From: Dehalococcoidales bacterium
GTDB lineage: Bacteria > Chloroflexota > Dehalococcoidia > Dehalococcoidales > UBA5760
Direction: 5' to 3'
Assembly: GCA_028716225.1 (NCBI GenBank)
Contig: JAQUQE010000005.1
Coordinates: 65,017 to 129,016, forward strand
Length of the DNA stretch: 64,000 nt
Shown: positions 1 to 64,000 of the stretch, in pieces
How positions within the stretch are numbered: position 1 is the first letter of the stretch
Layout of the letters: every line of letters begins with the position of its first letter
Notes under the pieces: model-generated
What the model was told of the DNA's origin: nothing
What the model saw: only the letters and a program-made list of their open reading frames with translations
The model's database searches: none
Program-made: the position numbers and the translations under genes

Positions 1-42
1 AGTTCAAGAGACGGTACGGGCAATAAGGAAAATCGTAAAGTC

Positions 43-279
43 ATGATGCGATATGGAGTAGTGCTTTTTCATACCACTTCGGCAGTCATGCGTGCAGAGA
101 AGCTGCTAATAGAGGAACGATATTCTATCAAGCTCATACCGACGCCGCGACAGTTCTCCAGCGACTGCGGTATCGCCTTGCGGTTTGATTGGAGCTACCG
201 GGAAGAGGTAAAGTCTGTGCTGGATAAGGCACAGGTGGAATTTGATACCATCAACTATCTGGGTGCTAAAGGTGTTTAG
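43..279 (+). CDS. DUF3343-like small protein (putative Se/S carrier-like)
   Basis: 78-aa ORF with the pattern ...LIPTPRQFSSDCGIALRF..., which I recall as typical of DUF3343. It ends about 50 nt upstream of selD, a usual neighbourhood for this family. Confidence 0.65.
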   Translation: MMRYGVVLFHTTSAVMRAEKLLIEERYSIKLIPTPRQFSSDCGIALRFDWSYREEVKSVLDKAQVEFDTINYLGAKGV

Positions 280-330
280 TAACCTGCACTTGATCCATCT
301 TCGTACTTATATCTATTGGGGAGGCAGAAA

Positions 331-1383
331 ATGGAAGAGCGACCAAAGGTACCGCGTCTCACCGAAACCGTTCGCGGTGCCGGTTGAGCTTGTAAAATAG
401 GTCCGGGTGACCTGGCGAAAGCATTGTGTGAATTACCGCTCACTACCGATCCAAACCTGCTGGCAGGCATGGAGAAGTGTGAGGATGCTGGCGTCTATAA
501 GCTGAACGACGAGCTGGCCATAGTACAGACCCTCGATTTCTTCACCCCTATTGTCGATGACCCCTACGCTTTCGGTCAGATCGCTGCCGCCAATGCCTTA
601 AGCGACGTCTATGCTATGGGCGGCAAACCGCTGACCGCAATGAACATCGTCTGCTTTCCGGTAAAGACGATGGATATCTCGGTACTGAAGCAAATCTTAG
701 CCGGGGGGCTGGACAAAATAAGGGAGGCCGGGGTTGTCCTGGTCGGCGGCCACAGTGTAGATGACCAGGAACTGAAATACGGGCTCTCCGTTACCGGCAC
801 CATCAACCCGGCCAGAGTAGTCTTCAACAGCGGGGCCAGAGCAGGCGACCGGCTCATCCTGACCAAGCCGCTGGGCACCGGAATAATAAATACCGCCGCA
901 AAGGGTGCTATAGCCGGTAAAGAAACAATCGATCAAGCAGTACGGTGTATGTCCACCCTCAACAGAATAGCCTCGGAGCTGATGATGGAAGCCGGGGTTA
1001 ATGCCTGTACTGACGTTACCGGATTCGGCCTGCTGGGTCATGCCTGTGAGATGATTGAAGGTGCCGATGTTGGCATGGTAATCTACTCTAAGGCGGTACC
1101 GCTCCTCCCGGAAGTAAGAGAGTTTGCCGCAATGGGGCTGGTTCCGGGCGGTACATACCGCAATAAGGAGTTCCGCTCCTCTATGGTAGAGGTGGCAGCC
1201 GACACCCCGGATGACTTGTTGCTCATTCTCTTCGATGCTCAGACTTCGGGAGGATTGCTCATCTCAACACCATCCGCTCAAGCCGAAGGACTGCTCCAGA
1301 GTCTGCACGGCAGGGGTACAGCCGAGGCAGCCATTATCGGTGAGGTGATCGCCGAGCCGAAGGGCAAGATTGTAATAAGATAG
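331..1383 (+). CDS. selD: Selenide, water dikinase (selenophosphate synthetase), Sec-containing form
   Basis: ATG at 331 follows GGGGAGG (318-324). It reads MEERPKVPRLTETVRGAG-TGA-ACKIGPGDL, with an in-frame TGA at 385-387 at the catalytic Cys/Sec position of the SelD N-terminal Gly-rich loop. The frame is the same as track ORF 424..1383 (DDPYAFGQIAAANALSDVYAMGG, AIR-synthase-like fold). The track start at 424 is an internal TTG. Confidence 0.9.
399..413 (+). promoter_or_regulatory. SECIS-like hairpin downstream of the selD UGA
   Basis: AGGTC-CGGGT-GACCT (5-bp stem, loop containing GGU) starts 11 nt after the TGA at 385-387. This matches the expected position of a bacterial SECIS. Confidence 0.5.
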
Positions 1384-1390
1384 GAATAGA

Positions 1391-1861
1391 TTGATAACGA
1401 TAACTATCCCCGGCAGAGGAAACTACAGGCTAAGCAATCTGGTTCTGGACCTTAACGGCACCATTGCACTGGACGGTGAGCTCATTGAAGGGGTAGAGGA
1501 TAGGCTGCGAAGGCTTGACGGACTACTGAAGCTGTTCGTCGTTTCTGCAGATACATTCGGCAGCGCTTCCAGCTTAATAAAGAAGCTGAAGGCTGAAATA
1601 CACCTGGTGAAAAAAGGAGAGGAAGCTGCTCAAAAGCTGGCATTGGTGGAGAAACTGGGCCGGGACAAGACTATCTGCATTGGCAACGGCGCCAACGATA
1701 CCGCCATGCTGACAGGGGCCGCCATCGGCATCGGTATTATCGGCAGGGAAGGCGCATCCGTCACCGCTATAACGGGGGCCGACGTGGTAGTCACCGATAT
1801 TAATGCTGCCCTGGAGTTGCTGCTTAACACTGACAGGCTGGCGGCCACCCTTCGAGGATAG
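1391..1861 (+). CDS. HAD-superfamily protein (soluble P-type-ATPase-like, COG4087-type)
   Basis: 156-aa ORF with LDLNGTIALDG (HAD motif I-like) and GNGANDTAML (motif III-like). It lies directly after selD. Confidence 0.6.
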   Translation: MITITIPGRGNYRLSNLVLDLNGTIALDGELIEGVEDRLRRLDGLLKLFVVSADTFGSASSLIKKLKAEIHLVKKGEEAAQKLALVEKLGRDKTICIGNGANDTAMLTGAAIGIGIIGREGASVTAITGADVVVTDINAALELLLNTDRLAATLRG

Positions 1862-1904
1862 CCCGTAGAAAACCGCTTCAGTCAGGAAGCGGGGCCCGGA
1901 TTTC

Positions 1905-2738
1905 TCAGCTGTCACTTAGTAGGATAGAATCATCGTTGAACTGCTCCCCGGCCGCCCGTCCAAAGGCGGTTACCAGGTCAGCAACGCTGAGCGTCTTCTT
2001 GTCCTTCTCACCGATATCCACAATAATCCTGCCCTTATGCATCATAACCAGTCTATTACCGTAGTTAAGAGCGATCTCCATATTGTGGGTAACCATTATC
2101 GCGGTCATCTTTTCCCGCTCGATAATCATGTCACTTAGCTGGAGCACCGTCTGGGCGGTCTTCGGATCCAGTGTGGCGATGTGCTCATCGAGCAACAGGA
2201 TAGTCGGCCTGCTTATGGTAGCCATAACCAGGGCTAAAGCCTGTCTCTGCCCGCCGGAAAGGGTGCCTACCGGAGTGTTCAGCCTGTCCTCCAGACCAAG
2301 CCCGAGTACAGCCAGCGCTTCACGGAATAGCTGCCTCCGCTGCCTGTTAATAGCCAGCTTCAGCCCTCTCGGCTGGCCCCGCAGCAGGGCCAGAGAAAGG
2401 TTCTCCTCGATGCTGAGGTTACGCGCCGTTCCTGCCTCAGGCTGCTGCCACACCCGGCCGACATAGGCAGCCCGCTTATACTCCTTCAGATTGGTGACAT
2501 TAACACCGCCGATAACAACCCGCCCCCCCCTCTCCGGAGGATAAACGCCAGCGACAATGTTAAGCAGCGTGGACTTTCCCGCCCCGTTGCTGCCGATAAT
2601 GGTGATAAAGTCTCGTTCGTATACCCCCAGATCGATCCCATCCAGGGCCTTTACCTCATCGATAGTCCCCCGGGCGAATACCTTCCTCACCCCTCTAAGC
2701 TGGAGTATACCAGGCTTCTTAGCTTCACCAGTTTTCAC
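1905..2738 (-). CDS. ABC transporter ATP-binding protein
   Basis: Walker A GSNGAGKST, signature LSGGQRQ, Walker B ILLLDEH. The likely start is GTG at 2738, preceded by GGAGAGGG just after the permease stop; the longer track ORF start at 2825 overlaps the permease. Confidence 0.85.
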   Translation of the reverse strand: MKTGEAKKPGILQLRGVRKVFARGTIDEVKALDGIDLGVYERDFITIIGSNGAGKSTLLNIVAGVYPPERGGRVVIGGVNVTNLKEYKRAAYVGRVWQQPEAGTARNLSIEENLSLALLRGQPRGLKLAINRQRRQLFREALAVLGLGLEDRLNTPVGTLSGGQRQALALVMATISRPTILLLDEHIATLDPKTAQTVLQLSDMIIEREKMTAIMVTHNMEIALNYGNRLVMMHKGRIIVDIGEKDKKTLSVADLVTAFGRAAGEQFNDDSILLSDS

Positions 2739-2748
2739 AGCCCTCTCC

Positions 2749-3654
2749 TCACATTCGCGCCGCCGGCGGCATCCACTCGCCACGTATTTTTTTACGGATA
2801 AACGGAATCGCCAGAACAACCACAACCAAAATTGCCGTAATCAACTTTAAATCGCCCGGGGCCATACCCAGCCTGAGAGCGATGTTGATGAATAAGCGAT
2901 AGAGAAAGGTACCGCCCAGACAGGCCAGCAGAATTGAAGTAATTCCCCGAGGACGGAAGACCCCTTCACCAATTATCACCGCAGCCAAACCCATTACAAT
3001 CATGCCAATCCCCATCCCCACATCGGAAAAGCCTTGATTCTGAGCGACCAGGGCACCGGCGAGGGCGACCAAGCCATTGGAAATAGCACAACCGATAAGC
3101 ACGTTTCTATCAGTAGAGGCACCCAGACCACGTACCATCTGCTCGTTATCGCCGGTGGCCCTTAGCGATAACCCTATCTCAGTACGCAAAAACCAGTTCA
3201 GCCCGGTGACAAAAACAGCAACCACCAATAGTACGAAGGCAATTGACAAGGCCATACCACCGCGAACGCCCAGAATCTGGGCTACCAAGTCAAAGCTGGT
3301 GACATCACGAAGCAGCGGCACATTCCCCCCACCCATAATCCTCAGGTTTACCGAGTATAGTGCCACCATCATCAGGATACCGGAGAGCAGGGCGCTTATC
3401 CTGAGCTTGGTATTGAGCAGTCCGGTTATCAGTCCGGCACAAAGGCCACTGCCAAAGGCAGCCAGTGTCGCCAGAAAAGGATTGGCGCCAGCGACAATAA
3501 GCACGGCAGCAATGGCACCACCCAGAGGGAAGCTACCATCTACGCCGAGATCGGGGAAAGCAAGAACACGAAAGGTTAGATAAACACCTATTGTAAGCAG
3601 TCCGAAGACTAGGCCTTCGTATAAGGATACGGACAGCAGGCTGCCAACATCCAA
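2749..3654 (-). CDS. ABC transporter permease (COG4120-type)
   Basis: 301-aa polytopic hydrophobic protein sitting between the binding-protein and ATPase genes on the same strand. Confidence 0.8.
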   Translation of the reverse strand: MDVGSLLSVSLYEGLVFGLLTIGVYLTFRVLAFPDLGVDGSFPLGGAIAAVLIVAGANPFLATLAAFGSGLCAGLITGLLNTKLRISALLSGILMMVALYSVNLRIMGGGNVPLLRDVTSFDLVAQILGVRGGMALSIAFVLLVVAVFVTGLNWFLRTEIGLSLRATGDNEQMVRGLGASTDRNVLIGCAISNGLVALAGALVAQNQGFSDVGMGIGMIVMGLAAVIIGEGVFRPRGITSILLACLGGTFLYRLFINIALRLGMAPGDLKLITAILVVVVLAIPFIRKKIRGEWMPPAARM

Positions 3655-3732
3655 AATCGCCTCCCCTGAAGCTCACACGCCGAATAACCAAGCGGTCCGC
3701 TTGGTTATTCGGCAGATTAACTCCGTATGGTT

Positions 3733-4773
3733 TTATTCAGTAACTATTTCGGTAGCCCCATCCAACACGGACTGTGGGATGGTCACCCCCAGCCTCTCTG
3801 CTGCCGCCGGATTGAGGTACAGGTCTGTCATCGGTACCTTCTTAACCGGGATATCAGCCGGGTTCTCACCCCTAAGGATACGGGCAGCTATCTTACCGCA
3901 CTCCTGACCCAGGACATAATAGTCAATGCCGGGAGTACCGATAGCACCCCTCTCCACCGTAGCCGTATCGGCAGCGAAGAGAGGTATCTGATTATCCTCG
4001 CAGGCCTTTACCACCGCCTCGAAACCGGAGACAACCGTATTATCCGTAGGAATCCAAATGGCATCAACCCTGCCCACCAGTGACTGTGCCGCGGCAAGGA
4101 CATCTGCCGACGCCGCTACCGTAGCCTCGACAATACTCTCTATACCCAGACCAGGAGCAATCGCCTTGAGCTCATCTATCTGAACCTTAGAGTTTACCTC
4201 ACCGGCATTGTAGACTGTACCCAGGTTTTTACACTCAGGGCAAATATCCAGGACCAACTGTATCTGAGTGGCGATATCAGCCCAGTCGCTTATACCGGTC
4301 ACATTACCCCCCGGATTATCCCAACCGTCAACCAGCCCTGCCGCCACCGGGTCCGTAACGGAACCGAATACTATCGGTATATCAGTGCCCTTAGCTGCCT
4401 CGACAGAGGCCTGTGCAGTAGGCGTAGCTATAGCCAGAATCAGATCCACCTTCTCGGAAACAAACTTCTGGGCGATAGAAGCTGCGATAGACATATCGCC
4501 TTCAGCGGTATCGGAATCATATGTCACATCCACTCCCTCAACAAAACCCTCTTCGGTCATCTGATCTATAAATCCCTGGCGATTGGCATCCAGGGCCGGG
4601 TGAGTAACTATCTGGGTGATGCCAATCTTGTACATCTGCGGCTGAGATGACTGGCACCCGCTCAGCAAAGGAAAGACCGAAGCCAACGTTAATATCAAGC
4701 CGATGCTACCAAGTAGAACCCATAACCTTTTCTTTTTCACCAAAGTAGCCTCCGTAATATGCTTAATCAACAC
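3733..4773 (-). CDS. ABC transporter substrate-binding lipoprotein (COG2984-type)
   Basis: Signal peptide with lipobox LLSGC, followed by a periplasmic-binding-protein-like sequence. First gene of a three-gene ABC operon. Confidence 0.8.
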   Translation of the reverse strand: MLIKHITEATLVKKKRLWVLLGSIGLILTLASVFPLLSGCQSSQPQMYKIGITQIVTHPALDANRQGFIDQMTEEGFVEGVDVTYDSDTAEGDMSIAASIAQKFVSEKVDLILAIATPTAQASVEAAKGTDIPIVFGSVTDPVAAGLVDGWDNPGGNVTGISDWADIATQIQLVLDICPECKNLGTVYNAGEVNSKVQIDELKAIAPGLGIESIVEATVAASADVLAAAQSLVGRVDAIWIPTDNTVVSGFEAVVKACEDNQIPLFAADTATVERGAIGTPGIDYYVLGQECGKIAARILRGENPADIPVKKVPMTDLYLNPAAAERLGVTIPQSVLDGATEIVTE

Positions 4774-4960
4774 TAATCACTAATATTAGAATATACTTAT
4801 TAGACTATACTCTGTCACAAAAACTATTTACATACACTAGCCCCCTCTCCGCATATCCAGTCTAAGAATACATTATCAGGTATTAAACAGAGTTAAGTCA
4901 ACCCGTTTTTCCCGAACCCTCATCAATGATGGGAAAGAAAACCGGGCTTGAAGAGTAGCA

Positions 4961-5383
4961 TCAAGGCCGGGTGTGGTCTTCTGCGGCATCACGAAGGCTA
5001 TCCTTACGCACGATAAGCTTAAGCCCCTCACGCTTTATCACGATGACTTCCTTGCCCTTCTCTATTTCCTGATCGTCAGTCTTGGCGTCCCAGAGCTCAC
5101 TGCCGATTCTAATGGTACCTACCGGAGCCAGTTTTTTTACCACCTCACCCCTGATACCGACCATATCGGATAGACCAGCCACCGGCTTTTTGCGCAACAC
5201 CCGGCTGCCCAGCCGATAAGAGATAATACCATAGGTAGCTATAGCCGCCATCATGGCAATCAGACCACCCAACGGAACCTCAACCCCCAGCATCGGCAGA
5301 CCCAAAAAGATAAAGATTACCAGGGCAATCTCTTCCAATAGAGTAACCAGAATGGTCAACATAATTCGGGGCTTTTCTTTCAT
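4961..5383 (-). CDS. NfeD-family membrane protein
   Basis: N-terminal TM helices plus a C-terminal OB-like segment (GIRGEVVKKLAPVGTIRIGSELWDAKT) typical of NfeD. Confidence 0.65.
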   Translation of the reverse strand: MKEKPRIMLTILVTLLEEIALVIFIFLGLPMLGVEVPLGGLIAMMAAIATYGIISYRLGSRVLRKKPVAGLSDMVGIRGEVVKKLAPVGTIRIGSELWDAKTDDQEIEKGKEVIVIKREGLKLIVRKDSLRDAAEDHTRP

Positions 5384-5419
5384 CTTGGCACCACATCTAT
5401 TATATCAGGACTGCCTCTG

Positions 5420-5449
5420 TTGCCGACACCCAAATCTGGATGCTATAAT
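5420..5449 (+). promoter_or_regulatory. Putative sigma70-type promoter for gatCA
   Basis: TTGCCG (5420-5425), 18-nt spacer, perfect TATAAT (5444-5449), about 70 nt upstream of gatC. Confidence 0.4.
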
Positions 5450-5519
5450 TAGCCAGTGCAATTCGAGAGAAGTCACCTGCCGGAGACAGATCAACAATGA
5501 GTGAGGTAAGAGGTAAATA

Positions 5520-5813
5520 GTGAGGCTTGGTCGTGAAGAGGTACTGCGTATTGCCATCCTGGCCCGGCTGGGTCTGTCTGAAGTCGAGGTAGACCGGTTT
5601 AAAGATCAGTTGTCCCATATCCTGGAGAGCTTTGAAATACTGCAGCAGGTAGATACCACCAGCGTACCTCCCACCACCCACCCCATCACTCTCGAAAACG
5701 TACTGCGCAGTGATGAGGTGGCCGACTCCCTACCACAGAACATGGTCCTGGCCAATGCGCCCCGGAAGGACGGGGACTTCTTCAAAGTACGGGCTGTCCT
5801 CGGCAACACGTAA
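5520..5813 (+). CDS. gatC: Asp/Glu-tRNA amidotransferase subunit C
   Basis: 97-aa ORF (GTG start) with LGREEVLRIAILARLGLSEVEVDRFKDQLSHILESFE, directly upstream of gatA. Confidence 0.8.
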   Translation: MRLGREEVLRIAILARLGLSEVEVDRFKDQLSHILESFEILQQVDTTSVPPTTHPITLENVLRSDEVADSLPQNMVLANAPRKDGDFFKVRAVLGNT

Positions 5814-5828
5814 GTAGACAGGGATGAG

Positions 5829-7298
5829 GTGAGTGTCATACTAGACCCTACCCGGTTGACCATACACAAAGCGCACGAGTTACTGAAAACCGGACAGGTT
5901 TCCTCGGTTGAGCTGACCAGAGCCTGCCTGGAACGGATACAGCAGGTAGAACCTAAGGTGAGCGCCCTAGTCACCATTACCGATAAGCTGGCGCTGTCCC
6001 AGGCTGAACAGGCAGACCGGCTTATCGCCTCGGGTGATTCGAGCCCCCTGACCGGAATACCGGTAATAATCAAGGACAACATGTGCACCAGGGGAGTGCG
6101 CACCACCTGTTCGTCGAGGATGCTGGAGGACTTTGTGCCGCCCTACGATGCCACCGTGGTGGAAAAGCTGAACGACGCCCGGACGGTAATTGTCGGTAAG
6201 GCAAATATGGATGAATTCGCCATGGGCTCGTCCACGGAGAACTCCGCTCTGTTCCCCACTCATAACCCCTGGAACCTAGAGCACGTACCCGGCGGCAGCA
6301 GCGGAGGCTCAGCAGTAGCAGTAGCCGCCAGCGAAGCTATCTATGCCCTGGGCTCAGATACCGGAGGCAGTATCCGCCAGCCGGCCGGCTTCTGCAGTGT
6401 TACCGGTATGAAACCCACCTACGGCAGGGTGAGCCGATATGGACTGGTTGCCTTTGCCAGCTCCCTGGACCAGATCGGACCGCTGACCCGGGACGTTACC
6501 GATTGTGCTCTGGTGCTAAACACTATCGCCGGCTATGACCCCAGAGATTCCACCTCAGTACCCCATCCCGTCCCCGATTATACCCGGTGTCTGACTAGCG
6601 AGCTTAATGGCATCCGTATCGGCGTTCCCAAGGAATACTTTGTCGAAGGAATGCAGGCAGAGGTATCCGCGGCAATAAGAGCCGCGGTCAGCAAGCTGGA
6701 GGATTTGGGAGCGAGGGCAGACTGGGAGGTATCTTTACCCCACACCTCCTATGCCCTGGCAGCATACTACGTGATTGCCCCCTCGGAGGCCTCTGCCAAT
6801 CTGGCCCGCTACGACGGGGTAAAGTACGGCTTCTCTTACTCCGATACCGACAATATGTGGGAAGCCCTGGAGAAAACCCGGCAATACGGCTTTGGTCCTG
6901 AGGTGAAAAGGCGCATCATGCTGGGCACCTACGCTCTCTCCGCCGGCTACTATGATGCTTGGTACCTGAAGGCGCAGAAGGTGCGCACCCTGATACGCCG
7001 GGAATTCGACCAGGCCTTTGAAAAGTTCGACGCCCTAGTAACACCAACATCACCCACCGTCCCCTTCAGAATCGGCGACAAGGCGGAGGACCCCCTCCAG
7101 ATGTACTTAAGCGATGTCTGTACACTACCGATAAATATCGCCGGCTTACCGGCTATCTCCATTCCGGCCGGATTTACCGGGGGGCTGCCAATCGGCATGC
7201 AGATAATCGGCAAGCCCTTCAGTGAGGAGACCATCCTCAAGATTGCCTATGCCTTTGAACAGGCAACTGACTGGCACAAACAAAAGCCGAATATTTAA
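5829..7298 (+). CDS. gatA: Asp/Glu-tRNA amidotransferase subunit A
   Basis: Amidase signature [12 protein letters not shown]; 489 aa; gatC-gatA order. Confidence 0.92.
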
Positions 7299-7320
7299 TG
7301 GTAAACCAAGGAGACAATAG

Positions 7321-7551
7321 GTGAAGAATAGTACGGTTAAGGTCACCTGCTACTCCGGCCATACCTACGCGGAAAGGCCCAAGTCTTTCGAGTGGCAGGG
7401 GGTAACCTATGACATTGATAAGATAGAAAAGGCCTGGCAAGAACCGGGGATAAGACTCTTCCAGATCAAGACTACGGACGACAAGCGGTTCAGGCTCTAC
7501 TACAACAAGACCGATCAACAGTGGTCGATAACCGAGCTGGTCGGGAGTTAA
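7321..7551 (+). CDS. Hypothetical small protein
   Basis: 76-aa ORF (GTG start) following an AAGGAGA-like RBS. No recognisable family. Its stop overlaps the trpS stop on the opposite strand (TTAA). Confidence 0.4.
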   Translation: MKNSTVKVTCYSGHTYAERPKSFEWQGVTYDIDKIEKAWQEPGIRLFQIKTTDDKRFRLYYNKTDQQWSITELVGS

Positions 7552-8522
7552 AGAAGCCCAATATTCCCCTTTACTTCCCTGATGGTCTCCCGGGCAATAA
7601 TCCGAGCCCGGGCGGCACCGTCAGCCAGCAATTCATTGATATACTTAGGTTTACCAGCCAGCTCTGCCCGCTTTTCCCGGAATGACCTGAGGGTATCGTT
7701 AATCTCCCCCGCCAGGTTCTTCTTGCAGTCAACACAGCCGATTCCGGCGGAGCGACACTGCGCGGCCAGGTCATCCTGCTGGAACGGGTTGAAATACCCG
7801 TGAAGCCGGAAAATATTACATATTTCGGGGTGTCCCGGATCACTACGATAGCGCCGTGCCGGATCGGTCACCGCTTCCATTACCCGGGCCGCCGTCTCCT
7901 CCTCAGAGAGAGCCAGTTCAATATCGTTGCCGATCTGTTTACTCATCTTATCTTTACCATCCAGCCCGAGTACCATGGGAAAGGTGGTAAGTTTAGCTTC
8001 AGGCTCAGGGAAGGTATCGCCGAAGAGATTATTGAAGCGACGGACAATCTCCCTGGCCAGCTCCAGGTGGGGCAGCTGGTCCTCACCCACGGGGACAGCT
8101 TCAGCCTTATAGAGCACAATATCGGATGTCATCAAGACGGGATAGCCGACCAGACCGTAGTTGACATTCTGCGGCTGCAGCTTGACCTTTTCCTTAAAGG
8201 TGGGTACTCTGAGCAGCCAGCTCAAGGGAGTAACCATGCTGAGTAGGGTATGCAGCTCGGTAACCTCAGGTACATGAGACTGAACAAAAAGGATGCTCTT
8301 CCTGGGATCGAGACCGGCCGCCAGCCAGTCCAGCATCATCTCACGGATATTCCACTGCAGGGAGTTGGTGTCCTCCAGCGTGGTCAAGGCATGGATATCA
8401 ACAATACAATAGACACAATCATATTCTTCCTGAAGGTTAACGTAATTCTGTATCGCACCCAGGTAATTACCCAGGTGCTGCCTTCCGGTCGGACGGGCCC
8501 CGGAAAAAACACGCTTCTTCAT
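7548..8522 (-). CDS. trpS: Tryptophan-tRNA ligase
   Basis: Class I motifs HLGNY (HIGH-type) and KMSKQ (KMSKS-type); 324 aa. Confidence 0.92.
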   Translation of the reverse strand: MKKRVFSGARPTGRQHLGNYLGAIQNYVNLQEEYDCVYCIVDIHALTTLEDTNSLQWNIREMMLDWLAAGLDPRKSILFVQSHVPEVTELHTLLSMVTPLSWLLRVPTFKEKVKLQPQNVNYGLVGYPVLMTSDIVLYKAEAVPVGEDQLPHLELAREIVRRFNNLFGDTFPEPEAKLTTFPMVLGLDGKDKMSKQIGNDIELALSEEETAARVMEAVTDPARRYRSDPGHPEICNIFRLHGYFNPFQQDDLAAQCRSAGIGCVDCKKNLAGEINDTLRSFREKRAELAGKPKYINELLADGAARARIIARETIREVKGNIGLL

Positions 8523-8635
8523 CCCGCTGGTTCCCCCTTAAATCGTATTCAACTCACCTTGATTAGGTTATCCATTAAACGGCAGGGCACCCCCTGATTA
8601 AGCCAGACACTCCTGAATCCGACAGCGGCCATCCA

Positions 8636-10306
8636 TCACATCGTCTCCGGCGCCGTCATACCCATAAGGTGAAGAGCTCTCGCCAGAACCAGCCGGGCTG
8701 CCGCTACCAGTTTGAGACGGGCTTTACTCAGCGACTCTTCATGCCGGGAAACAACACGACACTGCGTATAAAAACCGTGGAACACGGTAGCCAGTTCCTG
8801 TGCATAATAGGCAAGGTGATGGGGCTCCAGGGTGCTCACGACCACCTCGACTACCTCCGGTAGAAGCAGCATCTTCCTTATCAAGGTCAACTCGGGCTCG
8901 GTGGTAAGCAGCGAAACATCGCCGTCGCGAAAATCGATCCCGCTCTCCCGGGCCAGGCGAAGTATGCTGGCGATGCGGGCATGAGCATACTGCACATAGT
9001 AGACAGGATTATCCGCCGACTGCTTCTTGGCTAACTCCAGGTCAAAGTCCATCTGGCTGTTCGCCGAACGGGACAAGAAGAAAAAACGGCAGGCATCAGT
9101 CCCCACCTCATCGATCACCTCACGCAGAGTAATGATATCGCCGCTACGTTTGGAAACCCGCACCAGTTCATCCCCGCGGCGCAGGGTGACCAGTTGCGCG
9201 ATTATCACCCCCAGCCGTTCCGGATCAACCCCCAAGGCACCGAGAACAGCCTTCATTCGTGAGACATGCCCCTGGTGGTCAGCCCCCCAGATATCGATCA
9301 CCCTGTCAAAACGGCGCTCAATAAACTTGTTATAGTGGTAGGCGATATCGGCAGCAAAATAGGTTGGTGAACCGTCACCACGCACGATGACATTGTCCTT
9401 GTCCTCACCCAGTGCGGTAGAGATAAACCAGGTAGCTCCTTCCTTTTCAGCGATATAGCCACCATCCTCGAGGATTGACCTAACCTTCTCGTACTGCCCC
9501 CCGTCATAGAGGCTCTGCTCGCTGAACCAGATATCGAAAGTCACCCCCAATACCTCAAGATCGGCCCTGATCTGCCCTATCATCCTGTCCAGCCCGAGCT
9601 GTCCTAAACCCAACACCGCCTCCGGTTCGGGGAGAGCAAGAAACCTATCCCCCTCCTCGGCAACAATATCCTTAGCCAGGTCAATCATATAGTTGCCGAC
9701 ATAGCCGTCGGCAGGCACCTCGACACTAACACCCAATTGCTGCTGATAACGGGCATGGAGTGAACGGGCAAAGGCCCTTGTCTGGGCGCCGGCGTCGTTA
9801 ATATAATATTCCTTCTCCACGCTATAGCCGGCGGCAGCAAGTACGCTGGCTAAGACACTGCCCAGAATAGCGCCACGGCCATGCCCGACATGAAGCGGCC
9901 CGGTAGGGTTGACGCTGACGAACTCTATCTGTACCCGCCTGCCCTCTCCCAGGCCAACGTTGCCATAAGTATTCCCGGCCTCAAGGATTGAATCTACCTG
10001 CGCGGTCAACCAATCTGCCTTAAGGGTAAAATTGATAAAACCGGGCGGCATCACTCGAACAGTACCGATCTCCGGACCGGGAACGATAGAAGCGGCGATA
10101 TCCTCGGCTATCGCCAGCGGCTTGACCGAGGCTGCCCGGGCCAATTTTAGGGGCAGGCTCGAGGCATAATCGCCATGCTCCTCATTCTGGGGATGTTCTA
10201 CCGTTACCGGAGGCAAGCTCACCGGCGGCAGCTTGCCCTGTTCCAGTGCTTCGGTCACCGCCTGCGTCAGCAGCTCAACCAGCTTATCTTTAATCATGAA
10301 AGTCAT
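8636..10306 (-). CDS. argS: Arginine-tRNA ligase
   Basis: 556 aa with [17 protein letters not shown] (HIGH region) and an ArgRS-like anticodon-binding C-terminus. Confidence 0.92.
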
Positions 10307-10446
10307 GGAAGTTCGGCTTCAGCCTCCCTACCCGAGCGCCCTTTTCAGGGTCATTTCAGGCTAACTGTACGTTCGAATTATAACACAGGGCTAACTGGGG
10401 AGGGTAGCCCGCACCATCGGCAGGCATGATACTAATCAACAAGGAC

Positions 10447-12948
10447 CTAGCTCCACTCACCACCCTCAGCAGGCCAGACCCGAGCCAGCTCCTTGACCAG
10501 CAGATGATGGTCAGTCTTTTCAAAACCGGGGTCTATCTCAAAGAGCCTGATCGCCTCACTGCGGGCCATTTCGAGCAGAGCGACATCGGAGAGCTTAGCC
10601 ATTTTCAGATCGGGCAGCCCGCTCTGCCTGGTACCAAAGAACTCACCGGGCCCTCTTAGCTTGAGGTCTTCTTCAGCCAGGGCAAAACCGTCCTGGACCC
10701 TCTCTATGATACCAAGCCTCTCCCTGCTCACCTCAGAAGGGTCATGGGCCAGCAGCATACAGTAGCTCTGCTCTTGCCCCCGCCCCACCCGACCACGGAA
10801 CTGGTGCAGCTGCGACAGGCCGAAACGATCGGCACTCTCCACCATCATTACCGTAGCATTGGGGACATCTATACCCACCTCAATTACCGGGGTTGAGACC
10901 AGGATATCCAGCTCGGCGGAGCGGAAACGACGCATCACCTTATCCTTATCCGCTGCCGTCATCCGTCCGTGGAGCAGACCCAGCTTGAACTCGGAGAAGA
11001 CGTCCCGGGAGAGGTGCTCATACTCGGCAATCGCCGCCCTGGCCTGGATCGCCTCCGACTCCTCTACCAGGGGACAGAGAATGAACGCCTGACGTCCCCC
11101 GGCCACCTGACGGCGCAGAAAGTTATAGGCGCTATTCCGCTGTTCGGGCTTAAGCCACTTTGTTTTTATCACCTGTCTGCCGGGAGGCAACTGATCAATG
11201 ACCGACAGGTCAAGGTCGCCGTACAGGGTCAGGGCCAGCGTACGGGGAATGGGCGTGGCCGTCATCACCAAGACGTGCGGGTTAAAACCTTTCTGCCGGA
11301 TTGCCGAGCGCTGGGCAACACCAAAGCGATGCTGCTCGTCTATCACCACCAGCCCCAACCGGGAGAATACCACCCCCTTCTGAATCAGGGCATGAGTCCC
11401 GATAACGATGTCCACTTCCCCATCCGCGATACGCTGTTTAAGCTTCTCCTTCTTTTTCAGGTTAATATCACCAATCAAAAGCGCTACGCTGATAGGACGA
11501 CCAAACCGGCCGGAATAGCGGAAGAAATTTTCTTCCTGTTTCTCCTCACCGCTCACCCCGGATAGAAGCTTCCGGATAGTAGCCAGGTGTTGCTCGGCCA
11601 GAATCTCCGTGGGTGCCATCAAAGCTCCCTGATAGCCGTTAACCGCCGCCATCAGTAAGGAGGCGGTCGCCACTACTGTCTTACCACTGCCCACTTCACC
11701 CTGCAATAGACGGGACATCGGCCGTGCCCGCTCCAGGTCAGCCATTATCTCCTGAAGCACTCTCTGCTGGGCCGGGGTTAGTTCGAACGGGAGAGCCTTG
11801 AGAAAGGCATCCAACACTGCCACGTCGATATTGAAAGGATTACCCGGCTGGCTCTCCTGCCAATTACGCTTCTTACTCAACACACCCAGTTGGAGAAGAA
11901 AAAGCTCGTCGAAAGCAAGGCGAAGCCGAGCCCGGTCCTTAAGCGCTTCATCATCAGGGTAGTGCGCCTGACCGATCGCCCGGACCAAATCGAGAAGCTT
12001 ATGCCGCTTCCGCACCTCTTGAGGTAAGAAGTCTTCAAGCAGCACTACCCACCGATCAACGACATCTTTCATCAGCTTCCTCACCTGACGGGGGTGTAAC
12101 CCCGAGGTCAGAGGATAGATCGGAACCAGACGCCCGGTGTGAACCAGGTCTTCATCTCCGACCTGCTCCCACTCCGGCGATTCAAAGACATGCCTGCCGT
12201 TAAACAATCCCACCCGCCCGCTGATAACTATCCGGGTGTTGGTCGCCAGCTTCTTAGCCAGGTAGGGGTTGTTGAACCATACCACCCGGACATTACCCGT
12301 CTCATCACCGACAACGGCCTCCGTACCGCGCCGGCCGCCCAGTCTGACCTCCTGGGCCTGCCAGACATTGGCAACCACCGTTGCTTCTTCACCTTCGGTA
12401 AGCTGTGAGATATGTTTCCCCTGGCTGTAGTCAAGATGTCGGTTGGGAAAGAAATAGAGCAGGTCACGTACCGTACTGACACCCAGCTTTTTAAACTTGG
12501 CGGCCAGGCCCGAGCTAACACCCTTAACCACGGTAACCGGTAAATCCACAGACCTACCAGCGGCCATCACCTTCTCTTTAGGACTCACCGCAGTACGCCT
12601 TACCAGGGTAGGCACTACGGGTTTCTCCTTCCGCCCTTCCTGTTCCTCAAGTTCAGCCAGCAAGGTCAGCATACCATCCACCCACTCAGCACGCTGGCCC
12701 TGATTTAGAGAGGCGTAGCCGGGATTGACCAGATTAAGCCCGCTGGAGCGAGTGAGGAGATCGGGAACACTAAACGACCCACCTGCCTGTCCCATCCAGC
12801 GGCGGAGAAACTGATCCAGGCCACCGATTACTGATGAGTCCGAGTACCCCTTCCGCTGCTCAAGCTTAAGAATCTTGCGCAGCGAGCCCACGTCTACTGA
12901 CAAGTTTTTCCTCCGTCCACTTCTCGCAATACTGGTCCGGCTTCCCAT
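10447..12948 (-). CDS. recG: ATP-dependent DNA helicase RecG
   Basis: Walker A GEVGSGKT, DEQH box VIDEQHRFG, and helicase C motifs QLHQFRGRVGRG. 833 aa with a long N-terminal extension. Confidence 0.9.
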   Translation of the reverse strand: MGSRTSIARSGRRKNLSVDVGSLRKILKLEQRKGYSDSSVIGGLDQFLRRWMGQAGGSFSVPDLLTRSSGLNLVNPGYASLNQGQRAEWVDGMLTLLAELEEQEGRKEKPVVPTLVRRTAVSPKEKVMAAGRSVDLPVTVVKGVSSGLAAKFKKLGVSTVRDLLYFFPNRHLDYSQGKHISQLTEGEEATVVANVWQAQEVRLGGRRGTEAVVGDETGNVRVVWFNNPYLAKKLATNTRIVISGRVGLFNGRHVFESPEWEQVGDEDLVHTGRLVPIYPLTSGLHPRQVRKLMKDVVDRWVVLLEDFLPQEVRKRHKLLDLVRAIGQAHYPDDEALKDRARLRLAFDELFLLQLGVLSKKRNWQESQPGNPFNIDVAVLDAFLKALPFELTPAQQRVLQEIMADLERARPMSRLLQGEVGSGKTVVATASLLMAAVNGYQGALMAPTEILAEQHLATIRKLLSGVSGEEKQEENFFRYSGRFGRPISVALLIGDINLKKKEKLKQRIADGEVDIVIGTHALIQKGVVFSRLGLVVIDEQHRFGVAQRSAIRQKGFNPHVLVMTATPIPRTLALTLYGDLDLSVIDQLPPGRQVIKTKWLKPEQRNSAYNFLRRQVAGGRQAFILCPLVEESEAIQARAAIAEYEHLSRDVFSEFKLGLLHGRMTAADKDKVMRRFRSAELDILVSTPVIEVGIDVPNATVMMVESADRFGLSQLHQFRGRVGRGQEQSYCMLLAHDPSEVSRERLGIIERVQDGFALAEEDLKLRGPGEFFGTRQSGLPDLKMAKLSDVALLEMARSEAIRLFEIDPGFEKTDHHLLVKELARVWPAEGGEWS

Positions 12949-13077
12949 CCAAATATCACCATTATACCGTGCTTAATTAATGGCGCCAAGTATCAGCCAC
13001 CTTAACCGACCAGGAAAACGAGCCTCATTTCTTGACGGCTTAAGTCACCGGTTATAAAATATCACTGCTGAAGTAAG

Positions 13078-14421
13078 ATGAACAAGAAATACGATATTAT
13101 CGTTGTCGGCGGCGGACCGGCAGGGATCTTCGCCGCTTTAGAGCTTTCGCAGTCATCACGCCCCAGCATCCTGCTCATTGAGAAGGGGAGTGATATCGAC
13201 AAGCGCAGTAACCTGGTCTGTGGTCTGGGCGGGGCCGGTGCCTACAGCGACGGCAAGTTGACACTCTCATCACAGGTGGGAGGACACCTCAGGGAATACC
13301 TTGGTGAGGATGATACCCAGGCCCTGATTAAATACGTCGATGAGATCTACCTCAAGTTCGGTGCTCCCGACCGGCTATACGGCGTAGGTGATGATATTGC
13401 CCGGCTAGGCCGCCAGGCATCTCTGGCCGGACTGCACCTGATACCGGTACCACTCCGCCATATGGGTACCGAGCGCTGCCGCTCCGTGCTCAGAGAGATG
13501 CGTGACTACCTGATTTCACGCCTGGAGTTTAAACTCGAAACAGCAGCAGCCTCCATCATCGTAGATAACGGTAAAATCAAAGGGATTGAGACCACCGGCG
13601 GAGAGAGAGTTGACTGCGATTACCTGATTCTGGCTCCCGGCCGGGAAGGGTCTGACTGGCTACTAACACAGGCAAAACTGCTTAATCTAAAGATACACAA
13701 CAACCCGGTTGATGTCGGGGTCAGGGTAGAGATACCGGTAGCCGTAATGGAAGAACTGACCAGCGTACTGTACGAGGCAAAACTGGAGTTTTTCTCGACA
13801 AGCTTTGACGACCGTATCCGAACCTTCTGCATGTGCCCGGCCGGCGAGGTCACTATGGAGACCACCGGCGGTACCAACCCCGTAACTACAGTCAACGGCC
13901 ATAGCTACGCCAATCCTAACAGCAGTAACACCAACTTCGCTCTGCTGGTCAGCACGGACTTCACCGAGCCGTTCCGGGAACCGATTGCCTACGGCAAGTA
14001 TCTGGCCAGACTGGCCAATATTCTCAGCGGCGGAGTACTGGTGCAGCGGCTTGGCGACCTGATGGGAGGTCACCGTTCCACAACCGCCCGTATCGAGCGG
14101 GGTATAGTAAAGCCCACTCTGAAGGAGGCCACTCCGGGTGACCTCAGCTTCGTCCTTCCCTACCGCCACCTTACCGGGATCATCGAGATGCTCGAAGCGA
14201 TGGGCAAACTGGCACCGGGAGTAGCTGACAAAAGTACCCTGCTCTACGGAGTCGAAGTCAAATTCTACTCTTTCCGACCCCACTTAAGCTCCGGCCTTGA
14301 GACCGAGGTAAGCAACTTGTTTGCCGCCGGCGATGGTGCCGGGGTCAGCCGCGGTCTAATCCAGGCATCGGCCTCAGGAGTGATAGCCGCCCGCGAGATA
14401 TTGAAGAGATACCACCGCTAA
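13078..14421 (+). CDS. FAD-dependent oxidoreductase (COG2509-type)
   Basis: N-terminal dinucleotide-binding motif DIIVVGGGPAGIFAA and a C-terminal GDGAGVSRGL motif. Confidence 0.75.
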   Translation: MNKKYDIIVVGGGPAGIFAALELSQSSRPSILLIEKGSDIDKRSNLVCGLGGAGAYSDGKLTLSSQVGGHLREYLGEDDTQALIKYVDEIYLKFGAPDRLYGVGDDIARLGRQASLAGLHLIPVPLRHMGTERCRSVLREMRDYLISRLEFKLETAAASIIVDNGKIKGIETTGGERVDCDYLILAPGREGSDWLLTQAKLLNLKIHNNPVDVGVRVEIPVAVMEELTSVLYEAKLEFFSTSFDDRIRTFCMCPAGEVTMETTGGTNPVTTVNGHSYANPNSSNTNFALLVSTDFTEPFREPIAYGKYLARLANILSGGVLVQRLGDLMGGHRSTTARIERGIVKPTLKEATPGDLSFVLPYRHLTGIIEMLEAMGKLAPGVADKSTLLYGVEVKFYSFRPHLSSGLETEVSNLFAAGDGAGVSRGLIQASASGVIAAREILKRYHR

Positions 14422-14521
14422 CACCATCTTCTGCCGGAAAAATGTCCGGAGCAACCGCTACCCTCCGTGGGCAAGGATGCGGGCCAGAGTGTTGCATCAC
14501 TACTACGGATAACCCTTGTCC

Positions 14522-14570
14522 TTGACAGGGTAGCCCGTGCCAACTAAAATAGGATTGATTAATCAATCCT
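14522..14570 (+). promoter_or_regulatory. Consensus sigma70-type promoter followed by a 20-bp perfect palindrome
   Basis: TTGACA (14522-14527), 17-nt spacer, TAAAAT (14545-14550), then AGGATTGATTAATCAATCCT (14551-14570). Lies about 80 nt upstream of the GatB/YqeY-domain gene. Confidence 0.45.
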
Positions 14571-14646
14571 GCGTTACGCCTTACCAGCATCATTTCCTTT
14601 ATCGTCTGAGCATTATCGTTGAAGTCAGCAGGCATGAGGGTTAGAG

Positions 14647-15099
14647 ATGGAAGCGAACCTTAAAGAAAAGCTGGAAGTCGACCTGTGGCAGTCAATGAAG
14701 GACCGGGATAATGTCAGGCGTTCTACACTCCGTCTGCTCCTGGCCGCAGTTAAGAATGCTGAGATTGCCAAACGGGGCAGCCTGGACAATCCGGATATCC
14801 TAGGCGTTGTCGCCAAAGAGATCAAGCAGCGCAACGAGAGCATAGAGGCCTTTAAGCTGGGAGCCCGCCCGGACCTGGTAGCACAGGAAGAGGCTGAGCT
14901 GGCCATCCTCAAGGAGTATTTACCCCGACAATTGTCCCGGGACGAGATTATCGCTGAGGCCCGCCAGGTTATTGAAGAAGCAGGCGCGCAGGGACCCCGC
15001 GATAAGGGCAAGGTGATGCCCATAATTATGGCCCGTCTTAAAGGAAAAGCGGACGGACGGGAGATAAACGAGATAGTAACCGGGCTGCTAACTGAATAG
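14647..15099 (+). CDS. GatB/YqeY domain protein
   Basis: 150-aa ORF with MKDRDNVRRSTLRLLLAAVKNAEI... and ...KGKVMPIIMARLKGKADGREINEIV, typical of the YqeY family. Confidence 0.8.
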   Translation: MEANLKEKLEVDLWQSMKDRDNVRRSTLRLLLAAVKNAEIAKRGSLDNPDILGVVAKEIKQRNESIEAFKLGARPDLVAQEEAELAILKEYLPRQLSRDEIIAEARQVIEEAGAQGPRDKGKVMPIIMARLKGKADGREINEIVTGLLTE

Positions 15100-15199
15100 T
15101 ATGTCTTTCATGTCATTCAAGAGGGATGCTCTTCCGGCGATACCGGCGGGGCGCAGTTGCCGCTCTAGATACTTCCCGATATCACAGTAGGATAACCTG

Positions 15200-18040
15200 A
15201 TGCATAGAGTCGAGGTCCGTTTGAAAAAACACCAGCCTGACGCCAGGGGTCTGGGGCTGGTCAAGGACGTCCATGACCTGGGCATAACCTCGGTCTCCTA
15301 TGTCCGTGTGGCTGACATCTACTGGCTGGACGCCGAGCTTGCCCAGGACCAGCTGGAGCTTATCTGCTCCCGTTTACTCGCCGACCCGGTGACTCAGGAA
15401 TACTGGTATGGAGAGTCCCTCCACCTCGAGGGCGAGATTGGTCCTAATCAGCACAGCATTGAGGTCGCCTACAACGCCGGGGTTACCGACCCGATTGAGG
15501 CTACCATCCGCAAAGCGCTCAACGACCTGGGGGTAACCGGGGTCAGGGCAATTAAGACCGCCCGAAGATACCTGATCGACGGGCGGCTGGACATTTCACA
15601 GCTAGAGGCTATCAGCAGCAAGCTGCTGGTAAACCCGATTATTCAGCACACAGTCAGCGATGAGCCATCAGGGTTTCCGGAAAACCCCCGCTACCGATTC
15701 GCCCTGAAAGAGATAGAACTGAACCAGGCGGTACAGCAGTTCGGCTTTAGCGACGATGAGCTTAAGGCCATCACCGCCTACTTCCTCAAGCAAGGGCGTA
15801 ACCCCACCGATGCCGAGATGGAGACCCTGGCTCAGACCTGGTCCGAGCACTGTGTCCATAAGACATTCAAGGCCAGAATAAGGCTGGGCGAGGAGACCAT
15901 AGATAACCTGATTAAGAATACTATTATCAAGGCAACCAGGGAGCTGGAGAAACCATGGTGCCTCTCCGTTTTCAGCGATAATGCCGGGGTGATTGATTTC
16001 GACGGCCGCCGGGCGCTGTGCTTCAAGGTAGAGACCCATAATCACCCGTCGGCAATCGAACCATACGGAGGCGCTGCGACCGGGATCGGCGGAGTAGTCC
16101 GCGACCCGCTCGGCACCGGACTGGGCGCCAGGCCGATATTAAACACGGACGTTTTCTGCTTCGCTCCCCCCGATTTCCCTTACGAAAAGCTGCCCCAGGG
16201 CGTCCTTCATCCACGGCGCATCTTCAAGGGTGTTCGTGCCGGTGTAGCCGACTACGGCAACCGTCTGGGGATACCCACCCTTAATGGCGCGGTGCTTTTC
16301 GACGAACGCTATGTTGCCAACCCTCTGGTATACTGCGGCACGCTGGGGATTATGCCCCGGGAGTACTCCCATAGGGGCCAGCAACAGCCCGGTGATCTGG
16401 TGGTTGTGGTCGGCGGCAGGACGGGACGTGACGGCATACACGGGGTAACCTTTGCCTCGGAACAGCTTACCCAGGAATCCAGCGCCACCTCCTTAAGCGC
16501 CGTCCAGATCGGCAACCCCATCGTAGAGAAAAAGGTTATCGACACCCTGCTTCAAGCCAGAGACCGACATCTGTACTCTCGGGTAACCGACTGCGGGGGC
16601 GGCGGACTTTCCTCTGCGATAGGCGAGATGGGAGCCGACACCGGAGTAAAGGTTTACCTGGACAAGGTACCCTTGAAATACGCCGGACTCTCTTACTCCG
16701 AAATCTGGATATCAGAGTCGCAGGAGCGGATGTTATTGGCGGTCCCGCCGGAGTGTATCGAAGAGCTGATGGCCATTTTCGCAAGCGAAGATGTCGAGGC
16801 AGTAATTATTGGTGAGTTTACCGATGACCACAGGCTCCAGCTCTTCTACCAGGGGAATCTGGTATGCGATCTTGAAATGGAATTCCTCCACCAGGGCATC
16901 CCCCAGGTTGAGCGGGTAGCAGACTGGCAGCAGCCGTCACATGCCGAGCCTGATTTTGACTGTCCCCAGGACCTGGGTGAAGCACTGATTAAGATTCTCG
17001 GTGCTTGGAATGTCTGCAGCAAGGAATGGGTAATTCGCCAGTATGACCATGAGGTACAGGGGGCCAACGTTCTCAAACCCCTGGTGGGCAAGGACAATGA
17101 CGGCCCGGGTGATGCCGCGATGATCCGGCCGATACTGGATTCGGACAAGGGTGCCATCGTCTCCTGCGGGATAAACCCGAGGTACGGGGAAATAGACCCC
17201 TACTGGATGGCAGCCTCAGCTATCGACGAAGCCTTACGTCAGATTATCTCCGTGGGGGGCAACCTGTCCCGGGTAGCCCTGCTGGATAACTTCTGCTGGG
17301 GTAATGTCCAGCAACCGGATATCCTCGGCGCCCTGGTCAGAGCAGCCCAGGCCTGCTATGATATGGCCGTCGTCTACGAGACCCCCTTCATCTCCGGGAA
17401 GGACAGCCTCTATAACGAGTTTGAAGATGAGGGTAAGGTTATCTCTATTCCCCACACCCTGCTCATCTCGGCAATCGGCGTGATGGACGATGTTAACCGG
17501 GCAGTATCAATGGACTTCAAAAAACCGGGCAACCTGATTTACATGGTCGGCACCACCTGGAACGAGATGGGTGGCTCGGAATACTTGAGGCTCTATAATC
17601 TTACCGGAAACAACGTGCCCCGGGTAAGACCGCATCAGGCGAAATGGCTGATGGAGCGGCTCGCCACAGCCACCGCAAAAGGACTGGTCCGTGCCTGCCA
17701 CGACTGTAGTGAAGGCGGCATCGGAGTAGCCGTTGCCGAGATGGCGTTTGCCGGAGGGCTGGGCGCACTGGTCCACCTGAAGCCTGTGCCCCTGGGTGAG
17801 CCGGTGGATCGGGACGATTTCATCCTATTCTCGGAATCAAACAGCCGGTTTCTGGTCGAGGTAGCACCCGAGGATGAAGAGCAGTTTATCGAGGTTATGG
17901 AGGAGGGCGTCAACCTGGCCTCTATCGGTCAGGTTACCGACTCTAAGACTCTGGAGATATACGGCCTGGATGGTAAACCGGTTCTTGAGCAGAAAATCAG
18001 CGAACTCAAGGAGGCCTGGCAACAACCGATCCGGTGGTAG
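15200..18040 (+). CDS. purL: Phosphoribosylformylglycinamidine synthase subunit PurL with two fused N-terminal PurS-like repeats
   Basis: 946 aa. Residues about 1-160 form two PurS-like repeats (VEVRLKK...DARG...LLADPVTQEY, then IEVAYNAGVTDPIEATIRK...LLVNPIIQH). They are followed by the PurL core (ETHNHPSAIEPYGGAATG, two AIR-synthase-like halves). Confidence 0.9.
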   Translation: MHRVEVRLKKHQPDARGLGLVKDVHDLGITSVSYVRVADIYWLDAELAQDQLELICSRLLADPVTQEYWYGESLHLEGEIGPNQHSIEVAYNAGVTDPIEATIRKALNDLGVTGVRAIKTARRYLIDGRLDISQLEAISSKLLVNPIIQHTVSDEPSGFPENPRYRFALKEIELNQAVQQFGFSDDELKAITAYFLKQGRNPTDAEMETLAQTWSEHCVHKTFKARIRLGEETIDNLIKNTIIKATRELEKPWCLSVFSDNAGVIDFDGRRALCFKVETHNHPSAIEPYGGAATGIGGVVRDPLGTGLGARPILNTDVFCFAPPDFPYEKLPQGVLHPRRIFKGVRAGVADYGNRLGIPTLNGAVLFDERYVANPLVYCGTLGIMPREYSHRGQQQPGDLVVVVGGRTGRDGIHGVTFASEQLTQESSATSLSAVQIGNPIVEKKVIDTLLQARDRHLYSRVTDCGGGGLSSAIGEMGADTGVKVYLDKVPLKYAGLSYSEIWISESQERMLLAVPPECIEELMAIFASEDVEAVIIGEFTDDHRLQLFYQGNLVCDLEMEFLHQGIPQVERVADWQQPSHAEPDFDCPQDLGEALIKILGAWNVCSKEWVIRQYDHEVQGANVLKPLVGKDNDGPGDAAMIRPILDSDKGAIVSCGINPRYGEIDPYWMAASAIDEALRQIISVGGNLSRVALLDNFCWGNVQQPDILGALVRAAQACYDMAVVYETPFISGKDSLYNEFEDEGKVISIPHTLLISAIGVMDDVNRAVSMDFKKPGNLIYMVGTTWNEMGGSEYLRLYNLTGNNVPRVRPHQAKWLMERLATATAKGLVRACHDCSEGGIGVAVAEMAFAGGLGALVHLKPVPLGEPVDRDDFILFSESNSRFLVEVAPEDEEQFIEVMEEGVNLASIGQVTDSKTLEIYGLDGKPVLEQKISELKEAWQQPIRW

Positions 18041-18046
18041 CAGCAA

Positions 18047-18814
18047 ATGACTAAGGTAAGAACGTTGATACTACGTGGCCCCGGAACCAACTGCGATGCT
18101 GAAACGGCCTTCGCCTTTCAGCGGGCGGGGGCTAATGTAACCTCGGCCCATATCAATCAGCTAATCCGCCGTGAAGTACCGCTTTCCGACTACCAGATAT
18201 TTGTTATCCCCGGCGGCTTTACCTACGGTGACGATATCAGTGCCGGCAAGGTGCTGGCCAATGAGCTTAAACTAAAACTGGGGCAGGATATCCACAGTTT
18301 TATCGATAGTGGGGGGTTGATACTCGGTATCTGTAACGGTTTTCAGGTTCTGGTTAAGGCCGGTTTTTTGCCCGGTGGAGACGGCAGAGAGCAGCCGATA
18401 ACCCTGACCGCCAACGATTCCGGCAGGTTCGAGTGCCGCTGGGTATACCTAAAGGTGAATGAGAATAGCCCCTGCGTTTTCACCGAAGATATTGACCGTA
18501 TGTACCTGCCGGTGGCTAACGGAGAAGGTAAGGTCGTCACCAGCGGAAAAGCACTGCCGGATTCGAGCATAGTTCTTACCTACAGCGATGAATACGGAAA
18601 CAACAACCCCGGATATCCCGACGACCCCAGCGGCTCCGAAGGACATATCGCCGGCATCTGCGACGCATCAGGACGCATCTTTGCCCTGATGCCACACCCC
18701 GAACGCCACATTCGCGGTACCCAGCATCCGCGCTGGACCAGAGAGGGAGCCAGGAAAGACGGGGACGGCTTTCCTATCTTCATCAACGCCGTCAAGTGGG
18801 CCAGGGGGATATAG
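18047..18814 (+). CDS. purQ: Phosphoribosylformylglycinamidine synthase glutaminase subunit
   Basis: Class I glutamine amidotransferase: GICNGFQ (nucleophile Cys) and MPHPER. Directly downstream of purL. Confidence 0.9.
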   Translation: MTKVRTLILRGPGTNCDAETAFAFQRAGANVTSAHINQLIRREVPLSDYQIFVIPGGFTYGDDISAGKVLANELKLKLGQDIHSFIDSGGLILGICNGFQVLVKAGFLPGGDGREQPITLTANDSGRFECRWVYLKVNENSPCVFTEDIDRMYLPVANGEGKVVTSGKALPDSSIVLTYSDEYGNNNPGYPDDPSGSEGHIAGICDASGRIFALMPHPERHIRGTQHPRWTREGARKDGDGFPIFINAVKWARGI

Positions 18815-18930
18815 AGAGAACCACTTCATCACTTACCCGGTTCCATTCTCACAGCAGCGTTTCCGTACGGAAACCTGAAAGACGTTTTTATTTACTGCCT
18901 TTTCTGCTGCTGTATTACCAGTAAAGGAAT

Positions 18931-20529
18931 TTATCCTGAGAGCGCTCTGTTTAACTCAAGCTCCAGGCGGCCCTTGGCAATGCCGGAGTCAATTATCGCC
19001 CAGGGCAATCTCTGGCCGGCATGCCATCTCTGGTGAGCATAGAAATCAACATCCGGCTGGCACCTTGCCACCGCCCTGCGCCAGCCGGATAACGATACCT
19101 CTTCCAGAGCGGCCAGCACCCCGGCTACATCGGCGCCGCCGCGGGCGAAGACCGCCTGGACCTCGCTCCAGGCCGGGCTTTCGCTATTAACCTTAATACC
19201 CCTCGGCTGCAGGCTGTTCTTGATCCGAGAAAGCCGATGATTCAAGACAGCCAGCGGAGCCATCGGCAACCACTGCAGGGGCGTGCCTGCCTTGGGCACA
19301 AAGGGAGCAGCTTTGATAATGACACGTGCGCCGCTTTGCTTACGGTCAAGAATACTTTTACCACTGATGACGAGCCGGATAATCTCTTCAATATCGTCGT
19401 CGGTCTCCGAGGGCAGACCAATCATAAAGTAGAGCTTGAGCTGTTTTACCCCCGTCTCGGCAACCATATCTATCGCTTTCAGGATATCGTCTTCGGAAAT
19501 TCCTTTTTTGATCAACCGGCGCAGGCGCATAGAACCGGCCTCAGGAGCAAAGGCTATCGTCTGTGCTTCCCCACCGGCCAGTTCTCTCAATAGTATACGG
19601 GAGAGAGGCTTTATTCGCAGCGAGCTCACTGACAGTCCGGCACCCATTTGTCGCAATCTGACCGCTATCTCTTCTATTTGCGGATGGTCGGCCACAGCCG
19701 GTCCAACCAGCCCCAAACGTCTCCGGTATTTAAGTCCTTCCTCAGCCTGGGCTATCAGGCTGTCCGTAGAGCGAAAACGCACGGGGCTGAAGGTACTGCT
19801 GACCATACAAAAACGGCACCCCCAGTTGCAACCCCGCCCTACCTCAATCAAGTATAAATCACCCAGTTCGGTATCTCCGGTAACTATGGTGGAAGCGACC
19901 GGGAAATTATCCAGGTCTTTTGACCACTGGCGTACCACCGGGGTTGCCGGCTGGTACTGCGGTGCATAGACGCCCGGCAGCGAGGATAACGTTCTAAGCA
20001 GTTCACCCCGCTCGCCGCCGATACCGTCAGCCAGGATCGGCAGCAAGGTGGGCACAATCGGCTCCCCTTCACCGATACATAACAGATCAAAGAACGGCGA
20101 TACGGGTAACGGATTAGCCGTGACGCAGGGCCCTCCGGCAATAACCAGGGGGTGTCTTCCGTCACGGTCGCCGGCATAGAGCGGGATACCGCTGGCCTTA
20201 AGAATCTCCGCCACATTGATATAATCGACCTCGTAGCTGATGGAAAAAGCAAGGACGGCGAAATCGGTCAGCGGCCGCTGCGATTCCAGACTCAAGGGAG
20301 ACGACCGGCGGGCCTGATGCTCTCTTTCCCAAAAGACCCTCTCACAGACGACTCCGCTGTAGCTATTGAGGAGACGATAGAGGGCATGCAACCCCAGGCA
20401 GGACATGGCTATATAGTAGGAGTTGGGATAGATGAGAGCGATAGGAACCCTGCCACCCCAATCCCTGATAACGGCACCCTCCTCCCGGGAAAGCCGGCTT
20501 CTTGCCTTTTTGATCTCATCCCAACTCAT
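18931..20529 (-). CDS. B12-binding-domain radical SAM protein (TIGR03960-like)
   Basis: CNWGCRFC (Cx3Cx2C) radical SAM cluster motif with an N-terminal B12-binding-like region; 532 aa. Confidence 0.8.
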   Translation of the reverse strand: MSWDEIKKARSRLSREEGAVIRDWGGRVPIALIYPNSYYIAMSCLGLHALYRLLNSYSGVVCERVFWEREHQARRSSPLSLESQRPLTDFAVLAFSISYEVDYINVAEILKASGIPLYAGDRDGRHPLVIAGGPCVTANPLPVSPFFDLLCIGEGEPIVPTLLPILADGIGGERGELLRTLSSLPGVYAPQYQPATPVVRQWSKDLDNFPVASTIVTGDTELGDLYLIEVGRGCNWGCRFCMVSSTFSPVRFRSTDSLIAQAEEGLKYRRRLGLVGPAVADHPQIEEIAVRLRQMGAGLSVSSLRIKPLSRILLRELAGGEAQTIAFAPEAGSMRLRRLIKKGISEDDILKAIDMVAETGVKQLKLYFMIGLPSETDDDIEEIIRLVISGKSILDRKQSGARVIIKAAPFVPKAGTPLQWLPMAPLAVLNHRLSRIKNSLQPRGIKVNSESPAWSEVQAVFARGGADVAGVLAALEEVSLSGWRRAVARCQPDVDFYAHQRWHAGQRLPWAIIDSGIAKGRLELELNRALSG

Positions 20530-20599
20530 AAAGCTACTTACCAGGTTTGATTACTTCCAGCAGCTACTAAGGAAACGGGGCTTTCTCGTTACTGCTCCC

Positions 20600-20902
20600 C
20601 TACTCCGCTGAAGGGTGGAAACCCATCTGCGGCTTGTTGGGCTCGACGGCTTCGGTCAGCTTGCCGAACTTAGCCTCGTATTTGTTCAGGTTATCCTTAA
20701 GGGCGGAGACCATCCTTTTCATATGGCCGGGGCTGATGACCACCCGTGCCGTCACCGAACCGGCCGGAGGTGTCACCATCATAAAATCCAGAATGAATTC
20801 CTCCCTGGTATGGGTAACGAACATGTTATTGGCATACACCCCACCCCGCAGGGCCTCCGGGAAGGCAATCTTTATCTGCTGCTTGTTAGCCTTTTCATCC
20901 AT
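20600..20902 (-). CDS. DUF3467-like small protein
   Basis: 100-aa ORF with ...GVYANNMFVTHTREEFILDFMMVTPP..., recalled as DUF3467. Confidence 0.55.
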   Translation of the reverse strand: MDEKANKQQIKIAFPEALRGGVYANNMFVTHTREEFILDFMMVTPPAGSVTARVVISPGHMKRMVSALKDNLNKYEAKFGKLTEAVEPNKPQMGFHPSAE

Positions 20903-20936
20903 ACCGCATCTCCTTATGGTAATAGGACCTCATACT

Positions 20937-23522
20937 TCAACACTTGGTATAGCCGCAGCTCGGACAGACGAAGCAGCCCTCCTGATAGACGAGCAGGTTG
21001 CCGCAGTCCGGGCACTGTCCGGCCAGGTTCTTGACCAGCCCGTAGTCTTCCAACCTGGGCTTACCATCGTAGCCGGTGGTATGCTTCTCCAGCACGCTGG
21101 CAATGGCATCGGCACAGGAAAGAATAGATTTGCCCTGCTCCCAGGCAATGGACGGACAGCGAATGCCGCGCAGCTGTCTTACTATCGAGGCGACATCGAC
21201 ACCGGAGCGTAAGGCCAGGGAAATGAGCCGGCAGATGGCCTCAAGCTGCGCTGAGGCACAGCCTCCGGTCTTACCCAGGCTGGAGAAGACCTCACAGATA
21301 CCTTCGTCATCCGAGTTCACCGTGACATAGAGGTTACCGCAGCCTGTGGTCACTTTCTCAGTGACCCCTGAGGTCGTCTTGGTCCGCTTTCTGGGTACCA
21401 GTACCGTACTTTCGACCTTCTTAGTCTTGCCTGTAGTCAATACCTGCCCCTCCCGGCTGCCGTCACGGTAGATGGTTATCCCCTTCAGCCCTTCCTCATA
21501 GGCCATTTTATAGACACTGGCGATATCATCAACAGTAGCTTCTTTGGGAAAATTGACCGTTTTGGATACCGCATTGTGAGTAAACCTTTGAAAAGCAGCC
21601 TGCATCTTAACGTGCCAGCCGGCCTTTATGTCGTGAGCAGTAACAAAGGTCTTCTTGATATCATCCGGTACACCATCAATACCACGGAGGCTGACCCCAT
21701 CAGCCAGCTTGCGCATAAGCTCCTCGGAATAGAAGCCCCCCTTCTTGGCCACCTCCTCAAAGTACGGGTTTACTTCGATAAACTGCTCACCATCCAGAAT
21801 ATTGCGCTTGTAGCTCAAGGCAAAAAGAGGCTCGATACCGCTCGAGCAGCCGGCGATAATACTCAGTGTACCGGTGGGGGCGATGGTGGTACAGGAAGCA
21901 TTTCTTAACCTGGGCCCGGAGGGGACATCATAAATACTCTCGGCAAAGGCGGGGAAGACCCCCCGCTCCCCGGCCAGCTCCTCAGAGGCCTTTGCCGACT
22001 GCTCGGTGACAAACTGCATGATATCAGAGGCAACCTTCAGCGCCTCTTCCGAGTCATAGGGAATATCGAGCTTGATTAACATATCGGCAAAGCCCATTAC
22101 TCCGAGACCGATCTTCCTGGTCTTTTTGGTCATTTCCTCGATTGCGGGCAGGGGGAACTTGTTAACCTCAATGACATTGTCCAGAAAGCGCACTGCCGTC
22201 CTGATTATCTCCTTCAGATGGGGATAATCAATCCGGTAGGACCCGTCCTGGAGAATTACCATCCGGGACAGGTTAATCGAGCCCAGATTGCACGATTCGT
22301 AAGGGAGCAGGGGCTGTTCGCCGCAGGGGTTAGTGCTCTCAATCCTACCCAGTTGCGGGGTAGGATTGTCATCATTAATACGGTCAATGAAGACAACACC
22401 CGGGTCTCCGGTCTTCCAGGCCATACTGACCAGCTTATCGAACACTTCTTTGGCATTGAGCCTGCCGGAAACCTCTTTGGTATGCGGATTGACCAGGTTA
22501 TAGTCGGTGCCGGCCTTGACCGCCTCCATGAATTCACCGGTCACCGCCACCGAGATATTGAAGTTGGTCAGCGAGGCAAGGTCTTCCTTAGCCGTAATGA
22601 ACCTCATAATGTCGGGGTGGTCAATACTGAGGATACCCATATTCGCCCCGCGGCGCATCCCGCCCTGTTTGATAACATCAGTAGCGACATCAAAGGCACG
22701 GATAAAGGAGACCGGGCCGCTGGCGACGCCCCCGGTAGAGCCTACTCTATCATCCTCCGGCCTGAGTCTGGAAAAGGAAAAACCGGTCCCGCCGCCACTC
22801 TTATGAATCAGGGCAGTATTTTTCACGGCATCGAAGATGGACTCCATCGAGTCCTCGACGGGGAGGACGAAGCATGCCGAGAGCTGGCCCAGTTCCCGCC
22901 CGGCATTCATCAGGGTAGGGGAATTGGGCAAGAACTGGAGGCTGGTCATCAACCGGTAGAACTCCTCCTCCACTACTGTGACGTCAGCCTCAGGGTTATA
23001 GACAAGCTCAGCCGAGGCAATCGCACCGGCTACCCGGCGAAACATATCCTCCGGAGTCTCCACAACCCGGCCCTTGGCGTCTTTCTTCAAGTACCTTTTC
23101 CCCAGGACACGGAGGGCATTCTCGGTAAGACTGACCCCGCTTAACGACTTGATCTCCGGCTTAACCATATCAGTTTGCATTTCGGGTGCGACCTCCTCCT
23201 TGGGCATTGACTCTTTACCGTAATCTTCCAGTTCCTTACTGGCCAGTATTTCCTCTACCACGGCCTGAATTTCAGAACCGCTGGGCAGGCGCGGCAGCCT
23301 GTGCTGAGACCGGGGCACCAGGTCCTCCATGCCGGGCAGGGGCTGTTCCGCCCCGGAGACGGGCCTCAACTGCTCCAGACGCTCAATTACCTGCGCGGTG
23401 AGCTGCTCGACCAACCTCCGATCAGCAATGCCCATCGACTCAGCGGCAGCAAAGACAACCCGGGCCACCCGGGTACGGTCCAGCCAGTGCGTGCTCTTTC
23501 CCGTTCCATTCCTAGTATTCAT
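20937..23522 (-). CDS. nrdJ: Class II (adenosylcobalamin-dependent) ribonucleotide reductase
   Basis: RNR core motifs ([29 protein letters not shown]) and a C-terminal zinc ribbon (CPDCG...CPSCG). The ATG overlaps the nrdR stop (ATGA). About 114-130 N-terminal residues lie before the conserved core. Confidence 0.9.
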
Positions 23523-24061
23523 TTACGACGCCTCCGTTGACCTCCAGCCAGCGCCAGTGACGGCTCAACCGGAAGCAAAGGCAGTTGACTCACCGGCTGG
23601 GATGCTTTTGCCGCCTCATCTCCGATCAGAGTGTCCAGTTCCTGCTTCAAGGCAGTGATATCGGCGAACTCCCGATAGACGCTGGCAAAGCGAATGTAGG
23701 CAATATGGTCCAGCTCCCTCAAGCCCTTCATCACCATATCGCCGATAACAGCACCGGGTATCTCTGATTTACCCAGCCGGTAAAGCTCGGCTTCGATATC
23801 ATCAACAAGCTTATCGATAGCTCCGGTAGGCAGCGGCCGCTTCTCACAGGCCTTGCGGATGCCGGACATGAGCTTCTCCCGGCTAAACTCCTCACGGCGC
23901 TTGTCCTTCTTAATTACAAAGAGACTGGCCGCCTGCAACCGCTCGTAGGTGGTAAAACGAGCACTACAAGAGGAACACTGACGCCGGCGGCGGACACCAT
24001 CATCAACGTCACGGGAATCAATAACCCTGGACTCCAGATTGCCGCAATAAGGACAATTCAC
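23519..24061 (-). CDS. nrdR: Transcriptional repressor NrdR
   Basis: A GTG start at 24061, preceded by GGAGA, gives (M)NCPYCGNLESRVIDSRD (zinc ribbon) followed by an ATP-cone. The track ORF extension to 24124 runs through the promoter and operator and is rejected. Confidence 0.88.
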   Translation of the reverse strand: MNCPYCGNLESRVIDSRDVDDGVRRRRQCSSCSARFTTYERLQAASLFVIKKDKRREEFSREKLMSGIRKACEKRPLPTGAIDKLVDDIEAELYRLGKSEIPGAVIGDMVMKGLRELDHIAYIRFASVYREFADITALKQELDTLIGDEAAKASQPVSQLPLLPVEPSLALAGGQRRRRK

Positions 24062-24072
24062 GAATAATCTCC

Positions 24073-24124
24073 ACACTATATAGTGTAGGAGATATACATT
24101 ACCACAATATATAGTGTTTGTCAA
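24073..24124 (-). promoter_or_regulatory. nrdR-nrdJ promoter with two NrdR boxes
   Basis: Minus strand reads TTGACA (24124-24119), a 17-nt spacer AACACTATATATTGTGG (box 2), then TAATGT (24101-24096). A second palindrome, ACACTATATAGTGT (24086-24073), abuts the RBS. Box centres are about 31 bp apart, as in the known tandem NrdR-box arrangement. Confidence 0.65.
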
Positions 24125-24380
24125 CTATTATTTGTCCTGAAATCTGGGGGTAATTTGAATAAGGCGATGGATGCCAAACAGCCCGGGAACATACACCATT
24201 AAGAAGACCACAGATCCGGGTTTACTGCCGGCTTGATACGGAAAGACCTTAAGCTGACTATGGCTGAATGGGCATCAGACCGGAGCCCACGAAGGTCAAA
24301 CAACAGGGTTTCCTTATCCCATACGTAGTAAGTGGTAAGGCCACTGTACCCGAACAGGAAAGACCCAGCCGGCACCGCAC

Positions 24381-25679
24381 CTATCTCATCGAGATATAGT
24401 CGCCGAGTGAACCGAGGTCACTCCTGCGACGCCACCACCTCATCCCCAGCGGGATGGAGATAGCGGCGGAAACAGCGATGATAACAAAAATGATAGGCCA
24501 TCTTTCCGATCCGGTTGGTGAAGACGGCAAAGTAGTATTAGTCAGTAAATCTCCTTCCTTGACGGTAAAGAACAAAGGACCCAGGCTGTTGACCTCTACT
24601 TGGTAGGTGCCTGCTGCACTCTGAGCGGTAGTAAAGGTAACCATTTGAAAGGCCCCACCGGCAAGATCGATTTTCCTCGTGTCTGCCACGACACCGTTTA
24701 TCTTGAGGGTTACGATATCGCTACCGTCTGCCTCCCCAGGATTTATCAGCAAAGCGCTGATGGTCACTGCTGCACCGGGACTGACCTCCTGGGGTGAAAC
24801 ACTCAGTGCACTTGAGGTAAAAGCAACCGGAGCTGCCGGGGAAACGGGCAGCGAAGGAGTTTCCGGATTATCCGGGGACGAATCGACCAAAGCAAGCACG
24901 GTAAAGCAAGAGAAGTGCTCGATATAGGCACTAATGGTATCGTTCGCGGCGTCAACCTCAAAATCCATCTCCGGCAAACCAACGTCAAAGTTGTCGCAAC
25001 GGGTGATTAGCAGTTCTTCCTCAGCTATCCCTTCCGGGATGTCGCCGGTATCATATCGCCAGGTCAGCATTACCGGCTGGTCAAAGGTGGTCCCCTCGGG
25101 TTTCAACTGATACGGCAACCCGATAATACTATAGTCTTCAGGTGGATCCGGTGCACGCTTAATTTCGGCAAACTCCACCTCGGTCAGCGGGTTGCCCTCT
25201 CCATCCAGAGCGGTAACTCCGTAAGGAATATTAATGCTGAGCATCCCGTCCTCAGAAACGAACTCAACGGAATCGGGGGCAAAGTAAGCGATGATACTCC
25301 AATCCCGTTGTTCAGCCTCAATGGGAAACATTTGATCGAAGATGATTTTTTCCCGCTGTGATTTCTCAACGGCCACATAGTTGACAAAGCGGTAGCCGTA
25401 TTCCGGAATCGCCTCTACATTGACGATGGTACTACTCTCAACTGAAAAATAAGCGGGGTATTTGGGCTCAGCGTCCCCGTTTATCTCTTCGGGCACAGCT
25501 TCCCCGTTTATCTCGACAGTGCCGCCGCCGCTCGGGCTGATATCCACCTTGATCGTCACCGACGAACAGCTAGGCCCTCAGCCATAAGCCGGCTTGGCGG
25601 TAAACGCCGCCGCTGCCAGCGGTACCAGCAAAGCCGCCGCCAGACAGGGCAACGCTATTCCCAAAAACCCTTTTTTCAC
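24381..25679 (-). CDS. Cell-surface protein (InlB-B-repeat-like plus CARDB-like domains, C-terminal TM anchor) with an in-frame TGA at codon 34; candidate selenoprotein or pseudogene
   Basis: GTG at 25679 follows AAGGAG and encodes the signal peptide MKKGFLGIALPCLAAALLVPLAAAAFTAKPAYG. A TGA (25580-25578) follows, and then GPSCSSVTIKVDISPSGGG... continues in the same frame as track ORF 24381..25559. The C-terminus has a TM helix and RRR stop-transfer. Confidence 0.55.
25550..25568 (-). promoter_or_regulatory. SECIS-like hairpin after the in-frame TGA of the surface-protein gene
   Basis: Minus strand TG-T-TCGTC-GGT-GACGA-T-CA begins 10 nt after the TGA. It has a 5-bp core stem plus 2 outer pairs and a GGU loop. 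The TC-GGT-GAC core resembles the selD hairpin. Confidence 0.35.
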
Positions 25680-25728
25680 CCTTTTTCACTCCTTACAGGG
25701 TATAGCTTACACCTTTTGTTTATCATCC

Positions 25729-26148
25729 TCAACCCCCCTTCCGCCCCTGCCGCTCGACCAAGTCCTCCAGAGTAATATCAGAGAGTACACCATCCACCGC
25801 TTCTTTCACCTCGGCCCACACCCGGCGGGTCACGCAGGAACCGGCACGCGAGCAGAGCATCGCATTATCAACACACTCTACCGGCGCCATCGACCCCTCC
25901 ATCACCTGCACAATATCAATAAATCTTATCTCACGTGGCGGCCGGGCCAGCATGAACCCACCTCTGGGCCCGCGAACGCTCCTGACCAGACCGGCTGTCT
26001 TGAGCCGGGTAAAGAGCTGCTCCAGATACAGGCACGATATCTGCTGCCTCGCCGAGATGTCCTTGATCAGAGTCGGACTGCCCCCAGATTGGACCGCCAG
26101 ATCAATCATCGCGCGCACTGCATAACGTCCCTTGGTCGAGAGTTTCAC
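25729..26148 (-). CDS. Rrf2-family transcriptional regulator (IscR-like, Cys ligands present)
   Basis: (V)KLSTKGRYAVRAMIDLA winged helix and the Cys cluster VECVDNAMLCSRAGSC. The probable GTG start at 26148 lies inside the longer track ORF. Divergent from selA. Confidence 0.8.
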   Translation of the reverse strand: MKLSTKGRYAVRAMIDLAVQSGGSPTLIKDISARQQISCLYLEQLFTRLKTAGLVRSVRGPRGGFMLARPPREIRFIDIVQVMEGSMAPVECVDNAMLCSRAGSCVTRRVWAEVKEAVDGVLSDITLEDLVERQGRKGG

Positions 26149-26291
26149 AGCTCCAGCCGGCCTGTTCTGAATTTTATTATCACAATACTCGTAAATATAG
26201 CGCAACAAAAAGGTCTTGTCAAATATTAGTCCAGGAGCATCTAAAACACCTTTGAAAAGAGGGCGATATGTATTAGAATAGAGCGGAGAAT

Positions 26292-27683
26292 ATGGACAAG
26301 GAGTTTCGTCACCTGCCCGGAGTGGACAAGCTAACCTCCAACGAGCGCTTGAGGCAGCTCGGGGAGGAGCTTTCCCACACGTCCTTTATGGAGTTGATAC
26401 GCAACCACCTTGAGCAAACCCGGCTGGATATCGCTGCCGGTAGCCCCTGCCCTTCTCTTGACGATATAGTAGAAGCTATTGTCGCCCGGGGCTGCGCCAT
26501 GACAAAGCCGGGGCTGCGCCCGGTGGTCAACGCTACCGGCATCATACTTCACACCAACCTGGGCCGTGCTCCTCTCAGCGAGGAGACTGCCGCCGCGATG
26601 AACACGGTCGCCAGCACCTACTCTAACCTGGAGTTCGACCTGGACAGCGGCCGGCGGGGGTCGCGCAACAGCCACATCGAGCAGTCGCTGTGCCGGCTCA
26701 CCGGAGCCGAGGCGGCACTGGTGGTAAACAATAATACCTCAGCGGTGCTGCTCGCTCTCAGTGCGCTGACCAGAAGGAAAGAGGTGCTCGTTTCCCGCGG
26801 CCAGGCAGTACAGATCGGCGGCGGCTTTCGCATCCCCGACGTAATGCGCCAGAGCGGGGCCAGGCTGGTCGAGGTGGGCACCACCAACTGCACCTATGCT
26901 GTCGATTATGAACAGGCAATCAACCCGCGGACAGCGGCGCTGATGCGAATCCACCTGAGCAACTTCAGGATGATGGGCTTCACCCATTCGGTCACTCTCG
27001 AGGAACTGGTAGCGCTGGGCAAAGACCACAACCTCCCCGTACTCGATGACCTCGGCAGCGGATGTCTGCTGGATACCACCCAGTTCGGTCTTGACCCGGA
27101 GCCAACGGTACAGCAGAGCATTGCCGCTGGTGTCGACCTGGTCTTCTTCTCTGCTGATAAGCTCCTCGGTGGTCCTCAAGCCGGCATCGTCACCGGTCGG
27201 AAAGAGCTGATAGAAAAATTGAAGAAACACCCGCTGGCGCGTGCGGTACGGATCGATAAGATAGGACTGGCCGGTCTGGCGGCCACCCTGGTTCACTACC
27301 TGAAAGGTGAAGCGATAACCAAGATCCCGGTCTGGCGTATGATTGCCGCTCCTCTGGACGGAATTGAGCAGCGGGCCGTAACCTGGGCTGGACCACTCAA
27401 GAGACTGGCCGGGGTGATCGCCGGAGAAACGATGGTCGGAGGCGGCAGTCTGCCCGGGGCCACTCTACCGACCAGGCTGGTTGCTATCGGAGAAGAGGGA
27501 GGTAAAAGTAAGCGCAATATGGCGCAAGTCTTAAGCCAGCGGCTGCGCCAGCGAGAGATACCGGTCATCGGGCGAATTAGCGAAAATCTCCTCTTGCTCG
27601 ACCCCCGCTCCGTACTTCCCGGAGAAGACAGGATTGTGCTCAAAGCCCTGCAAGATGCCGCTGCCAGCCTTAAGGACAGGTGA
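26292..27683 (+). CDS. selA: L-seryl-tRNA(Sec) selenium transferase
   Basis: 463 aa with a SelA-like N-terminus (LPGVDKL...), [13 protein letters not shown], and the PLP-lysine region [13 protein letters not shown]. Confidence 0.9.
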
Positions 27684-27710
27684 CACCGCCGCAGCGAAAA
27701 GGAGTACCTG

Positions 27711-29579
27711 GTGTTTGTAATCGGTACTGCGGGACACATAGACCACGGTAAATCGGTACTGGTGCGCGCCCTGACCGGCATAGACCCGGACCGGCTGCGC
27801 GAGGAGAAGGAACGGGGTATGACCATTGACCTGGGCTTCGCCTGGCTGAAGCTGCCCGATGGTCAGGAGGTTGGTATTGTTGATGTCCCGGGTCACGAAC
27901 GGCTGATTAAGAATATGCTGGCCGGAGTGGGCGGCATCGACCTGGCCCTGCTTATCATCGATGCCGGTGAAGGAGTGATGCCACAGACCAGGGAGCACCT
28001 GGCTATCCTGAACATACTAGGTATAGAGAGAGGAATCGCCGTTCTCACCAAAAAGGACCTGGTAGATGATGAGCGGCTGGCCCTGGCAAGGGGGGAAGTC
28101 ACCAGGCTGCTCGCTCCGACCACCCTTGCCCGGTCCCCGATTGTTGCCGTCTCGGCCCTGACCGGAGAGGGCCTCGCTGATCTGACCTCGGCTATCGGCA
28201 AGCTCCTCGGCTCCACTCCACTCAGGAAGGATATCGGCCGTCCCCGGCTTCCCATAGACCGCGTCTTTACTATTGCCGGCTCCGGCACCATCGTCACCGG
28301 AACACTGATTGACGGCTCGCTCAGCACAGGACAGGAGGTAGAACTGATCCCCGCCGGGCTCAGGTCACGGATACGAAGGCTGCAGACGCATAAGACTTCT
28401 GTCGAAACGGCCGCTCCGGGGAGCAGGGTCGGCGTCAACCTGACCGGTATCGCCGCCACCGAACCACAGCGCGGCGATGTACTCACCATACCCGGCTGGC
28501 TCTCACCCACCACGATGCTCTCGGTTAAGCTGTGTCTGCTACCCCATCTTCAGCACCCCCTGTCACACGGCACCACGGTGAACTTTTATGCCGGGTCCAC
28601 CCAGGCTGAATCCAGAGTCCGCCTGCTGGAAAAAGACGAACTCAAGCCCGGTGAGACGGGCTGGGCACAGCTATTACTGAATAAGCCGGTGGCTCTGGTT
28701 AAGGGCGACCGTTTTATTATCCGCTCGCCGGAGGCTACTCTTGGCGGTGGCGAAGTTCTCGAGCCTCATACCAGACGGCACCGCCGACTGCACCCGAACG
28801 TCATTGAGAACCTCAGGCGTAGAGCGCAGGGAACCCCCGAAGAGATGATTATGGCAATACTGGAGGGTAAACCGCTCAAGATGTCCGAACTCTCCACACA
28901 GAGCGGCCTAACTGTCAGCGAGCTTAGCCCGGCAGTAGCCTCCCTTATCGAGCAGAGTAAGATAGTCAGGATAGGCAGGGGGGAAAGCGAGCTCCTTCTG
29001 ACTGCAACCGGCTGGGAGAATCTGGCCGGCCGGGTGACCGCCATCCTTAAGGACTATCACCTCAGGTTCCCCTCCCGCCCGGGGATGCCCAGGGCAGAGT
29101 TGAGCAGCCGGCTCAAGATGACGGCACCTAGTCCGGCGATTATAAAAAAGCTTCTTGACGATGGCAACGTCATCGAGGATAGCGCTGCTATCCGTCTTGC
29201 CACCCATCACGTTCAGCTCACCAAGACGCAGCAGGCGCAGATAGACACCTTCCTCAAGTCACTGGCGGAGAGTCCTTACGCCCCACCCGGCGGCCTCATA
29301 CCGGAAGCGGACCTGCTCAAACTGATCGTGGCCCGCAACCAGGTGATCAAGATAAGCGAGGAGGTGGTCTTCTCCCGTCAAGCCTATAATGAAATGGTAG
29401 CCGGAATCACCTCACACCTGAAGGAAGCGGGAAGCGTGACTGTAGCTGAAGTACGGGATATGTTTAAGACCAGCCGCAAGTATGCCCTGGCTCTGCTGGA
29501 ATACCTGGATGGGGCGAAGGTAACACGCCGCCTCGGCGACCGTAGAGTTCTCTATCGGGAATCAGGTACCGGACATTGA
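27711..29579 (+). CDS. selB: Selenocysteine-specific translation elongation factor
   Basis: GTPase motifs [16 protein letters not shown] and TKKD, with long C-terminal winged-helix repeats; 622 aa. Directly downstream of selA. Confidence 0.9.
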
Positions 29580-29633
29580 CAAGAACATTCCGGGTGAAAC
29601 TAGACCTACCTAATCATAGTGAAGGAGGAGGGT

Positions 29634-29879
29634 ATGATGAGCTGCCACCCGTATCAATACCGCGTACTGGTCGAATACCTTGCCCCTACGTTGGGCTCAA
29701 TGAAACCCGACTACAGAAAGGAAAGCGACGGGCAGTCACTGACCGCGAAGCTCGGGGAGGTCATGGAGCACCTGCCGACCGCCATCCCCGATGGTTGGGA
29801 GGTTAACTCCCACAGTCTGACGGTTGCCGGGGATGCGGTTATTCTCTCCATCCTGATCCGCCGACCGGTGGCACAATAA
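29634..29879 (+). CDS. Hypothetical small protein
   Basis: ATG at 29634 preceded by GAAGGAGGAGGG; 81 aa; no recognised family. Confidence 0.4.
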   Translation: MMSCHPYQYRVLVEYLAPTLGSMKPDYRKESDGQSLTAKLGEVMEHLPTAIPDGWEVNSHSLTVAGDAVILSILIRRPVAQ

Positions 29880-29894
29880 TTCACCAGCATATTA

Positions 29895-30152
29895 TCATGG
29901 GCAGGACTGCAGTTCTTCCTCCGCTGCCGTCACCACGGTATTACTCATACCAAGGCGGATCTTATAAATGTAGGAGTCTTCAGGGAGATGGTCTCTGTAA
30001 TAAAGAACGTGAAATGCTCCCAGGTAGAACGAATCCAGGACTACGCCAACCTCATCTACATACTTCTCATTATGGGGGTATTTTACATTCCCCTGCTTGT
30101 CTTTCACCGAGACGATTTTCACCTTGTGCCCTTTATCATATTTCGCTTCCAT
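29895..30152 (-). CDS. Hypothetical small protein
   Basis: 85-aa ORF; no recognised family; the overlapping plus-strand ORFs look like shadows of it. Confidence 0.4.
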   Translation of the reverse strand: MEAKYDKGHKVKIVSVKDKQGNVKYPHNEKYVDEVGVVLDSFYLGAFHVLYYRDHLPEDSYIYKIRLGMSNTVVTAAEEELQSCP

Positions 30153-30329
30153 AAGACTACTCCCCCGGTGATGGATTCGCCCTATTTTACCACCAATTGG
30201 CCATCAGTCAATACATTATGAAACTACATTGGTATAATACAGCCCCTGAATTACGCAATTTCGTCACTAAAATCACGGGGCGGGCTGATGTTATAATTAA
30301 GAAAAGAGCCCCTACAGAGAGGTTTATAA

Positions 30330-32087
30330 ATGAAGAAATATAGGTGTACGGTCTGCGACTACATCTACGACGAAGCAAAGGAGGGCAGGAAGTTCTCGGA
30401 GCTGCCGGAGAACTGGAGGTGTCCTGTCTGTAATGCCCCTAAAGCGGCTTTCGTCGCCCTGACGGAAGAAAGCGGAGAAAAGAAGAAAGAGGCCAGTACG
30501 GTTTCGGACGTCTTTGTCGAACAAATGGCCGAGTGGGGCATCAGGTATGTCTTCGGCCTACCTGGCACATCCGCACTCGGCCTGGTCGACGCAATCAGGA
30601 AGAATAAGCGGATGAAGTTCATCCAGGTACGGCATGAACAGACCGCCGCTTTTATGGCCTCAGCCTACGGAAAACTAACCGGACACATAGCAGCATGCCT
30701 GACCATAGCCGGGCCGGGGGCAACCAATCTGGCCACCGGCCTGTATGACGCTAAGCTCGATCATGCTCCGGTGCTGGCCCTGACCGGGTTGGTGAAGAGG
30801 CAACTGATTGGTCCCGGATCCTTTCAGGAAATCGACCAGCATTCATTTTTCGAACCGATATGCGTCTTCAACAAGATACTGATGGCGGAAGAACAAACGA
30901 CCAGCCTGGTCACATTGGCCATCAAGCACGCCCTGCTGGAGAGAGGAGTATCCCATATCAGTATCCCTAACGACATCCAGAAGATTCCGTACGATACCGA
31001 TGTACTGCCAATGCAGGGTAGAATCACCAATCGAAGTATTCTACCGAGCGAGCATTTGATAAAAGAAGCTGCCGTAAAGATCGATTCAGCCAAAAGGCCC
31101 GTTATCATCGCCGGTTTCGGAGCCGTTGGTCAGGGCGATAAGCTGCTGGAGTTAGCCCGCAAAATCTATGCGCCGGTGGTAACGACTTTCAAGGGCAAGG
31201 GCGTTATTGACGAGACTAACGAACTATATGTCGGCAGTCACGGGACAATCGGATCAACGGCCGCTGCCAAACTGGTCCGGGGCAGCGACCTGCTGATTGT
31301 GGTCGGGTCCTCATTTTCCGATATGACACAGATACCGCCGAAGAGAATAGTACAAATTGACATAGACCCTATGATACTGGCCAAGAATTATCCCTCCGAG
31401 GTCTCATTGTGGGGTAGCAGCGCCGAGATACTGCCGAAACTGACAGGAAAGGTCGCCGCAAAAGAAAACAAGGAATATCTGGCTGAAATAACCAGATTGA
31501 AGAAGGAGTGGACAAAGCTGCTTGCTAAAGAAGCAGACTCATCCCGAACTCCAATAAGGCCGCAGTATATAATCAAGGTGCTGAACGACAAAATCGCGGA
31601 AGACGCCATAATATCCCTGGACGTCGGTGACAACGGCTGGTGGTTTGGCAGAAACTTCGTGATGAAGTCAACCCAAAAGATGGTTATGTCCGGTTATCTG
31701 GCCTCGATGGGTACCGGGCTTCCGGGAGCCATCGAGGCACAGCTTGCCTATCAAGACAGGCAGGCTGTTTGTATTACGGGAGACGGCGGCTTTTCGATGG
31801 TGATGGGAGACTTCCTCACCGCCGTAAAATATGACCTGCCGGTTAAGATCTTCCTGTTTAACAATAAGCAGCTCGGCATGATAATGCAGGAACAAAAAAT
31901 CGAGGACTATCCCAACTGGCAGACCGACCTGTACAACTGCAATTTTGCGGAATATGCGCAAATCTGTGGTGGGATAGGAATCAAAGTAAAAGACCCGGCA
32001 GAACTGGAAGGAGCCGTCGAACAGGCACTGTCGTCAACGAAGCCGGTTATTGTGGATATTGATACCGATACCAGAAGGTTCGTGTAG
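30330..32087 (+). CDS. Rubredoxin-fused thiamine-diphosphate enzyme (pyruvate oxidase / acetolactate synthase-like)
   Basis: The N-terminal 45 aa form a rubredoxin (CTVC ... CPVC with the WRCPVC motif). They are followed by ThDP-enzyme PYR, middle and PP domains, including [12 protein letters not shown]...LFNN (ThDP-binding GDG-N-NN motif). Confidence 0.85.
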
Positions 32088-32223
32088 CAAATTCACCCGC
32101 AAAGGAGAGCAATCCGTTTCACAGGAGCAAGGGACGAAAGAATACGCTGGAGTGTATTCCTTAAACCATCGTGAAACCGGCAGCCTGCCCGGGAGTTTAA
32201 AACGAAAGCGCGTTCCCCAAGCC

Positions 32224-32694
32224 CTAGACGGCTTGGGGACAGCCCGGTGCACGAACCATCATAACCGTTGTGGGGCTGGATTTGAGGACCTTATCAGCAA
32301 CACTGCCGTGGGTCCACCTGCTTGGACCGGAGCGCCCGTGACTGGCCATAATGATGAGATCACATTTTTCTGTCTTTGCATAAATGATAATCTCTTCGGC
32401 AGGATTGCCCATCAGCATCTCCGCGCGCACCTTAATTCCTTTGCTCTCCAACCCCTTAGCTATTCTGTCCAAGTACCTTTGGCCCTGCTTTTCCATTTTA
32501 CCCGCAATTTCAGGCATGAGTCTTTCACCTGACGGACTATCATAACCCTCAACCGGCCGGTAGCCCCGGACACGCTCCGTAACGCTTACTAGTACCACAT
32601 CCACTCCGCACTTCGAGGCAATCTCTTCAACATGAGGAAGAGCACACTCCGCCAGCTTGGAGCCGTCTAAAGGAACCAGAATCTTCTTATACAT
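32224..32694 (-). CDS. Universal stress protein
   Basis: KILVPLDGS and ASHGRSG..W.HGSVADKV Usp motifs; 156 aa. Confidence 0.85.
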   Translation of the reverse strand: MYKKILVPLDGSKLAECALPHVEEIASKCGVDVVLVSVTERVRGYRPVEGYDSPSGERLMPEIAGKMEKQGQRYLDRIAKGLESKGIKVRAEMLMGNPAEEIIIYAKTEKCDLIIMASHGRSGPSRWTHGSVADKVLKSSPTTVMMVRAPGCPQAV

Positions 32695-32906
32695 CGGTTA
32701 TCCCCCTTATTACGGAATATTTAACGAAGTCCCTGGATATCAATTTCCCGATCATTACTATCACCACCGCCACCCTCATCACCCGTTTGAGCGTTTTTCA
32801 CAGTATCAGAAACGCCGCCATCTGTCAATAGTCGCATCACGTCTGAAAAGCACTTCATCTCTGGTGCCGGGGGATCAGACTATCCCCTACGGGAATCACG
32901 CTGCGA

Positions 32907-33605
32907 TTACCAGATAATATCAGGAAGCTCGGCCAGGGTATGTATTCGCGGGCAATCTTCTATCTCCGGGAATACATCATAGCGATCAATAAGCACGGGG
33001 TTAATACCTACCCCCCTGGCACCGATAACGTCCGTACTGTACTGGTCACCGACATATATCGCTTCTGCAGCTCTGATATCGGCGTGTTTCAATGCTGATA
33101 AGAAGACCGGCGGCTCTGGTTTGGGAGCCCCTACATCACTGGAAGTAACCGTGAAATCAAGATACGCCCCCAATCCAAGCTGGCGGGAGATAAGGTTTAT
33201 TTCTTCTTTCATGCTGGTAATCAAGCCCAGAATAAGTCCGCTACCTTTCAGGGTCTTCATGGTCGGGAGTACATCGTCATAAAGTCTGAAATCCAACCTC
33301 TTCGCATCATGGCTTACTATCTTCATAATCTGAAAAACTGTCTCCCCGGGCAAAGTTACGCCGATGCCGGACAGTATTAATTCCTCATAATGAAGAAAGG
33401 GCTCCGGATCCTTCGATTCATCCCACCGATATGGAGTACCCCCGGGTACCTCGGTCTCGGCAATATAGATAGGACGTATCAGCCTCTCGGAGGGTACCTC
33501 TATACCGAATTTAGCAAAGATCCGGGCGTGCAATTCATGCCTTTCCACTTTAGGATGTCCTATGGTATCCATCCAATCAAAAAATACTGCCTTGATAGCC
33601 TTCAA
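32907..33605 (-). CDS. HAD-family hydrolase
   Basis: AVFFDWMDT (motif I-like), LITSM (motif II), VGDQYSTDVIGA (motif IV). Confidence 0.75.
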   Translation of the reverse strand: MKAIKAVFFDWMDTIGHPKVERHELHARIFAKFGIEVPSERLIRPIYIAETEVPGGTPYRWDESKDPEPFLHYEELILSGIGVTLPGETVFQIMKIVSHDAKRLDFRLYDDVLPTMKTLKGSGLILGLITSMKEEINLISRQLGLGAYLDFTVTSSDVGAPKPEPPVFLSALKHADIRAAEAIYVGDQYSTDVIGARGVGINPVLIDRYDVFPEIEDCPRIHTLAELPDIIW

Positions 33606-33964
33606 TATACTCCTCGCTACGTCAGTAAGAGAATAACAGCCCCAGTCAATTCCCCTCCAGTCTCAGTCTTCAGTCCACCAGTTAAGATAAGGATTCAGCG
33701 GTATGCCATGCCTGCCCACTACAGGATAAACATCGGTAACCTAAAGCTCAACACACTGAAGCTACGATGAGACTTTGTTTTTCATTCTTGGTCTAAATGA
33801 TAGTATCACGCTGGTGAAACTGTCAATCGCACAATCACTCCAATCCCGGTTGACAGCCCGGCTATTCCCAGGGCCCGGAAGAGTATTGTAATTTTTTCTT
33901 GACAAGGACTACAATTGTGTCAATCCGGTACTGCAAAAGCTATGTCAGCAAAGGAGGTCAATTA

Positions 33965-34825
33965 ATGATGAGAAAAGTAGCTGTTGTAGTTGATAGCATC
34001 GCCAAAATGCCGCCAGAGGTGTTGGCGGAATATGACATCACGGTATTACCTTTCCATATCTCCATGGGTGGCAAAGACTACCTGGACACTACCATCGATA
34101 CAGAGCTGCTCTACTCCCGGCTTATGAGCAAAGAACTGCCCACTGTCGCACCTCCTTCCCCGGGAGAGATGGCAGAGGCCTTCCGCAAGATAAGCCAGCG
34201 AGCCAGGGCCATCCTGTATATCACCATGACATCCCGCTTCTCCGGAGAGTATGAAAGGGTAACAGGAGTTAAGGAAAGCATTGAGCAGGAACTGCCCGGC
34301 GTGGTGGTTGAGGCGGTTGATTCCCTCACTATTACCTGCGCCGAGGCTCTTATTACCATTGAAGCAGCGAAAGCGGCGGGTGAGGGGAAGAGCTTGCCTG
34401 AGGTGGCGGAGATTGCGCGTCAGATGGTGCAGCGCGTCTCCGCTCTGTCAGTGCGAGATTCCCTTTATTACTTCGACAAGTCAGGAAGACTGGGCAAAGA
34501 ACGTCCCCTGGCCGGCTCCCCGGTTCCCCTGGCACCGGTCCTGGAGATAGATGCCGCCACCGGCGGGGTAACGCAAGCGGTATCGAAGCATAGAACCGTA
34601 GCCAAAGCACTAGAAAATATGCTCGAGATAATGAAGAAGAGAAGTGCGAACAAGAAGCTGCATGTTATGGCAGGACACCTCTATAAGCCAGATACGGCGG
34701 AGGAACTAAAAGAAAAGATCATTTCCGAAGTCCAACCTGCCCGGTTCTATTTTACTGAACTTTCACCGGTAGCCGCTATCATTAACGGACCATATATCGA
34801 CCTGGCCTTCTTTACCGAAGATTAA
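33965..34825 (+). CDS. DegV-family fatty-acid-binding protein
   Basis: ATG at 33965 after AAAGGAGG. Contains VAVVVDSIA and MTSRFSGEY, typical DegV patterns. The track ORF start at 33899 is probably too early. Confidence 0.8.
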   Translation: MMRKVAVVVDSIAKMPPEVLAEYDITVLPFHISMGGKDYLDTTIDTELLYSRLMSKELPTVAPPSPGEMAEAFRKISQRARAILYITMTSRFSGEYERVTGVKESIEQELPGVVVEAVDSLTITCAEALITIEAAKAAGEGKSLPEVAEIARQMVQRVSALSVRDSLYYFDKSGRLGKERPLAGSPVPLAPVLEIDAATGGVTQAVSKHRTVAKALENMLEIMKKRSANKKLHVMAGHLYKPDTAEELKEKIISEVQPARFYFTELSPVAAIINGPYIDLAFFTED

Positions 34826-34899
34826 GAGCAGGCCGGCTTTTTCAGCTCTGCTGTCACTCTATAGCTTCGGCTGGCATACTCCCGACTGCCTGAGAACCT

Positions 34900-35637
34900 T
34901 CATTTCACCTCGGGGTCGGCTTGCGGGTTAAACGGGTTGATTCTAACCGCCAGTGAATAAAGATAGGGGTAATCATTTTTTATGTGCTTCATGTAGTCCA
35001 GCCAGACGGGGAGAAGCAGCGCGTAAGCCCTCTCGATGTCGACCGCAATATGTTTATAATCGGCCTGTCCGAGCGTGGTCAAATCGGTTCGTCTCGCCAG
35101 CTCCTCGGTAAGGTGAGCTATCGCGGAGAGCAGATCAGTAAACTCCTCACGCTCAAGGAGACTAGGGTTCTCCAGAACCAGCATCAGAAACGACCTCTTG
35201 CTGTTGAGTAATATGCGCAGTGCCTCAAGGTCTTCGGGCACAGCTACTATTGCGTAGTGGTAATCTCGCAGCATATTCTTAGCGGTGACGAAATCCTGGT
35301 CGGACCAGTTAGGCGTTACCGACAGAATTTTACTGATCGCGTCTCTACTCGTATCGAATGCGGCAAGATAATCGAGCAGGGGGGTCCCTAATTCCATAAA
35401 AAAATTGCCGATTACGATATTCAACTTCTGCAGTCTATGTTTATTTTCTCTCTGGGAGATTAGTCTGTTAATCCACAGGGTAATGAGCACGACCGATACC
35501 GGCACGAATCCGACCTGCAATGTAATCAGCCTCAGCATATAGGGAATATCCTTGAATACAAGGTAATTGATCCCGTAGCACACGCCGGATATAGCCACCA
35601 GAGTGACTATCAGTTTAGCCGTCCAGCTTATTTTCAA
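34900..35637 (-). CDS. Hypothetical membrane protein
   Basis: Two N-terminal TM helices followed by a soluble helical domain; no family recognised. Confidence 0.5.
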   Translation of the reverse strand: MKISWTAKLIVTLVAISGVCYGINYLVFKDIPYMLRLITLQVGFVPVSVVLITLWINRLISQRENKHRLQKLNIVIGNFFMELGTPLLDYLAAFDTSRDAISKILSVTPNWSDQDFVTAKNMLRDYHYAIVAVPEDLEALRILLNSKRSFLMLVLENPSLLEREEFTDLLSAIAHLTEELARRTDLTTLGQADYKHIAVDIERAYALLLPVWLDYMKHIKNDYPYLYSLAVRINPFNPQADPEVK

Positions 35638-35930
35638 ATACTCAACTCCTTTTCTTTACTCTTACCGATATCGCACATCCATGCCATATTCTATCACGAC
35701 AATACCCTCCGAGGTAAAAGCGATGCCTGCGGTCTTTTTCCTCAGCCATCGACCGCTATGTGAGCTTGATTTCATCTTAATGTCACTGGATTGTATTGAC
35801 AATTGTCACATAATTGTATACACTCAATTTCACAAAAGCCTGCTGTAATTAACAGCCTGAAAGCGTTAAGTCCAAGTGATACCTCAATTAGGGAAGAAAA
35901 CAGCTTCCTGATTCATCAAGGAGGATAAAG

Positions 35931-37172
35931 ATGAAGGGTAATTCTAGAAGGCGGTTATCTCTTTGTGCAATAGCTCTATCAATCCTGGTACTGGTACCAT
36001 TGTTAGCATCAGGCTGCGGCAAGAGGCCGATGCCGAAAGTAGAAGACCTGACTATGGGTCAGTTGGCCGTCATCAATGAGCCTGCGGTAGTGCTGATCTA
36101 CTCCACATGGTCGGGAACCCTGGTTTCCACCAGTACCCGGGAGTCAGTGGCATACTTAAGCCACAATGATGAAACGTTCCAGTCGCTTAACATCCCCACC
36201 TTTAGCTATGGGTCGCAGGGTACCGGGTTCGTGATTAACCCTGACGGTTACGTTGTGACCAATGCTCATGTCGTCCACCAGACCGAGGAGCAGATTGAAA
36301 GCGCGATATACCGCGGATTTGTGAACTGGGGTATACGGACATTCCCACAATACTTCGCTCAGGCCGGACTTGACCCCTGGCCCGCCACCCAGCAGGACGC
36401 GGACGACCTCTGGGCAGCCGTACATGAAAGCTTTGATGTGGCAAACATCAAGCAGGAAGTCAACGTTACCGTGGGCAAATCCGTCGGCGGTGTTCAGCTG
36501 ATGGAGCAAAGCAGCCTGGCCGAAGTCAGAAAGGTCAGTCCCCGGGAATGGAAGTACACCGGCGGTAAGTGGACAGTCGTATCCGGGAAGGACGTCGCTA
36601 TCTTAAAGATGCAGGCCACTAACCATCCCAGCATGATCCTGGGCGATTCCGACGAAATGATGGTCGGCGACCCCATAATGGCCATCGGCTACCCCGGTGC
36701 CGTGGTAACCCATGATTACCTCTCCTCAGACAGCAAGTTTGAAGCCTCGGTAACTTCCGGTATCATCAGCGCCCTGAAACAAGCCGATGACGGCTCACCG
36801 ATACTGCAGACCGATGCTGCGATAACCCACGGCAACTCCGGCGGACCGGCTATCAACGAGGACGGTGAGGTAATCGGTATTACTACCTTCGGCACGTCAG
36901 GCTGGGACCCGGTTCTCGGCGACTACGCGGAGATTGGAGGCTTTAACTTCCTGGTACCCAGCAGCGTCGTTATCGAGATGCTGCAGGAAATGAATATTGA
37001 AAATGAACAGGGCCTGACCGACGAACATTATACCAACGCCATGCTGCTGTTCTATGATGAAAGATACGCCGAGGCGGTGGATGAGTTCGAGACTGTCTTG
37101 AACCTCTTCCCGGGGCATCCCTACGCCCAGAGCTATCTCACCACCAGCCAGCAGAAATTACTCGAAGATTAG
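35931..37172 (+). CDS. Trypsin-like serine protease lipoprotein (S1C-like, no PDZ; TPR-like C-terminus)
   Basis: Lipobox LLASGC. Catalytic triad contexts VVTNAHVV, DVAILK and HGNSGGPAIN. Confidence 0.75.
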   Translation: MKGNSRRRLSLCAIALSILVLVPLLASGCGKRPMPKVEDLTMGQLAVINEPAVVLIYSTWSGTLVSTSTRESVAYLSHNDETFQSLNIPTFSYGSQGTGFVINPDGYVVTNAHVVHQTEEQIESAIYRGFVNWGIRTFPQYFAQAGLDPWPATQQDADDLWAAVHESFDVANIKQEVNVTVGKSVGGVQLMEQSSLAEVRKVSPREWKYTGGKWTVVSGKDVAILKMQATNHPSMILGDSDEMMVGDPIMAIGYPGAVVTHDYLSSDSKFEASVTSGIISALKQADDGSPILQTDAAITHGNSGGPAINEDGEVIGITTFGTSGWDPVLGDYAEIGGFNFLVPSSVVIEMLQEMNIENEQGLTDEHYTNAMLLFYDERYAEAVDEFETVLNLFPGHPYAQSYLTTSQQKLLED

Positions 37173-37236
37173 CGCCAAGGATACCGGGAATAACGGATAC
37201 AAAGTAAGCTGCTGTCGATTATTAATTAGAAAATTT

Positions 37237-37272
37237 AGAGCCCCACGGAAAATCGTGGGGCTCTATTTTATT
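37237..37272 (+). terminator. Rho-independent terminator
   Basis: AGAGCCCCACG-GAAAAT-CGTGGGGCTCT followed by ATTTTATT. It sits between a convergent gene pair. Confidence 0.6.
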
Positions 37273-37412
37273 GCTGTCTATCAGATTCAACCCAATACAC
37301 AACCAAATCACTTCCTACTGTATGACAGTTTCCTAGACACGCCAACAACAAAAGCCGAAGGATGAGCGTTATTTGCTCATCCTTCCACGCCCAATCACAA
37401 CTAGACCAGCGC

Positions 37413-37724
37413 CTATTTCTTAATTGGACGAATGGGAGGCTTCATCCCCTTTACAGCGGGCCTCATTTTCGCCGGAGGGGTCTTGGCAAATGCTTCGGCG
37501 CATTTCATACAGTAAATCTTGCAGTCGTCCACTTCTTTCTTATAGAGGCCGCTCACACTGATTACCGTCCAACCATATGAACTGGCTTCACTGCCCTTCG
37601 TAGTCTTCAGCAGCGGCTGGTTGCACCTCCCCGTATGCCCATGTCCCGGCCGGGTGCATTCACACTTTCCCCCGGATCTTTCCCACGCTTTGTCACGAAC
37701 TTCGCTGGAAAATACCATCTCCAA
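37413..37724 (-). CDS. Cys/His-rich small protein (weak HNH-like N-terminal motif)
   Basis: 103 aa with RDKAWERSGGKCECTRPGHGHTGRC and CKIYCMKC, and a Lys/Pro-rich C-terminal tail. The family call is uncertain. Confidence 0.4.
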   Translation of the reverse strand: MEMVFSSEVRDKAWERSGGKCECTRPGHGHTGRCNQPLLKTTKGSEASSYGWTVISVSGLYKKEVDDCKIYCMKCAEAFAKTPPAKMRPAVKGMKPPIRPIKK

Positions 37725-38053
37725 AACCTCCTATACCCTATTTATCCCCGAATTATAGCACTGCCATACCCGTTGTCAACACTATCTACGAGCGAAGCAC
37801 TACCATGGTATTAGCAGAGAATAGTTCATGACCATCTAAGACACTCAAGCCCTCCCTTACCCGCTACAGTGCTTCCCAGGGATACTTTTACGACTTTGTC
37901 CAACTTGATTATCCTTTTGATGCTCTCAGCCGGCAATACGTTAGCGGGCAAAGCATAAATTACCTATTGACAATAAGATAAATCTAGTGTAGCTTTGGTC
38001 TGCATAATCCAAAGATATTCAAATAACAAAATCTACAGAAAGGATGAAAAGGT

Positions 38054-38209
38054 ATGGGTATTAAGAAAATGGTGATGGGGCCGATTATTGCGAGAATTCT
38101 CGGGGTGATAGGATGTTGCTTGATTGCCGCCGGAGTTGGTGTCGGTATTTCCGCCCTTATTGCTGTTGGCGTAGTCCTTTTCGGAATAGCGCTTTTCATC
38201 TTCAAATAG
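38054..38209 (+). CDS. Small hydrophobic membrane protein (51 aa, below the track cutoff)
   Basis: ATG at 38054 after an AAAGGATGAAAAGG RBS-like stretch. Reads MGIKKMVMGPIIARILGVIGCCLIAAGVGVGISALIAVGVVLFGIALFIFK. The minus-strand track ORFs here look like shadows. Confidence 0.4.
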   Translation: MGIKKMVMGPIIARILGVIGCCLIAAGVGVGISALIAVGVVLFGIALFIFK

Positions 38210-38311
38210 AAAGTGACGAGGTTGCCGGGAATCTACCAATCATACGACCATAAGGCAACGATATTCTGTCGGGTACCGTAAGCTACGTTATCGATAGACA
38301 GGAGGTGAAGT

Positions 38312-38707
38312 GTGGAACTAATCGACCAATTGACCAAAAATCTGGGGGTGAGTGAGACTCAGGCCAAGGGTGGGGCCGGGTTGCTTTTCAAGCAGGCTAA
38401 AGAGCAAATGAGCGGTTCTGATTTTTCCAAGATGTCCGCGGCGATACCCGGTCTGGATAAGATTATCGGTGCGGCGCCATCCGGCGGCGGGGATATGCCG
38501 GGTGGTCTGGGCGATCTGGGTAAGATGATTCCCGGTCTCGGTGGTGCCGCAGGCGGTTTGGGCTCTCTGGCGGGTCTTGCCGGCGGATTCTCGAAATTAG
38601 GGCTAGACAGCGGTATGATCGGCAAGTTCATTCCCATCATATTGTCGTTTGTCCAGAGCAAGGGTGGTGAGGGGCTCAAAAACATTCTCGGCAAAGCTTT
38701 CAAATAG
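38312..38707 (+). CDS. DUF2780-like protein
   Basis: LGVSETQAKGGAGLLFKQAKEQMSGSDF..., a Gly-rich middle, then FIPIILSFVQSKGG, recalled as the DUF2780 pattern. GTG start after GGAGGTG. Confidence 0.65.
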   Translation: MELIDQLTKNLGVSETQAKGGAGLLFKQAKEQMSGSDFSKMSAAIPGLDKIIGAAPSGGGDMPGGLGDLGKMIPGLGGAAGGLGSLAGLAGGFSKLGLDSGMIGKFIPIILSFVQSKGGEGLKNILGKAFK

Positions 38708-38757
38708 GAACACCCTCTGCCAACTCGTCTCTCTTTATGCCTGCTGACTGCACACCA

Positions 38758-41226
38758 TCACCAGGCAGGAGTAAGTTTGCCGGTCGTTTCCTGCCAGTAT
38801 GGCAACCAGCAAAGCGCCAGAAGTTGAACTGAGATGTTTGACTTGGTGGGGCGTATTGAGATTTGCTCCAGTCTTTCCGCAAGAGGATCCATTTTCGCTG
38901 CCAGTTGGTCTGTATCGGCTTTGAAATCAGCCTCGAGCTGTTGCAGTCTTTGCTTGATAGACTCAACTGTGTCCTTCGCCCGGCCGATATCCTGAGACGC
39001 TTTCCTGGAGCGGCTTACTCCGCTCATAGCAGACTTAGCTCCGCTCAGCGAACCGGCGCTGAAAACTTTCCTGCCCATGAATCCTCCCAAGAGAGTCGTT
39101 CCAAAGGATAGCGCCGTCTGTATTTTCTGGTGTTTCGCCTGGTCCTTCTCACGCTCAACGGCGGCCTGGGCACGGCGCATCCTCTCCTCCAACGTAGCGA
39201 TTTTACCGGCATACTTTTGCCGCAGTTTTTCAGTAGCTTCGTCCCGTTTTTCTCGGGCATACTGCTGTAACCTTACCCTGAATTCACTCTCGGACTCGTC
39301 AACATTGGAAAACTGTTTGAAACCGGGACTTTTCCACAAATCCAGCTTCTGATTCCGGTAAAGCCAGCCCGAGAATTCCTTCTGCCAGTATTTATAGCTG
39401 TCGGCACTGGTGGCGATTTTCGGTAGATTACCATACCGAGCCGGCTCCCTTGGTGACGGCTCAAAATCATTCACGTCAAGATCACTCTCGACAGCGCTAT
39501 CCCAGTTGACGGCAACAGGGCCTTCAGTAAAGGGGACTCTGTAAACCACGTCCTTGATGAAATTTACCCCGGTTTTTGTATTGCTGAAATGTATCTTACC
39601 GGCTCCGATAAGTTCCGGTTGGTAAAAAAGCCCTTGTCCGGCCGGCTGGCTGCTCCTGAAAGGAACGAAATACTGGTCTATTCTGGGCGGTAGAACTGGT
39701 CGCACTTCTCTGACCCCGGTAGTATCACTACCTACCACTGTTGGTACCGGTTGAGTTAGACCCGAGGTATCCGTATCGGAGACACCCGCCTTAGATGAGG
39801 CAGTGAATAGAGTCCGGATCGGGTCAACGAGCCCCTTGATCTGATTCCGTGTTAGCGGACCGCGCAGGTATGACATTGCCCAACGGGTTTCAAACACCAG
39901 TGGTACGTCGTCATGAACGTTATTCATCAAGAACACCCGGCTACCCAAGCCGGCCAGAGTCTGTTCCATAGCCTGACGGTTCCATTTCATGCCGCTGGTT
40001 GCAGCTACCCCTTCCAGACCTTCCAGTACCCGTGATTTGTCCCGTTCGGTCTGTAGCCTACCGATGAACCAGGTTCCGGTGTTAGATAAACCCTTGTAGT
40101 CGAGATCGACCGGATTCTGGGTGGCCAGTACTATACCTACCCCAAAGGCTCGTGCCTGCTTTAGCAGGGTCAGTAATGGCGTTTTCGATGGCGGATTAGC
40201 TACCGGCGGGAAGAATCCGAAAATCTCGTCCATATAGACGATGGATCTGAGACTGGTAGTACCGGATTGGGTACGCATCCAGCCCAGTATTTGATTGAGT
40301 AGCAGGGAAACGAAAAACATCCGTTCGGCATCATTTAAGTGAGCGATAGAGAAAACTGCGATCTTAGGTTTACCTTCGGGAGTATACAATATTGAATTGA
40401 TGTCTAGAGATTCACCCTCAAGCCAGGTATGAAAACCGGGGGCAGCCAACAGATTGTTCAAGGCTAGTGCCAGCTCAAACCTTTCTTTAGCAGGATAGAA
40501 AGAATCCAGATCCATCACCCCGATCCTGTTAACGGGCGGACTCTGGATCTGTCGGATCAAATCTGCGATATCCATATCACGCCGGTCTTGCCAGGCTCTA
40601 TTCAACAGAGTGGAGATGAGGATATGTTCACGGCTCCTTATCGGGTCGGCTTCAATACCAATAATCCCGAGCAGACTGGTGGCCGTGATACTAATGCGCT
40701 CTCTGAACAATTCCTCGTCCTCGCGAATTGCCTGAGGTGGAGCGGCAAACGACTTCATGATGGATACCGGAATGCCGGCACTGCTGCCCGGGGTATAGAT
40801 CACAGCGCTAATCGACTGACGCAGCCTCCTGATGCGCTCTCCACTCTGTCCCCAGGAAGCAAGACCATTCTTCCATAGGTCAGCCTGTTTTCTGGCATAT
40901 TCTTCATTAGACAGGCCCTTCTTGCGAGCATCTTCCTGATTAACCCAGGGCAGGAAATCCTCGGTTCTTAAGTCCGGAAAGGTCAACAGCAGATTGGTGA
41001 GGTCGCCTTTGGGATCAATGGCTATCGCCGGAATGCCATCCATGCCAGCCTCTTCCAAAAGCGAGATACAGAGACCCGTCTTACCGCTGCCGGTCATGCC
41101 GACACAGACAGCGTGGGTAACCAGGTCCTTGGAATCATAAAGGAACAGCCCGTCCCCGGGCTTCTTTTCTGCCAGATTGTAGGGCCTTCCCAGGTAAAAA
41201 ACGCCTAGCTTTTCATAATCTTCCAT
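38758..41226 (-). CDS. HerA/FtsK-like P-loop ATPase (DUF87-type) with a C-terminal coiled coil
   Basis: Walker A GMTGSGKTG, Walker B SIVYMDEIF, and LATQNPVDLDYKGLSNTGTWFIGRLQT. The C-terminal ~200 aa are Lys/Glu/Gln-rich heptad-like sequence. 822 aa. Confidence 0.75.
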   Translation of the reverse strand: MEDYEKLGVFYLGRPYNLAEKKPGDGLFLYDSKDLVTHAVCVGMTGSGKTGLCISLLEEAGMDGIPAIAIDPKGDLTNLLLTFPDLRTEDFLPWVNQEDARKKGLSNEEYARKQADLWKNGLASWGQSGERIRRLRQSISAVIYTPGSSAGIPVSIMKSFAAPPQAIREDEELFRERISITATSLLGIIGIEADPIRSREHILISTLLNRAWQDRRDMDIADLIRQIQSPPVNRIGVMDLDSFYPAKERFELALALNNLLAAPGFHTWLEGESLDINSILYTPEGKPKIAVFSIAHLNDAERMFFVSLLLNQILGWMRTQSGTTSLRSIVYMDEIFGFFPPVANPPSKTPLLTLLKQARAFGVGIVLATQNPVDLDYKGLSNTGTWFIGRLQTERDKSRVLEGLEGVAATSGMKWNRQAMEQTLAGLGSRVFLMNNVHDDVPLVFETRWAMSYLRGPLTRNQIKGLVDPIRTLFTASSKAGVSDTDTSGLTQPVPTVVGSDTTGVREVRPVLPPRIDQYFVPFRSSQPAGQGLFYQPELIGAGKIHFSNTKTGVNFIKDVVYRVPFTEGPVAVNWDSAVESDLDVNDFEPSPREPARYGNLPKIATSADSYKYWQKEFSGWLYRNQKLDLWKSPGFKQFSNVDESESEFRVRLQQYAREKRDEATEKLRQKYAGKIATLEERMRRAQAAVEREKDQAKHQKIQTALSFGTTLLGGFMGRKVFSAGSLSGAKSAMSGVSRSRKASQDIGRAKDTVESIKQRLQQLEADFKADTDQLAAKMDPLAERLEQISIRPTKSNISVQLLALCWLPYWQETTGKLTPAW

Positions 41227-41525
41227 ACTTTGCCCCCATTGGAAATCATATCCATTCGCCTATGGCCCGGATCCGTAAATGATCCCTAAGCAAACAATAC
41301 GATAAATAGTCTAAGGTTAGACGATGCCTCAGTATAATCCTTTAATTAATTATACTACAATGGTGCTAAACATAATCTTGTAGAGTTTCGGCCTTCGGAA
41401 CCGTAATACGAGGATTGAACCTTCGGCTGATCTATCCTTTGACAACACCTCAAAGCAATGTTAGCATTTTATAGTTTATATTATTAATTATTAACTAAGT
41501 GAACAGTATCATCCGGAGGTGTGAA

Positions 41526-41978
41526 ATGACAGACGGTAGTTTAAATAGCATCTGCGACGATCTATTCTCTACGCTACCTCTTATCGCAAGAATCACCCGG
41601 AAAAAGATCTCCAGGTTACCTGCCGGTTTTCCTGAAGACATTTCACCGCTTCACCATGAGATCCTGAAGACGCTAGAGAAAGAAGGAACGTTGCACATTG
41701 CTGAAATTGCTTCAAGGTTACTGATACCTCGACCGCAGATGACCCATCTGATAGATAAGCTGGCTGACCTGAACCTGGTTGAAAGACAAATGGATTCATC
41801 AGACAGGCGAACAATCAATGTAACGCTCACTGCAAAGGCCAGAATACTATTAGCGGAAATAGATGCAATGGTCAAGGGCAATATCAAAGAAGCATTGTCC
41901 TCTCTCACCAGTGAGGAGATGAAGGAACTGCTGGCTTCGGTAACCAAGTTAAGGGAAATACTCTCCAAACTGGGATAG
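41526..41978 (+). CDS. MarR-family transcriptional regulator
   Basis: ATG at 41526 after GGAGGTG. Winged helix with LHIAEIASRLLIPRPQMTHLIDKLADLNLVERQMDSSDRR. Confidence 0.8.
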   Translation: MTDGSLNSICDDLFSTLPLIARITRKKISRLPAGFPEDISPLHHEILKTLEKEGTLHIAEIASRLLIPRPQMTHLIDKLADLNLVERQMDSSDRRTINVTLTAKARILLAEIDAMVKGNIKEALSSLTSEEMKELLASVTKLREILSKLG

Positions 41979-42047
41979 ACCCCCAAGCCTGTTTTTTCAG
42001 CAGCACCCCCGCGAGAGCATTAATCGGAAAGGACGAAACTTCAAGGC

Positions 42048-43424
42048 GTGGATAGTCAGCAACAGAGTGTACTTAACGACGATAGAGTCGGCAGACTGTT
42101 ATTGAAATTATCCCTCCCCGCGTTCATGGGGTTATTCGTGATGACCCTATATAACGTGGTGGATACTATCTTCATTAGCCGCTACGTCGGCTCGCTCGGA
42201 ATTGCGGGGCTTTCCATTTCCTTCCCGATTCAAATGATGATAATGGGGTTGGGGCAGATGATAGGGATAGGCAGTGCCTCGGTGATTTCCAGAGCACTGG
42301 GAGCTAATGACCCCCGGAAGGCGGAACGCACACTGGGTAACGCCATCAGTCACTCAATAATATCGATTTTAATAGCAGCGGTCGGCCTATCCAATATTGA
42401 CCCCTTGCTTAAGCTCATGGGGGCATCGGAAGCGGTGCTCCTGTACGCCAACGATTATATGTTCATTATTTTTGCCGGTACCACCGTCCAATTTTTTGCC
42501 ATGGTACTAAGCAGTACCATCAGAGCGCAGGGCAATGCCCATGTTCCGATGATGAGCATGACAATAGGAGCTGGGATTAATATCGGCCTTGATGCTTTAT
42601 TCATTATAAGCTTCGGTATGGGGATCAAGGGAGCAGCATTAGCTACTGTAATCGGACAGACAATCTCCACATTATATCTTTTCAGATATTATTTTTCCGG
42701 CAAAAGCAGCCTGAAGATATATCCCGGAAACCTACGCGTCGAAATGAATATCGCCAGGGATATTTTTACCATTGGAATCGCGTCATTTGCACAAATAGCG
42801 GCAACCAGTGTATCCGCTGTCTTCGTAAACAGAGTCCTCGGTACCTACGGTGGTGATATGGCAATATCTGCCTACGGCATCATCAATCGCGTTATCATGT
42901 TCGCCCTGATGCCGGGTATAGTCATCGGGCAGGGACTTCAGCCGATACTGGGATTCAACTATGGAGCCAGGCGCTACGATAGAGTACTGAAATCTATCAA
43001 GATTGCCAGCATCGCCGCTACGATATGCTGCATAGCAGCCTTTATAGTCTTAAATTTCTTTCCCGAGCCGATAATCAAAATATTTACTGCCGACCTCTTG
43101 CTTATTGAGTCGAGTTCGCACGCCACCGGTTACGTATTTCGGGCCGCTTATTTACTCGGCATCACAATGCTCGGCTCCCTGGTCTTCCAATCAATCGGCA
43201 AGGCTAACCAATCAATGGTTACCTCATTGGTACGCCCTTTGTTTTTGATTCCCCTGATATTCATACTGCCGAAGCTCTGGCAGGTGGACGGAGTGTGGCT
43301 ATCGTTCCCCATTTCTGACGCAATTGCGTTCACCTTAACTATGGTACTTCTGATACGTCAGATAAGAGAATTCAAAAGCTCGGATTCACTTAAGGCAGTA
43401 GAAAGTCTACAAGTGGGAAGTTAA
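42048..43424 (+). CDS. MATE-family efflux transporter
   Basis: 458 aa, about 12 TM helices, N-terminal LLKLSLPAFMGLFVMTLYNVVDTIFISRYVG pattern. Downstream of the MarR gene. Confidence 0.88.
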   Translation: MDSQQQSVLNDDRVGRLLLKLSLPAFMGLFVMTLYNVVDTIFISRYVGSLGIAGLSISFPIQMMIMGLGQMIGIGSASVISRALGANDPRKAERTLGNAISHSIISILIAAVGLSNIDPLLKLMGASEAVLLYANDYMFIIFAGTTVQFFAMVLSSTIRAQGNAHVPMMSMTIGAGINIGLDALFIISFGMGIKGAALATVIGQTISTLYLFRYYFSGKSSLKIYPGNLRVEMNIARDIFTIGIASFAQIAATSVSAVFVNRVLGTYGGDMAISAYGIINRVIMFALMPGIVIGQGLQPILGFNYGARRYDRVLKSIKIASIAATICCIAAFIVLNFFPEPIIKIFTADLLLIESSSHATGYVFRAAYLLGITMLGSLVFQSIGKANQSMVTSLVRPLFLIPLIFILPKLWQVDGVWLSFPISDAIAFTLTMVLLIRQIREFKSSDSLKAVESLQVGS

Positions 43425-43431
43425 ATAGAAA

Positions 43432-44697
43432 ATGGCACACAGAAAACCCGTAGAGAGACTCATAACATCTCAAACAACCAGCTACTTACTGGGCAAATAC
43501 AGCCTGATAATAATGCTCACCGGGTTAATCATCGCTGCCTGGAACGGCAAGGTATTAATCGTCGTCCTGCTCGGGCTAATCCTATCGGCAGCCGGTCTGG
43601 CTAAACTGTATAGCTATCTGTCATTGGTCAGGGTTCATTGCCAACATTCACTGGACTGCCAGCGCGTTTTCCCCGGAGAGTGTGTCGAAGTAAACATGCG
43701 TGTCGTAAACTATAAGCCGCTGCCACTACCCTGGCTGAAAGTAGATAGCAAGATACCAGCCGGGCTTACTTCGGAAACTTCCCCGGAGCAGGACGGGACG
43801 CTCAGCAAAGTGATTGCACTTCTCTGGTACGCCCGAGCCAGCTGGCAACACAAGCTGGTCTGCCCGAGACGGGGGTATTACCTCCTGGGGCCGATCAGAA
43901 TTACGTCCGGGGACATCTTCGGCTTCTACCGACGTACCCGCTTGAAGAAGGTGAGCGACTCTATCATTGTCTATCCCCGGATTTTCGCTATCAACGAAAG
44001 GGTAATACCATCCCGGTATCCTTTAGGAGAAAGCAGAGCCGCACAGCACATTTTCCGGGACCCGAGCCGGGTGATCGGGATACGCGACTATACTCCCCAA
44101 GATAGCCCCCGCTATATTCACTGGAAGGCAACCGCCATCCATCAGAAACTACAGGTGAAGGTTTTCGAACCGACGACCAATCCAAAATTAGCCCTGATCC
44201 TTGACCTGGAAAGCTTTGGTTACGACGGAGTCGGTAATGAACGCACCGGTTCACCATCCGGCAAAACCGATGAATTATTTGAAACAGCTCTCAGTACCGC
44301 CGCTTCGCTGGTTAAACATTTTATCGAGCACAAAAGCGCCGTAGGCCTATTTGTCAACACCCGTCTTGCCGACTCGGGCCGACCGGCGGTAATTCCCCCC
44401 GGCAGCGGAACCGGTCATCTGGTAAGCATCCTGGAGGCGTTAGCTAAAGTCACCCCGCTCTCCAGCGGCCTCCTCACCGAACTGATACAAGGCGAGCGAA
44501 AACATCTACCATGGGGCACCACGCTCATCTTCGTACTATCCCAACCAACCGCCTCCGCATCCAGGCTGCTCTCTTCTTCTAACAAAAGAGGGCACAAGTC
44601 AGTTACTATTTTCACGGGCGACCATGATTGGCAAGAGAACGATACGCCAAATCAAAGTGAAGCCGTCGGGGTAACCGCAAAAGAGGAGATCCGATGA
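43432..44697 (+). CDS. DUF58 domain protein
   Basis: Two N-terminal TM helices and GIRDYTPQDSPRYIHWKATA, typical of DUF58. Its stop overlaps the next start (ATGA). Confidence 0.75.
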   Translation: MAHRKPVERLITSQTTSYLLGKYSLIIMLTGLIIAAWNGKVLIVVLLGLILSAAGLAKLYSYLSLVRVHCQHSLDCQRVFPGECVEVNMRVVNYKPLPLPWLKVDSKIPAGLTSETSPEQDGTLSKVIALLWYARASWQHKLVCPRRGYYLLGPIRITSGDIFGFYRRTRLKKVSDSIIVYPRIFAINERVIPSRYPLGESRAAQHIFRDPSRVIGIRDYTPQDSPRYIHWKATAIHQKLQVKVFEPTTNPKLALILDLESFGYDGVGNERTGSPSGKTDELFETALSTAASLVKHFIEHKSAVGLFVNTRLADSGRPAVIPPGSGTGHLVSILEALAKVTPLSSGLLTELIQGERKHLPWGTTLIFVLSQPTASASRLLSSSNKRGHKSVTIFTGDHDWQENDTPNQSEAVGVTAKEEIR

Positions 44698-46082
44698 AAG
44701 CAGGCTGGCCTCGAATTGCGCTATATATCGCCATAATCGGCATGGAGAGTTGCTGGCTCTTTGCCATCCTGTCGCTGGTAAACGGGCTGGTTTTGCAGGG
44801 ACAATTGTCCATTATTGGTCTTTTGGCTCTTTATCCCATCGCCTTCGGTATCAATAAGACAGTCGCGCAGTTCAAGCTAGCCAAGGTCTACCTTAATCTC
44901 ATTAGCTGGTCTATCTGGGCCGGCGCTATGCTGTTACTGGTTAAGCTTCAGATCTACGACAGCCTGTCATTATGGAACCAGAGCTGGCTAAAGGAAATTC
45001 CCGCAGCACTAAAGCAGGCACCATATGACTTTCGGCCCGAGGTCCTGTTGTTTATCGGAAGCATCGTCATCTGGTGGCTCGGTCAGCGGTTGGTCAATCT
45101 CAAGGCCGATTTTCCCAATCTTGTCGTCGAATTCCAGTTCGGCATGCCGGTATTAATCGTCACCTTCATTATCGGCTCATATTTCACAGGCGTACTGGAA
45201 CACGCAGTACTTATTGCGGTTGCCTTTTTTGCCTTCGCTTTATCAGGATTGTCCATCGGCCACGCCCAGCAGACAGACGGTTCGATTTCACAGATATATC
45301 GGGGCCGCTGGTTGGGTATTCTCATTACCGGCATCAGCCTGGTCATTGTGCTAGGCGTACTCAGCGGCTCTACAGTCAACCCTGATTTCTTCGAGCGTAT
45401 CCTTAACACAGCCAAATGGGCCTGGGAGGTTGCGAAAAGAGCATTAATATGGGCGGCCAGTTTGCTACCGACCTCCCCTCCCACGGAAATACCCGCCGCA
45501 GGCGAGATGCCCGGAGAAATCATCCGGGAACCGGCCGGGTCAGGGATATTCGGTATGCCCCAGTGGATAAGAAGCATCGTCAAGTTTGCGCTGTTTATTA
45601 ACATCGCTTTTTGGTGCATCTTTGCCTTATGGCGAGCATCCGGACAGATGCTCAACTGGCTAAACCAGCGGTTGGCCGGTATGGCAGGGATAAAGACGGA
45701 ATCGCTGTCCGGGGCATTTAAGTCCGATGTAACCAGGCTGGTAAAGCGCATCCTGACCAGATTCCTGATCTTCTTATTACAACGTCTGGGGAGAAAAACC
45801 AGGGCCTTGTCACCGGAGCTAGCCTCAATTCAGCAGATTTATCGCCAGATGGTACGCTGGGCAACTGCCAGAGGGTGCCCCCGCTATCCGACGCAGACTG
45901 CGTATGAATACCAGATCAGTCTGGTTAACCTGCTTCCTGATTTCCATGAGGAATTCAGTCTTATTACCAGGCAGTTTGTTGGTGTCCGCTACGGTGGCTT
46001 AACGCCCGGTAAAGACGAGTTACTTAATCTAAAACAAAGCTGGCAAAGAATACGAAAAGTACGACGGGGTCACCCGAGTTAG
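44694..46082 (+). CDS. Polytopic membrane protein with a DUF4129-like C-terminal domain
   Basis: Multiple TM helices. The C-terminal IYRQMVRWATARGCPRYPTQTAYEY...FVGVRYGG pattern is recalled for DUF4129. Confidence 0.6.
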   Translation: MKAGWPRIALYIAIIGMESCWLFAILSLVNGLVLQGQLSIIGLLALYPIAFGINKTVAQFKLAKVYLNLISWSIWAGAMLLLVKLQIYDSLSLWNQSWLKEIPAALKQAPYDFRPEVLLFIGSIVIWWLGQRLVNLKADFPNLVVEFQFGMPVLIVTFIIGSYFTGVLEHAVLIAVAFFAFALSGLSIGHAQQTDGSISQIYRGRWLGILITGISLVIVLGVLSGSTVNPDFFERILNTAKWAWEVAKRALIWAASLLPTSPPTEIPAAGEMPGEIIREPAGSGIFGMPQWIRSIVKFALFINIAFWCIFALWRASGQMLNWLNQRLAGMAGIKTESLSGAFKSDVTRLVKRILTRFLIFLLQRLGRKTRALSPELASIQQIYRQMVRWATARGCPRYPTQTAYEYQISLVNLLPDFHEEFSLITRQFVGVRYGGLTPGKDELLNLKQSWQRIRKVRRGHPS

Positions 46083-46118
46083 TTTAGCACCTATGTTATA
46101 AAGGAGGAACAATTTATT

Positions 46119-47081
46119 ATGGGGGAGTTTGTTCAGCAACTGAACCGGATAGCGACATTCGCCGAGCGATTTATGGAAAATGTCGGTAAGGTAATCGTGG
46201 GGAGGAAGGATGCCGTAGAGCTCATTCTGGTAGCTCTACTTTGCGAGGGACACGTCTTAATTGAGGATGTTCCCGGCACAGGTAAGACGATGCTGGCTAA
46301 AACAACCGCCCGGTCAATCAACTGTAATTTCCAGAGAATTCAGTGCACCCCCGACCTACTCCCATCGGATATCACAGGTATTCATTACTTCAGCCAGAAG
46401 ACATCCGAGTTCGAATTTCGCCCCGGGCCGATAATGGCTAACATCGTACTGGCCGACGAGATAAACCGGGCTACACCCCGCACTCAGTCAAGCCTCCTGG
46501 AATGTATGCAGGAGCAGCAGGTTACCGTCGACCTCGAAACAATACCGCTACCGCGTCCTTTCCTGCTGATTGCCACCCAAAATCCCGTAGAACTGGAAGG
46601 AACTTTCCCTCTGCCTGAAGCACAACTGGACAGGTTCCTGATGAAAATCACCATGGGATATCCCGGCGAAGACGAGGAGGACACCATTCTAAGACGGTTT
46701 CATCAGGAGAATCCCCTGGCGAGTCTTTCCAGTGTTATCGAGGCCGAAGAATTGCTGGTATTACAGAAACTGTCTCGCCAGGCATATGTGGAAGAATCGG
46801 TACGGAGATATCTCCTCGCTATTATCAGGGCCACCCGCGAACATAAGAGTATTGAACTGGGGGCCAGCCCGAGAGCTTCGCTGAGCCTCGATCTGGCTTC
46901 CAGAGTGCTGGCCGCCGTGAGGGGTCGTAGCTACGTTATCCCGGATGACGTCAAGTATCTCGCTCCCCCTATCCTGGGACATCGCCTGATCGCGAAACCC
47001 GAAGCCAAGCTACGAAAACACTCGACGGAAGCCGTGCTGGAAGAGATCCTCGCGCAGATACCCGTTCCTGTCGAGCAATAG
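46119..47081 (+). CDS. MoxR-family AAA+ ATPase
   Basis: Walker A EDVPGTGKT, Walker B LADEINRA, and ATQNP..EGTFPLPEAQLDRF. Confidence 0.9.
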   Translation: MGEFVQQLNRIATFAERFMENVGKVIVGRKDAVELILVALLCEGHVLIEDVPGTGKTMLAKTTARSINCNFQRIQCTPDLLPSDITGIHYFSQKTSEFEFRPGPIMANIVLADEINRATPRTQSSLLECMQEQQVTVDLETIPLPRPFLLIATQNPVELEGTFPLPEAQLDRFLMKITMGYPGEDEEDTILRRFHQENPLASLSSVIEAEELLVLQKLSRQAYVEESVRRYLLAIIRATREHKSIELGASPRASLSLDLASRVLAAVRGRSYVIPDDVKYLAPPILGHRLIAKPEAKLRKHSTEAVLEEILAQIPVPVEQ

Positions 47082-47117
47082 ATGATAAACGGCGGGAAGT
47101 AACTGTTAATCTTTCTC

Positions 47118-47155
47118 CTCAAGGGTCCCCCTTCCCGGGAAGGGGGACCCTTGAG
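47118..47155. terminator. 38-nt GC-rich perfect hairpin (bidirectional terminator candidate)
   Basis: CTCAAGGGTCCCCCTTCC-CG-GGAAGGGGGACCCTTGAG between the convergent MoxR and MerR-like genes. Confidence 0.55.
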
Positions 47156-47173
47156 TCAGGACAAGCCACCGGG

Positions 47174-47989
47174 TTAGACCTTTTTGACGGGCTGCTGGAG
47201 TTCGGTCAAGTAGTCGACCGGATCCTGGGTATCGTTGGGACCGGTGAGATAGACCTCGCGGTCCGGCCCGGCCAGCTCGTAGCCGTTAGCCTCGCACCAG
47301 GCCATCATCGCCTGGTAGGCCTCATGGAGTTTCTCGTATGGGCCGCGGTGAATCATCGAGGCCACCTTAGCCTCGGCGGGAAGGTCACGCACCTTAATGG
47401 GATCGGGCAACGGTATGGTGGTGCTGATAGGAATAGCCACTTCTATATCGACATCCTTCTCACGGTATTCCATATCATGGTAGATGGCCAGCGGCGGTCC
47501 GGTGATGATTGACATATGCTTTTCAAAAACGGGGCATATCTTATCCCAGAGTATAGGAATATCGCCGTACGTGGGCACGGTGCCCCTGACCGAGGCAACC
47601 TTCATCGAAGGCAGTTCTTTGATTACCACCTGGTATTCCGGCATTTTACCCTCCTTTTCAATTTGATTAAGCAACTTCTCCACCTGCTCCAGCCGCCGCT
47701 GCTCCTCGCTCAAGCGTTGCTGCAGCTCCGCCTTCTTCAGGATAAAGAGGTCTCGCATCTGCCGGGGCGTCAGACTGTTGTTGATAAGCGTGCCTACCTC
47801 ATCCAACGAGAGCCCCAGGTTTTTCAGGGAAACGATGTAGTTTAGCCGGGGCAGCTGATCCGCCGAGTAATAGCGATAGCCGGTGAAGCGGTCCACCTTA
47901 ACCGGTTTCAGCAAACCGATTTCATCGTAATAATGCAGGGTCTTCACCGTAACGAAGCTCAGGCGTGAGAAATCACCGATCTTGAACAT
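47174..47989 (-). CDS. MerR-family regulator with a GyrI-like effector-binding domain (BmrR-like)
   Basis: N-terminal HTH FKIGDFSRLSFVTVKTLHYYDEIGLL, a coiled-coil linker, and a C-terminal GyrI-like domain. Confidence 0.85.
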   Translation of the reverse strand: MFKIGDFSRLSFVTVKTLHYYDEIGLLKPVKVDRFTGYRYYSADQLPRLNYIVSLKNLGLSLDEVGTLINNSLTPRQMRDLFILKKAELQQRLSEEQRRLEQVEKLLNQIEKEGKMPEYQVVIKELPSMKVASVRGTVPTYGDIPILWDKICPVFEKHMSIITGPPLAIYHDMEYREKDVDIEVAIPISTTIPLPDPIKVRDLPAEAKVASMIHRGPYEKLHEAYQAMMAWCEANGYELAGPDREVYLTGPNDTQDPVDYLTELQQPVKKV

Positions 47990-48027
47990 GACACCCCTTT
48001 CTCCCTATTTTGAAGATCTTCGATAGC

Positions 48028-48058
48028 AGTATAAAACCTCCGGTTAGCGGAGAGTCAA
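48028..48058 (-). promoter_or_regulatory. MerR-type promoter (19-nt spacer with dyad)
   Basis: Minus strand reads TTGACT (48058-48053), a 19-nt spacer CTCCGCTAACCGGAGGTTT containing the dyad CTCCG-N5-CGGAG, then TATACT (48033-48028). Lies about 40 nt upstream of the MerR-like gene start. Confidence 0.45.
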
Positions 48059-48203
48059 GAGGTAGCTTAAATCATGTTCCTAGTGAGCATAACTCGAAAA
48101 AACTGCAGGCAAAAAATTGAAAACACCGGTTCGTGCAAAGAGGTAACCGGGTAGTCAACACTCCCGATAACATGCTATATTAGAAACCCGAAAGGATTCT
48201 AAT

Positions 48204-49100
48204 ATGCCCGCAGTTGAAGTCAGTCATGTGGTCAAGTCATACCGGGATAAGGTCGCCGTTGACGATCTGTCCTTCTTCGTATCCCGGAATGAGGTATTCG
48301 GCCTGATCGGCCCCAACGGCGCCGGCAAGACTACCACCATCAGGATGATGATGGACATTGTCAAGCCAGACTCGGGCACCGTGACAATTCTCGGCGAGAA
48401 GCTGAGTGAAGAAAGCAAACACCGGCTCGGCTACTTGCCTGAGGAAAGGGGACTGTACCGGAAGATGACGGTAATGGACTCCATCGTCTATCTGGCCTCG
48501 CTCAAGGGTATGGATGGACACCTGGCCGAACAGAGAGCTAACGAACTGCTCAGCGAGACAGAGATGATTTCTCACAGCAAAAAGAGGATCGAGGAGCTGA
48601 GCAAAGGCATGGGACAGATTATCCAGTTCATCATCACTATCATCCATAACCCGGAACTGATCGTCATGGATGAACCCTTTAGCGGCCTCGACCCGGTCAA
48701 CACCGAAATATTAAAAAAGATGCTGATTAACCTGAGGAGTCAGGGCAAAGCCATAATTCTGAGCACGCATCAGATGAATCAGGTTGAAGAACTCTGTGAC
48801 CGCATATTGATGATAGACGGCGGCCATGCTGTTCTTTACGGCGGGCTCTCGGAAATCAAAGCAAAGTATCGAAGTAACTCGGTCATTATCGATTTCGACG
48901 GTGAGCTAGTACAGATAGCGGGAGTAATCGAAAAGCGCACCAACAAAAACTATGTTGAGCTTGTCCTTGAAGAAAATACCACCCCCGGGCAGGTGCTGGA
49001 ACGATTAGTAAGCGCCGGTATTGTCATCAACCGATTCGAGGTTGCCACCCCTTCGCTGAATGAGATTTTCGTAAAGGTAGCTGGTAAAAACCATGAATAG
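48204..49100 (+). CDS. ABC transporter ATP-binding protein (NatA-like)
   Basis: Walker A GPNGAGKTT, signature LSKGMGQ, Walker B LIVMDEP. Confidence 0.88.
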   Translation: MPAVEVSHVVKSYRDKVAVDDLSFFVSRNEVFGLIGPNGAGKTTTIRMMMDIVKPDSGTVTILGEKLSEESKHRLGYLPEERGLYRKMTVMDSIVYLASLKGMDGHLAEQRANELLSETEMISHSKKRIEELSKGMGQIIQFIITIIHNPELIVMDEPFSGLDPVNTEILKKMLINLRSQGKAIILSTHQMNQVEELCDRILMIDGGHAVLYGGLSEIKAKYRSNSVIIDFDGELVQIAGVIEKRTNKNYVELVLEENTTPGQVLERLVSAGIVINRFEVATPSLNEIFVKVAGKNHE

Positions 49101-50307
49101 GGTTCTTCTGATATTCAAGCATGAGTTCCGGCAAACGGTAGGGAGGACCGGCTTCATTATCCTGACCATCGTCCCGCCCCTGATCGCTCTCCTCGCCATC
49201 GGGGTCTCCCATACCATATCAGGGATAAGCGAGCCGCCGGCAGAAGTGACCGGAATCGGCTATGTTGATGAAGCCGGTGGATTTGAGCAGTTTACCACAC
49301 AGGGAAATCTGAACTTTGTCTCATTCGACACTACGGAAGCCGCCACCCAGGCTTTGGTCAACAAAGATATCGAGGAATATTTCGTGATTCCCGAGGACTT
49401 CGTCTCGACGGGACTGATCAGACGTTACACCACGCAAAGAGAGCTTACGCCACCGGCAGCCACCACTGCCGCGATTAAGAATTTCATCTCCAGCAACCTT
49501 CTGGCTGGGAAGGTACCCGAGACTACGGTCACCAGGGTCGAAGAACCGCTGCACCTGGTTACTATCACGCTTACGGCAACAGGTGCTGTGGCTCCCGAGC
49601 AAGGCGGACCGGGTAACCTTGTCATTCCCATCATCGTCGGCGTTATGTTAGCGGTATCTCTTACCTTCTCCTCTGCCTACTTGTTGCAGGGGCTGGCTAC
49701 CGAGAAAGAAAACCGCCTCATGGAAATACTATTATCATCGGTATCGACCCGGCAATTGGTCACAGGGAAGGTAATGGGAATCGGTAGTGCCGGTCTGATA
49801 CAGGTAGCTATCTGGGTAGCCACGGTACCACCCCTGCTAAGGCTGGCCTCCTCATCACTCGGTGGCTTTATCAGTATGATACAGATACCACCCGGGCTTA
49901 TCAGTCTGGCCATATTGTATTTCGTCCTGGGCTATTTGTTGTTCGCTGTCCTTTCGGTCGGCATCGCCGCCGTCAGCACCAGTGTGCGGGAGGGGCAGAC
50001 ACTCGCCTCGATATTCACACTCTGGGTAATTGCTCCTTTCTGGATCATATCTGTAATAATGCTGGTCCCGAGTAGCCCGGCCTGGGTCGTTCTCAGCATC
50101 TTCCCCTTCTCGGCGCCGGTGATGGTAATACTGAGGCTTGGCCTGACCGGTGTTCCGACATGGCAACTTGCTGCCAGCATCGCGGTGCTGGTCCTGTGCA
50201 TCATCGGGGGGCTCATGCTGGCAGCGAAGCTGTTAAGGACCTACGTACTGATGTACGGCAAGAGGCCAGGCTTCGGGGAGATTATGCGGAACCTCAGGAG
50301 CGGCTAG
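49093..50307 (+). CDS. ABC-2 type transporter permease (NatB-like)
   Basis: N-terminal TM helix, large extracytoplasmic loop, and a C-terminal bundle of TM helices. Overlaps the ATPase gene by 8 nt. Confidence 0.75.
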   Translation: MNRVLLIFKHEFRQTVGRTGFIILTIVPPLIALLAIGVSHTISGISEPPAEVTGIGYVDEAGGFEQFTTQGNLNFVSFDTTEAATQALVNKDIEEYFVIPEDFVSTGLIRRYTTQRELTPPAATTAAIKNFISSNLLAGKVPETTVTRVEEPLHLVTITLTATGAVAPEQGGPGNLVIPIIVGVMLAVSLTFSSAYLLQGLATEKENRLMEILLSSVSTRQLVTGKVMGIGSAGLIQVAIWVATVPPLLRLASSSLGGFISMIQIPPGLISLAILYFVLGYLLFAVLSVGIAAVSTSVREGQTLASIFTLWVIAPFWIISVIMLVPSSPAWVVLSIFPFSAPVMVILRLGLTGVPTWQLAASIAVLVLCIIGGLMLAAKLLRTYVLMYGKRPGFGEIMRNLRSG

Positions 50308-50383
50308 CCCGGAGAGACAGATAGCACTCCATGTTTGATCAAAGAGACTCTCCCAAATACCGAGCCTGAAAATAATCCGGCCT

Positions 50384-51163
50384 CTATCTGGCCACGTACC
50401 CACCGTCTACGACATACTCCGATCCGGTAACCCATCTGGACTCATCGGAAGCAAGATACAAACTCGCGTAGGCAATATCAATCGGTTCGCCGATATGACC
50501 CAGCGGCGTCGCTTCGGTAAACAGCTTGTTGTACTGGTTGAACGATATCCCGTAGTCTTTAGCCTCTTTGTCGGTAAGCTCGGTGTGGATGAGACCGGGA
50601 TGCACGGAATTGACCCGGATCTTGTATCCGGCCTCAGCACAGGATAGGGCCACCGATTTGGTCATTGCCCTCACCGCCCCTTTAGAGGCACAATAGGCAG
50701 GCAACCCGGCTTCACCTATTATGGCATCGATAGACGATATATTCACTATTGAGCACGGTTCCCCGTTCTTCTTCATAACCTCAATGCCATATTTACAGCC
50801 TAAGAAAACCCCGGTCGCATTGATATTCATTATCCAGTTCCATTCATCGAGGGAGGTCTCTTCTATCGTTTTCGCCAGTGAAACACCGGCATTGTTCACC
50901 AGGACATTAAGCTTGCCATATTTTTTGACAACCTCACCGAGCACCTTTTTCCAGTCATCCTCGCTGGTGGTATCGAGTATGAGAAAGATAGCCTCTCCGC
51001 CTTGCTTTTTGATACTCTCCGCTAGCGCTGTTCCCTCATCTACCTTCTTCCTGGTAGTAACTACGACCTTAGCCCCCTCCTTAGCAAACAACTCAGAATG
51101 CCCACCGCCTATGCCGCAAGCACCTCCGGTGATCAGGGCTACTTTACCATCCAATCTCCCCAT
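50384..51163 (-). CDS. Short-chain dehydrogenase/reductase
   Basis: TGGACGIG (TGxxxGxG), NNAG, and YCASK (YxxxK). Confidence 0.88.
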   Translation of the reverse strand: MGRLDGKVALITGGACGIGGGHSELFAKEGAKVVVTTRKKVDEGTALAESIKKQGGEAIFLILDTTSEDDWKKVLGEVVKKYGKLNVLVNNAGVSLAKTIEETSLDEWNWIMNINATGVFLGCKYGIEVMKKNGEPCSIVNISSIDAIIGEAGLPAYCASKGAVRAMTKSVALSCAEAGYKIRVNSVHPGLIHTELTDKEAKDYGISFNQYNKLFTEATPLGHIGEPIDIAYASLYLASDESRWVTGSEYVVDGGYVAR

Positions 51164-51766
51164 CTTTTGTAGTACCTCCTTATGTTAATTAATATTAAAG
51201 AACTAACTCAGAAATCGTTTTATATTTAGACTCTCCATGGTTTCTGAGTTAAACCAGGGGTGACCAAGAGCACCTTCTTGCTGCTGTCATCAGTCATCCT
51301 ATCCTGCACCTCATCTAGAATATCAACGGAAGGCATCAAATTTCAACAGCCGGTCTCAGAGACAGTTATATCAGACAAGCCAGGCTACCTCACAGCTTAC
51401 TGCTATGCTCACCTAATGGTCGAATAATACTATACAACTCGCCATTTTTTTAAACCAGAGACCAATAAATAGAATGAGTATCGTTGGACATGGAGGGGCT
51501 AAATAATTCCGAGAAATGTTTGATACTCAATTGTGGAATAATAGGGAAAAATTTGCATAATATAAACTACTGTGTGAGAGCCCTCTTTTTCAGTATTGTG
51601 AATGAGGAGTGGTTGAAGTGACAGGAAGTCGGAACGAGATCTGAGGATATAGCCTGGATAGCGGAGACAGCAAAGGCGTTTGAGCAAGAACCGATCAGAC
51701 TAGAACTCATAGAAGAAGCGCTGTTTTCTTAAAGGAATTGACTGAGATGGAACAAAGCAGTAGGAT

Positions 51767-53200
51767 ATGGCTGTATCTAGTTTTCACTATTTCACGATAC
51801 TTCGGGAGATCATAATGCGTCGGACGTTCGATAAATTCGCTTTCTTGCCTGACAATCCTCGGAATCTTAGGATTCTCAAAATTGTTGTCGCCGTCTCTCC
51901 GGCCCTGTTCGTTCTGCTTTTTGAGTTATTTAGACCATCAATACTCGAAGGGACTCGCTCCGCGATTGCATCCAGCCTATTTTTTACTCCAGTCGTAATC
52001 TTTGCTGTCTTCTTCTACATGGTTGTCTTCAGTCTCATTAAGAGGATTCAAGAGGAGAACCTACAACGCAACCGGGAACTGGGTATTATTAATGAGATCG
52101 CTTTGACGGTAAACGCATCCTTAGACCTGAACGTATTGCTGCCACGCACGATGGAGAAGCTAATTCAAGTGACCGAGGCTGATTCTGGCGAGTTGTTTTT
52201 AATTAATGAAAGAAGCCGTGAATTGTCGTACGAATTCTCTGTTGGGATTTCCGCAGAGGCATCCAAACCATACTCAAGTTCATTAGCGAATAATGATGGA
52301 CTGATCCATGAAGCAGCAAGATCGAATGAACCAATGATAATACAGGATATGGGGAATTACGATAGTGTGGTTACCCCAGCCCTATCGGTTTCCGGATTCC
52401 GCTCTGTGGCCGTAGTACCACTAAAGTCGAGAAGCGGTATCGTGGGCGTTTTGTGCATTCTTAGTCTCAAACCCAACCACTTCAAATTGGATGAGGCCGG
52501 TCTCTTCGCTAATATTGGTAGTCAAATAGCGGTGGCCATAGAGAACGCTCGCCTCTACGAAAAAGTACAAGGGATAGTCATTGTAGAGGAGAGGGAACGA
52601 ATTGCGAAGGAACTCCATGATGGGTTAGCACAGGTGCTAGGTTATGTAATTACCAAGAGTGAAGCAACGAGGCAAATTCTTAGCAAAATGACTATGGCAA
52701 CTGACTATTTGGTTGAACTAGAGAAAGTCGCTCAGGATGTATATACCGACACGAGAGAGGATATTCTTGGTCTTCGAACCGCTGTTTCGGGCGACCGGGA
52801 TTTGGTATCCGCACTCAGGGAGTATTTGACTCGCTTCAGCCAGATGCATGGTATCAGGACCGTGTTGGAGGTAGATGGCCAGACTATACCCCATCTATCT
52901 CCACAAGTCGAATTACAGACCATCCGCATCGTCCAGGAGGCATTGTCTAACATTAGAAAACACGCTGAACCTACCCGTGCGTTGGTGAGGTTGACGGCAA
53001 GCGATAACAATGTCACATTACTAATCGAAGACGACGGGAAGGGTTTCGACGTCAACGAACTTGGACATAGCGACTGCGCGAAATTCGGAATTCGGACAAT
53101 CAAAGAAAGGGCTGAGAGCATACACAGCAGGCTGGATATCGAATCTAAGCCCGGAAACGGAACTAAGGTAACGCTAAGCATACCACTAAATCTTCCTTAG
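51767..53200 (+). CDS. Sensor histidine kinase (TM, GAF, HisKA_3, HATPase)
   Basis: TM helices and a GAF-like region. H-box ERIAKELHDGLAQ and ATP-lid motifs EDDGKGF and FGIRTIKERA. The true start may be the internal ATG at 51815 (MRRTFDKF). Confidence 0.85.
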   Translation: MAVSSFHYFTILREIIMRRTFDKFAFLPDNPRNLRILKIVVAVSPALFVLLFELFRPSILEGTRSAIASSLFFTPVVIFAVFFYMVVFSLIKRIQEENLQRNRELGIINEIALTVNASLDLNVLLPRTMEKLIQVTEADSGELFLINERSRELSYEFSVGISAEASKPYSSSLANNDGLIHEAARSNEPMIIQDMGNYDSVVTPALSVSGFRSVAVVPLKSRSGIVGVLCILSLKPNHFKLDEAGLFANIGSQIAVAIENARLYEKVQGIVIVEERERIAKELHDGLAQVLGYVITKSEATRQILSKMTMATDYLVELEKVAQDVYTDTREDILGLRTAVSGDRDLVSALREYLTRFSQMHGIRTVLEVDGQTIPHLSPQVELQTIRIVQEALSNIRKHAEPTRALVRLTASDNNVTLLIEDDGKGFDVNELGHSDCAKFGIRTIKERAESIHSRLDIESKPGNGTKVTLSIPLNLP

Positions 53201-53223
53201 CCATTATCGGAAGGGTTAGTTTA

Positions 53224-53895
53224 TTGAGGGTACTAATAGTTGACGATCATGCTCTGTTCAGAAGCGGACTAGCCAGTCTCCTGACCGCAAATGATATCGA
53301 GGTTGTTGGAGAGGCCAGTAACGGTCTGGAAGCCGTAGAAAAGACCCGCCAACTCAGGCCGGACATAGTACTGATGGATGTCAAAATGGCTGACTTTAAT
53401 GGCATCCAAGCCACACAGCTCATCAAGGCAGAAATGCCACAGACAAAAATTGTCATGGTTACGGCTTTTGAAGATGACGATGACTTGTTTGAAGCAATGA
53501 AAGGCGGCGCCGTTGGTTACATCCTCAAGAACATAGAAGCTGAAAAGTTCGTCAAATTTCTCTCGAATATCATGGAGGGTGATGTAGCAGTGTCACCATG
53601 GGTCGCTGATAAAATAGTCAAAGAGGCATTCCGCCAAAACGGAAGACTTAGATCATCACAGCCTGCCAATGATCTTACCAACCTTACTAACAAAGAAGCC
53701 GAGGTTCTCAAACTAGTTGCTACTGGAGCGACAAACAAGGAGATCGCTTCATCTCTTAATATTTCAGAAAACACGGTGAAATATCACCTGCGTAACATTA
53801 TGGAAAAACTCCACGTCAGGAATCGCGCTCAAATGGTAGCGCGTGCAGTAACCAGAGGCATAGTCCCGGGCAGCGCTGGCGGAAAAACTGACTAA
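53224..53895 (+). CDS. NarL/LuxR-family response regulator
   Basis: Receiver domain (VLIVDDH, DIVLMDVKM) and LuxR HTH (LTNKEAEVLKLVATGATNKEIASSLNISENTVKYHLRNI). Confidence 0.9.
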   Translation: MRVLIVDDHALFRSGLASLLTANDIEVVGEASNGLEAVEKTRQLRPDIVLMDVKMADFNGIQATQLIKAEMPQTKIVMVTAFEDDDDLFEAMKGGAVGYILKNIEAEKFVKFLSNIMEGDVAVSPWVADKIVKEAFRQNGRLRSSQPANDLTNLTNKEAEVLKLVATGATNKEIASSLNISENTVKYHLRNIMEKLHVRNRAQMVARAVTRGIVPGSAGGKTD

Positions 53896-53923
53896 ACTTC
53901 ATCACAAAAAAAGACATCCAAAA

Positions 53924-53949
53924 GGGTGGCTCTATAGCCACCCTTTTTT
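53924..53949 (+). terminator. Rho-independent terminator of the two-component operon
   Basis: GGGTGGC-TCTATA-GCCACCC followed by TTTTTT. Confidence 0.7.
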
Positions 53950-53986
53950 GTAGTAAGAAAACCACCCGGATGCATATTGTTCAGCC

Positions 53987-54024
53987 CATAGGAATAACAG
54001 AAAATAGACTGTGAGAGAACCGAC
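53987..54024 (+). repeat. Direct repeat copy 1 (38-bp perfect core)
   Basis: CATAGGAATAACAGAAAATAGACTGTGAGAGAACCGAC is identical to 55867..55904. Flanking similarity extends to about 53974..54034. Confidence 0.95.
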
Positions 54025-54588
54025 AAGATTATTTCCCAACTTGGTGTCGCGTGATTTCCGTGCGGAGTGGCGTCTGCGTGGATTGAGCTAATAAATGAGA
54101 GTAACAAGCCCAGCTAAAAGTAACTAGTAGTGTAGAGACAAATAAATAGGAGTGCTTTGCACCATAAATAATAAACCATAACTAATCGGAAGAAGAGGGT
54201 TATGATGGAGACTAGAGTGATAGATTGCAGTGAAAATTTATTGCATGTCATAGAATCTGTTGCACCATCGCTAAAACATACCTTTGGTGTGAAGAGGCGT
54301 AATAATACTTTCTTTATCAATACTTCTCATCCTAAGGACTCAACCTCTTCTCCTGCTAAGATTAAGCCAAGACCGTCCGCTCTCTTTGGTTATGTTGACT
54401 TAGATTAAGAAGATCTGTTTTTGGCTAAAACGGTTTACCATGTTTAAGAGAGATGGTTTGTTAGTTGTGGAACGGGGGTAGCAATGGCCTATATGTATCC
54501 TGGCTACCGACATTATAGATAAACTGGAAAGGCTACCCGAAGGTCATAGAATCGCATAATAAATGAGCAAAGGGAGGTATCGCTAGAG

Positions 54589-55770
54589 ATGAAAGTAGCT
54601 GTCATAGGAATAGGGCAATGTGGCTGCAATATTGCTGATGAGTTCTATAGCCTTAACCAATATGCAAAATCCCTACTTGGCAGGAGGCTGGAGATAGTAA
54701 CCGACACGCTGGCTGTTAATACCGACTCGAGTGACCTCAGAGGTTTCAAGCATATCCCGGGGAGGAACAGGATACTGGTGGGGGCTGGTAGAACCTTTGG
54801 ACACGGGGTTGGCAAAATTAATACCGAATCCGCCAGAATATTTGCTGATGAGCGTGCAGTACTGGCAGGAGAAATTTCTAGATCGAAAAAATTTTACGAG
54901 ACGGATGCGATAGTGGTTATAGGTAGCGCCGCAGGGGGTACAGGCTCCGGTGGTATCGGACAGACCGTGAAGGTTCTTAAGGAAAGACTGAATCGTCGTG
55001 TGAGTCGTAGTGTTATTGCTATAGTTGTTTTACCCTTTGCATATGAAGAGAGTGGAGTAGCATCTTATACTCTAACTAATACCGCCACTTGCCTGACTAC
55101 AGTGGATAGCTACGCCGATGTTACCTTTATCCTTGATAACGAGAAATTCAGCAAGGGTGCATCGGTCAGTATGGCTGAATCATATCAAGACATTAACCAA
55201 AAGATGGTCAGAAACTTCTACGACCTGTTTTGTGGTGGTGAGGAGAAAGGAGGCAAATACATAGGTGCCAAGGTGGCCGATGCCGGAGACATTGTGGCTT
55301 CCCTGACTGGTATATCTGTTATTGGTAGAGGTGAAGTGTCTCTGCCGGCTTTCCGCTTTAAAAAATATTCCTTAGATGAGGGAATACGCAAAGCAACCTC
55401 AATATCCACAGCTTTGAGTGAGGCACTCTGTAACTTGTCTACCAATATCAACCTGGAGGATGCCCGGAGGCTAATGGCTATACTTTGTGCCCCGAAGGAA
55501 TACATAACCCAGTCAGCCCTTCAAGAGATCTATCAGACCCTCCTGGATATTGCTCCTAAGGCAGAGATTAGGATTGGGGACTATCCTAGGAGACGAGGAG
55601 AAGTCTCCATTACTATTGTTGCCTCAGAGTTGGTTAGTATACCCAGGGTGGAAAGATTATACGAAGGTGCAAAGAAAACATTTGAAGCTCAGCAGGTAAT
55701 TGCGGGACAGACGATAAATCTGGTCAACGAACTGAGAGAAAAGGCGAAGGATATACCTAGATTAGCCTAG
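54589..55770 (+). CDS. Tubulin/FtsZ-superfamily GTPase, CetZ/tubulin-like
   Basis: GGGAGG RBS about 10 nt upstream. T1 loop GIGQCG, GHGVG, tubulin signature GSAAGGTGSGG, ILDNEKF, DINQKMVRNFYDLF, and the acidic loop AKVADAGDIVASL. 393 aa. Confidence 0.8.
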   Translation: MKVAVIGIGQCGCNIADEFYSLNQYAKSLLGRRLEIVTDTLAVNTDSSDLRGFKHIPGRNRILVGAGRTFGHGVGKINTESARIFADERAVLAGEISRSKKFYETDAIVVIGSAAGGTGSGGIGQTVKVLKERLNRRVSRSVIAIVVLPFAYEESGVASYTLTNTATCLTTVDSYADVTFILDNEKFSKGASVSMAESYQDINQKMVRNFYDLFCGGEEKGGKYIGAKVADAGDIVASLTGISVIGRGEVSLPAFRFKKYSLDEGIRKATSISTALSEALCNLSTNINLEDARRLMAILCAPKEYITQSALQEIYQTLLDIAPKAEIRIGDYPRRRGEVSITIVASELVSIPRVERLYEGAKKTFEAQQVIAGQTINLVNELREKAKDIPRLA

Positions 55771-55866
55771 GTTATTCTAGGGAAGAGAACCGTGGCGCAG
55801 ATTTAAAGTTTTATGTTGTAGTATAGCCACTGATTCGAGCTATAGGCCAGGTTATGTTGTTCAACG

Positions 55867-55904
55867 CATAGGAATAACAGAAAATAGACTGTGAGAGAAC
55901 CGAC
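55867..55904 (+). repeat. Direct repeat copy 2 (38-bp perfect core)
   Basis: Identical to 53987..54024. Lies 40 nt upstream of the ATG at 55944. Confidence 0.95.
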
Positions 55905-55943
55905 GAGAACATTTTTGGGAGTTCTTTGATCAGGAGATAGCGA

Positions 55944-56279
55944 ATGAAAGAAGAGTTCTTGGAACCTAAGTTATATAGTCAAGCCCCATCTGTATGTCTA
56001 AAACCTGGATGTGGTGGTAGAGTATTCATTCCTCATGAAGACGGCTGGCAATGCTTCAATTGCATGAAGATTATCTACAAGGCTAACGATAAGGTGAAAA
56101 AGAATGTTGCTATCAAACGCTATAGTCATAACAACCAGGAAGTAGATATGAGATTGAAGAATATAGTTAAACGTATGCTTTCCCCGGAATATAGACGTTC
56201 TTGTCAAATAGTGAGATGTATTGACAAAGGTTATAGCCACCAAGAAGCTTTAGCCAAGGTAGGAGCAATAGAAATCTAG
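55944..56279 (+). CDS. Zinc-ribbon protein, hypothetical
   Basis: 111 aa. CLKPGCGG...CFNC (CxxC-N-CxxC) zinc-ribbon-like N-terminus and a basic C-terminal half. AGGAGA RBS upstream. Confidence 0.5.
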   Translation: MKEEFLEPKLYSQAPSVCLKPGCGGRVFIPHEDGWQCFNCMKIIYKANDKVKKNVAIKRYSHNNQEVDMRLKNIVKRMLSPEYRRSCQIVRCIDKGYSHQEALAKVGAIEI

Positions 56280-56373
56280 GGTAAAGATGGTTTGTTAAGT
56301 AACCATTGATAGCCTAATTGATAAAAGGGGCAGGATTATTAATCTCGGGAGAAAATACGAAAGGAGGTAATAC

Positions 56374-56511
56374 ATGCAAGCATATTGTATGAAATGCCGA
56401 TCGAAGAAGGAAATGAAGGATCCCAAGAGCATTACCATGAAGAATGGTAAACCTGCTGCCCAAGGGATTTGTCCTAGTTGCGGCACCAAGATGTTTAGAA
56501 TTGGTAAGTAA
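56374..56511 (+). CDS. DUF5679-like zinc-ribbon mini-protein (45 aa, below the track cutoff)
   Basis: ATG at 56374 after AAGGAGG. Reads MQAYCMKCRSKKEMKDPKSITMKNGKPAAQGICPSCGTKMFRIGK, which matches my recollection of the DUF5679 pattern (CxKC...MKN...G.CP.CGTKMFRI). Confidence 0.6.
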   Translation: MQAYCMKCRSKKEMKDPKSITMKNGKPAAQGICPSCGTKMFRIGK

Positions 56512-56536
56512 TAGCTTACTTAGAAAATTTGATAAT

Positions 56537-56568
56537 AGAGCTGGATATCTGATGGGATATCCAGCTCT
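56537..56568 (+). terminator. Rho-independent terminator
   Basis: AGAGCTGGATATC-TGATGG-GATATCCAGCTCT followed by ATTTGTGT. Confidence 0.6.
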
Positions 56569-56675
56569 ATTTGTGTCCATCACACGAAATAAGCAAATGT
56601 ATTTCTTACATATGTAATAAGAGTCCCATTCATTTTGTTGAAAATGCTAACATATCCCTTGGACTATCTTGAATT

Positions 56676-56924
56676 ATGTGGATTGAGCCAAACAAGCATA
56701 TAACGAGCGTCGATGATATGTTCCGCTATGCATCTACTATTAATGGTTATCAGTATGCCAAAGACAAATGGAACATCGATTGCTCAGACTTAGTTAATAG
56801 TCGTCTTGATGAGTATTTTAAGACAGGAAAATGGCGAGGATCATTTGAAGAGCAAGGTGCTGCCTGTTCTTTGAGCAGAGAAGATACCACCATTTTTAAG
56901 AATATCCTACTGGCAGAAACCTGA
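56676..56924 (+). CDS. Hypothetical small protein
   Basis: 82-aa ORF in the AT-rich islet; no family recognised; no clear RBS seen. Confidence 0.3.
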   Translation: MWIEPNKHITSVDDMFRYASTINGYQYAKDKWNIDCSDLVNSRLDEYFKTGKWRGSFEEQGAACSLSREDTTIFKNILLAET

Positions 56925-57054
56925 AGTCTATTCAGGAACTTAACCACACCATTATAAAACTATGGAAATAGAGCCCTGATATTCAGGGAACTGCGGAGAC
57001 AAACGGTCGTACTTAAATCATAGTGGTGGGGAATCTGACTAAGTATTATTGGAT

Positions 57055-57524
57055 TTATGGATTATGCGGTATGCCTTTTTCATGGTTAACGCAAAGGTCT
57101 TCCTGCGCCAGAAGCTTCTCCAAGCGGGTATGCAACTCTTTATACATGGCGACAGCTCTACGTCCTTCATCGATCAGCGTAGCGTGTCCCCCCCCCTGCT
57201 CCCGCCGACAATCTTCTCGACCAAAGGCGAAGGAGCCAACCGGTTCATCGATGCTATCCATAGCCAGGCGTTGCGATAGGTCAGTCCCATGGAGCGGGCG
57301 GCGGCGGCAATTGACCCCATCTCGTTCAACCGTTCCAGAAGTATCACCCTACCCCAACCCAAGTACAGTTCACCGTCTTTCTCCACCCAGATACGGCCTC
57401 TTGTATGATAGCCCTCATCCGGGTGCCGAGATGGTTTCTTTCCCGGCCTGGCTGTCTTCGGCCTGTCCATACGTTCGTCCCCGAAACAAAATATGTCAAG
57501 CGGTGAGTTCATAGTCGTTGACAC
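57055..57524 (-). pseudogene. ModE-N-terminal-like (molybdate-type HTH) regulator interrupted by a -1 frameshift in a G9 tract
   Basis: Track ORFs 57174..57524 (...GSIAAAARSMGLTYRNAWLWIASMNRLAPSPLVEKIVGGSRGG) and 57055..57261 (...GGGHATLIDEGRRAVAMYKELHTRL) are the two halves of one ModE-like HTH domain. They join at a run of nine C (plus strand 57188-57196). One extra G would restore ...VGGSRGGGHATLIDEG.... Confidence 0.7.
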
Positions 57525-57546
57525 ATGCTAATTGAATTAGTATAAT
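57518..57546 (+). promoter_or_regulatory. Consensus sigma70 promoter with an internal inverted repeat, upstream of the Fur-family gene
   Basis: TTGACA (57518-57523), 17-nt spacer, TATAAT (57541-57546). The spacer contains CTAATT-G-AATTAG. Confidence 0.5.
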
Positions 57547-57576
57547 ATATCGGTTTTGCGAAAAGGTGCAATAACT

Positions 57577-57990
57577 ATGAGTTGCATTAAGACAATTAGG
57601 GAAAAAGGCCTAAAGCTAACGCTCCAGCGACAGCTGATTGTTGACGCTATCCACAGTACGCAGGAGCACCTAACTTCCGATCAAATCATAGCCCATGTCC
57701 AGGACAGAACGCCCGGCATCAACAAATCAACCGTCTACAGAACCCTGCAGCTTCTAGAAGAAGCGGGATGTATATACAAAAGCGAATTAGGCGGGCAGTT
57801 CATCTATCACCACAATGAAGAAGGGCATCACCATCACCTGATCTGCAGTAAATGCGGCAGGACCATAGATTGTAAAGACGAAATCTTCCGGCAATTTGAA
57901 AAAACAATCGAAGATAGATATGGCTTCCAGGCTACCTTCAATCATATGGTTATTAACGGGCTGTGTACAAAATGTAAGAGGCTGAGTTAA
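57577..57990 (+). CDS. Fur-family metal-responsive regulator
   Basis: ATG at 57577. Contains LTLQRQLIVDAI, NKSTVYRTLQLLEEAG, HHHHLICSKCG and CTKC. Confidence 0.88.
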   Translation: MSCIKTIREKGLKLTLQRQLIVDAIHSTQEHLTSDQIIAHVQDRTPGINKSTVYRTLQLLEEAGCIYKSELGGQFIYHHNEEGHHHHLICSKCGRTIDCKDEIFRQFEKTIEDRYGFQATFNHMVINGLCTKCKRLS

Positions 57991-58015
57991 GCACCCATAT
58001 ATTTTTTACACACTA

Positions 58016-58031
58016 TTGCATATATATGCAA
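58016..58031. promoter_or_regulatory. 16-bp perfect palindrome (operator candidate) upstream of the metal-uptake operon
   Basis: TTGCATATATATGCAA lies about 70 nt upstream of the GTG at 58103. A further TTGCAA half-site sits at about 58042. Confidence 0.4.
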
Positions 58032-58102
58032 AAAGTATCGGTTGCAAAACAAGCATCACTACAAACCCGACGGTAATAATAAAATAACAACAGGAGGTTC
58101 TA

Positions 58103-58852
58103 GTGAAGAAAAGGTTCCCTATCCCCGTTATTGCTCTTTCCATCCTGGCAGTCGCCCTGGCGGGCTGCGCCGGTGGTAGTGCAACTGGAAAACTGCAATT
58201 TTATGCCAATGGTGAAGATTTCGTACGCCAGGGATTCGTATCCAAAGACGGGTGGAGCATCAGTTTCGACCATGTTTATATCACCCTATCCGATATTGCC
58301 GCTTATCAAACCGAGCCGCCATACGATCCCTCTTCAGGTACAGACATCGATGCCAAAACGGAGATTGCCCTTGATGGAGTATACACCATAGATCTGGCAG
58401 AGGGTGGTGAGGATGCGCCGCCAATAATGCTGGCTGAGGTCTCAGACGCGCCCGTAGGTCACTACAATGCCATATCCTGGGAGATGTCGCAGGCAAGTTC
58501 CGGGCCGGCGGCTGGACACTCCCTGGTTATGATTGGTACCGCTGAGAAAGACGGGCAGAGCATAGACTTTACGATCAATATAGACGAAGAGTGTGAGTAT
58601 CTGTGTGGCGAGTATGTTGGCGATGTACGCAAAGGTATTCTAGAGGAAGGTAATACTGCTGAACTGGAAATGACCTTCCACTTCGATCACATTTTCGGTG
58701 ACGGTGAATTGCCACAAGATGACGAGCTTAACCTCGCTGCGGTGGGCTTTCAGCCTTTCGCGGACGGTGCCGATGCAGCGGGTGTCATTAATATGACCGA
58801 TATGCACCTGGGCCATGTCGGAGAGGGACACTGCCACTGCGCTTGTGAATAA
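58103..58852 (+). CDS. Lipoprotein with a His/Cys-rich C-terminal tail (putative periplasmic metal-binding component)
   Basis: GTG start after CAGGAGG. Lipobox LALAGC. C-terminus HLGHVGEGHCHCACE. Confidence 0.6.
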   Translation: MKKRFPIPVIALSILAVALAGCAGGSATGKLQFYANGEDFVRQGFVSKDGWSISFDHVYITLSDIAAYQTEPPYDPSSGTDIDAKTEIALDGVYTIDLAEGGEDAPPIMLAEVSDAPVGHYNAISWEMSQASSGPAAGHSLVMIGTAEKDGQSIDFTINIDEECEYLCGEYVGDVRKGILEEGNTAELEMTFHFDHIFGDGELPQDDELNLAAVGFQPFADGADAAGVINMTDMHLGHVGEGHCHCACE

Positions 58853-58921
58853 TTTAGCACAGGGAGGGACTTCTCCGATTTCAGTAGAGGCCTCTCCCTG
58901 CCCAAGGAGAACAATTATATC

Positions 58922-59386
58922 GTGTTTATCATAAAGCTAAAGTGGCAAAGTATCATAGCTGCCATCGCCATCACTATGGCTTGTCTGTTCATGCCAATGG
59001 AGGTCCATGCCCACGGAGTTAATATTAACTACACCAGTAATGTAGAGATTGAGATTATTGCTACCTACGATTCCGGGATCCCGATGGCAGGTGCTCAAGT
59101 AGCCGTTTATGCTCCGGACGATCCGACCACCCCCTGGTTGACCGGCAGCTGCGACGAGGAAGGGAGATTCAGCTTCGCTCCCGATACCGCTCGACCGGGT
59201 ATCTGGGATGTACAGGTACGACTCGCCGGGCATGGCGGGATTATACACATTCCTGTCGGCGGAGATACGACGACGGCCGATGGTCAAGTTGGCTTTAGTC
59301 ATCTCCAGATCGGAATCATGTCGGCTTGCGTTATCTGGGGAAGCACAGGTACTGCTCTCTATTTCTCAAAAAGGAGAAAAACCTGA
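58922..59386 (+). CDS. Secreted Ig-like (carboxypeptidase-regulatory/DUF4198-like) protein with a C-terminal TM anchor; putative Ni/Co uptake accessory component
   Basis: The signal peptide ends ...MEVHA/HG, so the predicted mature N-terminus is His. Followed by a beta-rich domain and a C-terminal TM helix plus KRRK. Its stop overlaps the cbiM start (TGATG). Confidence 0.55.
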   Translation: MFIIKLKWQSIIAAIAITMACLFMPMEVHAHGVNINYTSNVEIEIIATYDSGIPMAGAQVAVYAPDDPTTPWLTGSCDEEGRFSFAPDTARPGIWDVQVRLAGHGGIIHIPVGGDTTTADGQVGFSHLQIGIMSACVIWGSTGTALYFSKRRKT

Positions 59387-60027
59387 TGCATATCCCTGAC
59401 GGAATCCTCCCCTTATCGGTAACCGGAAGCGGGTATGCTGCTACCACATTAACCACCTGGTACTCTATCCGCAAGATAAGGCAGAAAGAAGACCCCCGGC
59501 AAGATATTCCTAAAGCCTCGCTCTTAACAGCAGCCTTCTTCATCGCATCGTGGATACATATCCCCGTGCCGCCAACCAGTGTTCATCTTGTCTTGAACGG
59601 ACTCCTGGGAGCCCTCCTGGGTTATTATGCTTTCCCGGCTATTCTCATCGGGTTATTCTTTCAGGCAATAATGTTCGGTCACGGCGGACTAACTACCCTC
59701 GGGGTTAATGCCATGATAATGGGATTACCGGCATTAATCGCCCATCATATATTCCGACTCAGAAAATGGCGTAATAGTGACGGTCAGAAAAAAACCGGGG
59801 CTTTTGGATTTCTATCCGGCGTGGTGGCCACGGGGATATCGGTAGCCATGTTTGTCATTATTCTACTTACCAATCTGCCTGCAGAGATAAATATCGTCAG
59901 CGAGCGGACGGCCGTATATGCTCTTGCCATCGCTCATATACCGGTAATCTTTATCGAAGGCACCATTACAGCGCTGGTAACCGTGTTTATAAGAAAAGTA
60001 CGGCCGGGAATACTGGATGGCGTATGA
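59386..60027 (+). CDS. cbiM: ECF transporter substrate-specific component CbiM/NikM
   Basis: The ATG at 59386 gives the MHIPDGIL N-terminus characteristic of CbiM/NikM. Polytopic membrane protein. Confidence 0.88.
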   Translation: MHIPDGILPLSVTGSGYAATTLTTWYSIRKIRQKEDPRQDIPKASLLTAAFFIASWIHIPVPPTSVHLVLNGLLGALLGYYAFPAILIGLFFQAIMFGHGGLTTLGVNAMIMGLPALIAHHIFRLRKWRNSDGQKKTGAFGFLSGVVATGISVAMFVIILLTNLPAEINIVSERTAVYALAIAHIPVIFIEGTITALVTVFIRKVRPGILDGV

Positions 60028-60812
60028 ACTTAGGAATAGATGAGTACACCGATCTGGATTCTCCGTTCCACCGCTGGGATCCCAGATATAAGATTGTCGG
60101 GCTGATTACTCTGGTCTTTGCCTTCTCTTTCATCCGCGATCTTCGTATGCTACTGGCTGTAGCCGTTGCTACCATAACTATCTACGGAATATCGCGTCTC
60201 CCGGCAGGCTATATCGCCAAGCGGTTTCGTTACCCTTCCTTTTTCCTGTTGGCAATAGTACTAAGCTTACCCTTTCTCTCCGGTGAGCACGTCTTAATGA
60301 GTTTAGGCCCGATCGCGCTGCGCCAGGAAGGTCTACTCGCTACGATTCTGATAGCCACCAGATTTTCCTGTATCCTGATCGTCGGCATGATACTCCTCGG
60401 TACAACACCTCTGCTTACCAATATCAAGGCGGTGAGGACCATCGGCCTACCGGATATTATGGCGGACATGGCACTTCTTGCTTTTCGCTATCTTCAAGAG
60501 ATCGGCAGGGATCTCAGAAATATGCAGACTTCAATGAGGCTCCGCGGCTTTAGAGATCGGCGTTTCAGTCCCAGAGGACTGAAAACACTGGCCTGGTTGA
60601 GCGGCAGTCTGCTGATTTACAGTTACGAGCGCTCTGAATCCATATATAAAGCAATGGTACTTCGCGGCTATGGGCAGGCACCGCCTCGCCAAAGCGAGTT
60701 TCAGGCTAATAAAAAAGATGCCCTGATTTTGGTAGCGATCATTCTGGCAGCCGCTGGCTTTATCATCGGAGATCTTATGCTTGGACACAGCACCTCTACC
60801 TTGCTACAATGA
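60024..60812 (+). CDS. cbiQ: ECF transporter transmembrane (T) component CbiQ
   Basis: 262-aa membrane protein with a CbiQ-like pattern (P.HR.DPR.K, ...RGF...). Overlaps both neighbours by 4 nt. Confidence 0.85.
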   Translation: MNLGIDEYTDLDSPFHRWDPRYKIVGLITLVFAFSFIRDLRMLLAVAVATITIYGISRLPAGYIAKRFRYPSFFLLAIVLSLPFLSGEHVLMSLGPIALRQEGLLATILIATRFSCILIVGMILLGTTPLLTNIKAVRTIGLPDIMADMALLAFRYLQEIGRDLRNMQTSMRLRGFRDRRFSPRGLKTLAWLSGSLLIYSYERSESIYKAMVLRGYGQAPPRQSEFQANKKDALILVAIILAAAGFIIGDLMLGHSTSTLLQ

Positions 60813-61597
60813 TTAGAAAAGAGACGTTCCAAGAAGAGATGACAGCTATCCATAATTTCGAGCCGGTTCTAAGCGTATCCGGGCTATGCTTCTCATATCC
60901 CGACAAGCCTGCTGTTCTAAATAATATTAGCCTTGAGGTAGCGGCAGGAGAAAAGGTGGGTATAATCGGCCCCAACGGCGCCGGAAAGACGACTTTCTTT
61001 TTGGCAATCTCGGGTGTCTTGAAACCCACATCCGGTGCTATCAGGATAATGGACAAGCCGGTGATAAGCGGCAAGTTCAATCCGGAAGTCGCCCTCGTTT
61101 TCCAGAATCCCGATGACCAGCTTTTTTGCCCATCCGTATATGATGACGTTGCCTTCGGCCCTCAGAACATGGGACTGCCCAAGGAAGAGATCGAGGCCAG
61201 AGTTTCGCAAGCATTGTCAACAGTAGGAGGTGAAAAATTTGCCGACCGGCCGGCACATCACCTTTCCGAGGGGGAAAAACGGCTGGTAACAATAGCCGGG
61301 GTGTTAGCCATGCAACCGAAGCTTGTGATATATGACGAACCAAGTGCTAATCTGGACATACGCTCGCGCAGGCGCCTGATTCGACTCCTGCAATCGTCCC
61401 CGGAGACAATTTTAGTCGCCTCCCACGATCTCGAACTTACCCTGGAGGTTTGCGACAGGCTGGTACTAATGGACCGGGGTTTTATCATCGTCGACGGGGA
61501 TCCGAAAGAGATTATGAACAATATTCAGTTAATGGAGGCTCACGGTCAGGAGAGGCCTCATTCACTCATTCCCCACCCAATACCTCACGAACTGTAA
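60809..61597 (+). CDS. cbiO: ECF transporter ATPase CbiO
   Basis: Walker A GPNGAGKTT, signature LSEGEKR, Walker B VIYDEP. Confidence 0.9.
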   Translation: MIRKETFQEEMTAIHNFEPVLSVSGLCFSYPDKPAVLNNISLEVAAGEKVGIIGPNGAGKTTFFLAISGVLKPTSGAIRIMDKPVISGKFNPEVALVFQNPDDQLFCPSVYDDVAFGPQNMGLPKEEIEARVSQALSTVGGEKFADRPAHHLSEGEKRLVTIAGVLAMQPKLVIYDEPSANLDIRSRRRLIRLLQSSPETILVASHDLELTLEVCDRLVLMDRGFIIVDGDPKEIMNNIQLMEAHGQERPHSLIPHPIPHEL

Positions 61598-61757
61598 TCC
61601 CGTTATTCATTTTTGATCACTTTGCCTGTAATTATCCTGAAGCCCCCATCCAGTTTCATCCCTTGACCGAGACCTCTTCAATTCCGGCTGCCCGGGATAG
61701 CCTAAAAAATCCATTCCACGCGGCTTGATTCGGGATTTCTACCGCCGATTGCTCACA

Positions 61758-62471
61758 TCAATGTTTCCTTCTCATGACAAAAAAGACGGAGCTATTACCT
61801 TCAGGATTCTTCCTGAACATATCCAACTCCTCTTGAGCCTGCCGGATCTCCTCTAGAACCTTCGGGTTAACCAGCATATTTGTTTGGTATTCAGCAAGCA
61901 GTTTTTCGAGAGGAGCGAAGTATTCCCTCCGCCAGGTTCCTTCGCTTAGTAAGAAGTAGCCAAGCAGCTCGTAGCCGCAATCGGATATCTGTTCCAGTTT
62001 ATCCTTGACGTTGCCTTGCTCATCGTGAATAACCATGGCACCACCCGGTTTAAGGAGCCGCTTCCACTCGCGAAGACCCCTCTCGAAACCAATGGTGTGT
62101 ATCGCCCCTTCAGCCCAGATAATATCAAAACTCTCTTCCGGGAAATCTATATCAAACAGAGAGCAATTAAACGCCTTAACCTGTTTGCTGATTCCTGCCG
62201 CCGCAATTCTTCCGGCAAACTTATCCAGTGCATTTTGATCGATGTCAATGCCGATTACCTCTCCCTGACCCAACCTGGCCAGTTCCAGGGTCGGGATACC
62301 AGAACCGCAACCGATATCAAGAATTTTAGACTTATCCATCTCAGGCATCATAAGGAATGCCTTCTCGGTATATTTAAGGAGACGGCTCCTTATCTGGTCC
62401 TTCAATACGTCGAAAGGCTCATGGTTTCTCTCATTACCAGGTTTTTTAACCATAATTACACCTCGTCGCAC
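61758..62471 (-). CDS. Class I SAM-dependent methyltransferase
   Basis: Motif I ILDIGCGSG and post-I IGIDID. 237 aa; the start may be the internal Met at MVKKPG. Confidence 0.8.
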   Translation of the reverse strand: MRRGVIMVKKPGNERNHEPFDVLKDQIRSRLLKYTEKAFLMMPEMDKSKILDIGCGSGIPTLELARLGQGEVIGIDIDQNALDKFAGRIAAAGISKQVKAFNCSLFDIDFPEESFDIIWAEGAIHTIGFERGLREWKRLLKPGGAMVIHDEQGNVKDKLEQISDCGYELLGYFLLSEGTWRREYFAPLEKLLAEYQTNMLVNPKVLEEIRQAQEELDMFRKNPEGNSSVFFVMRRKH

Positions 62472-62678
62472 ATATCAACAGACATCATACACGATTCCGG
62501 TAAACAGGCAGGCCAAATCTACGATTCTTCAATACCAATCATAATATGTTCAAAAAATGAAGGCAAAGTTGAAAAGAAGGACGATAAACGTGCTATATGT
62601 ATAAACGGATTCCCCTGCGTCTTGGTAAACGCCTTCTTCTGTTGGAAATTCATGGCAGTAATTCTCTGCCTACTACGT

Positions 62679-63284
62679 TCATAACTTAGGCTTAAACTGA
62701 ATCATGTAGTTATATCCAAGATCGGTAAAACCGGTCTTCTCAAAACCGCCCGGTGTTGTTAGCGCCTCGATTTCCTCCGGCGACAAACGAGCTTGCCTCG
62801 GCGGGCCGAACGGTGCATCCTGCTTTTTACATTCGATAATGACCAGCCTCCCATCCGGTTTCAGGACGCGCCGGATTTCGCCAAGCAACTGACTCATAGC
62901 TTTTTTCACGTCCTGCGTGTGCAGCACAGTAGACATAAAACATATGTCAATGCAATGATCCGCTACCGGTAATGTGGCAGTAATGTCAGAAACTACACCG
63001 AAGATATTCTCAAATCCTTGAGAGTCGGCTTTTTTTATCAAGTCATTAACCATTTCCGCACATTTATCTATTGCATATACCGCCCCATTAAAACCGACGA
63101 CTCCGGCAACATAAATTGCATAGTCCCCCGGACCGCAACCCAGATCCAGGAAAGAGTCGCCTCTTTTTAGCCCAATCTCGCCGAAGACAACCTCCGGGTC
63201 ATGCATCCAGAAACTGCTGGGACCTCTTCCGTACCTGCCTTGCCCATGACTGAATACGTTCATGTTTTCTCCCGGGTTATTCAT
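62679..63284 (-). CDS. Class I SAM-dependent methyltransferase (Methyltransf_11-like)
   Basis: Motif I FLDLGCGPG, then AIDKC and LKPDGRLVI. Confidence 0.8.
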   Translation of the reverse strand: MNNPGENMNVFSHGQGRYGRGPSSFWMHDPEVVFGEIGLKRGDSFLDLGCGPGDYAIYVAGVVGFNGAVYAIDKCAEMVNDLIKKADSQGFENIFGVVSDITATLPVADHCIDICFMSTVLHTQDVKKAMSQLLGEIRRVLKPDGRLVIIECKKQDAPFGPPRQARLSPEEIEALTTPGGFEKTGFTDLGYNYMIQFKPKL

Positions 63285-63490
63285 AGTAATTCCCCTCTGT
63301 ATCCGTTAATTTTCTCCGCCCATAAAGACATGTATTACTTCCCGTCCCGGATTGTGAATATTAATATTGCTCACTCTATCCTCTTGATCAGATCATTTCA
63401 TCTGTCAGTTATTGCAATAAGTTGCACTACATAGTAAGAAAAAACTGCCCGGGAGAACAACAGCTACTTGATATCAGGGATATTATCTAC

Positions 63491-63964
63491 CTATTCCCAA
63501 TGCAGCTTAGTGAATATCCCGGCAACGTCTCGCAACGAAATTGCCAGCCTTATCATGTCTTTGTCAGTCAGTACAGATAGCTTAGATTCCATGCGGCTTC
63601 TCATAATCGGGTCTAGCATTTTCAGATATTCTTTCCCTTTATGAGTCAGCTTAATATGGACCTTTCTTCTGTCCCTGGCATCCCCTTGTCTTTCTATCAT
63701 GCCTAGCTTTATCAGTTTATCGGTCGAATGCGTCATCTGCGACCGGGATATTACAACTTCCTCGCTGATCTCACTCATGCTGAGAGGCCCGCTTTCACGC
63801 AGCATCTTCAGTATCATCAGATGGTGCGGCGCCATATCTTCGCCTGATTTCTCAATTGTCATCTTAAATACATCTCTGTGTATCTTCTTATGCATAATAG
63901 GCAACACACAGACGAGCAGTCCGAATATTTCGTTAAAATGCCTGCTTGACATGGTATGCTCCAC
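63491..63964 (-). CDS. MarR-family transcriptional regulator
   Basis: Winged helix with LSMSEISEEVVISRSQMTHSTDKLIKLGMIERQGDARDRRKV. Confidence 0.8.
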   Translation of the reverse strand: MEHTMSSRHFNEIFGLLVCVLPIMHKKIHRDVFKMTIEKSGEDMAPHHLMILKMLRESGPLSMSEISEEVVISRSQMTHSTDKLIKLGMIERQGDARDRRKVHIKLTHKGKEYLKMLDPIMRSRMESKLSVLTDKDMIRLAISLRDVAGIFTKLHWE

Positions 63965-64000
63965 AGCGATATGATTTATCTAATAAATATTTTATTTAAT

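Follow-up and report, generated by a model that had tools for sequence, protein, structure and literature searches.

Probable exported, membrane-anchored selenoproteins of Dehalococcoidales with an in-frame UGA at the signal-peptide junction

The 392-aa 'hypothetical protein' encoded in the 64-kb stretch of Dehalococcoidales DNA analysed here (the window) is very probably the 3' part of a longer gene whose UGA is decoded as selenocysteine (Sec). The gene occupies positions 25679-24381 of the minus strand and has 432 codons, with UGA as codon 34; judged by comparison of homologous sequences, this in-frame TGA is almost certainly a conserved Sec codon. The first-pass annotation of the window had proposed a previously unannotated exported selenoprotein at this site, and the proposal is strongly supported by the TGA found in all 39 orthologue loci, by Cys-containing homologues, and by covariation in a hairpin downstream of the TGA.

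The elements from which the proposal started, i.e., AAGGAG-N9-GTG, a signal-peptide ORF, TGA, and the in-frame continuation, are all found on the minus strand of the window (Table 1). The ORF MKKGFLGIALPCLAAALLVPLAAAAFTAKPAYG (25679-25581) is followed by TGA at 25580-25578, and past the TGA the frame reads GPSCSSVTIKVD..., entering the 392-aa ORF (24381-25559). N-termini of the orthologues align as M/V-K-[KRN]-x-L..., 33-40 codons ahead of the TGA; at every orthologue locus the signal peptide is in frame with the downstream ORF, and protein similarity spans the UGA. The signal peptide equals the mature domains in conservation (amino-acid identity 0.557 in 27 orthologues vs 0.51-0.53 downstream), and the minimum for the gene is seen in the linker (0.45, compared to 0.51-0.56 in other regions). 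The linkers of the orthologues are Gly/Ser-rich and variable in length, all indels being whole codons.

Table 1. Features of the Sec-encoding gene and of linked genes, with positions given in the window.
Feature	Positions	Strand	Basis or remarks
selD, itself a selenoprotein gene	332..1383	+	TGA 385-387, SECIS 398-414; same-genome positive control
Cytoplasmic tail SDLGSLGDYISMR and TAG stop	24381..24419	-	Conserved in the selAB-linked subgroup
C-terminal transmembrane helix, then Arg-rich stop-transfer	24420..24503	-	AlphaFold2 helix, residues 353-380; WPIIFVIIAVSAAISIPLGMRWWRRR
Domain 3, CARDB-like / Fn3-like β-sandwich	24561..24818	-	Pfam CARDB E=2e-4, just below cut-off
Domain 2, ZU5-like β-sandwich	24888..25271	-	Most conserved part of the superfamily; domain model pLDDT 89
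H-F-S motif, H215-F216-S217 (392-aa ORF numbering)	24909..24917	-	Turn before the last ZU5-like β-strand
Domain 1, β-sandwich, weakly Flg_new_2 (InlB B-repeat-like)	25275..25559	-	Pfam, AlphaFold2
SECIS-like hairpin UG-U-UCGUC-GGU-GACGA-U-CA	25550..25568	-	Core stem 25565-25561 / 25557-25553, loop GGU 25560-25558
Linker after Sec, G-P-S-C-S-S in the window	25560..25577	-	Holds the optional partner Cys
UGA, probable Sec codon (codon 34)	25578..25580	-	TGA in 39/39 orthologue loci; Cys in 4 homologous genes
Predicted signal peptide	25581..25679	-	Basic n-region, ~20-residue hydrophobic h-region, conserved FTAKPAYG c-region
Start codon GTG	25677..25679	-	ATG or GTG at the equivalent position of orthologues
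Shine-Dalgarno-like AAGGAG	25689..25694	-	Direct sequence reading; start codon 9 nt further 3'
Rrf2-family regulator, C-x7-C-x5-C motif	25729..26208	-	Pfam Rrf2 E=5e-41; NCBIfam rrf2_super
selA	26292..27683	+	Divergent from the Rrf2 gene
selB	27711..29579	+	Divergent from the Rrf2 gene

The question raised by the first-pass annotation, whether orthologues carry TGA or Cys at this codon, is answered by the occurrence of both. TGA is located at the signal-peptide/mature junction in 39/39 full-length orthologue loci (~31 distinct), and TAA or TAG in none, as against at least 10 examples and 100% TGA in the Haft criteria for a selenoprotein family. The encoded proteins come from independent metagenomes and MAGs and share 37-100% identity; five more genes of the Sec form are found in L084, L091 (second copy), L125 (two genes), and L128. 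Cys is seen at the aligned position in four homologous genes from three loci, encoded by TGC in L099 and L100 and by TGT and TGC in two tandem genes of L126. The flanks are conserved, with FTAVPAEAG-C and TTVPVEAG-C in the Cys forms vs FTAKP[AV]EAG-U in the Sec forms (shared pattern A[VK]P[AV]EAG-[CU]), e.g., KPVEAG-U of a Sec form is matched by VPVEAG-C of a Cys form. The Cys forms are single uninterrupted ORFs, and the hairpin is absent from them.

The Sec/Cys pair near the mature N-terminus, also suggested at first pass, holds for the window protein (U-G-P-S-C) but not for the family as a whole, as Cys is missing from the vicinity of Sec in approximately half of the Sec forms; a simple selenenylsulfide redox model is thereby weakened. 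Where Cys is close to Sec, the tripeptide U-G-C is seen in L003, L006, L013, L017, and others; G-U-C-G in L001 and one L091 paralogue; and G-U-C-S in L024.

The extracytoplasmic-type domains and the C-terminal transmembrane (TM) segment, initially read from the sequence, are reflected in weak Pfam matches to CARDB and Flg_new_2 and in a TM helix of the AlphaFold2 model. Domain 3 matches GH3 Fn3-like domains (Foldseek and PDB profile search), and the profile search against PDB sequences yields generic Fn3/CARDB-like matches only. The middle domain, unrecognised in the first-pass annotation, is ZU5-like and bears an HFS motif. The top 17 PDB matches of this domain in Foldseek are all ZU5 domains (probability 0.98-1.0, TM 0.50-0.63), and Pfam ZU5 gives a sub-threshold match (E=0.011) in a paralogous lipoprotein. 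The motif sits between the last two strands, with few exceptions keeps the pattern H-[FL]-[ST], and by analogy is a candidate autoproteolytic site: autocleavage has been described at HF/S of PIDD and SF/S of CARD8/NLRP1 (PMC3210808). The ZU5 fold is common to the family and to ZU5/FIIND/GAIN proteins, and H-[FL]-[ST] shares position and chemistry with the HF/S sites, suggesting that the family members may be cleaved as well; however, the family is prokaryotic and extracytoplasmic, and has no UPA or death domain.

In the related subfamilies, which differ in their N-terminal domains, the signal peptide is always of the ordinary kind and free of interruption; hence, the superfamily appears to be exported, and the Sec subfamily would gain its signal peptide only via read-through of the UGA. 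Export would proceed via the Sec-type signal peptide, and cleavage at the A-x-G / V-E-A site would make Sec residue 1 or 2 of the mature protein. The predicted mature order is then Sec, a flexible Gly/Ser tether that frequently includes a vicinal Cys, three β-sandwich domains, and the C-terminal membrane anchor.

Alternatively, Sec might replace the Cys of a lipobox, be Se-diacylglycerylated by Lgt, and form a lipid-modified N-terminus after cleavage by signal peptidase II. As is typical of lipoproteins, Sec stands directly after ...A-G, and a Gly/Ser-rich tether comes next; two Cys forms, L099 and L100 (…MASAG-C), judged by eye, fit the usual pattern; and the ArsF-domain protein of the paralogue operon considered below is a canonical lipoprotein (LLLTAG-C). 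The lipobox consensus is of the [LVI][ASTVI][GAS]-C type and directly follows the uncharged h-region. Judged by eye, both the Sec forms (AKPAYG-U, AKPVEAG-U) and the Cys forms of L126 (AVPAEAG-C) break this consensus at positions -3 to -6, where they carry K, P, and E, which it does not allow. A membrane anchor is, moreover, already present at the C-terminus, and lipidation of Sec is considered improbable.

The hairpin next to the TGA and its counterpart in selD, both pointed out in the first-pass annotation, are real features of the window sequence, and the former is kept across orthologues with covariation. In the unfitted alignment, 92.1% of the cells are paired, and four of the seven pairs show double-sided compensatory changes; the covariation score is 0.295 vs 0.159 in shuffles (0/500 shuffles reach 0.295), and slid-partner controls are only 12-65% paired. 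The model-fitted alignment of 31 sequences is 94.6% paired. Codons of the linker/hairpin region have a synonymous-codon identity of 0.74, vs 0.56-0.60 elsewhere, and the compensatory stem changes are nonsynonymous (SS..TT to TP..AS). Together, the alignments argue for selection on the hairpin as RNA. The possibility that the hairpin is a by-product of a conserved peptide was also considered; it is ruled out by the conservation of synonymous sites and the absence of the hairpin from the Cys forms.

Stems in the family have 4-8 bp; most loci have 7-8 bp, and the window has 5 bp. Numbered from the U of UGA, the loop G-U of the window is found at nt 22-23 and those of the family at nt 21-28; 10 loci have it at 23-24, 11 at 26-27, and three, the window among them, at 21-23. 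The selD control (UAGGUC-CGGGU-GACCUG) has the loop G-U at nt 23-24, and in E. coli fdhF, where 11 nt separate the UGA and the stem-loop, the contacts are made by G23/U24 (PMC8659212). Of all sites in the window where an in-frame TGA separates long ORFs, only selD and the present one have a hairpin of 5 bp or more whose loop starts with G at nt 20-21. Common to the family, fdhF, and selD are the in-frame UGA, the stem-loop ~10-12 nt downstream with the loop G-U at about nt 23-24, the presence of selA, selB, and selD, and the existence of Cys-containing homologues. In contrast to fdhF and selD, the family has perfect stems, with no equivalent of the bulged U17 of E. coli, and spacing classes one codon apart; its fold is not that of an oxidoreductase, and Sec is located at the signal-peptide junction, not in a buried active site. 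SelB with Sec-tRNA would recognise the short hairpin 9-12 nt past the UGA, a step that is well supported, and the loop would present G-U ~22-27 nt from the UGA, similar to the selD SECIS and E. coli fdhF.

The window hairpin is the weakest in the family (5-bp core and a U·U mismatch) and thermodynamically is not exceptional (folding z = -0.73 vs shuffles); as single-sequence folding energies do not differ significantly for the better from those of shuffles, covariation was used as evidence instead. In the multi-locus covariance-model search it scores 25.8 bits, the second lowest of 31 matches, and in the window-only search with filters off, 28.5 bits. The sole match of the family covariance model R1 in the window is this site; R1 includes family-specific flanks and, therefore, does not pick up selD, and is useful for alignment only. 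In Rfam, nothing in the window passes the gathering thresholds, hits near the site do not rise above chance level, and no suitable family of bacterial SECIS elements is matched. The exceptions among the orthologues are L009 with a degenerate helix and L024 and L035 with no loop G-U; automatic hairpin picking selects a different stem in L001 and no hairpin with a loop G-U in L009, L024, and L035.

In agreement with the first-pass annotation, selA, selB, and selD all lie in the window, where TGA elsewhere acts as a normal stop codon: it ends 12 of the 40 long ORFs (~30% of ordinary stops), including selA, selB, nrdJ, and nrdR. The same count rules out a reassigned genetic code with TGA as a sense codon. 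A tRNA-Sec gene was not found within the 64-kb window. The Rrf2 gene lies directly upstream of the Sec-encoding gene, on the same strand, and is directly upstream in 25/39 searched loci; Rrf2 and selA, the latter alone or together with selB, are conserved in the neighbourhood of the gene, and tight selA/selB linkage is observed in at least 13 loci. The adjacent Cys-rich Rrf2 protein probably regulates the window copy, which is also genetically linked to selA/selB. Loci of the Cys forms have neither the selA/selB-Rrf2 neighbourhood nor the ArsEFG-like one discussed below.

Structured RNA downstream of a stop codon can promote read-through, and the identity of the inserted amino acid cannot be read from the sequence; hence, hairpin-stimulated read-through might insert Trp, Cys, or Arg instead of Sec. 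This carries little probability, given that the stop is exclusively TGA, that homologues have Cys at this position, that the hairpin geometry and the loop G-U match both the same-genome selD and the published SelB contacts, and that selA/selB are tightly linked to the gene in at least 13 loci.

It is likewise improbable that the locus comprises two genes, one for a 33-aa membrane peptide ending at a real TGA stop and the other for a leaderless 392-aa protein starting at GTG 25559 or nearby, perhaps with translational coupling. Gene callers do predict the split, with separate upstream ORFs of 35-57 aa in L004, L005, L124, and one further contig, and the GTG is 21 nt downstream of the TGA. However, this GTG, the annotated start of the window entry, falls inside the loop of the conserved hairpin; called starts vary between orthologues, and no start codon is conserved; both ORFs share the frame at every locus despite the variable length of the linker; and no such split exists in the Cys forms. 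Moreover, superfamily proteins with the β-sandwich, CARDB, and C-terminal TM all have signal peptides, so that the topology would be wrong in a protein lacking one. Finally, a recent nonsense mutation (pseudogene) or an assembly or base-call error in one assembly, the alternatives named at first pass, would agree with the annotation of only the 392-aa downstream ORF by NCBI and all other sources, but is practically excluded by the identical TGA in 39/39 loci from dozens of independent assemblies with proteins only 37-100% identical, and by purifying selection on the coding sequence on both sides of the TGA.

Homologue searches covered 5.8 billion non-redundant sequences and 1.84 billion cluster representatives of ~15 billion; every database copy retrieved is truncated, and no homologue from either large database is annotated through the UGA. 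Due to truncation at the false start, an exported protein is presented as cytoplasmic-looking. Dehalococcoidales are environmentally important, largely uncultured, and already noted for large selenoproteomes; a corrected start would fix dozens of their entries and add a family to catalogues of bacterial selenoproteomes. The window protein has no NCBIfam matches at E ≤ 1. None of the 87 families tabulated in PMC9312934 fits by name, domain, or motif, the domain-less 'hypothetical' families of the table lying outside the sequence comparison. There is also no fit among nine deep-Sep families or the SAO/HgcA families, and the family of exported, membrane-anchored selenoproteins in Dehalococcoidales is apparently undescribed as far as this comparison extends, the 111 families of BSepDB lying outside it. 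The predicted DUF1573 domain-containing selenoprotein with a UGC motif (PMC9312934, Table 1) shares U-G-C with many family members; the family differs in its domain set, which is larger and sets it apart. The window protein has no Pfam DUF1573 (PF07610) match at E ≤ 1, hence the family is not a member of DUF1573.

To our knowledge, nearly all known selenoproteins are oxidoreductases with buried Sec. Here, Sec would top a non-enzymatic surface scaffold that is anchored in the membrane, which suggests selenol chemistry outside the cell, i.e., redox or metal(loid) capture. Mammalian thioredoxin reductase has a C-terminal Gly-Cys-Sec-Gly tail; by analogy, Sec next to Cys on a flexible terminal tail might act as a mobile redox shuttle in the family, although the tail here is N-terminal and extracellular, there is no flavoprotein, and half of the members have no Cys.

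Further indications of function come from the paralogue operon (L125, L005, L091, and L092), which encodes proteins of the ArsE (102.9 vs 62), ArsF (92 vs 60), and ArsG (268.8 vs 200) families, scores being judged against NCBIfam curated cut-offs; the genes of a paralogue group directly follow this set. The operon also encodes an ArsR-type HTH protein and an ArsP_1 permease, and there are four ArsE paralogues; the ArsF domain is part of a fusion protein that also has a lipoprotein signal and a ZU5-like domain. In the passage of PMC9144182 that cites Chen, Zhang & Rosen (2019), ArsE/ArsF/ArsG are the organoarsenical resistance set. All three families are present in the paralogue operon (ArsF as a domain); however, the Sec surface protein is not a component of the set as described there, and the window copy is outside such an operon. 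Neither a second paralogue nor an ArsEFG-like operon was found within the window, the operon context being that of paralogues in other genomes.

We tentatively suggest that the tethered selenol may be a surface-exposed redox-active or soft-metal(loid)-binding centre. ArsE (thioredoxin-like), ArsG (a CcdA-like membrane conduit), and the ArsF-domain lipoprotein could supply electrons keeping the selenol reduced, and the ZU5-like domain shared by the lipoprotein suggests it as a docking partner. A search of the literature on selenoproteins linked to CcdA found nothing relevant. More doubtful is a specific version, in which the protein would represent a new type of selenoprotein: Sec, not buried in the active site of an enzyme, would form the tip, a selenol hook or relay, on a flexible tether ahead of an adhesin-like stalk with a ZU5/GPS-like self-cleaving domain. 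Self-cleavage would leave the Sec-bearing ectodomain in non-covalent attachment and free to be shed; the selenol would hook soft metal(loid)s or organoarsenicals, or end an ArsE -> ArsG -> ArsF-lipoprotein relay as an electron donor; and the selA/selB linkage and the Fe-S-type Rrf2 regulator would allow selenium sensing or scavenging. The ArsE/ArsF/ArsG-like link, the shared ZU5-like domain with the HFS motif, and the natural Cys forms make the pathway hypothesis testable.

Exported selenoproteins of the SAO system (the substrate-binding protein SaoB and others) also have signal peptides and are split at the UGA in databases, and their adjacent Cys/Sec (CU) motifs have been proposed to bind metals (10.1101/2022.07.06.499078). 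The family is similar to them in the signal peptides, the database split at the UGA, and adjacent Cys/Sec; in contrast, the Sec proteins are not homologous, the SAO hosts are Clostridia rather than Dehalococcoidales, and Sec of the family is at the mature N-terminus. The permease and the small thioredoxin-like proteins of the paralogue operon yield SaoE and SaoT hits, all below the curated cut-offs.

Comparative analysis strongly supports recoding of UGA-34 in the minus-strand gene at 25679-24381 (432 codons) as Sec via a conserved SelB-type hairpin, and a full-length product with a signal peptide. As the first-pass annotation described, a GTG codon preceded by a Shine–Dalgarno-like element opens the signal peptide MKKGFLGIALPCLAAALLVPLAAAAFTAKPAYG; past the in-frame TGA the same frame continues as GPSCSSVTIKVD... 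and runs into a 392-aa ORF, and the proposed hairpin is found downstream of the TGA. NCBI lists an identical "hypothetical protein" from a Dehalococcoidales MAG. The database start of the ORF, GTG, falls within the hairpin: the SECIS loop together with the first 3'-arm base makes up this codon (G-GU-G), which misleads annotation systematically across the whole family.

Features of the Sec-form gene, its neighbours, and selD in the window (residue numbers refer to the 392-aa ORF)
Feature	Position	Strand	Detail
selD	332-1383	plus	itself a selenoprotein, …VRGAG-U-ACKIGPGD…
selD TGA	385-387	plus
selD SECIS	398-414	plus	UAGGUC-CGGGU-GACCUG; G-U at nt 23-24
nrdR and class II ribonucleotide reductase	20937-24124	minus	directly downstream; reductase with C-terminal Zn-ribbon-like CxxC…CxxC
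Cytoplasmic tail	24384-24419	minus	RRRSDLGSLGDYISMR, after TM helix
392-aa ORF	24381-25559	minus
ZU5-like domain	24888-25271	minus
H-F-S motif	24909-24917	minus	inside ZU5-like domain, last β-turn
Database GTG start of ORF	25557-25559	minus
Hairpin	25568-25550	minus	UG-U-UCGUC-GGU-GACGA-U-CA
In-frame TGA	25580-25578	minus	codon 34
GTG start	25679	minus	opens signal peptide
AAGGAG	25694-25689	minus	9 nt before GTG
Rrf2 regulator	25729-26208	minus	Pfam E=5e-41
Three β-sandwich domains	residues 1-95, 97-224, 248-333		AlphaFold2
TM helix	residues 353-380		AlphaFold2

The protein search with the read-through sequence yielded 43 homologues; about 38 close homologues are 328-392 aa long, cover at most 91% of the query, and have no signal peptide. 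DNA was taken for 41 full-length loci, whose sources are all MAGs and metagenomes of Dehalococcoidales or Dehalococcoidia. In 39 of them the frame extends upstream, interrupted by just one stop, into a conserved signal peptide, and this stop is TGA in 39/39; the ORFs of the other two homologue loci, L099 and L100 (35-38% identity), are uninterrupted, with Cys (TGC) aligned to the TGA (…SAG-C-PCE…). P0114 came from an exhaustive profile search across 1.84 billion representative proteins; its locus, L126, carries two tandem Cys forms, …FTAVPAEAG-C-PCEGGGG… and …LTTVPVEAG-C-CGGAPP…, with flanks agreeing with the Sec-form …FTAKP[AV]EAG-U-G…. TGA also occurs in L084, in both copies found in L125, in a tandem copy in L091, and in L128, which is very divergent. 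The alignment of orthologues had been proposed as a check on the selenoprotein, with a nonsense mutation or a base-call error as alternatives, and its outcome, TGA or Cys at the site, is in favour of the selenoprotein. For a new selenoprotein family, the Haft preprint requires 10 or more examples, TGA in 100% of them, and similarity that continues across the U; all three are seen here. Individual MAGs carry two to four paralogous Sec-form genes, e.g., CAZYRA01 (L088, L091 twice), DAOWDD01 (L089, L092, L098), and DIFA01 (L087, L095), typically one selAB/Rrf2-linked copy and one or two ArsEFG-linked copies.

Conservation of pairing strongly supports the hairpin downstream of the TGA behaving as a SECIS. 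In an unfitted MAFFT alignment of 28 sequences, the 7-bp helix is 92.1% paired, with double-sided changes in four pairs; slid-partner controls give 12-65%, and the covariation score of 0.295 (0.159±0.020 in shuffles) is reached by 0/500 shuffles. In a structure-aware alignment of 31 sequences, the helix is 94.6% paired. Stem variants include GGUCGUC/GACGACC, CGGCGUC/GACGCCG, GGACGCC/GGCGUCC, and GGUUGCC/GGCAAUC; loop sequences are GGU and AGGUNC. With nt 1 set at the U of UGA, the G-U of the loop occupies nt 23-24 in 10 loci and nt 26-27 in 11; in the window and in two further loci it lies at 21-23. In E. coli fdhF, the stem-loop lies 11 nt from the UGA, and the conserved SelB determinants are loop G23/U24 and bulged U17, according to a review (PMC8659212); the family hairpins share the loop and spacing features, but not the bulged U. 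No such hairpin is present in the Cys forms. An origin of the hairpin as a by-product of the encoded peptide is ruled out by synonymous-codon identity, 0.74 in the linker/hairpin codons vs 0.56-0.60 in five other gene regions, together with the lowest amino-acid identity of the gene (0.45 vs 0.51-0.56 elsewhere); compensatory substitutions alter amino acids, e.g., G-S-S-G-P-T-T to G-T-P-G-T-A-S. Within the family, the window has the weakest hairpin (core of 5 bp, folding z = -0.73). L024 and L035 have no loop G-U, and in L009 (319-368; U-HHNVGAPVV…) the helix (GGGGCGCC…GACGACC) is degenerate and the loop is GUU; this copy may be decaying or using an alternative fold.

The selD gene provides a positive control within the genome: a mechanical ORF list gives it only past its TGA (424-1383), and the likeness of its hairpin to that of the Sec-form gene, pointed out initially, holds. 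When every in-frame TGA that separates long ORFs in the window is considered, a hairpin with 5 bp or more in the stem and a G-initiated loop starting at nt 20-21 follows these two alone. TGA is otherwise a normal stop, as had been stated, since it ends 12/40 long ORFs in the window, among them selA, selB, nrdJ, and nrdR; therefore, the genetic code is standard. The expected selA, selB, and selD are all found, and selC is not found within the 64-kb window.

A single gene with an exported product is likewise strongly supported by the comparison. The signal peptide (identity 0.557) is as conserved as the mature domains, and the stretch from it to domain 1 varies in length by whole codons only. 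The called starts of truncated orthologues vary widely (MTTKIITVD, VDVSP, MNGDVD, MTGRKV…), hence, there is no real conserved start downstream of the TGA. The family belongs to a very large, essentially unannotated surface-protein superfamily. Distant relatives have the ZU5-like, CARDB, and TM body in common, with other N-terminal domains, and all have ordinary uninterrupted signal peptides; therefore, the superfamily is extracytoplasmic, and the Sec-form subfamily gains its signal peptide only via TGA read-through. By the -3/-1 rule, cleavage after A-Y-G, A-A-G, V-A-G, or V-E-A would make Sec mature residue 1 or 2, an unusual placement for a bacterial SECIS-dependent selenoprotein.

No NCBIfam model exists for the protein, and neither of the two large protein searches gave a sequence whose annotation spans the UGA. 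Nothing with this architecture is listed in the 2022 table of 87 prokaryotic selenoprotein families (PMC9312934); the nearest idea there is the DUF1573 "UGC" family, DUF1573 not being detected here by Pfam. The present family is likewise distinct from the nine deep-Sep families and from the SAO/HgcA families. BSepDB is described as holding 111 families, with Dehalococcoidia MAGs noted to have 46-49 selenoprotein genes. The initial description as previously unannotated stands for NCBIfam and UGA-spanning annotation; measured against NCBIfam, the 87-family table, and the deep-Sep, SAO, and HgcA families, the family may be new among bacterial SECIS-dependent selenoproteins, and the BSepDB list may already include it.

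Of the InlB-B-repeat-like and CARDB-like domains and TM anchor originally proposed, the TM helix is modelled by AlphaFold2 (pLDDT 78.7), and Pfam gives weak Flg_new_2 and CARDB matches only. Foldseek against PDB matches Fn3-like accessory domains. For the middle domain modelled alone (pLDDT 89, pTM 0.81), the top 17 PDB matches are ZU5 domains (ankyrin, ZO-1; lower down, UNC5b), with GAIN domains further down. The most conserved motif of the superfamily, AYI[DE]-H-F-S-[TC]-F, whose core varies among members as H-[FL]-[ST], occupies the turn that leads into the last strand. Autocleavage is described for PIDD, at an HF/S site immediately behind its ZU5 domains, and for CARD8/NLRP1, at SF/S (PMC3210808); the equivalent position of H-F-S suggests, by analogy, a prokaryotic extracytoplasmic self-cleaving ZU5/GPS-like module with predicted self-cleavage. 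The tail is strongly conserved in the selAB-linked subgroup and replaced by short RRRSY-type tails in the ArsEFG-linked one. At E<=1e-3 the family profile matches 38,328 representative proteins, which include many giant ones (2,000-7,000 aa, 20-45 Flg_new_2-like repeats) and many ZU5-like and CARDB modules with different N-terminal domains.

The most constant neighbour of Sec-form genes is the Rrf2 gene, which is immediately upstream on the same strand in 25/39 loci searched, over the whole identity range; selA, with or without selB, lies just past it wherever the contig reaches (at least 13 loci). The regulator is IscR/CymR-like, scoring under those equivalog cut-offs, and has three clustered cysteines (ECVDNAMLCSRAGSCV, C-x7-C-x5-C), which make it a candidate redox or Fe-S sensor controlling Sec-form genes. 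The second paralogue group (L005, L091, L092, L125; partial versions in L014, L015) follows an ArsEFG-like operon of an ArsR-type HTH gene; an ArsP_1 permease (SO_0444/SaoE-like, below cut-off); four small thioredoxin-like proteins (ArsE family, 102.9 bits vs cut-off 62); a canonical lipoprotein (LLLTAG|C) with a ZU5-like domain (…EHFSKYAVL…) and an ArsF-family CxxC domain (92 vs 60); and a CcdA/DsbD-like membrane protein (ArsG family, 268.8 vs 200). In L125:1-7074 the operon ends in two tandem Sec-form genes, with RtcB and Archease downstream on the other strand; here, the third ArsE-like gene (1890-2153) has a degenerate active site, PTCSGG in place of CxxC, and the other three retain PPCARC, PPCPGC, and PGCARC. 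Cys-form loci have neither neighbourhood, and the 64-kb window contains no ArsEFG-like operon.

The mature protein would display Sec at its extreme N-terminus on a Gly/Ser tether, and the three-domain stalk with the C-terminal anchor would hold it at the cell surface. The Sec/Cys pair proposed initially is present in many Sec forms (U-C, U-G-C, U-x3-C; C-C or C-P-C in Cys forms); roughly half of the Sec forms have no neighbouring Cys, therefore, a simple intramolecular selenenylsulfide cycle is not general. The paralogues' operon suggests a relay by which the selenol could be reduced, leading from cytoplasmic thioredoxin (ArsE) through a membrane conduit (ArsG/CcdA-like) to the CxxC lipoprotein (ArsF domain) outside the cytoplasm; the ZU5-like domain common to the lipoprotein and the Sec protein may mediate docking. 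Resistance to aromatic organoarsenicals has been reported for ArsEFG (Chen et al., 2019, as cited in PMC9144182). A role in redox chemistry or soft-metal(loid) binding is proposed tentatively, at somewhat less than even odds; this functional model draws on the neighbourhoods of paralogues from other genomes. Synteny of the downstream nrdR/ribonucleotide reductase genes extends to the closest orthologue loci (L001, L006, L086, and L088) but not to L003, and this linkage is probably incidental.

Follow-up and report, generated by a model that had tools for sequence, protein, structure and literature searches.

CetZ proteins are known to function in rod-shape development in Haloferax, an organism that possesses an S-layer and lacks peptidoglycan, and we know of no other function for these members of the tubulin/FtsZ superfamily. 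CetZ has been called archaea-specific (Brown & Duggin 2023, PMC9856176). The M-loop of CetZ1 is long (14-26 aa) and amphipathic, with a hydrophobic tip (PMC9856176; 10.1101/2024.04.08.588506). The CetZ1 tail is essential to function, and a GTPase-blocking mutation of E218 results in hyperstable polymers and no rod formation (10.1101/2024.04.08.588506).

On the bacterial side, CetZ-like proteins in Dehalococcoidia were noted in one sentence (Santana-Molina, Saz-Navarro & Devos 2023, PMC9871819). In the Dehalococcoidales, dcw/peptidoglycan genes are absent, mraZ-mraW-ftsA-ftsZ are kept, and the cells have an archaeal-like S-layer (PMC10608941). Here, we describe a cetZ-like gene found in a stretch of 64,000 nucleotides from a Dehalococcoidales bacterium (hereafter the window).

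The gene product and its assignment

A sequence-only reading of the window had pointed to a 393-aa open reading frame with a good ribosome-binding site, and had favoured CetZ or tubulin over canonical bacterial FtsZ or TubZ on the basis of several motifs. The open reading frame was found exactly as described, and all the quoted motifs (MKVAVIGIGQCGCNIADEF, TFGHGVG, GSAAGGTGSGG, ILDNEKF, DINQKMVRNFYDLF and AKVADAGDIVASL) occur in its translation. The gene and its product have the following features:

54525-54552, plus strand: weak candidate for a promoter of the sigma-70 type (TGGAAA-16-TAGAAT), supported by consensus match only
54572-54577, plus strand: Shine-Dalgarno sequence GGGAGG, 11 nt 5' of the ATG, read from the sequence
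54589-55770, plus strand: cetZ-like gene, 393 aa, ATG start, type A, 'IPRLA-tail' subclade
54607-54630, plus strand: T1 loop G7-N14 (GIGQCGCN), family-invariant GxGQCGxN
54934-54951, plus strand: T4 signature G116-G121 (GGTGSG), invariant in the family
55279-55290, plus strand: T7 loop D231-A-G-D234, invariant, aligned to CetZ1 D215...E218
55747-55767, plus strand: C-terminal tail peptide K387-DIPRLA-393, with P390 and L392 invariant in the family
aa 2-188: tubulin/FtsZ GTPase domain
aa 194-362: CetZ_C domain
aa 352-385: long C-terminal helix, followed by the terminal peptide

The promoter scan returned three sites against 5.2 expected in shuffled sequences, with no enrichment and no significance.

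Profile searches and a structure prediction followed by Foldseek had been proposed as checks, and both led to CetZ. The protein passed the gathering scores of Pfam Tubulin (PF00091; E=1.5e-20, 74.7 bits, cut-off 33) and CetZ_C (PF21011; E=3e-15, 56.5 bits, cut-off 21.6), a match far beyond chance, and the CetZ_C alignment (aa 194-362) spans profile positions 3-179 of 180. The FtsZ equivalog model TIGR00065 was not passed (45 bits against a cut-off of 295.2), and the Pfam search gave no match to FtsZ_C or Tubulin_C. Tubulin_2 (PF13809) reached 29.6 bits against a cut-off of 27, with a match confined to aa 106-174 (69 residues; profile positions 162-233 of 356), a shared T4 region lying beneath the stronger Tubulin match. 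Searches of the PDB with phmmer gave full-length matches to CetZ1 (E=8e-34), CetZ2 (1e-20) and the Methanosaeta CetZ (4e-16), while other relatives were marginal (BtubA, E=0.04; TubZ 4xcq, E=0.13; best tubulin/Btub, about 0.04-0.1). The AF2 model (pLDDT 85.7, pTM 0.88) displays the two-domain fold of the superfamily, in which GTPase and activation domains are joined by the core helix H7. Its nearest structures in Foldseek were CetZ1 (TM 0.92, rmsd 2.2 Å, E=1.5e-30), CetZ2 and 3ZID, above all FtsZs, the best of which matched at E=1.8e-22; the 50 best of the 1092 PDB matches (E<=0.001) were CetZ or FtsZ chains only. The protein is a CetZ-type GTPase of the tubulin/FtsZ superfamily and not an FtsZ, a TubZ or a tubulin.

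The superfamily T4 signature [SAG]GGTG[SA]G is present as AGGTGSG (aa 115-121). Alignment of 54 homologues revealed invariant residues at G7/G9/Q10/G12/N14, GGTGSG 116-121, D183-N184, N203 and D231/G233/D234, and in the phmmer alignment D234 faces E218 of CetZ1. The residues required for GTP-dependent polymerisation are thus conserved, and polymerisation itself is predicted from them.

At the C-terminus, the sequence-only reading had seen no conserved peptide, which proved wrong: the consensus [DN][ILV]PxL[DEA] is found throughout the bacterial clade, P390 and L392 being invariant in the homologue alignment. The C-terminal peptide of FtsZ, D-[IL]-P-x-F-L, has an established role in partner docking, and the checked sequence of E. 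coli FtsZ contains it as DIPAFL.

Homologues in the Dehalococcoidia

Database searches revealed hundreds of homologues in the Dehalococcoidia, some of which annotation pipelines already label CetZ. In neighbour-joining trees, the window protein falls in a separate clade of 38 sequences (bootstrap 82-94%, several members being unlabelled metagenome proteins), with CetZ1 and CetZ2 outside and the protein not within the orthologous groups of H. volcanii CetZ1 or CetZ2; these trees are distance-based only, with a weakly supported backbone (35-40%). The group mentioned by Santana-Molina et al. (PMC9871819) is almost certainly the family found here. The sequence-only reading had envisaged that a phylogeny might assign the protein to a bacterial family described before, and this is half the case: the Dehalococcoidia group has been mentioned in print (PMC9871819), but it is uncharacterised. 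The family is large, old and class-resident, and, having appeared in print once, it is not a new kind of protein.

Two or more paralogue types (A and B) exist among the homologues, with a copy number that varies from one to three and with tandem arrays in a core-genome setting (eno-gap-[cetZ x2-3]-dnaX-recR). All GTP-site and T7 residues are kept in both types, and a pairing of the tandem paralogues as active and inactive partners, as in alpha/beta-tubulin, was rejected on these grounds. The nearest relatives (76-84% identity) occupy seven different contexts, and at other loci the GC content of the cetZ-like gene follows that of the host. In a more remote CetZ_C subclade (P0145/P0290), the genes have a conserved 327-aa partner and are surrounded by resolvases, IS605/IS66 elements and a group II intron. 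No conserved structural partner was found in the neighbourhoods of cetZ-like genes. The 120 best matches to a homologue from a Dehalogenimonas MAG include no named cultured isolate of Dehalococcoides or Dehalogenimonas or any other; on this negative evidence, the family does not appear to be universal in the class, which weakens a simple link with wall loss.

Genomic neighbourhood

The window had been read as a bacterial chromosome without ftsA, ftsQ, mur or min genes next to the open reading frame. Both statements held: RecG, bacterial SelA/SelB, PurS-PurL and ArgS are encoded in the window, the exact cetZ-like protein is present in a Dehalococcoidales MAG, and profile searches of the neighbours identified none of the division and wall genes. 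The host is a bacterium, at odds with the description of the CetZ family as archaea-specific. The neighbouring features are:

50384-51163, minus strand: short-chain dehydrogenase (SDR); SDRs also lie upstream of cetZ-like genes in loci L005 and L028 (38-44% identity, uncertain orthology)
51767-53200, plus strand: histidine kinase (GAF, HisKA_3, HATPase_c); orthologues adjoin cetZ-like genes in loci L023 (61% identity) and L006 (54%)
53224-53895, plus strand: NarL/LuxR-type response regulator (Response_reg and GerE); orthologues adjoin cetZ-like genes in L023 (73%) and L006 (69%)
53920-53947: GC-rich 12-bp hairpin with T/A runs, just 3' of the regulator gene, called on the minus strand by the scan
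56374-56511, plus strand: DUF5679 zinc-ribbon mini-protein, 45 aa, a synteny marker with an orthologue 124 bp 3' of the cetZ-like gene in L006

The order GAF kinase, LuxR-type regulator, cetZ-like gene and DUF5679 recurs in other lineages (L023 and L006, with flanks 54-73% identical), the orthologous kinase-regulator pair adjoining a cetZ-like gene in three lineages. Across 18 contexts (290 kb), six receiver genes were detected, every one of them no more than 2.5 kb from a cetZ-like gene. In the window, regulator and cetZ-like gene are separated by 694 bp and by the hairpin, whose palindrome also runs into TTTTTT on the plus strand and which probably separates the transcription of the two genes. 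As conserved partners, DUF5679 was rejected, being found within 1 kb in the window and L006 only, and so was the SDR, for which identities of 34-44% make orthology doubtful. Three orphan open reading frames (54202-54408, 55944-56279 and 56676-56924) had no Pfam, NCBIfam or PHROG match. Rfam and tRNA scans of the window returned nothing, and there is thus no tRNA-type integration site.

Base composition, repeats and the origin of the window copy

The gene had been read as part of an AT-rich, repeat-bracketed and horizontally acquired islet. The spot GC values given in its support were reproduced (0.30 at 54121, 0.417 at 54601 and 0.633 at 26761) and GC is indeed lowered, but only moderately (0.433 at 51.1-57.1 kb against 0.518 for the window and 0.552 for its first 30 kb), over a segment that includes the kinase/regulator pair. 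This pair is itself conserved beside cetZ-like genes in other lineages. The cetZ-like gene has the lowest GC3 in the window. The repeats bracketing it were confirmed as two direct copies of 61 nt, with 0 such matches expected by chance:

53974-54034, plus strand: direct repeat, copy 1, 79 bp past the regulator stop codon
55854-55914, plus strand: direct repeat, copy 2, sharing 90% identity and an exact core of 38 nt with copy 1, 84 bp past the cetZ-like stop codon

Searches of the window, of 15 loci and of the metagenome collection gave no further copy, and the repeat RNA folds no better than shuffled sequence; with two copies only and no special fold, a known mobile or structured element was rejected. 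Low GC and repeats are thus what stands of the islet; the notion of an unusual or recent module does not fit with hundreds of homologues in the class, core-genome contexts and recurrent synteny.

Low GC and repeats, together with an outlier gene tree, may be traces of an allele swap from one Dehalococcoidales lineage to another, in which the resident type-A gene of the kinase-regulator-[cetZ]-DUF5679 locus was replaced by a diverged Dehalococcoidales allele. Such a swap may have proceeded via Campbell-type or homeologous recombination, leaving the 61-nt repeats and enlarged spacers behind; we regard it tentatively as a possibility. In their flanking proteins, the window, L023 and L006 are equally far apart (kinase 61/54/52%, regulator 73/69/70%), whereas the CetZ-like proteins stand at 53% and 50% against 71%. 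Moreover, the window gene groups with those of L001-L005, L019 and L021, loci that all lack an orthologous kinase-regulator pair, and both gaps around it are enlarged (694 against 148 bp and 604 against 124 bp), with one repeat copy in each. However, faster evolution of the subclade combined with an unrelated local duplication would yield the same numbers, orthologous flanks are available at three loci only, and neither 15 loci nor the metagenome collection yielded a donor-like sequence for the spacers. The swap would be a modification of the explanation favoured below, with which it is compatible.

Proposed function and alternatives

The explanation that we consider best, and rather probable, is that of a bacterial CetZ-branch protein resident in the Dehalococcoidales, acting by a filament mechanism in envelope or shape, and descended from an ancient transfer. 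From its fold and conserved residues, we infer the following mechanism: GTP would be bound by the N-terminal domain through loops T1-T6, and subunits would join head to tail into polymers, each T7 loop (D231/D234) completing the GTPase site of the next subunit to give dynamic filaments. A charged helix of roughly 30 residues would present the invariant terminal peptide (DIPRLA in the window), which may dock a partner, a membrane anchor or an adjacent subunit, as the CetZ1 LESLF and the FtsZ peptide do. The filament is envisioned as a scaffold associated with the envelope that would organise the shape or surface of a peptidoglycan-less bacterium of the S-layer type, working beside, and not in place of, the FtsA/FtsZ divisome reported for Dehalococcoidales. 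Expression is probably conditional and controlled by the adjoining GAF kinase and NarL-type regulator. A likely function is therefore that of a GTP-driven, conditionally expressed envelope or shape cytoskeleton. Transfer between archaea and an ancestor within the Dehalococcoidia would have been ancient, with later duplication giving rise to two or more paralogue types, and the window copy may have been swapped into its conserved locus from another Dehalococcoidales lineage.

A bolder version is, in our view, doubtful. It holds that the family is a true bacterial CetZ cytoskeleton of archaeal origin, acquired near the time of peptidoglycan loss and S-layer adoption, with co-operating A and B paralogues and a two-component-controlled remodelling of shape or surface, as for Haloferax CetZ1.

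Unlikely, too, is an accessory division protein, whose filament would act with FtsZ at the septum through binding of the D-I-P-x-L tail to FtsA or SepF, much like the second FtsZ of wall-less archaea. Such a role would agree with the likeness of [DN][ILV]PxL[DEA] to the FtsZ peptide (DIPAFL in E. coli) and with the retention of ftsA-ftsZ in Dehalococcoidales devoid of wall-synthesis genes (PMC10608941), and work cited in PMC9856176 describes archaea without a peptidoglycan-type wall that employ two FtsZ proteins. Yet the protein is nearer to CetZ than to any FtsZ in both sequence and fold (45 against 295 bits for TIGR00065), ftsZ, ftsA and mraZ never adjoin a cetZ-like gene in 35 loci, and no ftsZ was found within 496 kb of DNA from homologue loci. 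The variable copy number (one to three) and the lack of a cultured isolate among the 120 closest homologues argue against an essential division role.

More remote still is a motor for DNA segregation or for a mobile element, comparable to TubZ of plasmids and phages, in which the repeats would mark a mobile cassette. The bracketing repeats, the lowest GC3 of the window, the seven contexts of the 76-84% relatives and the surroundings of the P0145/P0290 subclade, with its 327-aa partner, would all be in line with mobility. Nevertheless, no TubR-like gene, centromere-like array, integrase or transposase lies nearby, the neighbours have no PHROG match, the two repeat copies are unmatched in 15 loci and the metagenome collection, TubZ matches at E=0.13 only, and related genes reside in core chromosome contexts and in the conserved kinase-regulator locus.

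Finally, a recent import from an archaeon or a chimera created in assembly or binning, which the sequence-only reading had entertained and which the low GC (0.433 against 0.552) and the archaea-specific label of CetZ (PMC9856176) might suggest, is refuted for practical purposes: the closest homologues (47-84% identity) all come from independently made Dehalococcoidia or Chloroflexota assemblies while the best archaeal relatives reach only about 30%, on the contig itself, the gene has bacterial neighbours to either side, its GC tracks that of the host at other loci, and the recurrence of the kinase-regulator-cetZ-DUF5679 order in L023 and L006 excludes both a chimera and a recent import.

Significance

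Dehalococcoidia matter for organohalide respiration and subsurface carbon cycling and, to our knowledge, almost nothing is known of their cell biology. By secondary wall loss, they share the envelope type of CetZ hosts, and the family makes it possible to test independently whether CetZ filaments are a general means of shaping cells without a sacculus. Were a two-component-controlled bacterial CetZ cytoskeleton to prove true, it would be the first chromosomal shape system of the tubulin family in bacteria other than FtsZ, and would point to an inter-domain co-transfer of cell envelope and cytoskeleton. The tail peptide and the recurrent two-component neighbours provide experimental handles on partners and regulon.

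Comparison with described systems

The archaeal CetZ proteins (H. volcanii CetZ1 and CetZ2, PDB 4B46/4B45; Methanosaeta thermophila, 3ZID; Duggin et al. 2015) have the same Tubulin and CetZ_C layout as the window protein and share GHGVG, GGTGSG, DN, the T7 DxxD/E and RxGDYP with it. Both groups occur as several paralogues per genome, both carry a short, hydrophobic and conserved C-terminal peptide on a charged tail, and both sets of hosts are devoid of peptidoglycan and have an S-layer. The family differs from archaeal CetZ in its bacterial host, in an identity of only about 24-30%, in a tail that reads PxL[DEA] rather than the LESLF of CetZ1, and in its repeated adjacency to two-component signalling genes. 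The T1 loop is GQCG, as in tubulin and the Methanosaeta CetZ, and not GQAG. The M-loop of the CetZ1 type is absent, the phmmer alignment being gapped at the CetZ1 insertion LLSRLTGGDEP.

Bacterial FtsZ has the fold (TM about 0.8), the GTP-binding loops and the acidic T7 residue in common with the protein, and its peptide D-[IL]-P-x-hydrophobic-L resembles the cetZ-like tail. It differs in its T1 loop (GGGGxN against GQCG) and in its dcw/ftsA neighbourhood, which the cetZ-like gene lacks. TubZ, BtubAB, eukaryotic tubulin and FtsZl1 (Tubulin_2; Makarova & Koonin 2010) belong to the same superfamily; the GQCG T1 loop of the protein and its [SAG]GGTG[SA]G signature resemble those of tubulin, and the plasmid and TubR context of TubZ is not found around the cetZ-like gene. 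Beyond the mention of the Dehalococcoidia group in PMC9871819, the group appears in the present analysis as abundant (hundreds of clusters) and largely monophyletic; it comes in types A and B, forms tandem arrays, conserves its tail peptide and is linked with signalling genes.

Family assignment

The CetZ-like gene occupies positions 54589-55770 on the plus strand and encodes, from an ATG start, the 393-aa protein proposed by the sequence-only reading. The good ribosome-binding site reported there is a GGGAGG located 11 nt 5' of the ATG, and every quoted tubulin/FtsZ motif was found in the translation. The query matched Pfam Tubulin (PF00091) with 74.7 bits and CetZ_C (PF21011) with 56.5 bits (curated cut-off 21.6), but did not pass the NCBIfam FtsZ equivalog (45 bits vs a cut-off of 295). 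When all PDB sequences were searched with phmmer, full-length matches were obtained with Haloferax volcanii CetZ1 (4B46, E=8e-34) and CetZ2 (4B45, 1.4e-20) and Methanosaeta thermophila CetZ (3ZID, 4e-16), while BtubA/B, tubulins and TubZ reached E=0.04-0.13 at best. The top structural match of an AlphaFold2 model built from 54 homologues (pLDDT 85.7, pTM 0.88) was again CetZ1 (E=1.5e-30, TM 0.92, rmsd 2.2 A), followed by CetZ2 and 3ZID, with FtsZs ranking below all three. Sequence, profile and fold evidence therefore confirms a CetZ-type protein rather than FtsZ, TubZ or tubulin; from motifs, the sequence-only reading had preferred CetZ or tubulin to bacterial FtsZ or TubZ. Some family members carry the IMG label "tubulin-like protein CetZ".

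Host, distribution and phylogeny

Genes for RecG, ArgS, NrdJ, a PurS-PurS-PurL fusion, and bacterial-type SelA and SelB (with winged-helix domains) identify the window DNA as bacterial; a protein identical to the query is on record in a Dehalococcoidales MAG (131.5-kb contig). The fusion, a 946-aa ORF (15200-18040) directly upstream of ORF 18047-18814, joins two PurS-like domains to PurL and is an unusual FGAM synthase architecture. An 822-aa ORF (38758-41226, minus strand) had no Pfam or NCBIfam match at E<=1e-5.

Hundreds of query homologues (47-84% identity) come exclusively from Dehalococcoidia/Chloroflexota assemblies or unlabelled metagenomes; among the carriers are a Dehalogenimonas MAG and a 1.03-Mb Dehalococcoidia chromosome (closed). 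One short contig (L010, CBFDBW010000414.1, 2954 bp) is binned as Syntrophobacterales, yet its gene falls firmly within the Dehalococcoidia clade; the contig was probably misbinned, rather than showing the family in a second bacterial phylum.

Neighbour-joining trees of 100 sequences covered the family by 81 full-length representatives at 50% identity, to which the three PDB CetZs and selected loci were added; the outgroup was E. coli FtsZ, its sequence verified in the PDB. The query belongs to a 13-sequence clade (bootstrap 96-100%). This lies within a larger clade of 38 sequences (82-94% across four settings), to which CetZ1 and CetZ2 do not belong and whose named members are all Dehalococcoidia. 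Archaeal sequences form the sister assemblage of the larger clade (Nitrososphaerales, Bathyarchaeia, haloarchaeal CetZ1/2), with Thermococcus and Methanosaeta CetZ as deeper branches. As the tree is distance-based and its backbone support weak (35-40%), the evolutionary reading drawn from it is likely rather than proven. Proteins from Nitrososphaerales MAGs (P0152-P0154) and a Bathyarchaeia MAG (P0160) group with haloarchaeal CetZ1/2; published descriptions restrict CetZ to a subset of Euryarchaeota.

Genomic contexts and paralogues

Two paralogue types, A (including the query) and B, share about 40% identity, and both have complete GTP-binding loops and the T7 DAGD. With full catalytic motifs in each, co-polymers or divided functions are a possibility. 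Between eno/gap on one side and dnaX-ybaB-recR on the other, several Dehalococcoidia carry two (A-B) or three (A-B-B') such genes in tandem, at the following loci:

L007:9998-12418, tandem CetZ-like array
L024:6001-8418, tandem CetZ-like array (L024-L025)
L026:6001-11625, tandem CetZ-like array (L026-L027)

Locus L023 has the same order and strand as the window (GAF-HisKA_3 kinase, Response_reg-GerE regulator, CetZ-like gene), and in L006 the orthologous kinase-regulator pair is a divergent neighbour of the CetZ-like gene; kinases and regulators of the two loci are 54-61% and 69-73% identical to those of the window. These contexts show that the family is resident in Dehalococcoidia. Since the gene order recurs in these independent assemblies, a chimera was excluded. 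The window also has a DUF5679 zinc-ribbon gene (45 aa, 56374-56511), with an orthologue 124 bp downstream of the CetZ-like gene in L006. Such mini-proteins (45-50 aa, ~80% identical between distant lineages) are multi-copy in these genomes, being found also at L006:7954-8094 and 8259-8411 and at L021:13079-13219. A perfect 16-bp inverted repeat (56534-56571) lies directly past the DUF5679 gene of the window.

The window copy and its direct repeats

GC at 51.1-57.1 kb is 0.433; the window as a whole has 0.518, and its first 30 kb 0.552. Kinase, regulator and CetZ-like gene have the three lowest GC3 values among 48 window ORFs (CetZ-like gene 0.439; mean 0.586, sd 0.065). As previously suggested, the gene is bracketed by repeats:

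53974-54034, 61-nt direct repeat, copy 1, 79 bp past the regulator stop codon
55854-55914, 61-nt direct repeat, copy 2, 84 bp past the CetZ-like stop codon

The copies are 90% identical with a 38-nt exact core. Further copies were found neither in the window nor in the compared loci or the metagenome collection, and the repeat has no significant RNA fold. Upstream of both, weaker similarity continues to a common TATAGCCAC element. Two orphan ORFs lie in the most AT-rich stretch (55771-57100, GC 0.34-0.40): one of 111 aa (55944-56279), with an N-terminal CxxC...CxxC motif resembling a zinc ribbon, and one of 82 aa (56676-56924). Neither has matches in Pfam, NCBIfam or PHROG or homologues in related loci.

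Kinases and regulators are about equally distant among window, L023 and L006. For the CetZ-like proteins, identity is 71% between L023 and L006 but only 50-53% between the window and either of them. The window gene belongs to an "IPRLA-tail" subclade whose other members (L001-L005, L019 and L021; 76-84% identity) occupy seven different contexts, all of which lack the orthologous kinase-regulator pair. Both flanking gaps are enlarged (694 vs 148 bp and 604 vs 124 bp), with one repeat copy in each. Exchange of the resident gene for the allele of a different Dehalococcoidales lineage would account for the low GC and GC3, the repeats, the outlier identity, the subclade contexts and the enlarged gaps; it is a tentative explanation, as the same observations would follow from rate acceleration combined with an unrelated duplication.

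Conserved residues and possible function

Invariant in 54 homologues are G7, G9, Q10, C11, G12 and N14 (T1), G71-H-G-x-G-K76, G116-GTGSG121 (T4), D183-N184, N203, D231-x-G-D234 (T7) and R328-x-GDYPR, the set that would be expected of a polymerising GTPase. Query D234 aligns to CetZ1 E218; in CetZ1, the E218A mutation makes polymers hyperstable and prevents rods from forming (bioRxiv 10.1101/2024.04.08.588506). In an 'IPLLL-tail' subgroup of the bacterial clade (L034:6001-7155), the T3 loop is degenerate (SGGGLSR) and Arg replaces the first T7 Asp (VRTGDM); this variant could be GTPase-impaired or capping.

The sequence-only reading was mistaken in seeing no conserved C-terminal peptide. A modelled helix (H352-385) with ~30 charged residues is followed by [DN][ILV]PxL[DEA], in which P390 and L392 are invariant. 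The motif is present throughout the 38-sequence clade, with looser forms in archaeal CetZs, and the terminal LESLF of CetZ1 is needed for function (bioRxiv 10.1101/2024.04.08.588506). The invariant GTPase residues and conserved tail suggest that the protein probably forms a dynamic filament driven by GTP and docked via its tail.

Dehalococcoidales are devoid of dcw/peptidoglycan genes, keep mraZ-mraW-ftsA-ftsZ and have an archaea-like wall of S-layer type (PMC10608941). Thus, the CetZ-like protein adds a further tubulin-family member to a cell with a Haloferax-like envelope. In Haloferax, the plate-to-rod transition is controlled by CetZ1. By homology and host biology, we moderately favour an envelope or shape scaffold independent of division. 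Six receiver-domain genes occur in 18 distinct contexts (290 kb): each is no more than 2.5 kb from the CetZ-like gene, and the remaining 185 kb has none (p about 0.31^6 = 9e-4 for uniform placement, or about 0.009 with the three orthologous loci treated as a single event). These signalling neighbours suggest conditional expression. In the window, a strong hairpin and 694 bp keep regulator and CetZ-like gene apart, so they are not an operon.

The tail motif of the bacterial proteins recalls the FtsZ peptide DIPAFL, which binds FtsA, ZipA and SepF; an accessory division protein with such an FtsZ-like tail is an unlikely reading. A TubZ-like segregation or mobile module is more improbable still: a distant subclade (P0145/P0290) does have resolvases and IS elements around it, together with a conserved partner of 327 aa, but the query's clade is not in such surroundings. 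The subclade (CetZ_C-bearing, 418 aa, ~34% identity to the query) was found at three loci:

L016:8001-10305, P0145/P0290 subclade
L017:8001-10305, P0145/P0290 subclade
L018:8001-10296, P0145/P0290 subclade

A conserved ORF of 324-327 aa with no Pfam match always follows these genes, and resolvases, IS605 OrfB/TnpB, IS66, a group II intron RT and Uma2 surround them on contigs of up to 1.25 Mb; the pair may be a mobile-element-borne tubulin-like two-gene module.

The low GC and repeats of the proposed AT-rich islet are real, but the idea of an unusual, recently acquired segment does not hold against hundreds of Dehalococcoidia/Chloroflexota homologues with their own clade and resident contexts. 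CetZ-like gene GC tracks that of the host locus (19 loci), so any inter-domain transfer is long ameliorated. A recent archaeal import or chimera is scarcely credible.

Comparison with known systems

CetZ-like proteins in Dehalococcoidia were already mentioned by Santana-Molina et al. 2023 (PMC9871819), and CetZ-focused papers still state an archaea-specific family (PMC9856176, PMC11621097); the query belongs to a known, barely described group. New here are how large and coherent the bacterial clade is, the A/B paralogues with tandem arrays placed in core-genome contexts, a tail peptide that is conserved, linkage to two-component genes, and a window copy that is an outlier inside a conserved locus. 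The gene offers a good way into the cell biology of wall-less bacteria. Compared with CetZ1, the query lacks the long amphipathic M-loop, and it is a CetZ-type protein that is not a CetZ1 orthologue.
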